Source: Escherichia coli (GTDB lineage: Bacteria; Pseudomonadota; Gammaproteobacteria; Enterobacterales; Enterobacteriaceae). Taken from it: a DNA stretch of 64,000 bases. Of the stretch, positions 1 to 64,000 are shown one piece after another (the first letter of the stretch is position 1; every line of letters begins with the position of its first letter). The notes beneath the pieces were generated by a model, which worked only from the letters and a program-made list of their open reading frames with translations, had not been told where the DNA came from and made no database searches. The DNA lies in the NCBI RefSeq assembly GCF_030013595.1, contig NZ_CP122768.1; one strand, given 5' to 3'. A program made the position numbers and the translations under genes.

Positions 1-1108
1 CGCCCACATAACCAATCATCGACATTGACCAGTGCAGACTTACCTGATTACCTACCAACGCACCCGCGCCGATTCCAATATTAAATATCCCCGAGAATAG
101 CGCCATCGCGACGTCGGTGGCATCTGGTGCCAGCGCCAGCACTTTAACCTGCATACCAAGCCCGATGATCATCATCGCGATCCCCCAGAAAATACTTAGC
201 ACCCCGAGGTGTATTTCACTGTTCGCCGCAGGTAGCAGCAGTGCGAGGCACACCAGCAACAACGCAATCGCCGTACTCACCAACGCAGACGCATACTGAT
301 TACCCAGTTTCCCGAAAATCACGCTGCCAATAATGCCCGCACCACCGAGTAATAACAGTAATGCCGTGGCAAAGTTGGCGCTGAATCCCGCAATGTTTTG
401 CACAAAAGGCTCGATATAGCTGTATGCCGTGTAATGGGCGGTGACAACCACCACAGTTAACAAATAAATGCTCATTAATGCCGGGCGGCGGAACAATAGC
501 GGGAGGCTTTTCAATGAACCGGAATGCTCACTGGGCAGCAAGGGAAGTAACTTAATCAGGCACAAAAGGGTAATAAACGCCCCGATACCAATCGCGAAGA
601 AGGTCATTCGCCAGCCAAAATACTGCCCCACAATGCGCCCGAGAGGTAAACCTAATACCATTGCCAGTGCTGTACCGGTGGCAATTAAACTCAACGCCTG
701 CGCTCGCTTCCCGGCCGGAGCCATACGGATCGCCAGAGACGCCGTAATCGACCAGAAAATCGCATGTGCAAAAGCCACACCAATGCGACTGATCACCAGA
801 ACGGTAAAGCTCCACGACAAAAACGACAGTACGTGGCTGGCAATAAATACCACAAACAGGCAGATCAGTAATTTGCGCCGTTCAACCTGGCTGGTCATTA
901 ACATAAAAGGCAATGACATTAGCGCTACTACCCATGCGTAAATGGTCAACATAATGCCGACCTGAGCGGTTTGCATGTGAAAACTTTGCGCAATGTCAGA
1001 GAGCAGGCCAACTGGGACAAATTCGGTGGTGTTGAAGATGAAGGCGGCGACTGCCAGCGTAACGACCCGTAGCCACGCCACTTTGCGGGAAACAGTGTTT
1101 GTTGTCAT
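1..1108 (-). CDS. ydeA: Sugar efflux MFS transporter YdeA, 5' part (start codon at 1106-1108; 3' end lies outside the window)
   Basis: Reverse complement of 1081-1108 reads ATGACAACAAACACTGTTTCCCGCAAAG = MTTNTVSRK and continues as a long hydrophobic open frame to position 1; matches remembered YdeA N-terminus. Not in the ORF track because it has no in-window stop. Confidence 0.8.
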
Positions 1109-1257
1109 AACAGATTATCGGGTGAGTTGCGAAAAAGTGATGAAATGATCTTAAAACGGTTAATGATGTGAATACAATGCATTTGTGATCTGGATCGCGT
1201 TTTCCGTTTCTCTGACGCTGATTCTTTCACGCGTCAGAGAGTCGGTCACATCACGGT

Positions 1258-2373
1258 TTAATAACGTTCAGGGAGGTCTGGCGTTTTGGAGGTTGCGGGT
1301 ATAGGTGGTCTGACAGGGGAGCGAGGCCTGTTTTTCACCAGGTCTTCATGAGTAACTTTTGGCGGCGTTTCATTTTTTACAAAAAGTTTGAGGGTCTTGC
1401 ACGCCATATGTTTGATGATTTTATCATCACTTAATGATGCTGGCATCAACACGTCAATCAAATCACTTTCATTGGGATTCATAAATTGGTGATAGTGCAA
1501 TAACATATTGGCGAAAAATAAAAACAAGTCCTGAAAATGTGGAAAATCTTGTTCTGCTAAAATGGATAAAAAGCAGATGCAGACTTCGGGTAGTACATGT
1601 TTGTTAGAACCTAGTGAATCCATCAGACTTTGCAATAAATCCTCTTTTAATTCGCTGTCCGTTATGTCGAGAATAGCGGTGAGCAAGTTAGGTTCTTTAT
1701 TCCCGAACCATCTGTGAACCTCAGAGTTATTCCATAATCGGGGGAGTATGACAAAATTACCGCGAGAGATAAAATTCAGGACAAGCAAATCAAACAGGCG
1801 TAAGTAATCTGCAGCGGTATGGTGATCCGGATGCAGGGGTTCAATATGTGGCGTATGCGCTCTTTTGATAGGAACGCCAGGGTTGATCATTGGAAATTGT
1901 TCAATAAAATCATTCAGAAACAGAAAGAGTACACGCTCGACGCCGGTCTGAAATACGCGCCCCATAGTGACAGGCTTTGGGTTGGGAGCGCAAAAAATAT
2001 TAATTTCCCCATCATGGCGGAAATTATCTAAATAAATAGGGCTTAAATTTATTACTACCTGAAATTCAATATTTTCTTTGTGTCTTCCATTCCTGGCAGG
2101 ATAAGTGAGTTTAAATTGAACTTTTTCATTGTATAGCGTGTCGTTACCCCGGAAAGAGGTTCTCTGAATATATGATAAGTTATCAAGGTTATTAAATATC
2201 TTTTTTGTGGCTGAGCTGATGTTTAAAGACGTACGCCACTCTTCATCACATATTATTGTACTTAGCGAATCAATAAAATCCTTTAAAACTTCTTTTACCT
2301 GAGGTGCAATATTACGAACGGGAAAATCATCAGGAAGAGATATGTAATTGCTGATGCTTACTGGCGTAACCAT
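1258..2373 (-). CDS. yneK: Uncharacterized protein YneK (371 aa)
   Basis: 371-aa ORF in the position and orientation expected between ydeA and yneJ; visibly AT-rich. Confidence 0.7.
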   Translation of the reverse strand: MVTPVSISNYISLPDDFPVRNIAPQVKEVLKDFIDSLSTIICDEEWRTSLNISSATKKIFNNLDNLSYIQRTSFRGNDTLYNEKVQFKLTYPARNGRHKENIEFQVVINLSPIYLDNFRHDGEINIFCAPNPKPVTMGRVFQTGVERVLFLFLNDFIEQFPMINPGVPIKRAHTPHIEPLHPDHHTAADYLRLFDLLVLNFISRGNFVILPRLWNNSEVHRWFGNKEPNLLTAILDITDSELKEDLLQSLMDSLGSNKHVLPEVCICFLSILAEQDFPHFQDLFLFFANMLLHYHQFMNPNESDLIDVLMPASLSDDKIIKHMACKTLKLFVKNETPPKVTHEDLVKNRPRSPVRPPIPATSKTPDLPERY

Positions 2374-2456
2374 ATTTGCCCCATATAGTCATAAGTCATC
2401 GGAGCATCACTATATAGAGCATATTAGCCGCAAGAACTATCAAAAATAGCTCATTG

Positions 2457-3332
2457 CTAACTCTGTTTTGCCGAGTCAGACACATCCAGTAGTTGAATAA
2501 ATGCCTCAAGCGGACGCGTTTTTGCACCGCGACGCCAGACCAGCCATGTTGTTAACCAACGCCATTGCTCAGCTAACGGCCACGCTTCAACCTGGTGATG
2601 CCCCGGCATACTTTCCAGCATAGAGCGTGGAATAAGCGCAATGCCTGCTCCTGCGACCACACAGGCCAACATCCCGTGATACGACTCCATCTCGTGAATA
2701 GTTCCCGGAGCGGCACCGTCAGCATGAAACCAGCTCTCGAAGTGGCGACGATACGAACAATTGGCGCGGAAGGCATAAATGTTACTGCCATTAACCTGAC
2801 TGGCACGGGTTACTGGCGCATGTCCTTGTGGCGTGACAATCATCAGCTCCTCGCGGTACACCGGTATCCCGTCAATGGCAGTATGGTTAATGGGCCCATC
2901 AATAAACGCCGCATTCAGTTTTCCCTCCAGCACCCCTTCCAGCATAGTGCCGGAAGGGCCGGTGGAAAGTGAAAACTGAATTTTGGGATAACGACGGTTA
3001 AATTCCGCCAGCGTGGCCGGAATGCGCACTGCTGCGGTGCTTTCCAGCGAACCAAGAGAAAATAAACCTTGCGGCTCATCGCCAGCGACAACGCTCCGCG
3101 CTTCATCCACTAACGCGAGAATTTGTTGGCTATAGCGTAAAAAGTTATGCCCGGCAGGCGAGAGACGTAAACGCTGATTCTCGCGAATAAACAGATCAAC
3201 CCCCAGTTCTGTTTCCAGCTGGCGTAGACGGGTAGTGAGATTCGACGGCACGCGATGCACTTTTGCTGCAGCCTGGGTAATGCTGCCAGCTTCGGCAACC
3301 GCGTTGAACATCTCCAGTTGGGTCAGATCCAT
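2457..3332 (-). CDS. yneJ: LysR-family transcriptional regulator YneJ
   Basis: N-terminal LysR HTH ([40 protein letters not shown]); divergent from sad as in K-12. Confidence 0.85.
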
Positions 3333-3432
3333 AATATTCTCGATTCGTGAATAAGTGGCTTAATATTATTCATTTTAAAGCAAGAGTAAATCTGCGTATC
3401 TTTTTACCATAACTCATAAAGGAGATACCCCG

Positions 3433-4821
3433 ATGACCATTACTCCGGCAACTCATGCAATTTCGATAAATCCTGCCACCGGTGAACAACTTTCTGTGCT
3501 GCCGTGGGCTGGCGCTGATGATATCGAAAACGCACTTCAGCTGGCGGCAGCAGGCTTTCGCGACTGGCGCGAGACAAATATAGATTATCGTGCTGAAAAA
3601 CTGCGTGATATCGGTAAGGCTCTGCGTGTCCGTAGCGAAGAAATGGCGCAAATGATCACCCGTGAAATGGGCAAACCAATCAACCAGGCGCGCGCTGAAG
3701 TGGCGAAATCGGCGAATTTGTGTGACTGGTATGCAGAACATGGTCCGGCAATGCTGAAGGCGGAACCTACGCTGGTGGAAAATCAGCAGGCAGTTATTGA
3801 GTATCGACCGTTGGGGACAATTCTGGCGATTATGCCGTGGAATTTTCCGTTATGGCAGGTGATGCGTGGCGCGGTTCCCATCATTCTTGCAGGTAACGGC
3901 TACTTACTTAAACATGCGCCGAATGTGATGGGCTGTGCACAGCTCATTGCCCAGGTGTTTAAAGATGCGGGTATCCCACAAGGCGTATATGGCTGGCTGA
4001 ATGCCGACAACGACGGCGTCAGTCAGATGATTAAAGACTCGCGCATTGCTGCTGTCACGGTGACCGGAAGTGTTCGTGCGGGAGCGGCTATTGGCGCACA
4101 GGCTGGAGCGGCACTGAAAAAATGCGTACTGGAACTGGGCGGTTCGGATCCATTTATTGTGCTTAACGATGCCGATCTGGAACTGGCGGTTAAAGCGGCG
4201 GTAGCCGGACGTTATCAGAATACCGGACAGGTATGTGCAGCGGCAAAACGCTTTATTATCGAAGAGGGAATTGCTTCTGCATTTACCGAACGTTTTGTGG
4301 CAGCTGCGGCAGCCTTGAAAATGGGCGATCCCCGTGACGAAGAGAACACTCTCGGACCAATGGCTCGTTTTGATTTACGTGATGAGCTGCATCATCAGGT
4401 GGAGAAAACCCTGGCGCAGGGTGCGCGTTTGTTACTGGGCGGGGAAAAGATGGCTGGGGCAGGTAACTACTATCCGCCAACGGTTCTGGCGAATGTTACC
4501 CCAGAAATGACCGCGTTTCGGGAAGAAATGTTTGGCCCCGTTGCGGCAATCACCATTGCGAAAGATGCAGAACATGCGCTGGAACTGGCTAATGATAGTG
4601 AGTTCGGCCTTTCAGCGACCATTTTCACCACCGACGAAACACGGGCCAGACAGATGGCGGCACGTCTGGAATGCGGTGGGGTGTTTATCAATGGTTATTG
4701 TGCCAGCGACGCGCGAGTGGCCTTTGGTGGCGTGAAAAAGAGTGGCTTTGGTCGTGAGCTTTCCCATTTCGGCTTACACGAATTCTGTAATATCCAGACA
4801 GTGTGGAAAGACCGGATCTGA
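3433..4821 (+). CDS. sad: NAD-dependent succinate-semialdehyde dehydrogenase Sad (YneI)
   Basis: 462-aa aldehyde dehydrogenase-family ORF (ELGGSDP, catalytic Cys region [10 protein letters not shown]); position matches K-12 sad. Confidence 0.9.
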
Positions 4822-4884
4822 CGCGACATATTCAGCTCTGATATACTCGCAGGTCTTTTCAGACCTGCGGTCCAGGAGTAGAAA

Positions 4885-5811
4885 GTGGCAGTCGCCATGG
4901 ATAATGCAATTTTAGAAAACATCTTGCGGCAAGTGCGGCCGCTCATTGGTCAGGGTAAAGTCGCGGATTATATTCCGGCGCTGGCTACAGTAGACGGTTC
5001 CCGATTGGGGATTGCTATCTGTACCGTTGACGGACAGCTTTTTCAGGCCGGAGACGCGCAAGAACGTTTTTCCATTCAGTCTATTTCCAAAGTGCTGAGT
5101 CTCGTTGTCGCCATGCGTCATTACTCCGAAGAGGAAATCTGGCAACGCGTCGGCAAAGATCCGTCTGGATCACCGTTCAATTCTTTAGTGCAACTGGAAA
5201 TGGAGCAGGGTATTCCGCGTAATCCGTTTATTAATGCCGGTGCGCTGGTGGTCTGCGATATGTTGCAAGGGCGATTAAGCGCTCCTCGGCAACGTATGCT
5301 GGAAGTCGTGCGCGGCTTAAGCGGTGTGTCTGATATTTCCTACGATACGGTGGTAGCGCGTTCCGAATTTGAACACTCCGCGCGAAATGCGGCTATCGCC
5401 TGGCTGATGAAGTCATTTGGCAATTTCCATCATGACGTGACAACCGTTCTGCAAAACTACTTTCATTACTGCGCTCTGAAAATGAGCTGTGTAGAGCTGG
5501 CCCGGACGTTTGTCTTTCTGGCTAATCAGGGGAAAGCTATTCATATTGATGAACCCGTGGTGACGCCGATGCAGGCGCGGCAAATTAATGCGCTGATGGC
5601 GACCAGTGGTATGTACCAGAACGCGGGGGAGTTTGCCTGGCGGGTGGGACTACCGGCAAAATCTGGCGTTGGTGGCGGTATTGTGGCGATTGTTCCGCAT
5701 GAAATGGCCATCGCAGTCTGGAGCCCGGAACTGGATGATGCCGGTAACTCGCTTGCGGGCATTGCTGCCCTTGAACAATTGACGAAACAATTAGGGCGTT
5801 CGGTTTATTAA
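4885..5811 (+). CDS. glsB: Glutaminase 2
   Basis: 308-aa ORF with serine-dependent glutaminase motifs (SISKV, GVGGGI); matches GlsB/YneH. Confidence 0.9.
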
Positions 5812-6170
5812 TGCAGTCTCTCGATCCACTCTTCGCGCGTTTATCCCGTTCAAAATTTCGCTCTCGCTTTCGTTTGGGTGTGAAAGAGCGTCAGTATTGT
5901 CTGGAGAAAGGCGCGCCAGTCATCGAACAACATGCGGCGGATTTTGTCTCTAAACGTCTTGCTCCGGCATTACCGGCTAACGACGGTAAGCAAACCCCCA
6001 TGCGCGGGCATCCGGTGTTTATCGCTCAGCACGCCACTGCAACCTGTTGTCGCGGTTGTCTGGCTAAGTGGCATAACATTCCGCAGGGTGTTTCGTTAAG
6101 CGAGGAACAACAACGTTATATCGTGGCGGTAATCTATCACTGGTTGGTTATACAGATGAATCAGCCATGA
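5811..6170 (+). CDS. yneG: Uncharacterized protein YneG (DUF4186-like)
   Basis: 119-aa ORF whose ATG overlaps the glsB stop (TAATG), conserved position downstream of glsB. Confidence 0.7.
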   Translation: MQSLDPLFARLSRSKFRSRFRLGVKERQYCLEKGAPVIEQHAADFVSKRLAPALPANDGKQTPMRGHPVFIAQHATATCCRGCLAKWHNIPQGVSLSEEQQRYIVAVIYHWLVIQMNQP

Positions 6171-6308
6171 TAATTGCGGAAAACGATAAAATAGCATTCC
6201 CAGGATATCTTTATTTGCCGCCGCTGTCAGCGAACATGCTATCCTTTATGAGAATTTACTTATTACGTTGAGATAATTGCCATCCGCAATTGTATGGACC
6301 GATAATTA

Positions 6309-7727
6309 ATGCATGTACAGCCCATTTCAACTTTCCGTTTGTTCCAGGAAGGTCATCTGCTACGTAATAGCATCGCTATTTTTGCGCTAACCACGCTGTT
6401 CTATTTTATTGGTGCAGAGTTACGGCTGGTTCACGAACTTTCTCTTTTCTGGCCGCTGAATGGCGTAATGGCGGGGGTGTTTGCCCGCTATGTCTGGCTT
6501 AATCGACTGCATTACTATGCGATCAGTTATGTGGCAATGCTGGTTTATGATGCCATAACCACCGAATGGGGGCTGGTTTCACTGGCTATCAATTTCTCCA
6601 ATATGATGTTTATTGTTACCGTCGCCTTACTGGTCGCGCGGGATAAGCGTCTGGGGAAAAATAAGTATGAGCCAGTAAGTGCCTTACGGCTATTTAATTA
6701 CTGTCTGATTGCCGCATTATTATGCGCTATTGTCGGGGCGATTGGTTCGGTCAGTATTGATAGTCTGGATTTCTGGCCTTTGCTTGCCGACTGGTTCAGT
6801 GAGCAATTCTCAACGGGCGTGTTGATCGTGCCTTGTATGCTGACGTTGGCAATTCCTGGAGTGCTGCCGCGCTTTAAAGCAGAACAGATGATGCCCGCTA
6901 TCGCGCTTATTGTGTCGGTTATTGCCTCGGTAGTCATTGGCGGAGCGGGGAGTCTGGCGTTCCCGCTGCCTGCATTAATCTGGTGTGCAGTGCGCTATAC
7001 GCCGCAGGTAACATGTCTGTTGACCTTTGTCACCGGTGCGGTGGAAATCGTACTGGTGGCAAATTCGGTGATTGATATCTCGGTCGGTTCGCCATTCTCC
7101 ATTCCAGAAATGTTCTCCGCACGTCTCGGTATTGCCACGATGGCGATATGCCCAATTATGGTTTCTTTTAGCGTGGCAGCGATCAATTCGCTAATGAAGC
7201 AAGTTGCGCTGCGAGCCGACTTTGATTTTCTGACTCAGGTTTACTCACGGTCCGGTCTTTATGAGGCGCTGAAAAGTCCATCGCTGAAACAGACACAACA
7301 TCTGACTGTCATGCTGCTTGATATCGACTATTTCAAAAGCATTAACGATAACTATGGACATGAATGTGGCGATAAAGTGTTAAGCGTGTTTGCCCAGCAT
7401 ATTCAGAAGATTGTCGGTGATAAGGGGCTGGTGGCGCGAATGGGCGGCGAAGAATTTGCTGTTGCAGTGCCGTCGGTGAATCCTGTCGATGGTCTGCTAA
7501 TGGCGGAAAAAATCCGTAAAGGCGTTGAACTGCAACCGTTCACCTGGCAACAAAAAACGCTTTATCTCACGGTAAGTATTGGCGTCGGTAGTGGTTGCGC
7601 ATCGTACCGAACGCTGACCGATGACTTTAATAAATTGATGGTCGAAGCCGATACATGTCTGTATCGCTCGAAGAAAGATGGGCGCAACCGTACCAGCACT
7701 ATGCGTTACGGTGAGGAAGTTGTCTGA
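6309..7727 (+). CDS. dgcF: Diguanylate cyclase DgcF/YneF (membrane MASE1-like N-terminus + GGDEF domain); start codon uncertain
   Basis: C-terminal GGDEF domain with RMGGEEF active-site motif; long hydrophobic N-terminal region. Confidence 0.8.
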   Translation: MHVQPISTFRLFQEGHLLRNSIAIFALTTLFYFIGAELRLVHELSLFWPLNGVMAGVFARYVWLNRLHYYAISYVAMLVYDAITTEWGLVSLAINFSNMMFIVTVALLVARDKRLGKNKYEPVSALRLFNYCLIAALLCAIVGAIGSVSIDSLDFWPLLADWFSEQFSTGVLIVPCMLTLAIPGVLPRFKAEQMMPAIALIVSVIASVVIGGAGSLAFPLPALIWCAVRYTPQVTCLLTFVTGAVEIVLVANSVIDISVGSPFSIPEMFSARLGIATMAICPIMVSFSVAAINSLMKQVALRADFDFLTQVYSRSGLYEALKSPSLKQTQHLTVMLLDIDYFKSINDNYGHECGDKVLSVFAQHIQKIVGDKGLVARMGGEEFAVAVPSVNPVDGLLMAEKIRKGVELQPFTWQQKTLYLTVSIGVGSGCASYRTLTDDFNKLMVEADTCLYRSKKDGRNRTSTMRYGEEVV

Positions 7728-7953
7728 CATCTTTATTCATTCACAGCGATTTAAATGCAATGTGTTCTACCACTTTATGTTCGAAGAAAAGGCGTATTTC
7801 CTCAATTAAACCATGATCCGCGCCACACTTTTCTCATAAAACTGCTTATTAATCATCAGGAGTTGATCAAAACAGGGGTTCGGCGTATTAAAGTTTGCTA
7901 ACCTGTCGCACCAATTTAAACAGGTTGTATGACTAATCAGAAGGGAACCCATT

Positions 7954-9405
7954 GTGAAAACACTAAATCGTCGCGATTTTCCCGGTGCACAGTATCCAGA
8001 ACGTATCATTCAGTTTGGTGAAGGTAACTTCCTGCGCGCCTTTGTTGACTGGCAAATCGATCTCCTGAATGAGCACACCGATCTGAATTCTGGCGTGGTC
8101 GTTGTTCGTCCGATTGAAACTTCATTCCCGCCGTCACTGAGCACGCAGGATGGTCTGTATACCACCATTATCCGTGGTCTGAACGAGAAGGGGGAAGCGG
8201 TCAGCGACGCGCGTCTGATTCGCTCTGTTAATCGTGAAATCAGCGTCTACAGTGAATACGATGAATTCCTGAAACTGGCGCACAACCCGGAAATGCGCTT
8301 TGTTTTCTCTAACACCACCGAAGCGGGTATCAGCTACCATGCGGGCGATAAATTCGATGACGCGCCAGCGGTAAGTTATCCGGCAAAACTGACCCGTCTG
8401 CTGTTCGAACGTTTTAGCCATTTCAACGGTGCGCTGGATAAAGGTTGGATCATCATCCCGTGTGAGTTGATCGACTACAATGGCGACGCGTTGCGTGAAC
8501 TGGTGCTGCGCTATGCGCAAGAGTGGGCACTGCCAGAAGCATTTATTCAATGGCTGGATCAGGCTAACAGCTTCTGTTCTACGCTGGTGGACCGTATCGT
8601 TACCGGTTATCCGCGCGATGAAGTGGCTAAACTGGAAGAAGAACTGGGTTATCACGATGGTTTCCTCGACACCGCTGAACACTTTTACCTGTTTGTGATT
8701 CAGGGGCCGAAATCCTTAGCGACTGAGCTGCGCCTGGACAAATATCCGCTCAACGTGCTGATTGTTGACGATATTAAACCGTATAAAGAACGCAAAGTGG
8801 CAATCCTCAACGGTGCGCACACCGCGCTGGTGCCGGTGGCGTTCCAGGCAGGGCTGGATACCGTAGGTGAAGCGATGAATGATGCTGAAATTTGCGCATT
8901 CGTTGAAAAAGCCATCTACGAAGAGATTATTCCGGTACTGGATTTGCCTCGTGATGAACTGGAATCTTTCGCCAGTGCAGTCACCGGACGTTTCCGTAAT
9001 CCGTACATCAAGCATCAGCTGCTGTCTATCGCGCTTAACGGTATGACCAAGTTCCGCACCCGTATCCTGCCGCAGCTGCTGGCAGGGCAGAAGGCAAACG
9101 GCGCACTTCCGGCGCGCCTTACTTTCGCATTAGCGGCATTGATTGCGTTTTATCGCGGTGAGCGTAACGGAGAAACATATCCGGTACAGGACGATGCACA
9201 CTGGCTGGAACGTTATAAGCAACTCTGGAGCCAGCATCGTGACCGTGTTATCGGTACCCAGGAACTGGTAGCGATTGTGTTGGCAGAAAAAGACCACTGG
9301 GAGCAGGACCTGACGCAAGTGCCTGGTCTGGTCGAGCAGGTGGCTAATGACCTGGATGTGATTCTCGAAAAAGGAATGCGCGAAGCTGTACGTCCGTTGT
9401 GCTAA
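7954..9405 (+). CDS. uxaB: Altronate oxidoreductase (tagaturonate reductase)
   Basis: 483-aa ORF, mannitol dehydrogenase-family; N-terminus [30 protein letters not shown] matches UxaB. Confidence 0.9.
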
Positions 9406-9412
9406 TACTCTG

Positions 9413-9440
9413 AACCCGGTTTCGACCGGGTTTCTTATTT
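9413..9440 (+). terminator. Rho-independent terminator after uxaB
   Basis: Inverted repeat AACCCGGT-TTCG-ACCGGGTT followed by TCTTATTT, 8 nt after the uxaB stop. Confidence 0.7.
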
Positions 9441-9601
9441 CACTATATTAGTTACAACATCCTATGTGCCTTTATCATTAACGGGTGCCATATGCCACAC
9501 CTGTAAATGTTGTAAGCTTGTAGGTAATTTGTACGTAGCGTCTTGAGAATGTGATCGTAATCACGTTTAATAGGGCGACTTTTCCACGCCTGAAGATAAC
9601 C

Positions 9602-10516
9602 ATGATAGTTCGTCCACAACAACACTGGCTGCGCCGTATTTTTGTCTGGCATGGCTCAGTATTATCCAAGATATCCTCGCGCTTACTACTCAATTTTCTC
9701 TTTTCTATCGCTGTTATTTTCATGCTGCCCTGGTACACGCATCTGGGCATCAAATTCACCCTCGCACCGTTCAGCATTCTCGGTGTCGCCATCGCCATTT
9801 TTCTTGGTTTTCGTAATAATGCCGGGTACGCCCGTTACGTTGAAGCGCGAAAACTTTGGGGGCAGTTGATGATTGCCTCACGGTCGTTACTGCGGGAGGT
9901 AAAAACGACATTGCCGGATTCGGCAAGTGTAAGGGAGTTTGCACGGCTGCAAATCGCCTTCGCCCACTGTTTACGCATGACATTACGCAAACAACCACAG
10001 GCGGAAGTGCTGGCACATTATCTCAAGACTGAAGATCTTCAGCGTGTACTGGCTTCGAACTCTCCAGCTAACCGTATCTTGTTAATAATGGGGGAGTGGT
10101 TGGCGGTTCAGCGCCGCAATGGACAGCTTTCAGATATCCTGTTTATTAGCCTCAACGATCGGCTTAACGATATTTCAGCGGTTCTGGCAGGCTGCGAGCG
10201 CATTGCCTATACGCCAATTCCCTTTGCCTACACCCTGATTTTGCATCGTACCGTTTATCTGTTTTGTATCATGCTGCCGTTCGCGCTGGTCGTGGACCTG
10301 CATTACATGACGCCTTTTATCTCTGTGCTGATTTCCTACACTTTTATTTCGCTGGATTGTCTGGCGGAAGAACTGGAAGATCCCTTCGGTACTGAAAACA
10401 ATGATTTACCGCTGGATGCCATCTGCAACGCTATTGAAATTGACCTGTTACAGATGAACGATGAAGCAGAAATTCCGGCAAAAATTCTTCCCGATCGTCA
10501 TTACCAGCTGACGTAA
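9602..10516 (+). CDS. yneE: Bestrophin-family membrane protein YneE
   Basis: ORF track starts at 9551; the conserved start MIVRPQQHWLRRIF is the ATG at 9602. Multiple TM segments. Confidence 0.8.
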   Translation: MIVRPQQHWLRRIFVWHGSVLSKISSRLLLNFLFSIAVIFMLPWYTHLGIKFTLAPFSILGVAIAIFLGFRNNAGYARYVEARKLWGQLMIASRSLLREVKTTLPDSASVREFARLQIAFAHCLRMTLRKQPQAEVLAHYLKTEDLQRVLASNSPANRILLIMGEWLAVQRRNGQLSDILFISLNDRLNDISAVLAGCERIAYTPIPFAYTLILHRTVYLFCIMLPFALVVDLHYMTPFISVLISYTFISLDCLAEELEDPFGTENNDLPLDAICNAIEIDLLQMNDEAEIPAKILPDRHYQLT

Positions 10517-10519
10517 GAT

Positions 10520-11278
10520 TTACTCCGTACGCCGGGCAACAATAAACAGACGCGGAAATGCCAGCAGTATCTGTCCGTTCTCTTGCAGTGGATACTGCTC
10601 TTCCAGCATCTGATGGTAGCGCGTAAGAAAATGCTGCTGTTCGCTCTCGGTCAGATCCTGTAACCACGGACGTAATCCAGTGGCGGTCACCCAATCGATA
10701 ATCGCCTGGTGCGACGGCATCTGGTGATAGTAAGTGGTTCGCCAGATATCGACCTCACATCCGGCTTCGCTCAAAATATCGTAGTAAGCATGAACGCCAG
10801 CCAGCGGCTCACGCCCGCGATCCGGATAATTTTGTTCCCAGGCGACTTCGCGCATGAGCACATGGGTTGGCTCTAGCCAGTTATCTGGCATCTGTACTGC
10901 CAACACACCATGCGAATTAAGTAAAGAAACCAGATGAGGGAACAATTCGTAGTGGTCGGGCAGCCATTGCAGTGAGGCATTAGCAAAAATCAGATCGAGT
11001 GCCTGTTCCGGTTGCCAGTTGCGGATGTCTGCTTCCACGAACTGGCAGTCTGGCAAAGCACTGCGCGCTTCAGCAATCATCGCCGGAGACGAGTCGATGC
11101 CTGTTATCCTGGCCGCAGGCCAACGTTGATGCAGCAGGGCGGTGCTGTTACCTGGGCCACAGCCAAGATCGGCAACGTATTCGATATTCTCCAGCGGCAC
11201 TCTGGCAAGCAGCTCCACCGCCGGACGCGATCGTTCAGCGGCAAAGTGCAGATATAAAGAGGGGTTCCAGTCAGACAT
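10520..11278 (-). CDS. tam: Trans-aconitate 2-methyltransferase
   Basis: 252-aa SAM-dependent methyltransferase ([10 protein letters not shown] motif), convergent with yneE; matches Tam. Confidence 0.9.
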
Positions 11279-11334
11279 TTTTTTACTCCCGTCAGCGCGT
11301 TACCCCAATTGTAGATAAAATTGATAAATTCGCC

Positions 11335-11625
11335 TCACGGCATCAACCCATTGAACAGACGTTTTTTACGCGGCCCGGTCATTAAAGATTCCAGTTTCGC
11401 GACACAGGTTTTGTAGTGGGGCGTGGTTTTATGGAACGCCACTGCGTCTTCATCTTTATAGGCTTCGTAGATATAAAAGCGCGAATTCACTTCCGGGTCC
11501 TGTAAGACATCGAAGCGCAAATTGCCTTCTTCCTGTACCGAGCCCAGGTGGTTCTGGCGAAAAACTTCGATAAACTCGTCAACCTTGTCTTCATGAACGT
11601 TAATTTCAACCAGTGTGACGTGCAT
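11335..11625 (-). CDS. lsrG: (4S)-4-hydroxy-5-phosphonooxypentane-2,3-dione isomerase LsrG
   Basis: ABM-fold protein starting [10 protein letters not shown] (track ORF extends 12 codons upstream); last gene of the lsr operon. Confidence 0.85.
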
Positions 11626-11647
11626 GTTTCTTCTCCTTAATCCGCAG

Positions 11648-12523
11648 TTACTGTTTTTCACTCAGATAGAGTTCATATGCCCGATCAGCCGTTTCGTTAT
11701 GGTGTACTACCGCCTGTACGGCTTTCATCATCGCCACCGGATGGTCAGACTGGAAAATATTACGCCCCATATCCACACCAGAAGCGCCCTGATCGATAGC
11801 CTGCCAGCACATTTCCAGCGCCTCGCGCTCCGGTAATTTTTTACCGCCAGCAATAACAATGGGTACCGGACATCCGGCAACAATCCGTTCAAAACCTTTT
11901 TCGACATAATAGGTTTTGATAATCTGCGCCCCCATTTCAGCGGCGATTCGAGTCGCGAGCGAGAAATAACGCTGATCGCGCACCATATCTTTGCCCACGC
12001 CAGTCACGGCCATGGTCGGCATTCCCACTTTCATTCCGGCATCGACCAGCTGAATAATATTTTTGATCGACTGATGTTCATATTCGCTGCCGATATAAAC
12101 CTGCGCCGCCACCGCGCAACTGTTCAGGCGCACGGCATCATCCATCGATAACGCCACGGCTTCATTACTTAATTCCGCCAGAATAGAGTTCGCACCTGAC
12201 GCCCGCAGTACCACCGGTTTATTGGTCGCAGGGGGGACTACGCTGCGCAAAATGCCGCGCGTACACATTAATACATCGGCATGTTCAAACAGCGGGGCGA
12301 TATTTATATCAATGCGTTCAAGTCCGGTAGTCGGCCCCTGAAAATAACCATGGTCAAAGGCCAGCATCACGGTTTTACCCGTTTTCGGATTAAATATCCG
12401 TGATAAGCGTGACTGCATTCCCCAATCCAGCGCACCGCAACCTTTCAGGGTAAAAGGGATATTTTGTTGCGGTTGATCGGTACGAAAATCTTTACCATCT
12501 TTAATATCGTCTAAATCTGCCAT
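11648..12523 (-). CDS. lsrF: 3-hydroxy-5-phosphonooxypentane-2,4-dione thiolase LsrF
   Basis: 291-aa aldolase-like ORF in lsr operon position. Confidence 0.9.
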
Positions 12524-12549
12524 AACGTACTCCGGTTAAGTAATGCACA

Positions 12550-13572
12550 TCAGAAATCGTATTTGCCGATATTCTCTTTGTTGAATATCACGCGCTCCGG
12601 TAACAGTACGATGCCATTACCATCCGCTTCGTAGTCATAGCCCTGAACGCTGTTTGGCGAGACTTCCACCTGACCTACGCCCTGAATATCCAGCTTGTCG
12701 CCCGTTTTCATTGATCCTTTTTTCAATAATTCATCCGCGACATAAACTGAAATTTTGCCTTGCTGAACCACATCCCACAGGCCAAATTCTTTCACCGTGC
12801 CGCGTTCCACATACGGACGCATCACGTTTGGCGTACTGAATCCGACAATCGCAACTTTGTCATTTTTCAGGTTTTCTGCGGCTTGTGCGGCAGCGGGCAG
12901 GGCGTTGGCGTCGGGGGCGATAATGGCGTCGAGATCGCTATACGCTTTTAATATTCCTTCTGCGGTTTGTAATGATTTAGTGGCATCGTTATAGCCAAAC
13001 TGCGTAGTGACAATTTCCCAGCCTGGATGCTCTTTGGCGATTTTCGCTTTCGCCTCTTTCACCCACTGGTTTTGGTCCGTAACGGTGGGGCTTGAGTAGA
13101 AAAACGCGACTTTGGCTTTGTCTTTATTCACCTGACGCGCCGCCATATCCACCAACATACCTCCCAACTGGGCGGGCGTTCCCTGATTAATGTAGTAAGA
13201 GCGGCACTCCGGTTTGGTATCAGAGTCCCAGGTCAGCACTCTCACACCACGTTGCATGGCGCGTTTCAGTGCCGGACACAAGCCATCAGGCGAAACCGCA
13301 GAAACGATAATGGCGTTATAACCCTGATTGACGAAGTTATTAATCAACTGTACCTGACCAGAAACACTGGGTTCTGTCGGCCCGTCGTAGGTCACATCAA
13401 CGCCCAGCTCTTTACCCGCTTGTTGTGCGCCGTTGCCACCGCTGGTAAAAAATCCCACGCCAACCAGTTTGGGAATAAATGCAATACGCTCTGCGGCCTG
13501 CACATTCATAGAGATTGCGGCAATGCCAAGCGCGCTAAGTAAGGCGATTTTCTTAAAGCGATGAAGTGTCAT
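12550..13572 (-). CDS. lsrB: Autoinducer-2 periplasmic binding protein LsrB
   Basis: 340-aa periplasmic binding protein with signal peptide ([26 protein letters not shown]). Confidence 0.9.
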
Positions 13573-13583
13573 GAAGATATCCT

Positions 13584-14576
13584 TTATGGCAATGGGTTAT
13601 TGGCCCGACGCGCCAGCCACTCTTTAATTTGCTGGCGATGCAGGCTAACGGAACGACCTACGACAACGACGATAAGTAGCGCACCGGAAAGGGCGCTGGA
13701 CACCTGATTTGGCACTCCTGCCATTTGCAAACCTTGTTGCAAATATCCCACTAATAAAACCGCAATGGCGGTGCCGATAATGGAACCGGAACCACCATAA
13801 ATATTGGCACCGCCAAGCACCACGGCGGTGATGGCGGGCATCAGAAACGACGCACCGAGATCGGAACGTGCTGATCCAAAATACGATACCAGCAGCACAG
13901 CGGCGACTGCAGACGCCAGCCCCGCCATGGCATAGAGCGCACACAAGGTGCGGTTAACTGGAATCGCGCTATAAACCGCCACACGCGGGCTTTGCCCAAT
14001 TAAAAACACGTTACGTCCGGCATGGGTTTTATGCAGCCAGAGCCAGAAAACGAGGAGACATATCAGGAAGATAATCAGCGGAACGGGGAGTCCCAGTACA
14101 TCCAGGTTAGCGAAATCTGTAAACGCCATCGGGAATCCACCAATACCTTCGTACCCCGTCGCTCCGGCCATCCCGGAAAGCAGCAGGGCACTTCCGGCAA
14201 ACAGATACAGCGTGCCAAGCGTAATCACCAGCGGGTTAACTTTGGTATAGATAATTAATCCGGCGTTGATCAGCCCGCACAATGCGCCGAGCAGTAAGGT
14301 CAGAAGAATCGCCAGCGGCATCGGCACACCACTTTGAAACAGTACGCCCAATGCAATGGCGCAGAGGCCGATAGTCGAACCAAACGAAATATCGATCCCG
14401 CCACTGACAATCACCATCGTCAGCGGTAGGGCGACAATGCCAATGCAGATAAAGTCACTGGTGCTGAACAGCAACATATTGAGATCTAACATCCGCGGGT
14501 TAATTGCACCAAATGCGACAATCTCAATAACGAGCAGTGCGGCAAGAGCCAGTTCCCAACCGTAGCGAATACGCAT
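13584..14576 (-). CDS. lsrD: AI-2 ABC transporter permease LsrD
   Basis: 330-aa polytopic permease; stop overlaps lsrC. Confidence 0.9.
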
Positions 14577-15604
14577 TATGCAGCCTCCCGTTTTTTACCT
14601 GACGAAGCGGGTTTAACGGATGGCGGTGGTGTCATAAAGCGGGCATATTTTTGCCGCCGCAGATTACGTTCCAGCGCACAACGCAGGCGTCCATCAAACA
14701 CCAGCACCGCCAGCAGCACGAGGCCCGCGATAAAATCGTTCCACCATGCCGGAATGCGCAACAGCACCAGTACACTATCGATCTGCGTCAGGAACCATGC
14801 GCCGAGTACCGCACCGATGATCGCGCCGGAACCGCCGAGCAAACTAATGCCGCCCAGCACGCAGGCTGCAATTGCTTTCATCTCCAGCCCGGTACCGGTC
14901 TGGTTGGGGATAAAACCAATCTGCGAAGCAAACACAATTCCCGCCAGTGCCGCCATGCAGCCGTTCAACGAAAATGCCACAATGCGAATGGCTTCCGTAC
15001 GAACGCCCAGTTGACGAGCGCCCTGTAAATTATCGCCCGTGACATAAAAACTGCGTCCAAACGCCGTCTTTGCCAGCAGCCAGGCCATAAATACCACCAG
15101 AATTATCGTCAACCAACCAATCGCGGAAACGCCAAACAGCAGCGGGGCGGAGAGCTGTTTCAGTTCGGCGGGTAACCCTTCAATCCATTTGCCGCCAGTC
15201 CACAGCAACATGATGCCTCTGGACAACCCTAACGTGCCAAGGGTGGCGACAATGGCAGGGATCTTTAGCCACGCGACCAGGACACCGTTGAAAAATCCCG
15301 CGAGCAAACCAAGCAGTAAAGTCGCGACACAAGCAACAGGTAGTGAATACCCCGCGTTCAGTAACATCCCCAACAGCACTGCGCACATTCCGGTAATCGA
15401 ACCTACCGAAACATCGATATTGCGCGTGAGCATCACCAGCGTCGCGCCCATTGCCAGCAGGATCAGGATTTGCGCGCTGCTATAAACCATGGTCAGCGTT
15501 TGCACACTTAAATACTGGCGGTCGAGAAAACCGGGTAATACAAACAGCAGCACCACCGCCAGCAGTGCCGTGATTTCACGGTTGTTCTGAATAAATTTCA
15601 GCAT
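14576..15604 (-). CDS. lsrC: AI-2 ABC transporter permease LsrC
   Basis: 342-aa polytopic permease; overlaps lsrA stop. Confidence 0.9.
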
Positions 15605-17133
15605 GACGCCTCCTGACGCTGACTATCGCCGAAGGCAACGCGCATAATGGTCTCGACATTAATATCGCGTCCGGTCAGTGCAGAGTGGGCAATTTCGCCC
15701 TGATGCATCACATATACGCGATCTGCCATCAGTTCGATCTCTTCCAGATCAGAGGAGATAAGCAGCACTGCCACATTCTGTGCGGCGATGCTGCGCAACA
15801 GCTGGTAGATATCATTACGGGCTGAGACATCCACGCCGCGCGTCGGCTCATCGACAATCAATACTTGCGGCGAGGCTTCCAGACATTTGGCAATCAGGAT
15901 TTTTTGCTGGTTGCCGCCGGATAAGGTCCGCGCAGCTTGTTCCGGTTGGTTAAATTTAATATTCAGCGCCCGACGATAACGTTCCAGTGTGGCGTTATCT
16001 TTCGCGGTTTTCGCCCAGAATCCACGAAGGTTATGAGTAAGGGCGCAGACATTCCAGGCCAGCGAAGCATCGAGATTCAGTCCGGATGACTGGCGATCTT
16101 CCGGCAGATAAACCAGACCGCGCAGTAAACGTTCTCCAGTGGATAATTTATTGATCTCTTTACCATTCAGCATAATGCGTCCGCCACGCAAAGTACGCAG
16201 ACCATAGAGCGTCTCGGCCAGTTCTGTGCGTCCGGCCCCCACCAGCCCAGCCAGACCCAGAATTTCTCCGGCATTAAGCGTCAGGCTGACATTCATAAAA
16301 CCTTCGCCGGTCAGGTTTTCCAGTGTCAGCACCGGCGTTCCGGCGGCATGTTGTGGGCGGTTGCCAGGTAACTCCAGCCATAATTTTTGGCTGGCAGAGA
16401 GCGATTTTTCCCGTAGCGCTGGCGTGATGGCCTGAATAATGTCGTCGGTAGACAGTTCGCTGGTTTTGCCGCTTAAGGCGATAGTTCCGTCGCGCATCAC
16501 GCTAATCCGATCGGCAATCTGGCGAATTTCCGGCAGCTTATGCGAGATAAAAACAATACCCACGCCAGTAGCAAGCAGCTCTTGCAAGCGAGTAAACAAG
16601 CGTTCGGTTTCCGCAGGGGTAAGCGAGGCGGTAGGTTCATCGAGGATCAGAATCCGCGAGTCGCGCATCAGCCCGCGGAGGATTTCCACCATTTGGCGAT
16701 CGGCGACATCCAGCGATCCTGCCAGACTATGCAGATCAAACTGGCAGCCCAGCGCCGCCAGCAAGTTCTTCATTTTCTGCATGGAGAGCTGTTTTTTTGC
16801 CAGCCCAAACAGAATGTTTTCTTTTATCGACAGGCTTGGGAAAAGCAGCGGTTCCTGGGGAACGAGATAAATACCCAGCTGATGAGCATGAACTGGCGTT
16901 AATCTGGTGTAGTTGTTGCCCCCAATCTCCAGCGTACCGCTATCAGCAGGGGTAATACCGGCAATAATCTTCATTAACGTCGATTTACCGGCACCATTGC
17001 CGCCGAGCAGGGCGTGGACCTCCCCCTGGTGCAACGTAAAATCGATGCCTTTCAGGACATTAACCCCTGAATACAGTTTATAAACCGAGCGGGCGCAAAG
17101 TAGCGGTAACGCGCGGGTATCACTCGTTTGCAT
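15598..17133 (-). CDS. lsrA: AI-2 ABC transporter ATP-binding protein LsrA (two ABC cassettes)
   Basis: 511-aa ORF with duplicated Walker A (GGNGAGKST / GLVGAGRTE) and ABC signature motifs. Confidence 0.9.
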
Positions 17134-17297
17134 ATTTCCCCCGTTCAGTTTTGCAGGTGAGTTTTGAACAAATGTATTTTTGCTTTTAATTTGTTCATAA
17201 CCTTAGGCGGGCATTGCATATATTTCCGACGAATAGATCACAATTTATGCTATTTTGATTTTCACGGTTGCGTTTGTTCATGCTCGTAGAGTCAAAC

Positions 17298-17313
17298 TGT
17301 GGTTGCTATCACA
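17298..17313. promoter_or_regulatory. Candidate CRP binding site in the lsrA-lsrR divergent promoter region
   Basis: TGTGGTTGCTATCACA matches the TGTGA-N6-TCACA consensus; lies in the 248-bp lsrA/lsrR intergenic region, which is known to be CRP- and LsrR-regulated. Confidence 0.5.
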
Positions 17314-17381
17314 GATATAAATGCGCAAGAACTGAACAATTGCATTAAAGATTGAAATATGTTCAAAGTGAAGAATGAATT

Positions 17382-18335
17382 ATGACAATCAACGATTCGG
17401 CAATTTCAGAACAGGGAATGTGTGAAGAAGAACTGGTCGCGCGGATCGCGTGGTTTTACTACCACGACGGGCTGACCCAGAGCGAGATCAGCGATCGCCT
17501 CGGGCTGACCCGTTTGAAAGTGTCGCGATTACTGGAGAAAGGGCATCAGTCCGGCATTATTCGCGTGCAGATTAATTCTCGCTTTGAAGGCTGTCTGGAA
17601 TATGAAACACAATTACGTCGTCAGTTTTCGCTGCAACATGTCCGGGTGATCCCAGGGCTTGCGGATGCTGATGTCGGCGGGCGACTAGGGATAGGCGCGG
17701 CGCATATGTTGATGAGTTTACTTCAACCACAACAGATGCTGGCGATTGGTTTTGGCGAGGCAACCATGAATACGCTGCAACGCTTAAGTGGTTTTATTTC
17801 GTCACAGCAAATTCGCCTGGTCACGCTCTCCGGTGGAGTCGGTTCTTATATGACGGGTATCGGGCAGCTTAACGCGGCGTGCAGTGTGAATATTATTCCG
17901 GCTCCGTTGCGGGCATCCTCCGCTGACATTGCCCGTACGCTAAAAAATGAAAATTGCGTCAAAGATGTTCTGCTAGCCGCGCAAGCAGCGGATGTGGCGA
18001 TTGTCGGCATTGGGGCTGTGAGTCAACAAGACGACGCAACAATCATTCGCTCCGGTTATATCAGCCAGGGCGAACAGTTAATGATTGGCCGAAAAGGGGC
18101 AGTTGGCGACATTTTAGGTTACTTTTTTGATGCAAAAGGTGACGTTGTCACGGATATTATAATACATAACGAACTGATTGGCTTACCTTTAAGCGCGCTG
18201 AAGACCATTCCCGTCCGGGTTGGTGTGGCAGGGGGAGAAAATAAAGCCGAAGCCATTGCCGCTGCAATGAAAGGCGGTTATATCAACGCACTGGTTACCG
18301 ATCAGGACACAGCAGCGGCGATTTTACGTAGTTAA
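17382..18335 (+). CDS. lsrR: Transcriptional repressor LsrR (SorC family)
   Basis: 317-aa ORF with N-terminal HTH and sugar-phosphate binding domain, divergent from lsrA. Confidence 0.9.
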
Positions 18336-18413
18336 ATTTGCATGACCTTATTACCGGGAATGATGGAGAACGTATAGAGGAACAGACAGAACGCATAAGC
18401 CGAGGATAATCTA

Positions 18414-20006
18414 ATGGCTCGACTCTTTACCCCTTCAGAATCAAAGTACTACCTGATGGCGCTGGATGCAGGCACCGGAAGTATTCGGGCTGTGATATTC
18501 GACCTAGAAGGCAATCAAATAGCCGTGGGACAGGCGGAGTGGCGGCATCTGGCAGTACCGGACGTTCCTGGTTCTATGGAATTTGATCTCAACAAAAACT
18601 GGCAACTGGCGTGTGAGTGTATGCGCCAGGCGCTGCACAACGCCGGCATAGCCCCGGAGTATATCGCTGCCGTTTCGGCATGTTCGATGCGCGAAGGCAT
18701 TGTTTTATATAACAATGAAGGAACACCGATCTGGGCCTGCGCCAATGTGGATGCCAGAGCGGCGCGCGAAGTTAGCGAACTTAAAGAACTGCACAGCAAT
18801 ACCTTTGAAAACGAAGTTTATCGCGCCACCGGACAAACGCTGGCTTTAAGCGCTATTCCCAGATTACTTTGGCTGGCGCACCATCGTTCTGATATCTACC
18901 GACAGGCGTCGACCATCACCATGATCAGCGACTGGCTGGCCTATATGCTCAGCGGCGAACTGGCGGTGGATCCCTCTAACGCTGGCACCATGGGACTTCT
19001 TGATCTAACCACCCGTGACTGGAAACCTGCATTGCTGGATATGGCCGGACTGCGGGCCGATATTCTTTCTCCTGTCAAAGAAACCGGCACATTGCTGGGC
19101 GTGGTAAGTTCACAAGCGGCGGAACTCTGCGGTCTGAAGGCGGGCACTCCGGTGGTCGTTGGAGGAGGCGACGTGCAACTTGGTTGCCTGGGGTTAGGCG
19201 TTGTGCGTCCGGCACAAACCGCTGTTCTTGGCGGCACATTCTGGCAGCAAGTTGTAAACTTAGCCGCGCCGGTGACAGACCCAGAAATGAACGTGCGCGT
19301 TAATCCCCATGTAATTCCTGGCATGGTACAAGCTGAATCTATAAGCTTTTTTACCGGACTCACCATGCGCTGGTTCCGCGATGCTTTCTGCGCCGAAGAA
19401 AAACTGATTGCCGAACGTTTAGGCATCGACACCTATACGCTGCTTGAAGAGATGGCAAGTCGGGTGCCGCCTGGGTCGTGGGGGGTAATGCCGATATTCT
19501 CCGACAGAATGCGCTTTAAAACCTGGTATCACGCTGCGCCTTCCTTTATTAATTTGTCTATTGATCCGGATAAATGTAACAAAGCGACATTGTTCCGTGC
19601 GCTGGAAGAAAATGCGGCGATTGTATCAGCGTGTAATTTGCAACAAATCGCTGATTTCTCGAATATTCATCCTTCATCGTTAGTCTTTGCAGGCGGAGGT
19701 TCAAAAGGGAAATTATGGAGTCAAATTCTCGCTGATGTCTCGGGATTACCCGTCAATATTCCGGTGGTCAAAGAAGCCACCGCATTAGGATGTGCCATTG
19801 CAGCTGGCGTCGGTGCCGGAATTTTTTCATCAATGGCAGAAACCGGAGAACGCCTGGTTCGCTGGGAACGAACGCACTCACCAGACCCGGAAAAGCATGA
19901 ACTTTATCAGGATTCACGCGATAAGTGGCAGGCAGTTTATCAGGATCAGCTGGGGCTGGTTGATCATGGACTGACGACGTCGTTATGGAAAGCGCCTGGG
20001 TTATAG
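18414..20006 (+). CDS. lsrK: Autoinducer-2 kinase LsrK (FGGY carbohydrate kinase family)
   Basis: 530-aa FGGY-family kinase (N-terminus [30 protein letters not shown]). Confidence 0.9.
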
Positions 20007-20015
20007 TTTCATTGA

Positions 20016-20050
20016 CAGCCACATCATGATGACCGTGGCTGTTAGTTTTT
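20016..20050 (+). terminator. Rho-independent terminator after lsrK
   Basis: CAGCCAC...GTGGCTG stem followed by TTAGTTTTT, immediately after the lsrK stop. Confidence 0.6.
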
Positions 20051-20535
20051 GAGTATTGGTATTCTCATTTCCCTTCTTTTAGAGCTGGCTTGTTAAATGC
20101 CAGCTTGCAAATTCATCGTTCCATCACCAGTACTATATTCAAGTGAAAATTGCTATTTTTCTTAAAGCATTAAGCATAAGCCTTATTTTATAGCGAATAT
20201 TCCTAAAGGCATTAATGGATGAAAAAGGGGTTTAATAAACTTCTTTTTTAGCAATTAGTGCTATTCTTTGTTAAATATGATGATGATAATCTTCTTATTG
20301 AAAGAAACAGTTTTCTTATTAAGCAACAATAACTCATGGTTCATTTTTAAATAAAATAAGAACTATGCAATTTTTAATCTATCGATTCGAAAGTATTAGC
20401 AAATTAGCCAAATTGACACCTTCCCACCTCCAACCAACACTCAATACAGACCTCTGACAACTTAATAAGTTTCATTTTTAACGTCTGATGACTCATCTCT
20501 TTCGTGGCTGTATTGTTTGTATATGGAGCGTTTAT

Positions 20536-23500
20536 ATGAATAGAATCTATCGCGTGATATGGAATTGCACCCTACAGGTATTTCAGGCCTGCTCGGAATT
20601 AACTCGCAGGGTAGGTAAAACATCAACGGTTAATTTACGTAAGTCCTCTGGACTGACAACGAAATTCAGTAGATTGACGCTGGGTGTTTTGCTGGCACTA
20701 AGCGGTTCAGCGTCAGGTGCGAGTCTGGAAGTTGATAATGGTCAGATTACCAATATTAATACTGATATTGCTTACGATGCCTACCTGGTTGGGTGGTATG
20801 GCACTGGAGTGCTTAATATTTTGGCTGGCGGTAATGCTTCCTTAACCACTATTACTACCAGCGTCATTGGCGCTAATGAGGGCTCGGAGGGCACCGTTAA
20901 TGTTTTGGGTGGCACCTGGCGATTGTATGATAGCGGAAATAATGCAAGGCCTTTAAATGTGGGTCAATCCGGAACGGGGACGCTGAATATTAAACAGAAG
21001 GGTCACGTTGACGGAGGATATTTAAGGATAGGTTCTTCGACAGGAGGCGTCGGGACGGTCAATGTTGAGGGAGAGGACTCGGTTCTGACGACCGAATTAT
21101 TCGAAATAGGGAGTTACGGTACAGGCTCATTAAATATTACGGATAAGGGTTACGTCACGAGTTCAATAGTCGCCATTGTAGGATATCAGGCGAACAGCAA
21201 TGGTAAGGTTGTCGTTGAAAAGGGTGGCGAGTGGCTAATAAAAAATAATGATTCCTCAATTGAATTTCAAATTGGCAATCAAGGGACGGGGGAAGCGATT
21301 ATTCGCGAGGGGGGGCTGATTACGGCTGAAAATACGATTATCGGAGGCAATGCCACCGGTATCGGAACCCTGAATGTGCAGGATCAAGACTCTGTCATCA
21401 CGGTACGCAGACTCTATAATGGATATTTCGGTAATGGCAAAGTCAATATTTCAAATAATGGACTGATTAATAACAAAGAATATTCATTGGTGGGCGTTCA
21501 GGACGGTTCCCACGGTGTCGTCAACGTGACTGATAAAGGGCATTGGAATTTCCTCGGAACGGGCGAAGCTTTCCGCTATATCTATATCGGTGATGCTGGC
21601 GATGGTGAACTTAATGTCTCGAGTGAAGGCAAAGTAGATTCGGGAATTATCACTGCGGGGATGAAAGAAACAGGCACAGGCAACATTACTGTTAAGGATA
21701 AGAACTCCGTTATCACTAATCTCGGAACTAATCTTGGTTATGACGGCCACGGCGAAATGAATATCAGTAATGATGGGCTTGTTGTCAGCAACGGAGGAAG
21801 TTCACTCGGTTATGGAGAAACCGGCGTTGGGAAGGTTAGCATCACCACGGGGGGGATATGGGAGGTCAATAAGAATGTCTATACCACCATTGGTGTTGCG
21901 GGCGTCGGAAACCTCAATATTAGCGATGGCGGTAAGTTTGTATCGCAAAATATTACATTTTTGGGCGATAAAGCAAGCGGTATCGGCACACTGAACCTGA
22001 TGGATGCGACATCATCGTTCGATACTGTGGGTATCAATGTCGGTAATTTTGGTAGCGGCATCGTAAATGTCAGTAATGGTGCCACCCTTAATTCAACGGG
22101 CTATGGATTTATCGGAGGAAATGCCTCCGGTAAGGGGATAGTTAATATTTCAACGGATAGTCTCTGGAATTTAAAAACGTCATCTACTAACGCCCAATTG
22201 CTACAGGTCGGTGTATTAGGCGCGGGTGAACTGAATATTACCACCGGAGGTATAGTTAAAGCGCGTGATACACAAATAGCTCTCAATGACAAAAGTAAGG
22301 GTGACGTGCGGGTGGATGGGCAGAACTCTCTTCTTGAAACATTCAATATGAACGTAGGGACGACAGGCACGGGTACGTTAACCCTGACGAATAACGGTAC
22401 GCTGAATGTCGAAGGTGGAGAGGTTTACTTAGGTGTTTTTGAGCCTGCTGTAGGAACGCTAAACATTGGTGCTGCTCACGGTGAGGCGGCGGTAGATGCC
22501 GGGTTTATCACCAATGCGACGAAAGTGGAGTTTGGTCCTGGCGAAGGCGTTTTTGTCTTTAATCATACCAATAACAGTGATGCCGGCTACCAGGTCGATA
22601 TGCTGATTACGGGTGACGATAAAGACGGAAAAGTGATGCATGATGCAGGCCATACGGTGTTCAATGCAGGGAATACTTATAGCGGTAAAACGCTGGTCAA
22701 TGACGGCCTCCTGACCATTGCGTCTCATACGGCAGATGGGGTAACGGGCATGGGTTCGAGTGAAGTAACCATTGCAAACCCCGGTACGCTCGACATTCTC
22801 GCATCAACGAACAGTGCAGGAGATTACACGCTGACCAATGCGCTCAAAGGCGATGGCTTGATGCGAGTGCAGCTGTCATCCTCCGACAAGATGTTTGGCT
22901 TTACCCATGCATCAGGGACTGAATTCGCCGGTGTTGCCCAACTGAAAGATAGTACCTTCACTCTGGAACGCGACAACACCGCTGCGCTTACTCACGCGAT
23001 GTTGCAGTCTGACATTGAAAATACCACATCGGTAAACGTGGGAGAGCAATCCATTGGTGGACTGGCCATGAATGGCGGTACGCTCATTTTCGATACGGAT
23101 ATTCCTGCTGCGACGCTCGCGGAGGGATATATCAGCGTCGATACGCTGGTTGTCGGCGCGGGTGACTACACCTGGAAAGGCCGTAACTATCAGGTAAACG
23201 GGACGGGCGACGTGCTTATCGACGTGCCTAAACCGTGGAATGATCCCATGGCGAATAACCCTCTGACGACGCTCAATTTGCTGGAACACGATGATAGTCA
23301 TGTCGGCGTTCAACTGGTGAAGGCGCAAACGGTTATTGGGTCGGGTGGCTCATTAACGTTACGTGATTTACAGGGCGACGAGGTGGAAGCGGACAAAACG
23401 TTACATATTGCACAAAACGGGACAGTGGTCGCCGAGGGTGATTATGGATTCCGCCTCACGACCGCACCAGGTGATGGTTTGTACGTTAACTATGGGCTGA

Positions 23501-25955
23501 AAGCGCTGAACATCCATGGTGGGCAAAAGCTGACGTTAGCCGAACATGGCGGAGCCTATGGCGCAACGGCCGATATGTCGGCAAAAATCGGTGGTGAAGG
23601 GGATCTGGCAATCAATACGGTACGACAGGTTTCGCTTTCCAACGGTCAGAACGACTATCAGGGGGCAACCTACGTTCAGATGGGGACATTACGTACCGAT
23701 GCGGATGGCGCGCTGGGCAACACCCGGGAACTGAACATCAGCAACGCGGCCATCGTCGATCTTAATGGATCGACCCAGACGGTAGAGACATTCACCGGGC
23801 TGATGGGTTCGACTGTTTTGTTCAAAGAAGGTTCGCTGACGGTGAATAAAGGTGGGATCAGTCAGGGCGAACTGACAGGTGGCGGAAACCTGAATGTTAC
23901 AGGGGGAACACTGGCTATCGAGGGGCTTAATGCACGCTACAATGCGTTAACCAGCATTAGCCCAAATGCGGAAGTCAGCCTCGATAATACGCAGGGGTTA
24001 GGCAGAGGAAATATTGCCAATGACGGTCTGTTAACGCTAAAAAATGTGACCGGCGAACTGCGTAATAGCATAAGCGGGAAGGGTATCGTGAGCGCAACCG
24101 CCAGGACAGACGTAGAGCTGGATGGCGATAATAGCCGCTTTGTGGGGCAATTCAACATTGATACAGGCAGCGCGCTCAGCGTCAACGAGCAGAAAAACCT
24201 GGGTGATGCTTCCGTTATCAATAATGGCCTGCTCACCATCTCCACTGAGCGTAGCTGGGCGATGACGCACAGTATCAGCGGTAGCGGTGATGTGACAAAA
24301 CTGGGTACCGGGAGCCTGACTCTTAACAACGATTCCGCGGCGTATCAGGGTACGACGGATATCGTGGGTGGTGAAATTGCTTTCGGTTCCGACTCTGCCA
24401 TTAATATGGCAAGTCAGCACATTAATATCCATAACAGCGGTGTGATGTCGGGAAATGTCACCACTGCAGGTGATGTGAACGTTATGCCTGGGGGACACTG
24501 CGTGTCGCCAAAACCACTATCGGCGGCAATCTGGAGAATGGTGGCACGGTTCAAATGAATAGCGAAGGGGGGAAACCGGGGAATGTGCTGACCGTTAACG
24601 GCAACTATACCGGAAACAATGGCCTGATGACGTTCAACGCGACGCTGGGCGGCGATAATTCGCCCACCGATAAGATGAACGTGAAAGGCGATACCCAAGG
24701 GAACACTCGCGTTCGGGTTGATAACATTGGCGGCGTCGGTGCACAAACGGTCAACGGTATTGAACTCATTGAGGTTGGCGGTAATTCTGCAGGTAACTTC
24801 GCGCTGACCACCGGAACTGTCGAAGCTGGGGCTTACGTCTACACGCTGGCTAAAGGGAAGGGGAATGACGAGAAAAACTGGTATCTGACCAGTAAATGGG
24901 ACGGCGTAACGCCAGCGGATACACCCGATCCCATCAATAATCCTCCTGTTGTGGATCCGGAAGGCCCATCAGTTTATCGCCCGGAGGCCGGAAGCTATAT
25001 CAGCAACATTGCCGCAGCCAACTCGCTGTTTAGCCATCGTTTACACGACCGTCTGGGTGAGCCGCAGTATACAGATTCACTGCATTCTCAGGGTTCGGCA
25101 AGCAGTATGTGGATGCGTCATGTCGGAGGGCACGAACGTTCAAGGGCCGGTGACGGTCAGCTAAATACTCAGGCTAACCGCTATGTATTGCAGCTAGGAG
25201 GCGATTTGGCGCAGTGGAGTAGCAACGCGCAGGATCGCTGGCATCTTGGCGTGATGGCAGGCTACGCCAATCAGCACAGTAATACTCAGAGTAATCGTGT
25301 GGGTTATAAATCGGATGGGCGCATCAGCGGTTACAGCGCAGGACTGTACGCGACCTGGTATCAGAACGATGCGAATAAGACCGGCGCTTATGTTGACAGC
25401 TGGGCGCTGTATAACTGGTTTGATAACAGCGTCAGTTCCGATAACCGTTCTGCTGTCGACTATGATTCTCGCGGTGTGACGGCCTCTGTTGAGGGTGGGT
25501 ATACCTTTGAAGCGGGAACATTTAGCGGCAGCGAAGGGACGCTGAATACCTGGTACGTCCAGCCACAGGCGCAAATCACCTGGATGGGTGTGAAAGATTC
25601 TGACCATACCCGGAAAGACGGAACACGCATTGAAACGGAAGGCGACGGAAACGTGCAAACGCGACTTGGGGTGAAAACCTACCTGAACAGTCATCACCAG
25701 CGTGACAATGGTAAACAGCGTGAGTTCCAGCCTTACATTGAAGCGAACTGGATCAACAACAGCAAAGTCTACGCCGTGAAGATGAATGGTCAAACCGTAA
25801 GCCGTGATGGTGCGCGTAGTCTCGGTGAAGTACGTACCGGGGTTGAGGCGAAAGTAAATCACAACCTTAGCCTGTGGGGGAATGTCGGTGTGCAACTAGG
25901 TGATAAAGGCTATAGCGATACTCAGGGCATGCTGGGTGTGAAATATAGCTGGTAA
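20536..25955 (+). pseudogene. yneO: AIDA-I-type autotransporter adhesin, frameshifted (about 1340-aa passenger reading frame + 466-aa C-terminal segment carrying the beta-barrel)
   Basis: Autotransporter extended signal peptide (MNRIYRVIWNCTLQVF...), repetitive Gly/Thr/Asn-rich passenger, C-terminal ...LGVKYSW barrel ending. The reading frame shifts at the G5 run 24490-24494; the continuous protein (…GGTLRVAKTTIGGNLENGGTVQMNSEGG…) needs a -1 shift. K-12 carries a pseudogene at this locus. Confidence 0.75.
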
Positions 25956-25964
25956 ACCGTATAA

Positions 25965-25997
25965 GCCGCATGTCGAAGATGCATGCGGCTTAATATT
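25965..25997 (+). terminator. Rho-independent terminator after the autotransporter gene
   Basis: GCCGCATG-N9-CATGCGGC hairpin followed by TTAATATT, 10 nt after the stop. Confidence 0.65.
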
Positions 25998-26030
25998 GCC
26001 GACTTCAAACGACTTTTAAATCCTCCTTTT

Positions 26031-26144
26031 TATCCGCGATCGCGGATATCACAGTGTTTATCCCGTAGAGCGGATAAGATGTGTTTCCAGATTGACTTTA
26101 TCCTCACTAAAGGATAAAACTGATAATATCCCCTTGAGCGGATA
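26031..26144. promoter_or_regulatory. hipBA promoter/operator region with four HipB operator palindromes
   Basis: Four TATCC-N8-GGATA sites at 26031-26048, 26059-26076, 26099-26116 and 26127-26144, matching the known HipB operator consensus. Confidence 0.85.
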
Positions 26145-26165
26145 AATTTGCTGTGGACGTATGAC

Positions 26166-26432
26166 ATGATGAGCTTTCAGAAGATCTATAGCCCAACGCA
26201 ATTAGCGAATGCAATGAAACTGGTTCGTCAGCAAAATGGCTGGACGCAGAGCGAGCTGGCGAAAAAAATTGGTATTAAGCAGGCGACGATTTCCAATTTC
26301 GAAAACAACCCTGACAATACCACGCTGACGACCTTTTTTAAGATTTTACAGTCGCTTGAACTCTCAATGACGCTATGCGACGCGAAAAATGCCTCGCCAG
26401 AATCAACAGAACAGCAAGATCTGGAGTGGTAA
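26166..26432 (+). CDS. hipB: Antitoxin/repressor HipB (88 aa, XRE-type HTH)
   Basis: MMSFQKIYSPTQLANAMKLVRQQNGWTQSELAKKIGIKQATISNFENNPDN...; the ORF track starts at an upstream TTG, the true start is the ATG at 26166. Confidence 0.9.
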   Translation: MMSFQKIYSPTQLANAMKLVRQQNGWTQSELAKKIGIKQATISNFENNPDNTTLTTFFKILQSLELSMTLCDAKNASPESTEQQDLEW

Positions 26433-27242
26433 TGCCTAAACTTGTCACTTGGATGAACAACCAGCGGGTAGGCGAGTTAACGAAGTTAGCCAACGGCGCG
26501 CACACCTTTAAGTATGCACCGGAGTGGTTAGCCAGCCGTTATGCCAGACCGTTGTCACTTTCGCTGCCATTGCAGAGGGGGAATATCACCTCTGATGCCG
26601 TATTTAACTTCTTCGATAACCTGTTACCCGATAGCCCGATTGTACGTGACCGGATCGTTAAACGTTATCATGCCAAATCCAGACAACCGTTTGATTTATT
26701 GTCAGAAATAGGGCGAGACAGCGTTGGTGCCGTGACGTTAATACCCGAAGACGAAACCGTAACGCATCCGATAATGGCATGGGAAAAGCTTACTGAAGCC
26801 AGACTTGAAGAAGTATTAACGGCTTATAAAGCAGATATCCCTCTGGGCATGATTAGAGAAGAAAATGACTTTTATTCAGGCTGGCGGCAGTTATCGACTC
26901 ACGCCATTTTACGACATCATTTCAGCATTTCCGGTATTGGGTGGCGCAGGAATACACATCAGCGATCTCAAACTGGCAATGGGGCTTAACGCATCCAAAG
27001 GCAAAAAAACGGCAATCGATAAAATTTATCCGCGACATTTTCTGGCGACAGCAAAGTTGCTGAAATTTCCGGAAGTGCAGATGCATGAAATCCTGAGTGA
27101 CTTTGCCAGAATGATTCCGGCAGCACTGGATAACGTGAAGACTTCATTACCGACAGATTTTCCGGAGAACGTGGTGACGGCAGTTGAAACCAATGTGTTG
27201 AGGTTGCACCGTCGGTTAAGCCGAGAATACGGTATTAAGTAA
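26432..27242 (+). pseudogene. hipA: hipA toxin kinase gene with an internal out-of-frame deletion (about 0.5 kb missing)
   Basis: N-terminal 150 residues (MPKLVTWMNNQRVGELTK...GMIREENDF) then the frame breaks near 26870-26878; the C-terminal 125 residues (FIQAGGSYRLTPFYDIISAF...LSREYGIK) continue in a different frame. Locus is 811 bp versus about 1323 bp for intact hipA. Confidence 0.8.
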
Positions 27243-27461
27243 GATATGGGGTTTGGCCGTTGTTAATGAGCAGGACAATCATGACCGCCAACGACTGGAT
27301 TCTCCCTTGGTTTATGTTGGTGCGCATAATGTATATTATGTTAAATAGCCTACGATGGTAAACAACTTCATAAATCTCCATTGCCTTTCACGAAATCAAC
27401 AGGTTAACGATTTCTAACATCCCTCCCATTTCTTGCGTTAGGTGTAGAGTACATTTACTTC

Positions 27462-28280
27462 ATGTCCGCATCAACAATGAGGTTATCTATGTACTCGCTC
27501 AACCAACTAGTTGCCATCAACCACAAACGGCAATGGATTCTGATGGACACGGAAACCTGCTTACCGTTGTTGTACCCACTCAGATATCACATCGATCATT
27601 TGGCTTTTCGTTCATTGTCCACGCAGTCTGCTTCGCTGCAGGCCGTTAAGTTCTTTTACGAATTTTGGTTGCAGAAACACGGCGTCACGTTTTGCTATAG
27701 CTTCTATGCTTCTGGCCACAACCCGTGCATTGCTATTGAGGAAATGTCGGCATTTTCTCACTATCTGGAGAATGGTCGCGTAAGCCAATCAAATTTATTG
27801 GCATTCACTCCAGTCTCCACTTCCCATAGTTTTATCAACGCAGCGCGATTTCGTGCAGTAGCGCAGTTTATTGCTTTTTTGATTAACACGTATGTATCGC
27901 CGGTATATCGGGATGATTCTCCCAAAGCATTATCACTCCAGGCTTCCCGGTTACATACTCGCCTGCGCTTTTGTCGTGACAGTTATCGAGCGTTAACACC
28001 GGGAAAGCATTCTAACCATCGTCATATCCATCAGGGGTTTCAGAGTATGAACCGTGAAATGGTGATCAGTCTGTACACGATTATTGCTCCCTGCTCTAGC
28101 CAAAAATATAACCCATTAAATCCCTTCCCCACCAGAAACACCCAGTTTCGCAACTTTTTGATTATTCGCCTGTTACTGAATTATGGATTGCGAATAGGTG
28201 AATTATTGCTGTTGGAATGCAATTCTATAAAATCAAATATAAAAAAGGATAAGTTTAGTTTGATTGTAACTACAACTTGA
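27462..28280 (+). CDS. Tyrosine recombinase, N-terminal part (Tn554 TnpA-like / GInt integrase 1); probably disrupted
   Basis: 272-aa ORF ending shortly after a box-I-like segment (FLIIRLLLNYGLRIGELLLLECNSI); the catalytic C-terminal motifs are in the next ORF. Confidence 0.55.
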   Translation: MSASTMRLSMYSLNQLVAINHKRQWILMDTETCLPLLYPLRYHIDHLAFRSLSTQSASLQAVKFFYEFWLQKHGVTFCYSFYASGHNPCIAIEEMSAFSHYLENGRVSQSNLLAFTPVSTSHSFINAARFRAVAQFIAFLINTYVSPVYRDDSPKALSLQASRLHTRLRFCRDSYRALTPGKHSNHRHIHQGFQSMNREMVISLYTIIAPCSSQKYNPLNPFPTRNTQFRNFLIIRLLLNYGLRIGELLLLECNSIKSNIKKDKFSLIVTTT

Positions 28281-28305
28281 ATTTAGTCACTCTGCACCGT
28301 TTTAT

Positions 28306-28947
28306 GTGTCCAGGTCGATTAACCAGGTCATCCTTAGTTTCAGTCCGCCAGATTATCAGGCCGCCGTAGCGCGTGGCGAAGCGGCTCTACCAATTATTAC
28401 GCCGACCGACTTGCGCCACAACGTGGGGCACTCACTGGCTATGCAAGGGGTCAGCGCCGAGGAAATCGCGCATATTCTGGGACATACCTCCCTTACTGTT
28501 GCCAAGTATTACATTTTGGCGACACCTGCGCTGGCACTGATTCGAGCCAAAGCGTTGGGTACCAATCCGGTATGGCAAAATATGGTAGCTATGATGTTGA
28601 CTGGTGAACTGACCTCTTCAACGAAATGGCAAGGCCAGCGCGTGGTCGGCATAATCGGTGATCAGTTGCATGATGGGATTGGTGGTTGCTCCAGAGATAA
28701 TGGCGACTGCCCGTTCAGTGAAGTACGCTGCTGCTACGGCTGCCTGTATTATCGCCCCTTTACTGATGGTGACCATCAGGCTGTGCTGGAGAGTGTAGTT
28801 AAAGAAGTCGATGAATTGATCTCCATTTCAGACAGTGTTGGTAACGCCCGCAATCCACTTATTTCCATCCATGAAACCACACAATTTGAAATTCAATCCG
28901 TGATTGCCCGTTGCCGCTTTCGTCAGGAAAAAGGCGGTGTGCGATGA
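28306..28947 (+). CDS. Tyrosine recombinase, C-terminal part (catalytic box II); continuation of the previous ORF
   Basis: Contains DLRHNVGHSLAMQGVSAEEIAHILGHTSLTVAKYY (R-H...H...Y catalytic signature). Separated from the upstream ORF by about 25 nt with a stop; the R-to-HxxR spacing looks shorter than usual. Confidence 0.55.
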   Translation: MSRSINQVILSFSPPDYQAAVARGEAALPIITPTDLRHNVGHSLAMQGVSAEEIAHILGHTSLTVAKYYILATPALALIRAKALGTNPVWQNMVAMMLTGELTSSTKWQGQRVVGIIGDQLHDGIGGCSRDNGDCPFSEVRCCYGCLYYRPFTDGDHQAVLESVVKEVDELISISDSVGNARNPLISIHETTQFEIQSVIARCRFRQEKGGVR

Positions 28948-31310
28948 AAAAATATTTTGCGCAGTTTCACGCCTTTATCACCGAGCAGCAAAGCTGGTTT
29001 GAACAGCATCTGGCGACAGACTTCGAGCAGTCATGGGATGATCCTGTCTGGGTCTGCGGCAGCAATGGTAGTGGCTGGTTACGTGGTAATGGCAAAAATA
29101 AATTACGCTTTGATGAAATCAGCCGTACCAAAGGTATTGAGGGGCGCCATGCAGTGGCAGAAGACTATGCCCGGTTTATGAAAGCCCTGCTGGTACTAGT
29201 GTATCGGAGGCGAAATCGTAGCATATCCCCAGCGGTGGCTGTGGCAACGCTGATGATTTTGAAGCGCTGGTACCACTCGCTATTTGAGATGACCGGGCAA
29301 ACTCACCCAGTGTATCTAACCACCGGGGTAATTCAACGGTCAATGGATAGCCTCAGCGCAGCTTCGTCTCCAGGGGATCCCAATACCGCCAATTACAAAG
29401 GACGCTGTGTCAGTCTGCAAAAAATGGTTAATCACCAGTCATTCACGCTGGTGACACTGCAATATGTGTCTGATGCACAATATACCAATCAAACCAACCT
29501 GACCCGCAAAGCCCGGGAAACCATGGCTCTGAAACAGCAGGACAAGCTGACAGATACCACTACCGATGGTGAAGAGGCGTTGATTACCATTCGCGGTTTT
29601 CTGAACATCGTCGAATTAATCCAGCGGGTGGAAAGTGATGCTGAGAAAATTGCGTTAAATTGCCTGTTGTTATTGGTTATCACCGGCTTTCGCTCCATTG
29701 AAGCGTTTAATCTCAGACAGGATGCGCTGTTTAAACGCCAGATTGATGATCCGGCAATCCGCAAGCGGTTTCAGGACAAGGGATTACCCGATTATTTCCT
29801 TGGTATCCGTTATATTGGTGTCAAAGGTGCTGGGGAGCGAACGCATTGGGTAGAACCGCTGGCTGTACCGCTGGTCGAGAGTATATTCAGTTCCGTTAAA
29901 ATATTGACCGCACCAAAACGCAGTCATCTGACCTATCTACGGGAGAAATCTTTTACTGATTACCTGCCACAGGCCATCAGCGCCCTACCCGGTGAACAAG
30001 TTGAACTGGATGATGTGGTGACGTACATCACACAAACCGCCTCAAGTTTTCGTGGCCGGGCAGGACAACGAGACAAAACATCCAAAGCCCTCAACAAACG
30101 AGGTGTGCTGCCCGTTCTAGAAATGCCAGGGCCGAAAAACAGCAAATCTATCTATTATTCCAAGACTGACCTTAATCATTACATCAAGACCGAATTTGGC
30201 CTGACGGATGCCAACGAACCCTGTACGCACGCCTGGATGGAAAATGGCAAACGTTACGAAGTTAACTACGAAGACCTGTTATTTCTACATGAGAAGGGTT
30301 CGCTGGCATTAAAGCGCACACTGGCTTTGCTGGCTATACCGATACCATTCACTAACACACTTATGAATAAATTTTTAGGCAATGTTGAGCCTGATGGATC
30401 AGTATTCAGCAAATATCAATTACTGGAAGAGAATGGTACCCCCACCCGGATGCGTACCCACATTCCCCGGCACAACATCAATACCTTTCTTGCTATTGCG
30501 GATATCTCTGACCACTTACAGGCAATGTTGATGGGGCGAGTGGACATCACGCAGAATCAGCACTATCAACATCTGGCGCTTGCAGAACGGCGAAAAGCAG
30601 CCTCGTTGGTGCCCTTGCAGCCGATATCGACAGCACTAACTGCCGCGCCCTCTTCGTCCTCCATTGCTACGCCACTGGAAATCGTCAAACGGACCGGCCA
30701 ACTGGCGGTCACGAAACACATGACTTTGGACAATACCATCAAAGCCAACCTGCATACTTTTGACGATCGGGATGATGTAGCCAGGTTTGTCGAGGCGTCA
30801 TTTGCTGACGGCCTCTTTGAAGATGTTGCTGCCGCCTTTGAAGAAATCCGCGACGCAGAAGGACCAGAGCAAGCCTCTGCCATGGTGGCAAGACATGCCG
30901 TGATGTATCCGCTGAAATTTGGCTCCTGTATGCGGGAAGTTAACCTCTGGGGATGTCCTTATCGACTGAAATGCCAGAGTGCTGCCTTTTGTGAACATTT
31001 CACGCTGACAGGCCGGATAGATGAGCTACCCAATCTGATTGCCAAAAAACAGGCGTTACAGCAAGCACATTCGAAGTTGACCCAACTTACACAACATCAG
31101 CCTGACTACCAGACCAGACTGGCCGACATCGAACGACGGTTACAGCAACTCGAGGCAATACAAGCACAATGGCAGCGTCGTGCCAAGACTCAACAACTGG
31201 TTGCTGCGGAGAGTGTGTTGTCTGGTGGAGTAATCACCGAGGGCAAAGTCCGTACACTGGCCCAGCTTTTTGCACTTGAATACCAACAATTGATGCAGGA
31301 GAACGACTGA
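28944..31310 (+). CDS. Large tyrosine recombinase (Tn554 TnpB-like / GInt integrase 2), about 788 aa
   Basis: Box I-like LLLLVITGFRSIEAFNLRQD and box II-like THIPRHNINTFLAIADISDHLQAMLMGRVDITQNQHYQHL; ATG at 28944 overlaps the upstream stop (ATGA), suggesting translational coupling. Confidence 0.65.
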   Translation: MKKYFAQFHAFITEQQSWFEQHLATDFEQSWDDPVWVCGSNGSGWLRGNGKNKLRFDEISRTKGIEGRHAVAEDYARFMKALLVLVYRRRNRSISPAVAVATLMILKRWYHSLFEMTGQTHPVYLTTGVIQRSMDSLSAASSPGDPNTANYKGRCVSLQKMVNHQSFTLVTLQYVSDAQYTNQTNLTRKARETMALKQQDKLTDTTTDGEEALITIRGFLNIVELIQRVESDAEKIALNCLLLLVITGFRSIEAFNLRQDALFKRQIDDPAIRKRFQDKGLPDYFLGIRYIGVKGAGERTHWVEPLAVPLVESIFSSVKILTAPKRSHLTYLREKSFTDYLPQAISALPGEQVELDDVVTYITQTASSFRGRAGQRDKTSKALNKRGVLPVLEMPGPKNSKSIYYSKTDLNHYIKTEFGLTDANEPCTHAWMENGKRYEVNYEDLLFLHEKGSLALKRTLALLAIPIPFTNTLMNKFLGNVEPDGSVFSKYQLLEENGTPTRMRTHIPRHNINTFLAIADISDHLQAMLMGRVDITQNQHYQHLALAERRKAASLVPLQPISTALTAAPSSSSIATPLEIVKRTGQLAVTKHMTLDNTIKANLHTFDDRDDVARFVEASFADGLFEDVAAAFEEIRDAEGPEQASAMVARHAVMYPLKFGSCMREVNLWGCPYRLKCQSAAFCEHFTLTGRIDELPNLIAKKQALQQAHSKLTQLTQHQPDYQTRLADIERRLQQLEAIQAQWQRRAKTQQLVAAESVLSGGVITEGKVRTLAQLFALEYQQLMQEND

Positions 31311-31744
31311 TGCGCGGCAAGGAACTGGACACACTGATCGAGCACGAATTACAACTGATGCTGGTTGAAGGCTTTGACAAGTCCCCTATTTCCGCCAAGG
31401 CCCTGCATATTCGGCTCAAGGCAAAAGGTATCGTTAACGGTGGTTTAAGTACGCTGAGCAGCCTTGAGCGAAAACGCCTAATTGCTGCCTATGTTGATCA
31501 GCAACTTGGCCCATTGAATCTACGCCCAAAAGAAAAACAGCAATACGTCAACCGCAAAACCCGTCAGGCCTTGCTGGCCAGAAACCAGCAGTTGCAGGCG
31601 GAAGTCAGTGAGCTGCGAGACCAACTGGCGCAGAATACCCTGTCGTTGATAGAAATTGTCAAAGCGGTAAAAATCAATACAGTTATTCCGGTGGAAAGTC
31701 TGTTGGCTAAACATGTAATTCGGGAGTTACACAAGTCGTTATAA
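31310..31744 (+). CDS. Small coiled-coil protein (Tn554 TnpC-like / GInt accessory protein)
   Basis: 144-aa ORF whose ATG overlaps the upstream stop (TGATG); predicted coiled-coil (QQLQAEVSELRDQLAQNTLSL). Third gene of a recombinase-recombinase-small protein module. Confidence 0.5.
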   Translation: MRGKELDTLIEHELQLMLVEGFDKSPISAKALHIRLKAKGIVNGGLSTLSSLERKRLIAAYVDQQLGPLNLRPKEKQQYVNRKTRQALLARNQQLQAEVSELRDQLAQNTLSLIEIVKAVKINTVIPVESLLAKHVIRELHKSL

Positions 31745-31908
31745 TGCTGACATAGGAATATTTCGCCGACAGTTTCCCGGTTGTCGGCGAAATGCTGATT
31801 GTAATTTTTCGGCAAAGGGCATGGACGATTTCTTTTCGTTATTCTGCATATTGCTTACCTTCCCAAATTTCTCCAACCGTTAGTTGGAGAAATTAGATGG
31901 GTCGTAAA

Positions 31909-32103
31909 TCATGAATAAACGCCTTGATCTATTCGAAAAATGAGAATTGCAACTTTCAACGCCCCCTCTTCTGAGTCCATTATCTCAGAGGACGCTTTCC
32001 ACTGTAATGCTCTGTTTGGTTCATTGCACCAGTTTAATGCTGCACTTTCGTTACCTTCAAAAAGATCAATAGCCTTTTGTATAACATCATTTTTTGTCAG
32101 CAT
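31909..32103 (-). CDS. DUF2384-like (Xre/MbcA/ParS antitoxin toxin-binding domain) fragment, likely the frameshifted C-terminus of the upstream XRE protein
   Basis: ...AALNWCNEPNRALQWKASSEIMDSEEGALKVAILIFRIDQGVYS resembles the DUF2384 C-terminal signature; overlaps the XRE ORF by 17 nt across an A6 tract (T6 at 32090-32095 on the + strand). Confidence 0.45.
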   Translation of the reverse strand: MLTKNDVIQKAIDLFEGNESAALNWCNEPNRALQWKASSEIMDSEEGALKVAILIFRIDQGVYS

Positions 32104-32419
32104 GTTTTACACCTGAAGACGTTTTGAGTGCTTCGATAAGGCTACTTCGCTCTTCCTCTGTCATCCGAGATATGAGTAATGCAAGTTCTGCTGTTGTCTG
32201 ATCATCACAAAAAAGGTAGTTCAACGGCACGTTTAACTCTGCTGCCATCCGTCGAAGCGTATCAATATCGGGGACATGGCGTCCTTTCTCATAATGATTC
32301 ATACGACTGCTAGCCGATGCAGGATCAAAGCCAACAAGGAGACCCAGAGAGCGCTGTGATAAACCAGCCCTGCATCTCGCTTCCTTAAGTCGTTCTGGTA
32401 TCGGATTTTTTTCAGACAC
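32087..32419 (-). CDS. XRE-family HTH DNA-binding protein (110 aa)
   Basis: HTH signature LKEARCRAGLSQRSLGLLVGFDPASASSRMNHYEKGRHVPDIDTLRRMAAELNV. Confidence 0.7.
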   Translation of the reverse strand: MSEKNPIPERLKEARCRAGLSQRSLGLLVGFDPASASSRMNHYEKGRHVPDIDTLRRMAAELNVPLNYLFCDDQTTAELALLISRMTEEERSSLIEALKTSSGVKHADKK

Positions 32420-32503
32420 TGATTCATCTTCATTGGCCTCGAATGCTTAGATTGTCTAAGTATCTGCCATTGTTGTATACTTAGCAATCCTAAGTTAATA
32501 GCC

Positions 32504-33076
32504 TTGTTTTGTCATATGAATAGCCGAGTAACCAACCCTGAGTCGTACATATTTTCTGCAATCATCTTAATTGGCAAAGATAACTTCACCAGTAACGAAG
32601 TAGCAAAAATTCTTATCGAGCGATTTTCACTTCCGAAAAATTATTTAAAGGCAAAAGCTTTTGCTTATAACCAAATTCAATCCCTGGTTAGAAAAGGATT
32701 ATTAAACAAAGTAAGAAAAACAGGCGTGTATCAATATTTATACTCAGTCACAGCAGAATTCAATGTCGCAATAGAGTGCGTGAAATTAATTGAGGCAACC
32801 CCAAAGTCTTCCTGTCAACTTGTTTCAAGTGCTACCAACCATGAACACAGAAATGTAAATATCCAAATAAAGTCTCTTATTGAAAAATACAGCAGTGAAT
32901 TGGCGAAAGTATCAGGAGCAAAGGAGATTTATGAGGAATTGATAGTTGCTGTGCCGAGCAGGGAAAATGAATTCAGGAAGCTTTCTCTTGAACAAGAGAA
33001 AAAACACATCAAGATAAATGAAAAAATAAATACATTAATTGGAATTATTAATCAATCTCTTGCAGTAAGGCAATGA
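32504..33076 (+). CDS. Hypothetical protein (190 aa), AT-rich, divergent from the XRE gene
   Basis: Open frame only; lysine-rich with a possible N-terminal winged-helix-like segment and C-terminal coiled coil. No family recognised. Confidence 0.5.
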   Translation: MFCHMNSRVTNPESYIFSAIILIGKDNFTSNEVAKILIERFSLPKNYLKAKAFAYNQIQSLVRKGLLNKVRKTGVYQYLYSVTAEFNVAIECVKLIEATPKSSCQLVSSATNHEHRNVNIQIKSLIEKYSSELAKVSGAKEIYEELIVAVPSRENEFRKLSLEQEKKHIKINEKINTLIGIINQSLAVRQ

Positions 33077-33891
33077 ATTTTAGCAAGTATTTGAAGCTAA
33101 ATGGAGTCATGAAAAAGAGAGGGCAAAGCCGAACTCCGCCCTCTCCCGTCAAGCACTGATATATCTCATTAAAATGAGATTAACAGCGCGCACTCCTATA
33201 TGCTAGTCGTATATAAATATAATGTCAGCCAGTCCCGGATGCAACTCTTTAATGAAGTTCAGTACTCTCTTTTTTTAGTTATCGAAATGATAGTTGGTAC
33301 AAGGGAACACACGAAGAGGAAAATTGCGATGACTTTGACGCAGAGCATGTTGAGTCTATTATTGCGACCCTCGAAGCTCTGGATGCGTTAGATTTACGCC
33401 ACGGAAGATGGACTGTAAGTATCCCTCCAATAGTGCGACTCACTTACCCAGATTGTAAGTTCAAACGGTCGAAGGCACTAGATTCTGATAAGAATTTGAG
33501 GCGCATGAGTACAGGCATTCGATTGTCAGCTTCTGGGTAGTTGTGGGAATTCTGCTCAAAGTGCCGCTGGCCAAAACATATTGGGCGCTGGTCTGTGGCG
33601 GCAAAATGGTGTCACGTAAAAGATACAGATGTTCCAGTCTATTTTTGCCCAATAACGTGCCCCGGGTTCAGTTTTTTTGCTCGGGACTAAAACGCTTATC
33701 CAGATCAGCCGCCAGCTGTTCAATACTCTTCGTTGAGCCTTTATAAATATACCAATCAAACTGTTAAAAACTCGTTCAAATTCGACCAAATATTATTACT
33801 GGCTGATATTAGTTCGGTTAGGCAAAGCGCAACAAACAACTAAGAAGTGCGCCTCAAAAAATTAATTGTAAGGCGCCCCCCTAAAACACAT

Positions 33892-36219
33892 TTATTCTGT
33901 TATATTTCTTGGCAACATAGAAAAAGATGCTTGAGACAATCCTGCGCGCTTGAATTTATACCGTATATATGTTGACACTTCCATCTCATGGTTTGACAAC
34001 AAAATCTGACGATCTGAAAGCTCTACCCGTAACAAATCACTCAATGAAGCAATGTTAATCTCATCCATTGACTGTACTGGATCATCAATCAGTATAAATG
34101 GATTAAGCGCATATACCCTATTCAATGTTAGGAAAAATGCCAAACCTAATGATGCGATTTGCCCACTACTCATAGACAGGATTGCATCATGATCAGACTT
34201 CAGCGCAGTATTGAATTTGAGTATATCTCCTTTACCGCTCACTATAAACAAACCTAACCCACGCTGATAATTCTGTATGAGTCTTCCACTATATATATGG
34301 AATAACAGCTCTATATCACCAATAGTCTTTTTCGCATACTGTTTCGCAGTGTCGTCCAATTGCCGCCTAAGATTAACAATTTTTGCTTTTATTTTTTTGC
34401 CAGCTTCAATCCTAGAACTGAGCTTATCAAGCTCCGCTACTTTGGACTTGTACTCTTCGCTTTTGAATTTAGAATGAGCGGCTCTGAGATAGGATTCTTT
34501 ATTTTCAAAATCTGAAACACTAAGTGAGGTTATATCTGATGCGTTCAAGAAAGCCATCTCTAAGCTAGATGACCAGTCTAAAGGGAGCACATCCTTTTCT
34601 GGTTTTTTAGCTGTAGCAATAATCCCTTTTGCTTCATTAAACCGTAACAGCAGAGCTGCATCATCAGCCGTAAAACTAAGATCTTTTGATACGCCATAAT
34701 TTACCAACTGCAAAGCCACTTCACTTATGATTGAGAACTTAGATTCTGCTGCTGTGAGAGCCTTAAAAAGCACACTATCGAAATCTTTTGCAACTAGGTC
34801 ACGCTGCTGTGTGAATGCTGTTATCTGTAAATTTAGTAAGTCCTGTATTGACCTTACTGTCTCCTCCAACTTCTGGGCAGAAGCATCTATTTCAGATCGA
34901 ATTCTTTCCGCATTATTTACAGCGGCTTCCTCTAACGCAGCGTAAGTCGCCCATGATAACCCACAGAATGGACAACCGGAAATTTCCAAATCTTCACATT
35001 CTTGGTGTCGCCGCAGCAACTCTGCATGAGCATTTAGTAAATTTACAAGCTTTGCGTTCTTAGCTGCACTATCAGATTTAATTAGATCCCGTGCCTCAAT
35101 GAGACTATTTACACCAACCAAATCAGCAGCGTTCTTAAGACCGTTTAGGTCTACTTCATTTATCTCTGAAGCTGGCTTTCTGAATATCAAAAGATCATGA
35201 TCCAGCCCAACTAGCGTTGACTCCTTTACTTTCAGACCTTCATATCCAGCTACTTCAGAACCCAACTGAAGAGCCAACTTTATATCGACCTCTCTTTTTA
35301 AAAACGCATCAATATTACTATTAGCCTTTCTCGTCAGAACTTCATCAAAGTTCTGATATATTCTAAATATATTCCGTAATTCACGTATCAGAGTTTCAAT
35401 ATCTGTATCATTTACAGCCGATAGAGGCTGTTCAACATCCCAACCAGGTGACGGCGTCGCGGTACTTAACCGCTTGAAGTCAACGGAATTCTCGGCATCT
35501 TGAAACTGACCACTAAGCTGTTTAATTTTTTCATTCAACTCAGCCTGGAGGTCAGTATGCACTTTCCCCGTATAAGATTCCGTAATAATACTTTCTAACT
35601 CGGAGCAATATGATATCTGTCTCGTCAATTTATCGGTATTAATAAGATGCTCAATGCCTTTTTTTCTTTCAGTGGCATCCGTCGAGTACAGGTATCTATT
35701 CTGCCCTTGCTCAAGATAGTTCAATAAAGAGAAATTTTTTAAGAAGTTCTCTCCTAGAATACTCTCTAGTGCTTTAGAATCAAGACTCTCTCCAAACTTA
35801 TCGGAGTCTATACTGCTTATTTCGTAAAGCTTAAAAATAGAGAAGTTATCAGGTGCATTATTATCCGGGTTCGATAAATCCGCTATGGTAGCAACACGAG
35901 CTAGGAAAATTGACTCTCCTGAATCTTGATTTATGAGCTCAGCTCTAATAGCGATGTCGCCCTCTTTATTTCTATTCCAGTATATGTTTTCTTCAAATTG
36001 TTTTTTGCGCGAACGTTTTGCAACTGTTGCATCATTTGTATTGATAATTCTTTGTATAACGCCAGTAAACAAAAGCTCCAACGCATCAAATATGCTAGTT
36101 TTTCCAAAACCATTGGGGCCATCCAAGGTAATCATGGAGGCAGATCGAAAATCAATAGATGTATTTTCAAATGGCTTGAAATTTTCAATCTTGAGGCTGG
36201 ATATTTTCCATTTCTTCAT
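33892..36219 (-). CDS. Rad50/SbcC/SMC-like ABC ATPase with coiled-coil insert and CxxC zinc-hook-like motif (LmuB-like), 775 aa
   Basis: N-terminal Walker A (IENFKPFENTSIDF...LDGPNGFGKTSIFDALELLF), central CPFCG motif in a predicted coiled coil, C-terminal signature/Walker B/H-loop (SSGQIASLG...FILIDDPVQSMD...LLSNHE). Confidence 0.65.
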   Translation of the reverse strand: MKKWKISSLKIENFKPFENTSIDFRSASMITLDGPNGFGKTSIFDALELLFTGVIQRIINTNDATVAKRSRKKQFEENIYWNRNKEGDIAIRAELINQDSGESIFLARVATIADLSNPDNNAPDNFSIFKLYEISSIDSDKFGESLDSKALESILGENFLKNFSLLNYLEQGQNRYLYSTDATERKKGIEHLINTDKLTRQISYCSELESIITESYTGKVHTDLQAELNEKIKQLSGQFQDAENSVDFKRLSTATPSPGWDVEQPLSAVNDTDIETLIRELRNIFRIYQNFDEVLTRKANSNIDAFLKREVDIKLALQLGSEVAGYEGLKVKESTLVGLDHDLLIFRKPASEINEVDLNGLKNAADLVGVNSLIEARDLIKSDSAAKNAKLVNLLNAHAELLRRHQECEDLEISGCPFCGLSWATYAALEEAAVNNAERIRSEIDASAQKLEETVRSIQDLLNLQITAFTQQRDLVAKDFDSVLFKALTAAESKFSIISEVALQLVNYGVSKDLSFTADDAALLLRFNEAKGIIATAKKPEKDVLPLDWSSSLEMAFLNASDITSLSVSDFENKESYLRAAHSKFKSEEYKSKVAELDKLSSRIEAGKKIKAKIVNLRRQLDDTAKQYAKKTIGDIELLFHIYSGRLIQNYQRGLGLFIVSGKGDILKFNTALKSDHDAILSMSSGQIASLGLAFFLTLNRVYALNPFILIDDPVQSMDEINIASLSDLLRVELSDRQILLSNHEMEVSTYIRYKFKRAGLSQASFSMLPRNITE

Positions 36220-36940
36220 GAATCAGAGTCTCGATTAGTTTGTCTGCTTCAATCCCAGATGCAGAAGCATTAAAGATTTTGAGATGAAGACCGGTCAATT
36301 TTTTCTCGGCGAGTGCTTCCTTTACATAAATATCAAGCGGCTTTAGTGAGCTTTCCTTAACAGGAACCTTTACAAATGGAAGCTTTATAAAAATTCTCGC
36401 CGCGACGCTATATAATGTAGGCGATAGTGGTTGATCTCGATATTCTGCAAACATCCTATCATCGACAACAATCGCTGAAACGCTTTCGAAGTTGTGCCCT
36501 TCTAACAACCTAAGCTCTTCCTCGCTGTAATAAAGAAAATATTTTTTAAAATAATATGGATTCTCTTCAATTCCAAACACCTTACTCTCAATTCCATTAA
36601 AATCAACTCGGTGCCTTAATTTATGCAAAATAATCAGATCGGTATTTTTATCGAAAGCAGGATCAGATTTGAATGTTTCAGGAGCATACAGTAACACTAA
36701 TTTATTCAGCACCTGCGGTGATGGTATATTTTCACACTCAACCACAGCGAGGAATCGCTTCCTATCTCCACTATCCTGACTAAAATAAGTCAAAGACTTA
36801 TAATCAACACCTTCAAGACCAGCTAAAGTTTCTCCTGCCGAATACTCTATGGTGACGTCATCTGCTTTAGAATAGTCGCCTGTATTAAACAAAGTAAACT
36901 CATGTTTCAAGGCAGCCTGTAGAACAATATCTTTAATCAT
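36185..36940 (-). CDS. Middle gene of the three-gene operon (251 aa), unknown function, possibly LmuC-like
   Basis: Start overlaps the upstream stop by 8 nt and its 3' end overlaps the downstream ATPase start, indicating translational coupling. No recognisable motif. Confidence 0.5.
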   Translation of the reverse strand: MIKDIVLQAALKHEFTLFNTGDYSKADDVTIEYSAGETLAGLEGVDYKSLTYFSQDSGDRKRFLAVVECENIPSPQVLNKLVLLYAPETFKSDPAFDKNTDLIILHKLRHRVDFNGIESKVFGIEENPYYFKKYFLYYSEEELRLLEGHNFESVSAIVVDDRMFAEYRDQPLSPTLYSVAARIFIKLPFVKVPVKESSLKPLDIYVKEALAEKKLTGLHLKIFNASASGIEADKLIETLIHEEMENIQPQD

Positions 36941-38195
36941 TCAACTTCACCCTCGCCTCTTCCTTTGAAATTATTTTTGCATCAAAGGCTTTAGTTATTT
37001 TGTTACGATCCTTACCCATCAATGAAAACTCATCTTCTACAGCATCCCGCGAAGCTCCGGTAGCTGCACAAAATCGCTCAGCGGGTGAAAAAATATTTGC
37101 TCTAGCTGCGATTAGCCATTGATATTCAACTAAGATATCTATCAGCTCTGGATCGCTTTTCAGCTGCTCTATTAGATCTTCAGCAAACCTATGCTCCCGT
37201 CGAGCATTGTCTGCCGAAATTGCTGTTGGCAAATAAAAATCTCCGGCAGAGCACCTATAGTAAGGAGGCTTTTGCTCACTCAGTGGCGCTTTATCTATAT
37301 CGTAGATCACATCCACATAATCATAAACACTGTTCTCACTCACGACCATTGTGGAAGATCCAAAACATAACGACTTCCACAACCATATAAATGGAGTATC
37401 ACCCAACTCTTTAATCTGATCGTAAACATTTGCAACTTTTTGAATAACAGTTCTATCTGCTGTTTTTTCCATTGTATTGGTATACCCATACAATGATTTA
37501 CAAACGGCCATCCTGGCTTGGAACATTTTGTATACAATGTCGTCTTCATGGGTAGCGGTGAGGCTTAATAACTCTACAATCTTCTCACTTTTTAAAGTTT
37601 GAGTAAACGCGGCTTGTGCGGCGCTCATTAACCCATCCTGATTGCACGCGTGTATATATATTACTTGAGCGGCAATATGACTCTGCAAAGCCTCGAACTT
37701 CAAATTCACTAAAAAATCACTGCAAGGTAACTCTTCGGAAACCAGGTACTTCTCAATTTTTGATTTCGTTTTTTCTTCAACATCTTGGAGATAGCAGTAA
37801 GGCAGTCCATCGTAAGTATAAAATTTAACGACATTCCCATTGCTGCCAACAAAATCAGAAGCATCATCAAGGCGCGCAGATGTATGAAAATATCTTTTGG
37901 TAGTCTTATCACACAACATATATGTAGATGCAGCTTTTTCGAGAGCCTCCCTATAGGCAGCTCTTTTATCATCTGCTAGCGCTTTTACCTGATGCGTAGA
38001 AACTGCAACTCCATTTTCAATTATCGAAAAATCATCAATGCTGTCGATTTGCAACTCAAACGACATTTTATTGAGCACACATTCTATGGAATGATAAAGC
38101 GCTAAATGCCCTTGATAAATAAACCCACTCCATGTAGGTGCAGCTGTATGAGGATGGGAGGAAGCCGATTTCGACATGCAATATGTCCTAGGCAA
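36933..38195 (-). CDS. Candidate effector of a three-gene defense operon: PD-(D/E)xK nuclease-like protein (possibly Cap4/DUF4297-like, LmuA-like), 420 aa
   Basis: N-terminal region WSGFIYQGHLALYHSIECV...QIDSIDDFSIIENGVAVSTHQVK has the E..D..E/QxK spacing of restriction-endonuclease-fold proteins; first gene of an overlapping operon; AT-rich. Confidence 0.5.
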   Translation of the reverse strand: MPRTYCMSKSASSHPHTAAPTWSGFIYQGHLALYHSIECVLNKMSFELQIDSIDDFSIIENGVAVSTHQVKALADDKRAAYREALEKAASTYMLCDKTTKRYFHTSARLDDASDFVGSNGNVVKFYTYDGLPYCYLQDVEEKTKSKIEKYLVSEELPCSDFLVNLKFEALQSHIAAQVIYIHACNQDGLMSAAQAAFTQTLKSEKIVELLSLTATHEDDIVYKMFQARMAVCKSLYGYTNTMEKTADRTVIQKVANVYDQIKELGDTPFIWLWKSLCFGSSTMVVSENSVYDYVDVIYDIDKAPLSEQKPPYYRCSAGDFYLPTAISADNARREHRFAEDLIEQLKSDPELIDILVEYQWLIAARANIFSPAERFCAATGASRDAVEDEFSLMGKDRNKITKAFDAKIISKEEARVKLND

Positions 38196-38524
38196 ATTTA
38201 GAGACAGAGTCAGAAGTAACCTTCTAACTCAGTAGAATATGATCTTAATTTCTGTATCCGATGTTTATATTTTTTGTTGAACGCGCCCAGCGGCGTTATG
38301 AAAACTTCCTTGATTGTCATTTTTATGCATTCTCTTGATCGATAGGAATTTAAATCCCAAAAAGATTAAAAAAACACCCAAAAACGGATGTTTATTCGAC
38401 ACTGCCTGCGTGCCATGAGTGCACCGCCATCAATTAAATGGATCTTATCGAGTGATACTGTATATCACTGATGGTTTTTTACTCCATTCCCCTGAAAATG
38501 GACGCAACTTCCCCGATGCGGCTC

Positions 38525-39757
38525 TCAGCCGCACACCCGCTGTTGCGCCAGTGGCTCATGCATCAGGACCAGCTCTGTCAGACGGTAGCCCCGCTTCAGC
38601 CCCGTAAAACGCATCTGACATCCGCACAGGATGCACTTTAGCGGGTCAACCTTCAGTAACCGCTGATACATCCCTCTCCACCTGATTTGCATCGCCGTCT
38701 TTCTCACCGTCTCCGTTATGACGTACACAACATCTTCCAGTAACCGGCGCTTTACCGGACTCAGGAAACCGTAGTACCTCACCATACGGAACCCCTTATC
38801 CGCCACATGCCAGGAGAACCTTTCCATAAACTCATCACCACTCATCACCAGGTATTCTTCCCGTTTTGTCCGGTGACTGTTGTAACGCAGACCAATTTCA
38901 TCCTGACCAGCATAGTGCTCCAGACGGCTCATCGGCACCGGCGGTTTTTTCAGGTAAGAGCCGAAGTACACCGCCACATGTGTGGCGTTATCCATCACCC
39001 GGGATACGTTGACATTCCAGCCCCGCCGGTAATGACTGTCCAGGAAGCGATTCCAGTCCCGTCTGCTGCTTCCTTCAACTGCCAGCGCATCCGGTATCAC
39101 CAGCTCCGGGTATTTTCGTGACAGTAACCACGTTATCCTGTAACGCCACATGCTCATCACCTTACGGGCGTAAAAATGAAGGTTTTTCCAGGTGTGGTCT
39201 GGTGTCACGCCGCCGGCCGTTGTCGACAGGTGAATGTGCGGATGCCACTGCTGGTCACGTCCCCATGTGTGGATGACCGTGAATATCCCCGGCACCACAT
39301 CTGCCTGGCGGCAGATTTCCTGTATCACATCCGCAGCAATGCGGCTCATCTCTGCCAGTAACCACCGGTTGTGGAACACCAGGGACCAGTACTGGCAGGG
39401 AAGTGTGAACACAATATGCTGCCACGGACAGTCGGGAACCAGACTCAGCAGATACTGTATCCACTGTGCGCCAGCCTTCACTCCGCAGTGCGGGCAGGAG
39501 CGACTTTTACACCGGAAGCAGACCTTTTTTGTGTGGCAACAGTCCGGAGATGAACAGCACCACTGTGTGTACCCCATCAGCGTGGTTCCGCACGCCATGA
39601 TTTTTGTCACCGACTCAATGACTACCGGACGCACTGAACCTTCCGGTTGTTTCTCCAGCCAGTTAAGCCAGCGGTTTCCCTGCTGAAAAATGTCGGCAAA
39701 ACGGGGAAGCATCAGAAGGGCGGGGGGACTCCGTCCGGCCAGTGAACCGTGCCACAC
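38525..39757 (-). CDS. tnpA: IS91-family transposase (HUH rolling-circle type)
   Basis: 410-aa ORF with N-terminal Cys-rich zinc-binding region (CHTKKVCFRCKSRSCPHCG) and HUH-like motif HTWGRDQQWHPHIH. Confidence 0.7.
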   Translation of the reverse strand: MWHGSLAGRSPPALLMLPRFADIFQQGNRWLNWLEKQPEGSVRPVVIESVTKIMACGTTLMGYTQWCCSSPDCCHTKKVCFRCKSRSCPHCGVKAGAQWIQYLLSLVPDCPWQHIVFTLPCQYWSLVFHNRWLLAEMSRIAADVIQEICRQADVVPGIFTVIHTWGRDQQWHPHIHLSTTAGGVTPDHTWKNLHFYARKVMSMWRYRITWLLSRKYPELVIPDALAVEGSSRRDWNRFLDSHYRRGWNVNVSRVMDNATHVAVYFGSYLKKPPVPMSRLEHYAGQDEIGLRYNSHRTKREEYLVMSGDEFMERFSWHVADKGFRMVRYYGFLSPVKRRLLEDVVYVITETVRKTAMQIRWRGMYQRLLKVDPLKCILCGCQMRFTGLKRGYRLTELVLMHEPLAQQRVCG

Positions 39758-40077
39758 TCCGGGCAGTACATGCCGCCGGCGCTGATACCGGCAAGAATGG
39801 TCGCAAACTCCCGCTCCGTGCAGCGGGCTATTTCAGGATACCCTTCGTCATCGACACGAACAAACCAGAAGACCAGCTTTTTGTTTCCGGCATCCACAAA
39901 GAAGGGAATATTCAGGTCTGCGCAGCACTCAACGGCATCGTCAAAATTATCAAAGCGCAGAGCTTCTGCGTCTTCTTCGTCAAAGAAGTCATCGTCGTGA
40001 AGCTTCACGACATAGCGGGGAAGTTTGCTTCTTTGAGGGGCAGGTTTTCGTTTACGGGGTTTAGCTGAACGGGACAT
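39712..40077 (-). CDS. IS91 ORF121-like accessory protein
   Basis: 121-aa ORF immediately upstream of and overlapping the transposase gene, the size and position of IS91 orf121. Confidence 0.5.
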   Translation of the reverse strand: MSRSAKPRKRKPAPQRSKLPRYVVKLHDDDFFDEEDAEALRFDNFDDAVECCADLNIPFFVDAGNKKLVFWFVRVDDEGYPEIARCTEREFATILAGISAGGMYCPECGTVHWPDGVPPPF

Positions 40078-40964
40078 ATAACTACCTGAAAGACAATGAT
40101 ATTGTCTGTTTTTATAACGGTAATTTCAGGCCATGACAAGCCGCAGCCGCCAAGCTGCCTACTCGAGCGATATCGCTATGATATCACCGAATGTAACATA
40201 CCTGTAGGGTCAAAAAAAGGGTCAGCCAAACATTCTGGAGTGTTCGGTATCGTTGGTACCATTCATGCAAAATGGACTTAAATCTTAAGAAAGACACTCC
40301 ATTAGCTTAAGCTTCCCTACCTTACCCTACCAATACACCTAGCCAGCCGTGAGAACGCTACCGCCATCAGAGGCATTAGTCCCGATTAAGTATCGATGCA
40401 ACCAAATGTTACCAAAATTCATGAATTGTTCAAGAAGGCAATCAGATAATCCCTAAAGCTTTATGGGCCTGGTTATGCGATTACATTGGGAAATGGTTCA
40501 TGAACAGAAGTAGAGCAAGCTGCCAAGAAATGCTCATAAGAGGCGAATTTCCTGTTAGTTCATGAAGCCACCTGGAAGTGAATTCATCTTTCTATTAAAA
40601 ATATTCATTTAAAGCAAAGAGATATGTCATCTGTGGTTTATGAACTGGATTCTCGCTCAACATAAGTTAAATGTGGTGGGTTTGTTCTTAAGTTCATGTG
40701 TTCCGCTCTTTCAGTAGCTTAACTGATGAATCAGTCAGCAGCTCTTGCCGTGCAAGCTACGCGGCGGTTCGTACCAGATTGGCCACCTCCATCTCCTGGT
40801 TCGCTTTCCCCTCCCCCCGGTAAACCTCACCCAACGTTAATTAATGATGTCAGTATGTGGGCGCTATCCTTGTATGTAAAATCCACTGACGATTATGCCC
40901 ATCTGTGAAAAAAACTCACAATGCCATTCGATGCATCTCCATACTGAACGAGGCGTTATCGTCT

Positions 40965-41864
40965 TTATCGCCCCGTAGTGGATATCAGAAAATCAATCAG
41001 GGCCTTCACTCTTTTCGTTTTACCCGCGTTTTTGGGGTAATAGAGATACACTGGCGGGTAGGTTTTCCAGTAGCTCTCCATCACCGGAATAAAGCGCTCC
41101 CTGTCCGGCTGTAACTGCCAGACAGGCTCAAACAAGCGCCCAATTCCCAGCCCGTTACGGATCCCGTCTGCCATAACGTCAATATCGTTGCTGATTAACT
41201 GCCCCGGCATCTCAACGGTCAACTGCTCACCGCGATCGTTCAGGAGCAGCGGAAGGATGCGGTTGTTGGTGATAAAACGGTAACCAATCAGCTGGTGATG
41301 ACAGAGATCTGCCGGCACTTCAGGCGTTCCATGTCGGGAGAGATACGCTGAGGATGCATATAATCCTTCACGAAACGGTTTCATTAACGGTCGGGCCACC
41401 ACCCCTCCCTCAAGAATATCGCCAAAACGGATCCCCAGATCAAAACGCTCTTTGATGATATTCACGGTACCGTCGTAGACCGAAATTTCTAACTGTATAC
41501 CCGGATATTGCTGACAGAATTCTGCCATCGCAGGCTTAAGAATTAACAGGTAGGCAAAACGCGAGAGCGTAATTCGCACCATCCCAGAGGGCTCCTGATG
41601 CTGGTCGCGAATGCTTTCAAGCGAGTTTTCCAGCGACTCCACCGCCGCAGCGGTCTGTTCCAGCAATAATTGACCGGTTTCCGTCAGCTCTATACGGCGG
41701 GTCGTACGCACAAAAAGCGGATGGCCGATATACTCTTCCAGCAGCTTTAGTGCATTGCTGACGGAGGGAGGCGTAATTTCCAGTTTCCTTGCGGCTGCCG
41801 AAATATTGCCCTCCCGCGCAATGCTCTGGAAGATGCGAATCTGGTTATAAAGAGCGTTATTCAT
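40965..41864 (-). CDS. LysR-family transcriptional regulator
   Basis: 299-aa ORF with N-terminal LysR HTH (IRIFQSIAREGNISAAARKLEITPPSVSNALKLLEEYIGHPLF); divergent from the downstream oxidoreductase genes. Confidence 0.8.
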   Translation of the reverse strand: MNNALYNQIRIFQSIAREGNISAAARKLEITPPSVSNALKLLEEYIGHPLFVRTTRRIELTETGQLLLEQTAAAVESLENSLESIRDQHQEPSGMVRITLSRFAYLLILKPAMAEFCQQYPGIQLEISVYDGTVNIIKERFDLGIRFGDILEGGVVARPLMKPFREGLYASSAYLSRHGTPEVPADLCHHQLIGYRFITNNRILPLLLNDRGEQLTVEMPGQLISNDIDVMADGIRNGLGIGRLFEPVWQLQPDRERFIPVMESYWKTYPPVYLYYPKNAGKTKRVKALIDFLISTTGR

Positions 41865-42000
41865 AATGTTTTCCTAAAGCAATTCTCGCCTGATTATTAA
41901 GTACAGTCTAAAAATGCTTAAGTCAATGACCCTCTAATCTTCCTGAAATACGCCTCTTATACTTTAGTCTCTTTCTACTACGACCTGAGTTCAGGAGACT

Positions 42001-42312
42001 ATGATGCGAATTTTATGTCTGGATATCCCTGCCCCTGGAGCATCGCTGGAGAAATATGCTCCGCACCTCAACGCTGAAGCGCTGCACGCCTGGGGATTGT
42101 ATAAATCAGGCTTCATCCGCGACATCTACTTCCGTCAGGACAGACCTGGCGTCGCTATTTTTCTTGAATGTGACTCTGTCGATGAAGCGATGAACGTTAT
42201 GGCCGAATTCCCGTTGGCAAAAGCAGGCTTACTAAGCTTCGAGTGTATACCGCTTGGCTCCTTTATTAACTGGGAAAATCTCTTCGCCGATGAATTTAAA
42301 AATAAAGAGTGA
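42001..42312 (+). CDS. Muconolactone delta-isomerase-like small protein (103 aa)
   Basis: About 100-aa protein with MLI-family-like pattern (…GLYKSG…DSVDEAMNVMAEFPLAKAGLLSFECIPL); assignment by resemblance only. Confidence 0.45.
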   Translation: MMRILCLDIPAPGASLEKYAPHLNAEALHAWGLYKSGFIRDIYFRQDRPGVAIFLECDSVDEAMNVMAEFPLAKAGLLSFECIPLGSFINWENLFADEFKNKE

Positions 42313-42320
42313 GGACCGAT

Positions 42321-43010
42321 ATGAAACCTGCATATAAACCAGTGCTATGTGTCGTTTCCAGCCATCCGATTAAAGGCGCATCCGGTGTACCAACCGGTTT
42401 TTTCCTGGCCGAGCTGACTCATCCGCTGAAAGTACTGGAAGATGCCGGAATAAAAACAACAATAGCCAGTATTCGCGGGGGGCAGCCACCGGTGGATGGA
42501 TTTGACCTCAGCGACCCTGTTAACGCCTGGTACTGGAACGAAACCGATTTTCAGCAGCGCCTGGCAACAACACCTGCGTTATCCGAGCTGAAAGGTGCCG
42601 ATTACAGCGCAGTTTTCTTTGCAGGTGGTCATGGGACCATGTGGGATTTCCGTGATAATCAGGATGCCCAGCGTATTATCCGCGAAGTGTATGAAAGTGA
42701 TGGGATTGTCTCAGCCGTCTGCCACGGGCCTGCGGCATTGGTTGACGCAAAACTCAGTAGCGGCGAATACCTGATAAAAGGGAAAAATGTGGCGGCCTTT
42801 ACCAACAAGGAAGAGGAAGAAGTTCACACAACAGATGTGGTTCCCTTCCTGCTTGAAACCGCACTTCGCGAGCATGGTGCGCTTTATCATGAAGCTCCAA
42901 ACTGGTCTGAAAACGTGGTTACCGACGATCGCCTTATCACGGGGCAGAATCCCGCTTCAGCACATGGGGTTGGTGTGGCGCTGTTAAATGCACTCCGCCG
43001 GACAGCTTAA
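42321..43010 (+). CDS. DJ-1/PfpI (class I glutamine amidotransferase-like) family protein
   Basis: Nucleophile-elbow motif SAVCHGPAAL typical of DJ-1/Hsp31-type proteins; ATG at 42321 with RBS GAGGA upstream. Confidence 0.65.
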   Translation: MKPAYKPVLCVVSSHPIKGASGVPTGFFLAELTHPLKVLEDAGIKTTIASIRGGQPPVDGFDLSDPVNAWYWNETDFQQRLATTPALSELKGADYSAVFFAGGHGTMWDFRDNQDAQRIIREVYESDGIVSAVCHGPAALVDAKLSSGEYLIKGKNVAAFTNKEEEEVHTTDVVPFLLETALREHGALYHEAPNWSENVVTDDRLITGQNPASAHGVGVALLNALRRTA

Positions 43011-43083
43011 TTAATTCATCGTTACTCACCTTACTTGGCCGGTTTAAGTCAGCCACGATCCGGCCTTTTTTCAGGAGCTGAAT

Positions 43084-64000: not shown

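What the first reader, a model, noticed from the sequence alone, without database searches (positions are those of the whole stretch)
33892..38195. Translationally coupled three-gene operon: nuclease-like protein, 251-aa protein, zinc-hook Rad50/SMC-like ATPase (candidate Lamassu/DdmABC-like defense system)
Three minus-strand genes (420 aa, 251 aa, 775 aa) overlap at both junctions (8 nt and 35 nt), so they form one operon. The last gene has Walker A, a CxxC motif (CPFCG) inside a predicted coiled coil, and ABC signature/Walker B/H-loop at the C-terminus, i.e. a Rad50/SbcC-like hook ATPase. The first gene has a PD-(D/E)xK-like arrangement near its N-terminus. Order (effector, small protein, SMC-like ATPase) and sizes fit type II Lamassu / Vibrio DdmABC. 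The operon is strongly AT-rich, sits on a recombinase-bearing island next to IS91, and is absent from K-12 as far as I recall. The middle protein has no motif I recognise, so this may be a divergent variant rather than a canonical Lamassu.
Basis: partly seen in the sequence, partly recalled or inferred. Interest (0 to 1): 0.85.

Follow-up and report, generated by a model that had tools for sequence, protein, structure and literature searches.

The report
Long-type Lamassu (Cap4) anti-phage operon
The three overlapping genes are an intact Lamassu phage/plasmid defence system of the recognised "long", Rad50-like subtype, carried on a mobile island; standard tools already annotate it, so it is a correct call rather than a discovery.

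Summary
Three minus-strand genes overlap by 8 and 35 nt, and GC is 0.39 against about 0.50 in the flanks.

It is not the DdmABC subtype (Cap4-CTD7-MC3, LmuB about 600 aa). It belongs to the published "long" Rad50/Mre11-like subfamily: LmuB 775 aa, one CxxC, Walker B hhhhDD, CTD1 and MC1. All 119 full-length homologues share these LmuB features.

The operon is cargo of a recombinase-bearing element inserted between hipA and a LysR gene. It occurs in 14 of 5,426 complete E. coli genomes and at 100% identity on 17 large enterobacterial plasmids. RefSeq already names the genes as ABC-three-component proteins.

Caveats:
- An IS91 element lies 167 bp upstream of lmuA, only in this window.
- No structure of a long Lamassu was found in the PDB copy searched.
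- I found no report of a tested long Cap4 system.

The parts
36933..38177 (-). lmuA: effector with an N-terminal Cap4-type PD-(D/E)xK nuclease and an ABC-3C CTD1 C-terminal domain (414 aa from ATG 38177; the mechanical ORF from TTG 38195 gives 420 aa)
37983..38033 (-). Codons for the predicted LmuA nuclease active site, D49 ... Q63-V-K65
   Evidence: Invariant in 19 homologues down to 29% identity. These residues align with the D...QVK motif of a Hachiman nuclease chain (8zue_A). The equivalent lysine is essential in V. cholerae (K57) and S. enterica (K68) LmuA (PMC12663957; bioRxiv 10.1101/2025.03.14.643221).
36185..36940 (-). lmuC: ABC-3C Middle Component 1 (MC1), 251 aa. It has a conserved N-terminal segment, a variable linker (about residues 20-57), a conserved core and an acidic tail.
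   Evidence: PADLOC LmuC 2.8e-14. Pfam MComp1 2.5e-9. Alignment A3.
33892..36219 (-). lmuB: long SMC/Rad50-like ABC ATPase, 775 aa
   Evidence: PADLOC LmuB 7.2e-69. Pfam AAA_23, AAA_15 and SMC_N. AF2 model pLDDT 82. Foldseek: Rad50 2.6e-13, LmuB 9ux7_A 7e-7, SbcC 1.3e-6.
36097..36120 (-). LmuB Walker A (GPNGFGKT, residues 34-41)
   Evidence: Present in 119 of 119 full-length homologues.
34963..34974 (-). LmuB CPFC (C416-C419), the putative zinc hook
   Evidence: Both cysteines are invariant. There is exactly one CxxC in 119 of 119 homologues, at relative position 0.52-0.54. In the model it lies in loop 409-422 between helices 370-408 and 423-478.
33985..34173 (-). LmuB C-terminal head motifs: signature MSSGQ (683), Walker B FILIDD (708-713), H-loop H744
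   Evidence: This block aligns to E. coli SbcC in hhalign (probability 84%).
38345..40161 (-). IS91-family insertion 167 bp upstream of the lmuA ATG. It is not part of the system but may affect its expression.
   Evidence: Transposase matches NF033538 at 1.7e-85. Junctions mapped against the uninterrupted allele L002. None of the 14 complete E. coli genomes with the operon has the insertion.
27348..40662 (.). Mobile island that carries the operon, inserted between hipA and a LysR-family gene. It is flanked by an imperfect GTTAAAT repeat.
   Evidence: Empty site in strain 300033 (L003) and junction sequences. Intact copies of the element are in E. coli MB57 and on a Klebsiella plasmid.
31909..33076 (.). 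Genes that travel with the operon: a ParS/Xre-like 64-aa gene (31909-32103, -), an HTH 'control protein' of 110 aa (32087-32419, -), and a hypothetical 190-aa gene (32504-33076, +). Whether they belong to the system is unknown.
   Evidence: They are co-conserved with lmuACB in L001, L002, L009 and L011. NCBIfam Xre_ParS_antitoxin 1.7e-12. PADLOC Control_protein 3.1e-25.

Best explanation
The operon is an intact lmuA-lmuC-lmuB Lamassu defence system of the long, Rad50/Mre11-like subfamily (Cap4-CTD1 effector, MC1 middle component, 775-aa zinc-hook LmuB). It is carried as cargo on a mobile island.

Likely mechanism:
1. LmuB dimerises through its CPFC hook and its ATPase heads and acts as a sensor of foreign DNA. 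By analogy with short Lamassu, the signals would be free dsDNA ends or replication intermediates of phages and plasmids.
2. LmuC and the CTD1 domain of LmuA tie one inactive LmuA to the LmuB dimer.
3. DNA sensing plus ATP turnover frees or re-arranges LmuA, so that Cap4 nuclease domains pair up into an active site.
4. The active nuclease cuts DNA indiscriminately and aborts the infection.

Shown here: the identity and intactness of all three components, the catalytic motifs, the hook position, the conserved gene order and the defence-island context.

Inferred from published work on short Lamassu: the DNA-end trigger, the sequestration-and-release step, tetramerisation and abortive infection.
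For: - Family assignment: PADLOC LmuA, LmuC and LmuB models hit. Pfam gives Cap4_nuclease plus CTD1, MComp1, and SMC_N/AAA_23.
- Hook: the CxxC sits at the coiled-coil apex.
- Long-type criteria from PMC12663957 are met in 119 of 119 homologues: length 770-788 aa, one CxxC, Walker B hhhhDD.
- Active site: the LmuA residues D49 and Q63-x-K65 are invariant.
- Synteny: the same three-gene order and 8-nt overlap persist at 55% and 37% LmuB identity in Pseudomonas, next to RM systems, Gabija and a NERD protein.
- Distribution: sporadic and mobile. It occurs in 14 of 5,426 complete E. coli genomes and on 17 plasmids at 100% identity. In MB57 and on the Klebsiella plasmid the element lies beside type I RM genes.
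- Intactness: the proteins differ by 0-2 residues from the other copies.
- Mechanism of short Lamassu: PMC12663957 (sections read), bioRxiv 10.1101/2025.03.14.643221 and bioRxiv 10.1101/2025.06.23.660979.
Against: - No experiment exists on this operon or, as far as the searched literature shows, on any long Cap4-CTD1-MC1 system. PMC12663957 cites only one validated long Lamassu, a hydrolase-protease system from B. cereus B4077.
- Published AF3 models of long Lamassu place LmuA and LmuC near the LmuB heads, not near the hook as in the solved short complexes. The activation step may therefore differ.
- HMM profiles of these proteins find no solved Lamassu chain by sequence.
- Foldseek on the LmuA model gave only weak E-values, 0.03 at best.
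- An IS91 element sits 167 bp upstream of lmuA, and no sigma-70-like promoter was found between it and the start codon. Expression in this strain is therefore unproven.
Confidence: 0.85

Rival explanations
1. It has the same components but a different mechanism. As a Rad50/Mre11-like long Lamassu, it would keep LmuA and LmuC bound at the LmuB heads, as SbcD sits on SbcC. It would then cut the sensed DNA locally and in complex, rather than releasing LmuA to form free tetramers that degrade all DNA.
For: - Published AF3 models of five long Lamassu complexes put LmuA and LmuC around the LmuB heads, with long LmuC positioned like the SbcD C-terminal domain (PMC12663957).
- LmuB here matches Rad50 best and keeps a single hook and a DD Walker B.
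- CTD1 is a mixed helix and beta-sheet domain, unlike the five- to six-helix bundle described for short CTDs.
Against: - The effector is the same Cap4 nuclease family that needs dimerisation or oligomerisation in CBASS and in short Lamassu (PMC12663957).
- There is no sequence-level similarity between LmuC and SbcD (hhalign probability 0.3%).
- No complex model could be computed here.
Confidence: 0.25
2. The genes are intact but transcriptionally silent or misregulated in this strain. The IS91 insertion would have cut the operon off from its native upstream region, making it a carried but non-functional defence system here.
For: - IS91 is inserted 167 bp upstream of the lmuA ATG, only in this window.
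- No consensus sigma-70 promoter lies in the remaining 167 bp.
- A terminator-like hairpin at the IS end faces the operon (38393-38372).
- The island's integrase genes are also decayed here.
Against: - All three ORFs are full length with every catalytic residue, and they differ by 0-2 residues from the uninterrupted copies. The insertion is therefore recent or tolerated.
- The promoter scan is a crude consensus search. It also found nothing in the displaced upstream DNA, so the native promoter may be non-consensus and may still lie in the 167 bp.
Confidence: 0.2
3. It is a housekeeping SbcCD/Rad50-type DNA-repair paralogue rather than an immune system.
For: LmuB is most similar in fold to Rad50. 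Several source databases label homologues 'exonuclease SbcC' or 'recombinase RecF'.
Against: - NCBIfam sbcC scores 18.6 against a cut-off of 478.5, and recF scores 35.5 against 172.
- There is no Mre11/SbcD phosphoesterase partner. The partners are Cap4-CTD1 and MC1.
- It is present in only 0.26% of complete E. coli genomes.
- It is AT-rich, island-borne and plasmid-borne.
- It sits among RM and Gabija systems in other genera.
Confidence: 0.02

Closest known systems
Long Lamassu / Rad50-Mre11-like Lamassu subfamily (LmuA CTD1-5, LmuC MC1, LmuB about 800 aa), as defined by Haudiquet et al. 2025 (PMC12663957) and Li et al. 2025 (bioRxiv 10.1101/2025.03.14.643221)
   Same: Every sequence-defined feature was tested and matches: LmuB of 775 aa, a single CxxC, Walker B hhhhDD, Pfam CTD1 and MComp1, a Cap4 effector (one of the four or five effector types listed for long Lamassu), and lmuA-lmuC-lmuB order.
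   Different: Nothing detectable differs. This is an ordinary member. The subfamily itself has no solved structure in the PDB copy searched. The literature I searched cites only one validated member, a B. cereus B4077 hydrolase-protease system with a different effector.
Vibrio cholerae DdmABC (LmuACB) and Salmonella enterica LmuACB: short Lamassu of the Cap4-CTD7-MC3 type
   Different: Here LmuB is about 175 aa longer than the roughly 600-aa average given for short LmuB (PMC12663957) and keeps a single hook, whereas V. cholerae LmuB has none. Walker B is DD rather than D[Q/S/T/E]. The LmuA C-terminal domain is CTD1 rather than CTD7, and LmuC is MC1 rather than MC3. No sequence-level hit to the solved chains was found, even with profiles.
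SbcCD / Rad50-Mre11 DNA-end processing complexes
   Same: LmuB shares the zinc-hook coiled-coil ABC ATPase architecture. Its best Foldseek hit is Rad50 (2.6e-13), and the signature/Walker B/H-loop block aligns with E. coli SbcC (probability 84%).
   Different: There is no Mre11/SbcD phosphoesterase. The nuclease is an unrelated Cap4 PD-(D/E)xK domain. The coiled coil is shorter. The operon is accessory and mobile rather than core. The LmuC-SbcD link claimed from structures is not visible by sequence.
CBASS Cap4 effectors and other Cap4/DUF4297 nucleases (Hachiman HamA-type, Avs3, HerA-DUF4297)
   Different: There is no SAVED/CARF ligand sensor. Control is expected to come from the LmuB/LmuC complex through CTD1, not from a cyclic oligonucleotide.

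Membership tests
Lamassu (LmuACB / ABC-3C) | SMC/Rad50-like LmuB ATPase: split ABC head with Walker A, signature and Walker B, separated by a coiled coil | tested here: met
   PADLOC LmuB 7.2e-69. Pfam SMC_N and AAA_23. Motifs invariant. Long antiparallel helices in the AF2 model. Foldseek hits to Rad50, SMC and LmuB with probability 1.00.
Lamassu (LmuACB / ABC-3C) | LmuA: an N-terminal effector domain fused to an ABC-3C C-terminal domain | tested here: met
Lamassu (LmuACB / ABC-3C) | LmuC middle component encoded between lmuA and lmuB | tested here: met
   PADLOC LmuC 2.8e-14. Pfam MComp1 2.5e-9. Same gene order in Pseudomonas relatives.
Lamassu (LmuACB / ABC-3C) | Protects against phage and/or plasmids, with dependence on the LmuB ATPase, the LmuA effector and LmuC | not testable with these tools
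   This needs plaque and transformation assays. No report on these proteins was found.
Long Lamassu (Rad50/Mre11-like subfamily) | LmuB of about 800 aa, against about 600 aa in short Lamassu | tested here: met
   775 aa here. The 119 homologues span 770-788 aa with a median of 777.
Long Lamassu (Rad50/Mre11-like subfamily) | Exactly one CxxC zinc-hook motif at the coiled-coil apex | tested here: met
   One CPFC at 416-419. One CxxC in 119 of 119 homologues. It lies in the apex loop between helices 370-408 and 423-478. Zinc binding itself was not tested.
Long Lamassu (Rad50/Mre11-like subfamily) | Walker B consensus hhhhDD | tested here: met
   FILIDD at 708-713. Present in 119 of 119 homologues.
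Long Lamassu (Rad50/Mre11-like subfamily) | LmuA CTD of class CTD1-CTD5 and LmuC of class MC1 | tested here: met
   Pfam CTD1 (PF20276) 3.3e-25 and MComp1 (PF20289) 2.5e-9.
Long Lamassu (Rad50/Mre11-like subfamily) | LmuC resembles the C-terminal, SbcC/Rad50-binding region of SbcD/Mre11 | tested here: inconclusive
Short Lamassu Cap4-CTD7-MC3 (DdmABC / S. enterica LmuACB) | LmuB of about 600 aa with a deviant Walker B, hhhhD[Q/S/T/E] | tested here: not met
   LmuB is 775 aa and Walker B is DD.
Short Lamassu Cap4-CTD7-MC3 (DdmABC / S. enterica LmuACB) | LmuA CTD7 and LmuC MC3 | tested here: not met
   Pfam reports CTD1 and MComp1 only. Profiles of LmuA, LmuB and LmuC find no solved V. cholerae or Salmonella Lamassu chain by sequence.
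Short Lamassu Cap4-CTD7-MC3 (DdmABC / S. enterica LmuACB) | Cap4 nuclease effector with a catalytic lysine | tested here: met
SbcCD / Rad50-Mre11 repair complex | Adjacent Mre11/SbcD calcineurin-like phosphoesterase nuclease | tested here: not met
   The neighbouring genes are Cap4-CTD1 and MC1. No phosphoesterase gene is on the island.
SbcCD / Rad50-Mre11 repair complex | SbcC equivalog score and core-genome distribution | tested here: not met
   NCBIfam sbcc scores 18.6 bits against a cut-off of 478.5. The operon is in 14 of 5,426 complete E. coli genomes.

The most novel reading that the evidence does not exclude
Long Cap4-CTD1-MC1 Lamassu, of which this operon is a well-preserved and easily cloned E. 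coli/Klebsiella representative, may use an activation route different from the solved short systems. LmuA and LmuC would sit at the LmuB heads in an SbcCD-like arrangement, with the zinc hook needed for sensing. This would make it a living intermediate between a DNA-repair complex and an immune sensor. Its presence at 100% identity on large conjugative plasmids would also imply that it tolerates its carrier plasmid, unlike the plasmid-eliminating DdmABC.
Probability: 0.25. Interest if true: 0.55.

Novelty: already known. Interest (0 to 1): 0.25.

Why it matters
As a finding it mainly confirms that the first-stage reader can recognise a defence operon from raw sequence. The system is detected by PADLOC and Pfam models and is already named in RefSeq.

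Its residual value is practical. It is an intact enterobacterial representative of the long, Rad50/Mre11-like Lamassu subfamily. I found no solved structure for that subfamily in the PDB copy searched, and no validated Cap4 member in the literature searched. It circulates unchanged between chromosomes and large plasmids of Klebsiella, Escherichia, Raoultella and Citrobacter, at least one of which carries 'tmex' in its name.

It would be a convenient model for testing whether long Lamassu works like short Lamassu or more like SbcCD. It would also help explain how a system whose V. cholerae relative DdmABC restricts plasmids can be carried on plasmids.

Tried and rejected
1. Single-sequence phmmer of each protein against PDB sequences gave no meaningful hit. 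The one LmuA hit, to a designed repeat protein, is spurious.
2. Profile HMM searches against the PDB found only Rad50/SMC/PtuA N-terminal P-loop matches for LmuB. LmuA gave only a sub-threshold hit to a Hachiman nuclease (E 0.12), and LmuC gave nothing. Sequence alone could not link the operon to the solved Lamassu complexes, so fold comparison was needed.
4. hhalign of the LmuC profile against E. coli SbcD was negative (probability 0.3%), so the published SbcD-CTD relationship could not be reproduced at sequence level.
5. Consensus promoter scans found no sigma-70-like site upstream of lmuA, either in the 167 bp left by the IS91 insertion or in the displaced upstream DNA. The native promoter remains unidentified.
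6. A literature search for the RefSeq protein accessions found nothing.
7. The phage genome collection had no match, so the operon is not prophage- or phage-borne in that collection.
8. I considered and rejected a housekeeping SbcC/RecN/RecF paralogue, because the NCBIfam scores are far below the cut-offs.
9. Pfam on the island's 799-aa gene gave no significant domain. Phage_integrase scored E 3.7, so I do not call it a third recombinase.

Full report
**1. Observation**

- The window has three minus-strand ORFs: 36933-38195 (420 aa from TTG), 36185-36940 (251 aa) and 33892-36219 (775 aa).
- The junctions overlap by 8 nt (ATGATTAA) and 35 nt.
- The lmuA start is more likely the ATG at 38177, giving 414 aa. 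An AGGA lies 8 nt upstream, and this start matches RefSeq annotation and the homologue N-termini.
- GC is 0.389 over the operon against about 0.50 in the flanks.
- From base composition, ORFs of these lengths would stay open with probability 5e-14, 9e-9 and 1e-25.
- LmuA has invariant D49 and Q63-V-K65.

**2. Identity of the proteins**

- PADLOC-DB matches all three proteins to Lamassu models: LmuA 7.4e-21, LmuC 2.8e-14 and LmuB 7.2e-69.
- Pfam gives Cap4_nuclease (8.3e-5) plus ABC-3C CTD1 (3.3e-25) for the first protein. It gives ABC-3C Middle Component 1 (2.5e-9) for the second and AAA_23/AAA_15/SMC_N for the third.
- NCBIfam has no model for the first two. For the ATPase, the recF and sbcC models score far below their cut-offs: 35.5 against 172, and 18.6 against 478.5.
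- The LmuA AlphaFold2 model is confident (pLDDT 86.8, pTM 0.80).
  - Foldseek ranks Cap4 first but weakly (E 0.03).
- The LmuB model (pLDDT 82.1) has N- and C-terminal head halves joined by long antiparallel helices.
  - The invariant cysteines lie in loop 409-422, between helices 370-408 and 423-478. This is the apex, where a zinc hook belongs.
  - Foldseek's best match is Rad50 (2.6e-13). MukB, Smc5/6, JetC, LmuB (9ux7_A, 7e-7) and SbcC (1.3e-6) all match with probability 1.00.

**3. Which Lamassu**

- The solved and tested systems are V. cholerae DdmABC, S. enterica LmuACB and B. cellulasensis LmuAB. They are Cap4-CTD7-MC3 or CTD12 systems with LmuB of about 600 aa.
- Haudiquet et al. (PMC12663957) define a separate 'long' clade. 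Its features are LmuB of about 800 aa, always one CxxC, Walker B hhhhDD, and a longer LmuC and LmuA CTD. Its effectors include Cap4.
- Li et al. (bioRxiv 10.1101/2025.03.14.643221) describe the same split. Their Rad50/Mre11-like subfamily has LmuA CTD1-5, Mre11-like LmuC MC1 and a larger LmuB.
- This operon meets every sequence criterion of that clade. So do all 119 full-length LmuB homologues retrieved: 770-788 aa, exactly one CxxC at relative position 0.52-0.54, and Walker A and hhhhDD present in all.
- The split is deep. Neither single sequences nor family profiles find any solved Lamassu chain by sequence.
- The LmuA CTD in my model mixes helices with a small beta-sheet, and LmuC has a conserved N-terminal segment followed by a variable linker. 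Both agree with the published description of long-type CTDs and long LmuC.
- The proposed LmuC-SbcD relationship is not visible by profile comparison (probability 0.3%). LmuB aligns with E. coli SbcC only over the signature/Walker B/H-loop block (probability 84%).

**4. Conservation and context**

- The Cap4-CTD1 / MComp1 / SMC order, with the same 8-nt first overlap, recurs at 55% and 37% LmuB identity in Pseudomonas. There it lies next to a type III-like RM pair, Gabija (OLD-TOPRIM ATPase plus UvrD helicase), a type IIG-like methyltransferase/restriction pair and a NERD protein.
- Among complete E. coli genomes, the full operon is in 14 of 5,426 at 99.9% identity. RefSeq annotates it as 'ABC-three component system protein / middle component 1 / AAA family ATPase'. 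K-12 is not among the 14.
- The island was mapped against an empty site (strain 300033, L003). It spans about 27348-40662, between hipA and a LysR-family gene, and is flanked by an imperfect GTTAAAT repeat.
- Intact copies of the element exist in E. coli MB57 and on Klebsiella plasmid NZ_CP113174.1. They carry two full-length integrases (446-463 aa and 517-521 aa), a 788-aa gene and a 144-aa gene. Next come a ParS/Xre-like gene (missing in MB57, where an IS911 and another small gene lie at that position), an HTH gene, a hypothetical gene and lmuACB.
- In the window, the two integrase genes are reduced to 272-aa and 213-aa fragments.
- The operon is 100% identical on 17 large plasmids of Klebsiella, Escherichia, Raoultella and Citrobacter. 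Fifteen are predicted to be conjugative. It is absent from the phage collection.
- The three proteins differ by 0-2 residues from these other copies, and no catalytic residue is affected.

**5. Peculiarity of this copy**

- An IS91-family element (38345-40161; transposase NF033538, 1.7e-85) is inserted 167 bp upstream of the lmuA ATG.
- None of the other genomes has this insertion.
- No consensus promoter was found in the remaining 167 bp or in the displaced DNA.
- A hairpin plus T-run at the IS end faces the operon.
- Expression in this strain is therefore an open question.

**6. Mechanism**

Shown here: the components, their catalytic and hook motifs, their co-conservation and their defence-island setting.

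Inferred from short Lamassu:
- A LmuB dimer with LmuC holds one inactive LmuA through its C-terminal domain.
- dsDNA ends or phage replication intermediates, together with slow ATP turnover, trigger release.
- Released LmuA tetramerises so that two Cap4 domains form one active site.
- Indiscriminate DNA cleavage then aborts the infection.

For long Lamassu the only published architecture is predicted, with LmuA and LmuC near the heads as in SbcCD. The activation step is therefore the least certain part.

My estimates are about 0.9 that this is a long-type Lamassu defence operon and about 0.5 that it follows the release-and-tetramerise route specifically.

**7. Novelty and verdict**

- Nothing here lies outside known categories, and standard pipelines would label the operon.
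- Interest is low (0.25).
- The residual interest is that I found no solved structure of this subfamily in the PDB copy searched and no tested Cap4 member in the literature searched. A plasmid-borne Lamassu is also a neat experimental handle.

Noticed in passing
window 27348-40662; L009 (E. coli MB57) 3541-24900; L011 (Klebsiella plasmid NZ_CP113174.1) 1124-13286: The Lamassu operon is cargo of a mobile element of about 11.5 kb. Its integration module is four tightly packed genes: two tyrosine integrases, a gene of about 788 aa and a 144-aa gene. The element is intact on an IncFIB/IncHI1B Klebsiella plasmid and in E. coli MB57, where a type I RM system is added. In E. coli it occupies the hipA/LysR-gene site. 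The 799-aa ORF in the window has no significant Pfam domain (Phage_integrase E 3.7).
   Followed up: partly
window 27462-28947: The two integrase genes of the island are reduced to 272-aa and 213-aa fragments, against 446-463 aa and 517-521 aa in intact copies. The island is probably immobilised in this strain. Strain HCP5S3_I2 shows the same decay.
   Followed up: partly
window 38345-40161: An IS91-family element (transposase 38525-39757, plus a 121-aa ORF at 39712-40077) is inserted after ...TCTCTTGA, 167 bp upstream of lmuA. It is unique to this window among the genomes that carry the operon. The IS end matches many E. coli plasmids at about 94%.
   Followed up: partly
window 26375-26989, breakpoint at 26871/26872: hipA of the hipBA toxin-antitoxin pair carries an internal deletion of about 510 bp relative to three other E. 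coli strains (L001, L002, L003). This leaves a 204-aa ORF instead of 440 aa.
   Followed up: no
window 20488-25955: The ECSE_1600-family autotransporter, a single 5.4-kb gene in strain LR-48, is split into two ORFs here (20488-24558 and 24555-25955). This suggests a frameshift.
   Followed up: no
window 31909-33076: Three small genes always accompany lmuACB in E. coli and Klebsiella copies. One is a 110-aa HTH protein that matches PADLOC 'Control_protein' (3.1e-25) and CapH (1.2e-8). One is a 64-aa fragment like the C-terminus of ParS/Xre RES-type antitoxins, with no RES toxin nearby. The third is a 190-aa protein with no family hit. The HTH protein could be a local regulator of the defence operon. 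HTH_3/HTH_31 genes also lie near the Pseudomonas homologues.
   Followed up: partly
L004-L006 (P. aeruginosa contigs) 1-12040; L007 (Pseudomonas sp.) 1-8319: Distant homologues of the operon sit in dense defence islands. On one side is a ResIII helicase plus N6_N4 methyltransferase, and on the other a Gabija-like OLD-TOPRIM ATPase plus UvrD helicase. In L007 the neighbours are a BsuBI/PstI-type restriction enzyme with a methyltransferase, and a NERD/Zn-ribbon protein.
   Followed up: no
plasmid hits H33-H40, e.g. NZ_CP113174.1 'pTSYCC10-2_tmex_229k': The operon is 100% identical on 17 plasmids, those listed being 212-306 kb, from Klebsiella (12), Escherichia (3), Raoultella (1) and Citrobacter (1). 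Several come from chicken or farm-environment isolates, and the plasmid names indicate tmexCD-toprJ resistance plasmids. A member of a family with known anti-plasmid activity is thus travelling on large conjugative plasmids.
   Followed up: no

Follow-up and report, generated by a model that had tools for sequence, protein, structure and literature searches.

The 64-kb window, the whole stretch of Escherichia coli DNA analysed here, carries a complete insertion sequence of the IS91 type. Judged from its sequence, it is very probably a transposition-competent copy that was placed by an ordinary two-ended rolling-circle event, via a single-strand circle. Not only the kind of element but also its very sequence was known before; the site is newly recorded. 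The element contains orf121, the gene of a 395-aa HUH/Y2 transposase and both ends, oriIS and terIS (Table 1). Its top strand runs 5'-CGAGTAGG...CCTATCGAT-3', which on the window + strand is 5'-ATCGATAGG...CCTACTCG-3'. The GC content over the element is 54-57%, against 37-41% in the adjoining defence operon.

Table 1. Features of the IS91-type element and its immediate flank, in window coordinates.
Feature	Position	Strand	Description	Basis
Complete IS91-type insertion sequence	38338..40165	-	1828 bp	Extent set by empty site and identical plasmid copy
Native leader	38178..38337	-	160 bp; flank outside the IS that separates it from the RefSeq start codon (ATG, 38177) of the first ABC-3C gene	
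Target tetranucleotide 5'-CTTG	38334..38337	+	Flank abutting oriIS, outside the IS, unduplicated	Present in empty site
oriIS end	38338..38393	-	Terminal TTCCTATCGAT and two imperfect subterminal palindromes	
tnpA	38525..39712	-	HUH/Y2 single-strand nuclease transposase, 395 aa	Pfam, NCBIfam, RefSeq identity
orf121	39712..40077	-	121 aa	RefSeq identity, TGATG overlap, residue pattern
Putative Porf121-like promoter	40111..40139	-	TTGTCA, 17 nt, TATAAA; inside the terIS region	Sequence reading
terIS end	40143..40165	-	Palindrome GCAGCTTGGCGGCTGC (40158..40143) and terminal cleavage tetranucleotide	

The insertion can be read directly from its empty site. The two window flanks were joined into an artificial empty site of 2000 bases, which was searched against E. 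coli chromosomes. Among the matches listed, at least 17 E. coli chromosomes align with the joined flanks uninterrupted across the junction, and two of them match along the full 2000 bases at 99.9%. A base-by-base reading at two empty-site loci gives ...ATGCATTCTCTTG|AGCGATATCGC..., so that the empty sequence ...TCTCTTG|AGCGATATC... stands against ...TCTCTTG-ATCGATAGG...CCTACTCG-AGCGATATC... in the window. The occupied site minus the empty site is exactly 1828 bp, and a target duplication is absent. Because related chromosomes have the locus without the element, the event was a simple insertion in which no co-mobilised DNA took part. It lies in non-coding DNA and left the annotated genes intact. 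In the reconstructed empty site no substantial open reading frame crosses the insertion point, the longest frame having 77 codons (51 aa from the first Met) and being unannotated in RefSeq. The occupied site was found in 0 of 5426 complete E. coli genomes, so the insertion is either recent or strain-specific.

Copies of the element were sought by megablast in the same 5426 complete E. coli genomes and in PLSDB. Thousands of related copies were found, and the best alignments end at about 40166 and about 38334 of the window. In five fetched copies aligned with their flanks, the conserved block runs from (T)CGAGTAGGCAGC to AATTCCTATCGAT. A left end at 40166 (TCGAG...), a one-nucleotide A/T ambiguity, was considered and ruled out: the terIS cut follows 5'-CTCG, and the flanking base in plasmid CP057295.1 differs from that of the window, being other than T. 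The left end was therefore set at 40165, and the empty site together with the identical plasmid copy delimits the element as 38338..40165. The sequence-only reading had placed it at 38400-40150, which is the right place but too narrow, missing 62 bp at the oriIS end and 15 bp at the terIS end. That reading had also proposed defining both ends, ori and ter, along with the target tetranucleotide; all three were found, and the element is complete.

The two ends are unlike each other and bear subterminal palindromes in place of long terminal inverted repeats, as is typical of the IS91 family. DNA folding places the oriIS palindromes at 38393..38372 and 38371..38349; two subterminal palindromes have been described for the oriIS of IS91 (PMC13181058), and the oriIS end is conserved in a copy that PGAP names as IS91. 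The 38393..38372 palindrome is followed by a T-run and forms a terminator-like site pointing at the defence operon, the hairpin having a predicted energy of -10.1 kcal/mol as RNA (z -2.4). At the other end, the terminal 5'-CTCG occupies 40162..40165 on the + strand, which reads ...CCTACTCG|AGCG across the terIS junction. CTCG is the published terIS cleavage site of IS91 (PMC13181058). Folded as DNA, the end hairpins were no stabler than shuffled sequence (z 0.2 to -1.5), and the palindromes were therefore assigned by position and by conservation with IS91. Published targets of IS91 are 5'-CTTG and 5'-GTTC (PMC13181058). On the top strand, the neighbour of oriIS was CAAG in three and GAAC in three of the six copies compared.

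Both genes of the element are those expected of IS91. TnpA matches the Pfam families Y2_Tnp (PF04986, 5.6e-39) and Zn_Tnp_IS91 (PF14319, 8.5e-19), as well as the NCBIfam equivalog NF033538 (IS91 family transposase) at 287 bits with a cut-off of 125. Its HUH region, H157-H161 (HPHIH), lies within HTWGRDQQWHPHIH; the tyrosine pair is Y249/Y253 (YFGSY, 249-253), and the Cys pairs CFRC and CPHC of the N-terminal zinc-binding cluster lie at 65-76. The protein is 100% identical to RefSeq WP_000937591.1 and is named merely 'IS91 family transposase' by PGAP. Its start is the ATG that overlaps the orf121 stop by one base in TGATG (39714..39710); an upstream GTG start would give the 410-aa open reading frame that was listed for the window. 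The position of orf121 upstream of tnpA with this overlap has been called unique to IS91 (PMC13181058). Orf121 is 100% identical to RefSeq WP_000091308.1, and its 121-aa sequence matched no Pfam or NCBIfam family. Its translation keeps V49/L55/V61/L68/V75 and C105-x2-C108, which are the positions given for Orf121 of IS91 (PMC13181058). The -10 box TATAAA of IS91 was shown by a mutation experiment to drive orf121 and tnpA (PMC13181058). TTGTCA as the -35 box of the putative Porf121-like promoter is our own reading of the sequence. The sequence-only reading had recognized an IS91-family rolling-circle element with a HUH transposase and an ORF121-like gene, and this identification is borne out by Pfam, by NCBIfam and by the two open reading frames on the minus strand. 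The motif and the cysteine cluster that it had quoted were likewise both found in the transposase.

Partial matches to the IS91 family are frequent in E. coli: no more than 29 of the 1932 matching records cover at least 80% of the 2301-bp query. On these grounds it was considered whether the element is an IS91 remnant, truncated or decayed and lacking functional ends. The likelihood of this is close to nil. Both ends are present and conserved, the two open reading frames are of full length and encode proteins identical to widespread RefSeq entries, and the element measures 1828 bp against 1830 bp in the IS91 copy named by PGAP. Thus neither the missing IS91 ends nor the truncated transposase remnant that the earlier reading had envisaged was encountered. 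Since the parts of the complete element are intact and identical copies stand at different sites, the element is very probably active.

The copies elsewhere point to a plasmid origin. Related places in E. coli number 3001 on plasmids against 476 on chromosomes. The copy on pRHB30-C10_3 (CP057295.1), an IncF plasmid of pig-farm E. coli, is identical at 1828/1828 positions, a rare terIS base included; it lies near mph(B), and its left flank is unlike that of the window. This identity places the same clone of the element both in this chromosome and on a conjugative plasmid. Many pig ETEC plasmids have copies one base off the window element at several other sites, the deviating base being window position 40153. 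The source is most likely a plasmid of the pRHB30-C10_3 type, and transfer from plasmid to chromosome would be the likelier direction because plasmids account for most of the related places in E. coli. The chromosomal copy in EC556, between nfsA and ybjC, is two bases apart from the window element and represents a second, independent insertion. When the same 1828 bp were removed from EC556, the remainder matched ordinary E. coli chromosomes at 600/600 positions. A target-site duplication is absent at both independent insertions. In addition, head-to-tail tandem junctions CCTATCGAT|CGAGTAGG were found on plasmids; these fit the single-strand-circle model without proving it.

Because the element belongs to the IS91 family, a rolling-circle route via single-strand circles may be assumed for it. 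On the model of published IS91 work, TnpA (HUH/Y2) would nick the bottom strand (the + strand of the window) immediately 3' of the tetranucleotide that adjoins oriIS. Displacement of the nicked strand would then proceed across tnpA and orf121 to terIS, where the strand would be cut after 5'-CTCG. As a single-stranded circle, this bottom strand would be pasted 3' of 5'-CTTG or 5'-GTTC, leaving the target unduplicated. Orf121 would restrain transposition and improve termination.

The rare base lies in terIS. At window position 40153 the top strand has T, against C in nearly all copies, and the loop-closing pair of the terIS palindrome is lost. The variant occurs in 0 of 537 matching records among complete E. 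coli genomes and in 2 of 372 plasmid records. With it, the predicted fold of the 46-nt bottom-strand context becomes less stable, at -5.9 instead of -8.7 kcal/mol. A change private to the window copy was considered and dropped, since two plasmid records carry it in an otherwise identical element; the two PLSDB plasmids with the variant (111,016 bp) are from pooled pig faeces in the UK. With this insertion the variant ended properly at CTCG at least once, and the weakened palindrome is therefore not disabling.

The insertion took place in a defence island. Comparison with E. coli KE55, which is without the ABC-3C genes, defines a 13.3-kb island at 27347..40669, between hipA and the LysR gene, with GTTAAAT direct repeats at 27340..27346 and 40663..40669 as its boundaries. 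The whole IS is contained in the island, 504 bp short of its right edge. The three genes downstream of the element form an ABC-3C system, composed of a CTD1 protein with a Cap4-nuclease-like N-terminus, MComp1 and an ABC/SMC-like ATPase, and their RefSeq names agree. The IS and the ABC-3C operon are co-oriented, the operon ATG being 160 bp downstream. Genomes that lack the IS have no annotation between the operon start and the LysR gene, and an Rfam scan of the whole window gave no match. The sequence-only reading had described the element as wedged between a defence-like operon and a metabolic cluster. It does adjoin the upstream region of the operon, the 160-bp native leader, but it is situated inside the island and not between two modules.

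The same reading had suggested that the IS may have helped to assemble or move a neighbouring module. One-ended transposition, by which the defence operon or the LysR/metabolic cluster would have been carried here, is well documented for IS91, whose termination is imperfect (PMC13181058), and the window copy has a weakened terIS palindrome. At this locus it is nevertheless highly improbable. In HCP5S3_I2 and LCP30S3_I5 the operon, leader, LysR gene and metabolic genes are contiguous without the IS, with flanks 99.9% identical; the uninterrupted insertion site is also found in A25 and others, and the junction differs by the 1828-bp element alone. Because the modules are contiguous in relatives that lack the IS, the element neither built nor delivered either of them. 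The GTTAAAT boundaries of the island are unrelated to the IS ends. One-ended transposition takes DNA beyond terIS (PMC13181058), which here (window >40165) is the LysR/metabolic side; the defence operon is on the oriIS side and so beyond its reach. Further ori-like or ter-like ends in the 64-kb window were limited to chance-level matches with two mismatches (32608 and 57690), and a composite structure is excluded because a second IS91 end is absent from the window. The suggestion is thus refuted at this locus by the empty sites, and for the operon side by geometry. The preferred reading remains the simple insertion of a complete element.

An effect of the insertion on the ABC-3C operon is a separate matter and is compatible with simple insertion. 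The IS might alter ABC-3C expression either by read-through from Porf121 and tnpA, or by severing the operon from a promoter or regulatory site in the distal 504 bp; such an effect is considered unlikely. The orientation is the same and the distance only 160 bp, Porf121 is active in IS91 by experiment (PMC13181058), and in the reconstructed leader the best matches to a promoter consensus fall distal to the insertion point. Against read-through stands the terminator-like hairpin of the oriIS end with its T-run, which separates the operon from tnpA. The operon keeps a native promoter candidate, a weak one whose boxes TAAACA and GATCAT are 17 nt apart and which lies 61 nt ahead of the ATG, and promoter-like sites in the region occur at the rate of shuffled sequence (4 found, 3.8 expected). 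Around the junction, the compared part of the leader is identical to that of empty-site genomes, the flanks being 99.9% identical overall. As to whether the promoter region of the operon is native or IS-derived, a check put forward by the sequence-only reading, the 160-bp leader proved native. A promoter scan and a relaxed consensus scan predicted no outward promoter in the oriIS end and placed only weak candidates, at chance rate, on both sides of the insertion point. A bolder proposal is that the terIS weakened at 40153 might be over-run more often than usual, turning the element into a one-ended launch pad for the LysR/aldo-keto-reductase cluster, and that, separately, the co-oriented IS 160 bp upstream might rewire ABC-3C expression; this must be regarded as quite improbable.

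Among named systems, the element is closest in organization to IS91 itself (prototype X17114, from E. coli alpha-haemolysin plasmids). The two have in common the orf121-tnpA order and TGATG overlap, a HUH/Y2 TnpA with a zinc-binding N-terminus and Y249/Y253, the Porf121 -10 box TATAAA in terIS, the terIS palindrome and the terminal CTCG. They also share the oriIS end TTCCTATCGAT with two subterminal palindromes, CTTG/GTTC as target and the absence of a target duplication. As a proxy for X17114.5, the copy on plasmid NZ_CP031548.1 that PGAP names 'IS91-like element IS91' was used. The window element is 90.4% identical to this proxy in DNA, with lengths of 1828 and 1830 bp respectively, and agrees with it at 376/395 residues of TnpA (95.2%) and 115/121 of Orf121. 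Similarity is lowest, at only 66% identity, in the 100 bp that lead from the tnpA stop to the oriIS palindromes. An IS91 isoform has been defined by at least 95% TnpA and at least 95% nucleotide identity to X17114.5 (PMC13181058). Judged against the proxy copy, the comparison suggests that the window element falls below the nucleotide threshold. The isoform rule of ISfinder asks for at least 95% identity in amino acids and more than 90% in nucleotides.

The rolling-circle transposases of ISCR elements are related HUH/Y2 enzymes whose gene is followed by oriIS, and these elements are known for capturing adjacent DNA. Usually a recognisable terIS is missing from them and captured resistance genes adjoin. 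In the window element, by contrast, terIS is intact and nothing has been captured. IS1294/IS1294b and IS801 have in common with the window element the transposase family, the oriIS/terIS logic, a tetranucleotide target, the absence of a target duplication and one-ended transposition (PMC13181058). They are without orf121, their terIS and target tetranucleotides are GTTC or GTCC, and in IS1294 oriIS has only one palindrome (PMC13181058). Unlike them, the window element contains orf121 and has CTCG at terIS.

For an IS91-type variant that is common in pig-associated E. coli but unnamed, the analysis fixes both ends to the base. The element is a recent insertion into a chromosomal defence island and has little importance beyond annotation. 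Several E. coli lineages that lack the IS have the ABC-3C operon and its island as native DNA. In this strain only the expression context of the operon is altered, namely everything more than 160 bp upstream of its start codon.

On the oriIS side of the IS91-type element, the three-gene ABC-3C defence operon belongs to a low-GC island that is inserted between hipA and the LysR regulator gene and bounded by GTTAAAT direct repeats (see the table). Comparison with the window showed that E. coli KE55 does not carry this island. Pfam returned no match for several of its ORFs, including the one of 799 aa.

Beside the island, about 510 bp of hipA that are present in E. coli KE55 (L008 5023..5534) are missing from the window at 26871/26872. 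What remains is an ORF in which the HipA N-terminal coupling domain is the sole domain, so the toxin gene of hipBA appears to be truncated in the window's strain. On the terIS side, the closest relatives with an empty IS site, HCP5S3_I2 and LCP30S3_I5, carry ISVsa5 (IS4-like; 10968..12176 of L006, an empty-site relative) in place of a stretch of approximately 9.6 kb that holds metabolic and fimbrial genes in the window (44122..53776); the window's strain therefore retains the longer arrangement. In both relatives, the LysR gene is interrupted by an internal stop and is a pseudogene.

Features of the defence island, hipA and the plasmid tandems
Feature	Sequence	Position	Remark
Low-GC island with ABC-3C operon	Window	27347..40669	13.3 kb; 11.5 kb without the IS
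GTTAAAT direct repeats	Window	27340..27346 and 40663..40669	Island bounds
Phage-integrase fragment	Window	28306..28947	Weak; within island
799-aa ORF	Window	28911..31310	Within island; no Pfam match
204-aa ORF, remaining hipA	Window	26375..26989	HipA N-terminal coupling domain only
Tandem junction	L005	~600	
Tandem junctions	L009	579/580 and 2408/2409	
Tandem junction	L010	4328/4329	

A single base, window 40153, separates this IS copy from those that are common on pig ETEC plasmids. It lies within the 16-nt terIS palindrome of the 1828-bp element, and two pig-farm plasmids of 111 kb are the only others with the variant. IS91-type copies also occur on plasmids as head-to-tail tandems, in which CCTATCGAT is joined to CGAGTAGG, and canonical-like and window-type variants are sometimes mixed in one tandem. 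Such tandems may have formed when an element inserted at the CTCG of a terIS already in place, or when termination failed.

At all four of the independent simple insertions examined (window 38337/38338 and the left junctions of L001, L002 and L003), T directly precedes the top-strand target tetranucleotide, CAAG or GAAC; the bottom strand thus reads CTTG or GTTC, each followed by A. Comparison with empty sites verified two of these insertions. At equal base frequencies, T would occur in all four by chance in ~0.4% of cases, the sample being tiny. Since the T is constant, these four insertions hint that the target preference spans five bases.

What the first reader, a model, noticed from the sequence alone, without database searches (positions are those of the whole stretch)
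40418..40700. Array of GTTCATGAAC-like palindromes downstream of the LysR gene
Within about 280 bp of non-coding DNA between the IS91 element and the 3' end of the LysR gene the palindrome or near-palindrome recurs six times: TTCATGAA (40418-40425), GTTCATGAAC (40496-40505), GTTCATGAAG (40558-40567), GAATTCATC (40581-40589), GTTTATGAAC (40636-40645), GTTCATGTG (40692-40700). The same motif appears on the other side of the cluster (see the next finding). It looks like a repeated operator or other protein-binding array rather than chance.
Basis: seen in the sequence. Interest (0 to 1): 0.5.

Follow-up and report, generated by a model that had tools for sequence, protein, structure and literature searches.

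The report
Recombination-end motifs of a dif-adjacent island
The repeated GTTCATGAAC palindromes are real and non-random, but they are not an operator for the LysR gene: they are the conserved docking motifs at the right-hand end of a "three-integrase" genomic island (GInt type) that sits beside the chromosome's dif site and carries a Lamassu anti-phage system.

Summary
Observation confirmed. Window 40366-40665 holds 9 TTCAT/ATGAA half-sites, against 2.0±1.3 in local dinucleotide shuffles (P≈1e-4). It also holds 3 exact TTCATGAA, seen in 0 of 20,000 shuffles. No other 300-bp stretch of the 64 kb has 7 or more half-sites.

Interpretation only partly right. The array occupies the last ~250 bp of a 13.3-kb integrative island (27347-40672). 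The island lies immediately beside the E. coli dif site (27319-27346) and ends in ...AACATAA-GTTAAAT. It has the ginABCD-like organisation of GInts (three tyrosine-recombinase-like genes plus a small gene; degraded here), Lamassu cargo, and a later IS91-family insertion.

In relatives from Enterobacterales, Acinetobacter, Providencia and Photobacterium, the same half-site (A/T)A(C/G)TTCAT recurs at fixed offsets from the GTTAAAT crossover core. It sits at +21 in 35 of 41 left ends (42 junctions listed, one a duplicate locus). In 12 distinct right ends, whatever the cargo, there is a half-site at -26/-25 in 9 and a palindrome at about -107 in 9.

The sixth listed motif (40692) is the +21 site of a second, recombinase-less island in tandem.

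Best reading: these are cis-acting sites bound by Gin proteins to assemble the recombination complex. Binding itself is inferred, not shown. This is a new detail within a known element family, of moderate interest.

The parts
27319..27346 (+). Chromosomal dif site GGTGCGCATAA-TGTATA-TTATGTTAAAT. Its last 7 nt (GTTAAAT, 27340-27346) are the left copy of the crossover core (attL).
   Evidence: Exact 28-mer. The sequence is given as the experimentally confirmed E. coli dif in PMC3025954. It is present in island-free genomes L006 and L007.
27347..40672 (+). Island 1: a GInt-type integrative island of 13.3 kb (including a 1.8-kb IS) inserted beside dif.
   Evidence: Absent from E. coli KE55 and MEI003, with precise junctions. 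Three different right flanks follow ...ATAAGTTAAAT in E. coli, in a plasmid and in E. whittamii.
27367..27371 (+). Left-end half-site TTCAT, 21 nt after the core.
   Evidence: TTCAT is at +21 in 35 of the 42 junctions listed, which are 41 distinct junctions.
27394..27406 (+). IHF-like consensus AATCAAcaggTTA in the left end (+48).
   Evidence: The strict WATCAANNNNTTR consensus is at +47/+48 in 11 of 32 non-redundant left ends. Background is 0.024 hits per 130 bp. This is a consensus match only.
27459..27463 (+). Second left-end half-site TTCAT (+113), overlapping the ginA start codon at 27462.
   Evidence: TTCAT is at +110 to +113 in 17 left ends. It is visible directly before or over the ATG in many loci.
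27462..28947 (+). Remnant of ginA and ginB (two tyrosine-recombinase genes), fused and broken by a 1,471-bp deletion at 28277.
   Evidence: NCBIfam integrase matches. Intact genes of 466 and 522 aa are present in L008. The deletion is mapped against L009. The RefSeq annotation reads 'site-specific integrase' / partial.
28944..31310 (+). ginC-like gene of 788 aa: a large, divergent tyrosine-recombinase-like protein.
   Evidence: 131 homologues, all unnamed. Conserved R261, H517-x-x-R520 and Y552. Only a faint Pfam Phage_integrase match.
31310..31744 (+). ginD-like small gene of 144 aa.
   Evidence: Conserved next to ginC in nearly all loci. The alignment and model show an all-helical protein with one long helix.
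33892..38195 (-). Cargo: Lamassu / ABC-three-component defence operon (lmuA 36933-38195, lmuC 36185-36940, lmuB 33892-36219).
   Evidence: PADLOC matches to LmuA, LmuC and LmuB. RefSeq annotation in L001-L003.
38345..40161 (-). IS91-family insertion sequence, a later insertion inside island 1.
   Evidence: Absent from L001-L003 and L009, which are otherwise 99.8-99.9% identical. The transposase matches NF033538 at 1.7e-85.
40418..40425 (.). Palindrome TTCATGAA at -248 from the core. Lineage-specific.
   Evidence: Only a half-site is kept in L058.
40496..40505 (.). Palindrome GTTCATGAAC at -169. Partly conserved.
   Evidence: Half is kept in L056 (-165). Palindromes at comparable distances are found in L036 (-159/-156) and island 2 (-181/-178); L042 has a single half-site at -156.
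40558..40567 (.). Palindrome (TA)GTTCATGAA(G) at -107. Family-wide conserved site.
   Evidence: A palindrome lies at -106 to -108 in 8 of 12 distinct right ends. L061 has only the ATGAA half there, and L027 and island 2 have only a TTCAT half-site. Sites lie at about -98 in L036 and L042. G-T-x-C-A-T-G-A is invariant in the 9-sequence alignment.
40583..40587 (+). Single half-site TTCAT at -83.
   Evidence: Kept in L056, and at -81/-79 in L042 and L036.
40604..40608 (+). Single half-site TTCAT at -62.
40636..40645 (.). GTTTATGAAC: half-site ATGAAC at -26. Family-wide conserved, and inverted relative to the +21 left-end site.
   Evidence: ATGAA is at -26/-25 in 9 of 12 distinct right ends. TGAA is invariant in the alignment.
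40659..40672 (+). Right terminus AACATAA-GTTAAAT. GTTAAAT at 40666-40672 is the right copy of the crossover core (attR).
   Evidence: Invariant AA-ATAAGTTAAAT in 9 right ends. Junction mapping.
40673..48456 (+). Island 2: a recombinase-less derivative of a related element (LysR, aldo/keto reductases and other cargo) in tandem with island 1.
   Evidence: Absent from O157 and many E. coli, whose match to the window starts at 48450. Its left end is homologous to that of the E. cloacae element L043.
40693..40697 (+). TTCAT at +21 of island 2's left end.
   Evidence: row 'after_win_isl1'.
48268..48349 (.). Island 2 right-end motifs: GTTCATGAAC at 48268-48277 (-181), ATGAA at 48325 (-125), TTCAT at 48341 (-109). 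The core GTTAAAT is at 48450-48456.
   Evidence: The terminus ...cccagaataGTTAAAT is shared with Providencia L036.

Best explanation
The palindromes are the cis-acting protein-docking sites of the right end (attR) of a GInt-type integrative island.

The island's own Gin proteins recombine the element at a 7-nt core, GTTAAAT. This core is the outer part of the XerD arm of the chromosomal dif site.

The half-site (A/T)A(C/G)TTCAT flanks the core at fixed distances: -26 and about -107 on the right end, with extra copies at -169 and -248 in this lineage, and +21 and about +111 on the left end. In the excised circle, the -26 and +21 copies would form an inverted pair bracketing the crossover. The outer copies, together with an IHF-like site at +48, would wrap DNA into a higher-order recombination complex, in the way arm-type sites do in lambda attP.

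The binder is most likely a Gin protein. GinD is my first guess because it is the best-conserved Gin protein. The large GinC protein or an N-terminal domain of GinA or GinB are alternatives.

Shown: the island boundaries, the dif adjacency, and the motif's enrichment and positional conservation independent of cargo.

Inferred: that proteins bind these sites, which protein does so, and that the sites are required for integration or excision.

In this genome the system is a relic, because ginA/ginB are deleted or fused and an IS has landed inside the island.
For: 1. Boundaries. Comparison with island-free E. coli places the array in the last 250 bp of a 13.3-kb insertion ending ...ATAAGTTAAAT. 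Three unrelated right flanks follow that terminus.

2. Element type. Intact relatives carry four co-oriented genes at the left end: 466 and 522 aa, both matching tyrosine-recombinase models, then 788 aa, then 143 aa. This is followed by variable cargo and a short right end, which is the GInt layout described in PMC5385486.

3. Positional conservation.
- TTCAT is at +21 in 35 of 41 distinct left junctions.
- ATGAA is at -26/-25 in 9 of 12 distinct right ends.
- A TTCATGAA palindrome lies at about -107 in 8 of 12 distinct right ends, with a ninth keeping one half.
- These span elements whose GinC is only 30-40% identical to this one.

4. Footprint in alignment. The 9 aligned right ends are 60% identical overall, but GTxCATGA, TGAA and AAxATAAGTTAAAT are invariant.

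5. Unbiased k-mer test. The top 6-mers in both end sets are all TTCAT-derived, 11- to 22-fold enriched, and present in 11 of 12 right ends.

6. Cargo independence. The same end is found with Lamassu, type I restriction-modification, TIR and RelE/ParE cargo.

7. Island 2 has no Lamassu genes yet carries the motif at the equivalent places.

8. An IHF-like consensus sits at +47/+48 in 11 of 32 left ends, against 0.024 expected per 130 bp.

9. Local statistics.

10. GinD is the most conserved Gin protein between E. coli and Acinetobacter: 57%, against 38-39% for GinC. Its model is helical with a 40-residue helix that could act in dimerisation.
Against: - No binding or recombination data exist for this element.
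Their role is less certain than that of the -26 and -107 sites.
- Arm-type sites of classical integrases are usually not palindromic.
- The GinD model has no recognisable DNA-binding fold match in the PDB.
- Only 12 distinct right ends could be located, because most relatives' cargo ran beyond the fetched 10-kb flank.
- Right ends of type 2 (L036, L042, island 2) place the sites at somewhat different offsets.
- The published GInt work reported no common feature in the 3' end (PMC5385486). That work examined different, Pseudomonas-centred elements.
Confidence: 0.78

Rival explanations
1. The array is a set of operators for a transcription factor that controls cargo or island genes. Candidates are the island's Xre-type HTH protein (32087-32419) repressing the Lamassu operon or outward transcription, or a site that autoregulates the gin operon.
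For: The sites are palindromic, as expected for dimeric HTH proteins. The array lies upstream, in the divergent sense, of the Lamassu operon. One left-end copy overlaps the ginA start codon, so a regulatory side-role for that copy is plausible. PADLOC calls the HTH protein a 'control protein'.
Against: The same end segment and motif positions occur with unrelated cargo, and in islands that lack this HTH gene, for example L009, which lacks window 32119-33538. The array starts about 405 bp from the lmuA start codon after removing the IS. No sigma-70-like promoter was found inside the array. The positions are fixed relative to the crossover core, not relative to any gene.
Confidence: 0.08
2. The sites are bound by a conserved host protein rather than by an element protein. 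For example, a nucleoid or terminus-associated factor could be used by the element as an accessory, as PepA/ArgR are used at cer or IHF at attP.
For: The motif is nearly the same from E. coli to Acinetobacter and Photobacterium although the Gin proteins have diverged to 30-40% identity. The elements sit beside Xer sites, where host proteins act.
Against: The motif does not resemble the XerC or XerD arms, the IHF consensus, or other Enterobacterial consensus sites I could recall. It is absent from empty attB sites. Outside element ends it occurs at background frequency. GinD is itself well conserved.
Confidence: 0.1
3. Chance clustering in AT-rich spacer DNA, or a decayed remnant of a coding or IS sequence with no present function.
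For: The region is 37-43% GC. Two of the six listed motifs are only half-sites. The island is degraded in this genome.
Against: P≈1e-4 or lower against local dinucleotide shuffles. The motif recurs at identical offsets in independent elements. No ORF longer than 61 aa, no Rfam match and no tandem or dispersed long repeat were found.
Confidence: 0.02

Closest known systems
[quoted passage not shown] 2017, PMC5385486
   Same: - A four-gene recombination module at the left end (two clear tyrosine recombinases, one large divergent recombinase-like protein, one small protein), then variable cargo, then a short AT-rich right end.
- Site-specific insertion flanked by imperfect direct repeats of about 11 nt (TTATGTTAAAT / ATAAGTTAAAT).
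- Host range, including Pectobacterium, Escherichia and Aeromonas (PMC10214605).
- Carriage of defence systems in E. coli (PMC10121019).
   Different: The described GInts insert in an ABC-transporter gene or at ssb, whereas this clade lies beside dif or plasmid Xer sites. The authors found no common right-end feature, whereas here a half-site recurs at fixed offsets. Sequence similarity to a Pseudomonas element of the same layout is weak (24.6% identity, E 4e-10).
IMEX (integrative mobile elements exploiting Xer: CTXphi, VGJphi, TLCphi, the gonococcal island, EludIMEX/EcloIMEX), PMC5357621
   Same: Located at dif. The integrated element is bordered by a good dif site on one side and a degenerate one on the other. 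Tandem accumulation occurs beside dif.
   Different: IMEX carry no integrase and recombine in the dif central region through XerC/XerD. This element encodes its own recombinases. Its right junction has no XerC arm or central-region similarity. The exchange point lies inside or after the XerD arm, since every attL has TTAT and every attR has ATAA before GTTAAAT. Whether the Enterobacter 'EcloIMEX' elements are the same kind of element was not tested.
Arm-type sites of lambda-family attP and similar end arrays (for example TnsB sites in Tn7 ends)
   Same: A short motif distinct from the crossover core is repeated at fixed distances on both sides of the core. An IHF-like site lies between copies. 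The motif is independent of cargo.
   Different: Several copies here are perfect palindromes. The binder is unknown. The recombination machinery has three recombinase-like proteins plus a small protein, rather than Int with Xis.
SEs (strand-biased circularizing integrative elements) and Tn554, PMC10214605
   Same: Multi-recombinase module with a large recombinase-like protein and a small auxiliary protein at one end. Target-specific and non-conjugative.
   Different: In SEs the second gene (tfp) lacks catalytic motifs, whereas here the second gene gives the strongest tyrosine-recombinase matches. SE ends are 13-19-bp imperfect inverted repeats around a 6-bp spacer. Tn554 has only two recombinases.

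Membership tests
GInt (ginABCD islands) | Operon of three tyrosine-recombinase-like genes plus one small gene at the 5' end of the island. | tested here: met
   L008 has 466, 522, 788 and 143 aa genes in one orientation. Genes A and B match integrase models. The set is syntenic in about 40 loci. In the window itself A and B are fused by a deletion.
GInt (ginABCD islands) | Tripartite structure: gin operon, variable cargo, short poorly conserved AT-rich 3' end. | tested here: met
   Cargo differs among relatives: Lamassu, type I restriction-modification, TIR, UvrD-like helicase and others. The right end is about 250 bp at 37% GC.
GInt (ginABCD islands) | Site-specific insertion flanked by imperfect direct repeats of 10-17 nt. 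| tested here: met
   TTATGTTAAAT (27336-27346) and ATAAGTTAAAT (40662-40672), 9 of 11 identical. The same pair is found in relatives.
GInt (ginABCD islands) | Sequence homology to the reference GinA-D proteins of Pseudomonas. | tested here: inconclusive
   Only an indirect test was possible. tblastn of the GinC-like protein hits a P. aeruginosa plasmid locus with the same gene layout at 24.6% identity, E 4e-10. Reference sequences were not held.
GInt (ginABCD islands) | Excision to a circle and integration that require all four gin genes. | not testable with these tools
   Needs PCR and genetics. The copy in the window is expected to be inactive.
IMEX (Xer-exploiting elements) | Integrated at dif or a dif-like site. 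| tested here: met
   An exact dif 28-mer abuts the island. A dif-like site lies to the left of the gin operon in 33 of the loci scanned.
IMEX (Xer-exploiting elements) | The element's attachment site has XerC and XerD arms around a central region where strand exchange occurs. | tested here: not met
   The 28 bp ending at 40672 (ctggattctcg-ctcaac-ataagttaaat) match dif only in the XerD arm. The TTAT/ATAA difference between attL and attR puts the exchange to the right of the central region.
IMEX (Xer-exploiting elements) | No recombinase of its own; depends on host XerCD. | tested here: not met
   Three recombinase-like genes are conserved at the left end. Dependence on Xer was not testable.
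SE (strand-biased circularizing integrative elements) | Gene order intA, tfp (non-catalytic), intB (large, catalytic), srap. | tested here: not met
   The second gene matches integrase_1, XerA, XerC and XerD models over its catalytic region. This fits the GInt order (PMC10214605).
Transcription-factor operator array for the adjacent LysR gene | Sites lie in the regulated gene's control region and travel with that gene. | tested here: not met
   The array lies beyond the 3' end of the LysR gene and across an island junction. L004 and L005 carry the LysR gene but have no match to GTTCATGAAC with up to 1 mismatch.
Arm-type recombination sites (lambda attP-like architecture) | A motif distinct from the core, repeated at fixed offsets on both sides of the crossover, independent of cargo. 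| tested here: met
   Offsets +21, +110 to +113, -26 and about -107. k-mer enrichment of 11- to 22-fold.
Arm-type recombination sites (lambda attP-like architecture) | The motif is bound by the element's recombinase or accessory protein and is needed for recombination. | not testable with these tools
   Requires EMSA or footprinting and mutant mini-elements.

The most novel reading that the evidence does not exclude
A large clade of GInt-type islands across Gammaproteobacteria uses the outer XerD arm of dif, and of plasmid Xer sites, as its attachment site. It recombines there with its own three-recombinase machinery, leaving dif intact. The (A/T)A(C/G)TTCAT sites at -107, -26, +21 and +111 would then be the first defined recognition code of GInt ends, read by GinD or GinC. 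If so, the hipA-ydeT defence hotspot of E. coli is built by tandem accretion at dif. Elements now labelled 'Xer-dependent IMEX' in Enterobacter (EcloIMEX/EludIMEX) may in fact be GInts, or the clade may recruit host XerD bound to the retained arm as a structural partner.
Probability: 0.35. Interest if true: 0.7.

Novelty: new variant of a known kind. Interest (0 to 1): 0.5.

Why it matters
GInts are widespread carriers of defence, virulence and resistance genes. How they recognise their own ends has been unknown: the founding paper reports no common feature in the 3' end (PMC5385486).

A short motif at fixed offsets from the crossover, conserved from E. coli to Acinetobacter, gives a concrete and mutable target for biochemistry. 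It also gives a practical signature for delimiting such islands, including recombinase-less derivatives such as island 2 and the remnants present in more than 1,000 Klebsiella plasmids.

The dif adjacency explains why the hipA-ydeT interval is a defence-island hotspot in E. coli (hotspot 20 in PMC10121019). It also raises the question of how an element can target the dimer-resolution site without disabling it.

For this particular window the array is a relic in a degraded island, so it has no expected regulatory effect on the LysR gene.

Tried and rejected
- **Internal repeats.** A search of 40080-40970 found only short chance pairs.
- **Whole 10-mer in relatives.** Scanning for GTTCATGAAC with up to 1 mismatch mostly picked up the ginC start-codon context gttcATGAAA and gave no clusters. 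Only the half-site analysis was informative.
- **Cluster scan false positives.** It flagged an (ATGAAG)n coding repeat in L024 and ATGAA-rich coding DNA in L038 and L054.
- **ncRNA.** Rfam at E≤1 found nothing.
- **Promoters and terminators.** None were found in the array.
- **Small ORFs.** None longer than 61 aa, and none conserved.
- **Pfam and NCBIfam on GinC and GinD.** No significant family.
- **GinD structure.** The model is confident (pLDDT 83.5), but Foldseek against the PDB gave no match with E<1, so an HTH fold could not be shown.
- **Literature.** No paper in the held library contains both 'GInt' and 'dif site'. The EcloIMEX papers I could read do not describe the elements' recombinase content. 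L043's flanks did not identify the setB-yeiP locus, so that link stays untested.
- **Tn554-like idea.** This was my first thought from memory. It was replaced by GInt once intact relatives showed three recombinase-like genes.
Full report
**1. The observation**

- Three are exact TTCATGAA palindromes (40418, 40497, 40559).
- One is a one-mismatch 10-mer (GTTTATGAAC, 40636).
- Two are single TTCAT half-sites (40583, 40693).
- A seventh half-site at 40604 was missed.

Counting TTCAT/ATGAA, the 300 bp before 40666 hold 9 copies. Twenty thousand dinucleotide-preserving shuffles of the same stretch gave 1.97±1.33 (P≈1e-4). Three exact TTCATGAA occurred in none of those shuffles. No other 300-bp stretch of the 64-kb window reaches 7 copies. 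The clustering is therefore real.

**2. Where the array sits**

BLAST of the spacer against complete E. coli genomes split it into two blocks with a sharp boundary at about 40663-40672.

Alignment with E. coli KE55 and MEI003 shows that window 27347-40662 is an insertion between the 3' side of hipA and the 3' side of the LysR gene. These two genomes have the LysR cluster but not the left block. About 10 bp are shared at the two junctions.

The shared core is GTTAAAT, at 27340-27346 and 40666-40672. A third copy at 48450-48456 is the point where many other E. coli, including O157, begin to match again.

The window therefore holds two islands in tandem:
- Island 1, 27347-40672.
- Island 2, 40673-48456, which carries the LysR and aldo/keto reductase genes.

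An IS91-family element (38345-40161) is a later insertion inside island 1. It is missing from otherwise 99.8-99.9% identical copies.

The right boundary of island 1 is confirmed by three unrelated sequences that follow ...ATAAGTTAAAT. They are found in E. coli, in plasmid or chromosome variants, and in Escherichia whittamii.

**3. What island 1 is**

Its left end encodes integrase fragments, a 788-aa protein and a 144-aa protein.

Homologues of the 788-aa protein are all unnamed. They conserve an R...HxxR...Y pattern.

Forty-seven related loci were fetched from one genome per species. In intact relatives the module is four co-oriented genes of about 466, 522, 788 and 143 aa. The first two match tyrosine-recombinase models. 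The window copy has lost 1,471 bp, which fuses the first two genes.

[quoted passage not shown] It differs from the related SE elements, whose second gene is non-catalytic (PMC10214605).

GInts are already known to carry defence systems in E. coli, and hipA-ydeT is listed as defence hotspot 20 (PMC10121019).

The cargo here is a Lamassu / ABC-three-component system, plus an Xre-type 'control protein' and an antitoxin-like gene.

**4. The neighbouring site is dif**

The 28 bp immediately left of island 1 (27319-27346) are GGTGCGCATAATGTATATTATGTTAAAT. This is the experimentally confirmed E. coli dif sequence (PMC3025954).

A dif-like site lies in the same position and orientation in 33 of the loci scanned. 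These come from Pectobacterium, Enterobacter, Citrobacter, Providencia, Aeromonas, Photobacterium, Vibrio, Acinetobacter, Psychrobacter and Moraxella. Plasmid-borne relatives lie beside Xer-like sites with other central regions.

Every attL keeps TTATGTTAAAT and every attR has ATAAGTTAAAT or AATAGTTAAAT. The 17 bp to the left of the attR arm do not resemble the XerC arm or the central region. Exchange must therefore occur within or just after GTTAAAT, not in the dif central region where XerCD act.

No paper in the held library links GInts with dif. Enterobacter 'EcloIMEX/EludIMEX' elements are described at dif as Xer-dependent. I could not test whether they are the same kind of element.

**5. 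The motif is a family-wide, position-specific feature of the ends**

*Left ends.* TTCAT starts exactly 21 nt after the core in 35 of 41 distinct left-side junctions. The consensus is (A/T)A(C/G)TTCAT(A/G). A second copy lies at +110 to +113 in 17 of them, often overlapping the ginA start codon.

*Right ends.* Twelve distinct right ends could be located:
- island 1;
- E. coli, Klebsiella and Salmonella plasmids with type I restriction-modification, TIR, a second Lamassu type, or RelE/ParE cargo;
- four Acinetobacter species;
- Providencia and Photobacterium;
- island 2.

ATGAA lies at -26/-25 in 9 of the 12. A TTCATGAA palindrome lies at -106 to -108 in 8 of the 12. L061 keeps only the ATGAA half there, and L027 and island 2 keep only a TTCAT half-site. 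L036 and L042 have sites at about -98.

*Alignment.* In an alignment of nine right ends with 60% mean identity, the invariant columns are GT-CATGA (the -107 site), TGAA (the -26 site) and AA-ATAAGTTAAAT.

*k-mer count.* An unbiased 6-mer count ranks only TTCAT-derived words at the top of both end sets. They are 11- to 22-fold enriched and present in 11 of 12 right ends.

*IHF-like site.* A strict IHF consensus sits at +47/+48 in 11 of 32 non-redundant left ends, against 0.024 expected per 130 bp.

| Coordinate | Position | Conservation |
|---|---|---|
| 40636 | -26 site | family-wide |
| 40558 | -107 site | family-wide |
| 40496 | -169 | only partly conserved |
| 40418 | -248 | only partly conserved |
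| 40583 | -83 | half-site shared with close relatives |
| 40692 | +21 site of island 2's left end | family-wide position |

Island 2's left end is homologous to that of an Enterobacter cloacae element with an intact gin module (L043). The 'other side' motifs at 48268-48349 are island 2's right end.

**6. Mechanism**

Shown:
- The array is part of the mobile element's backbone, not of the LysR locus or of any cargo.
- Its elements keep fixed distances from the crossover core across deep divergence.

Inferred:
- The sites are docking points for Gin proteins.
- In the excised circle, the -26 and +21 copies form an inverted pair about 46 bp apart around the core.
- The outer copies and an IHF-bent segment organise a higher-order complex, by analogy with arm-type sites of lambda attP.

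Which protein binds is open.
- GinD is the best conserved Gin protein: 57% identity between E. coli and Acinetobacter, against 38-39% for GinC.
- Its N-terminal 60 residues are strongly conserved.
- Its model is helical with a 40-residue helix that could mediate dimerisation. This would suit the palindromic copies.
- However, no DNA-binding fold match was obtained.

**7. Rivals**

*Operator array for cargo or island genes.* This is disfavoured because the end travels with unrelated cargo and occurs in islands that lack the HTH gene. It lies at least ~400 bp from lmuA and contains no promoter-like signal. A side-role of the +113 copy in gin autoregulation remains possible.

*Host-factor binding.* This cannot be excluded, but the motif matches none of the Xer or IHF sites and is absent from empty attB sites.

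*Chance or decay.* This is contradicted.

*ncRNA or small ORF.* There is no support.

**8. Verdict**

The 'protein-binding array' reading is right in kind, but the 'operator near LysR' reading is wrong in assignment.

The array is the right-end recognition architecture of a GInt-type island integrated at the XerD side of dif. In this genome it is a relic of an inactivated element.

The element family is known. The fixed-offset motif and the dif-arm target appear not to be described in the literature I could search. I therefore rate it a new variant of a known kind, with moderate interest (0.5).

Noticed in passing
window 27319-27346: The exact E. coli dif site lies in the window, so the window spans the replication terminus. 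Two islands are stacked on its XerD-arm side while dif itself stays intact.
   Followed up: yes
window ~26872 (hipA): hipA carries an internal deletion of about 510 bp relative to E. coli KE55 and MEI003 (L004 5023-5534 has no counterpart). The toxin gene is therefore probably inactive here.
   Followed up: no
window 28277: A 1,471-bp deletion relative to E. whittamii L009 fuses ginA and ginB. RefSeq relatives annotate the second part as a partial integrase. Island 1 is therefore likely immobile.
   Followed up: partly
window 38345-40161: An IS91-family element is inserted between the lmuA start and the island's right end, absent from near-identical islands elsewhere. About 11 bp are shared at both junctions in the BLAST alignments.
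   Followed up: partly
window 40673-48456: Island 2 (LysR, DJ-1/PfpI-type amidotransferase, aldo/keto reductases, carboxymuconolactone decarboxylase) has no recombinase genes. It keeps a left end homologous to an Enterobacter cloacae GInt (L043) and a motif-bearing right end. It looks like a recombinase-less derivative that could be mobilised in trans.
   Followed up: partly
L061 3040-3074 (K. pneumoniae plasmid NZ_CP026752.1) and more than 1,000 other Klebsiella plasmids: A 75-bp right-end remnant, TTCATGAACTGAATTCTCGCGCAACATAAGTTAAAT, sits between a RelE/ParE toxin gene and pcoE. It is very widespread in Klebsiella plasmids.
   Followed up: no
L056 10901-10928; L013 56-83; L025 6930-6957: Plasmid-borne or variant relatives abut Xer-type sites with non-dif central regions, for example AGTGCGTATAA-TCAGCA-TTATGTTAAAT. 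The shared feature of the targets is therefore the XerD arm.
   Followed up: partly
window 27394-27406 and the equivalent +47/+48 position in 10 other left ends: A strict IHF consensus, WATCAANNNNTTR, lies at a fixed offset between the +21 and +111 half-sites.
   Followed up: partly
junctions at window 27347, 40673, 48457; L002 5512; L006 and L007 16008: The three bases right of GTTAAAT differ among otherwise homologous junctions (tgg, cgt, gga, gtg). This is what resolution of a short heteroduplex overlap, reported for GInts, would produce.
   Followed up: no
L042 21148-21175; L045 9245-9275; L041 12384-12415; L027 16235-16265; L058 and L060 after the core: Right ends are often followed directly by another left end (TTCAT at +21). 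Tandem arrays of these islands are therefore common, not peculiar to this window.
   Followed up: partly
L024 17930-18060: An (ATGAAG)n hexamer repeat, apparently a coding Asp/Glu-rich tract, in an Acinetobacter courvalinii cargo gene gave a false motif cluster.
   Followed up: no
window 36215-36222 and 11590-11597: Two further exact TTCATGAA lie inside coding DNA (the lmuC/lmuB overlap and an unrelated gene). They are isolated and look like chance occurrences.
   Followed up: no
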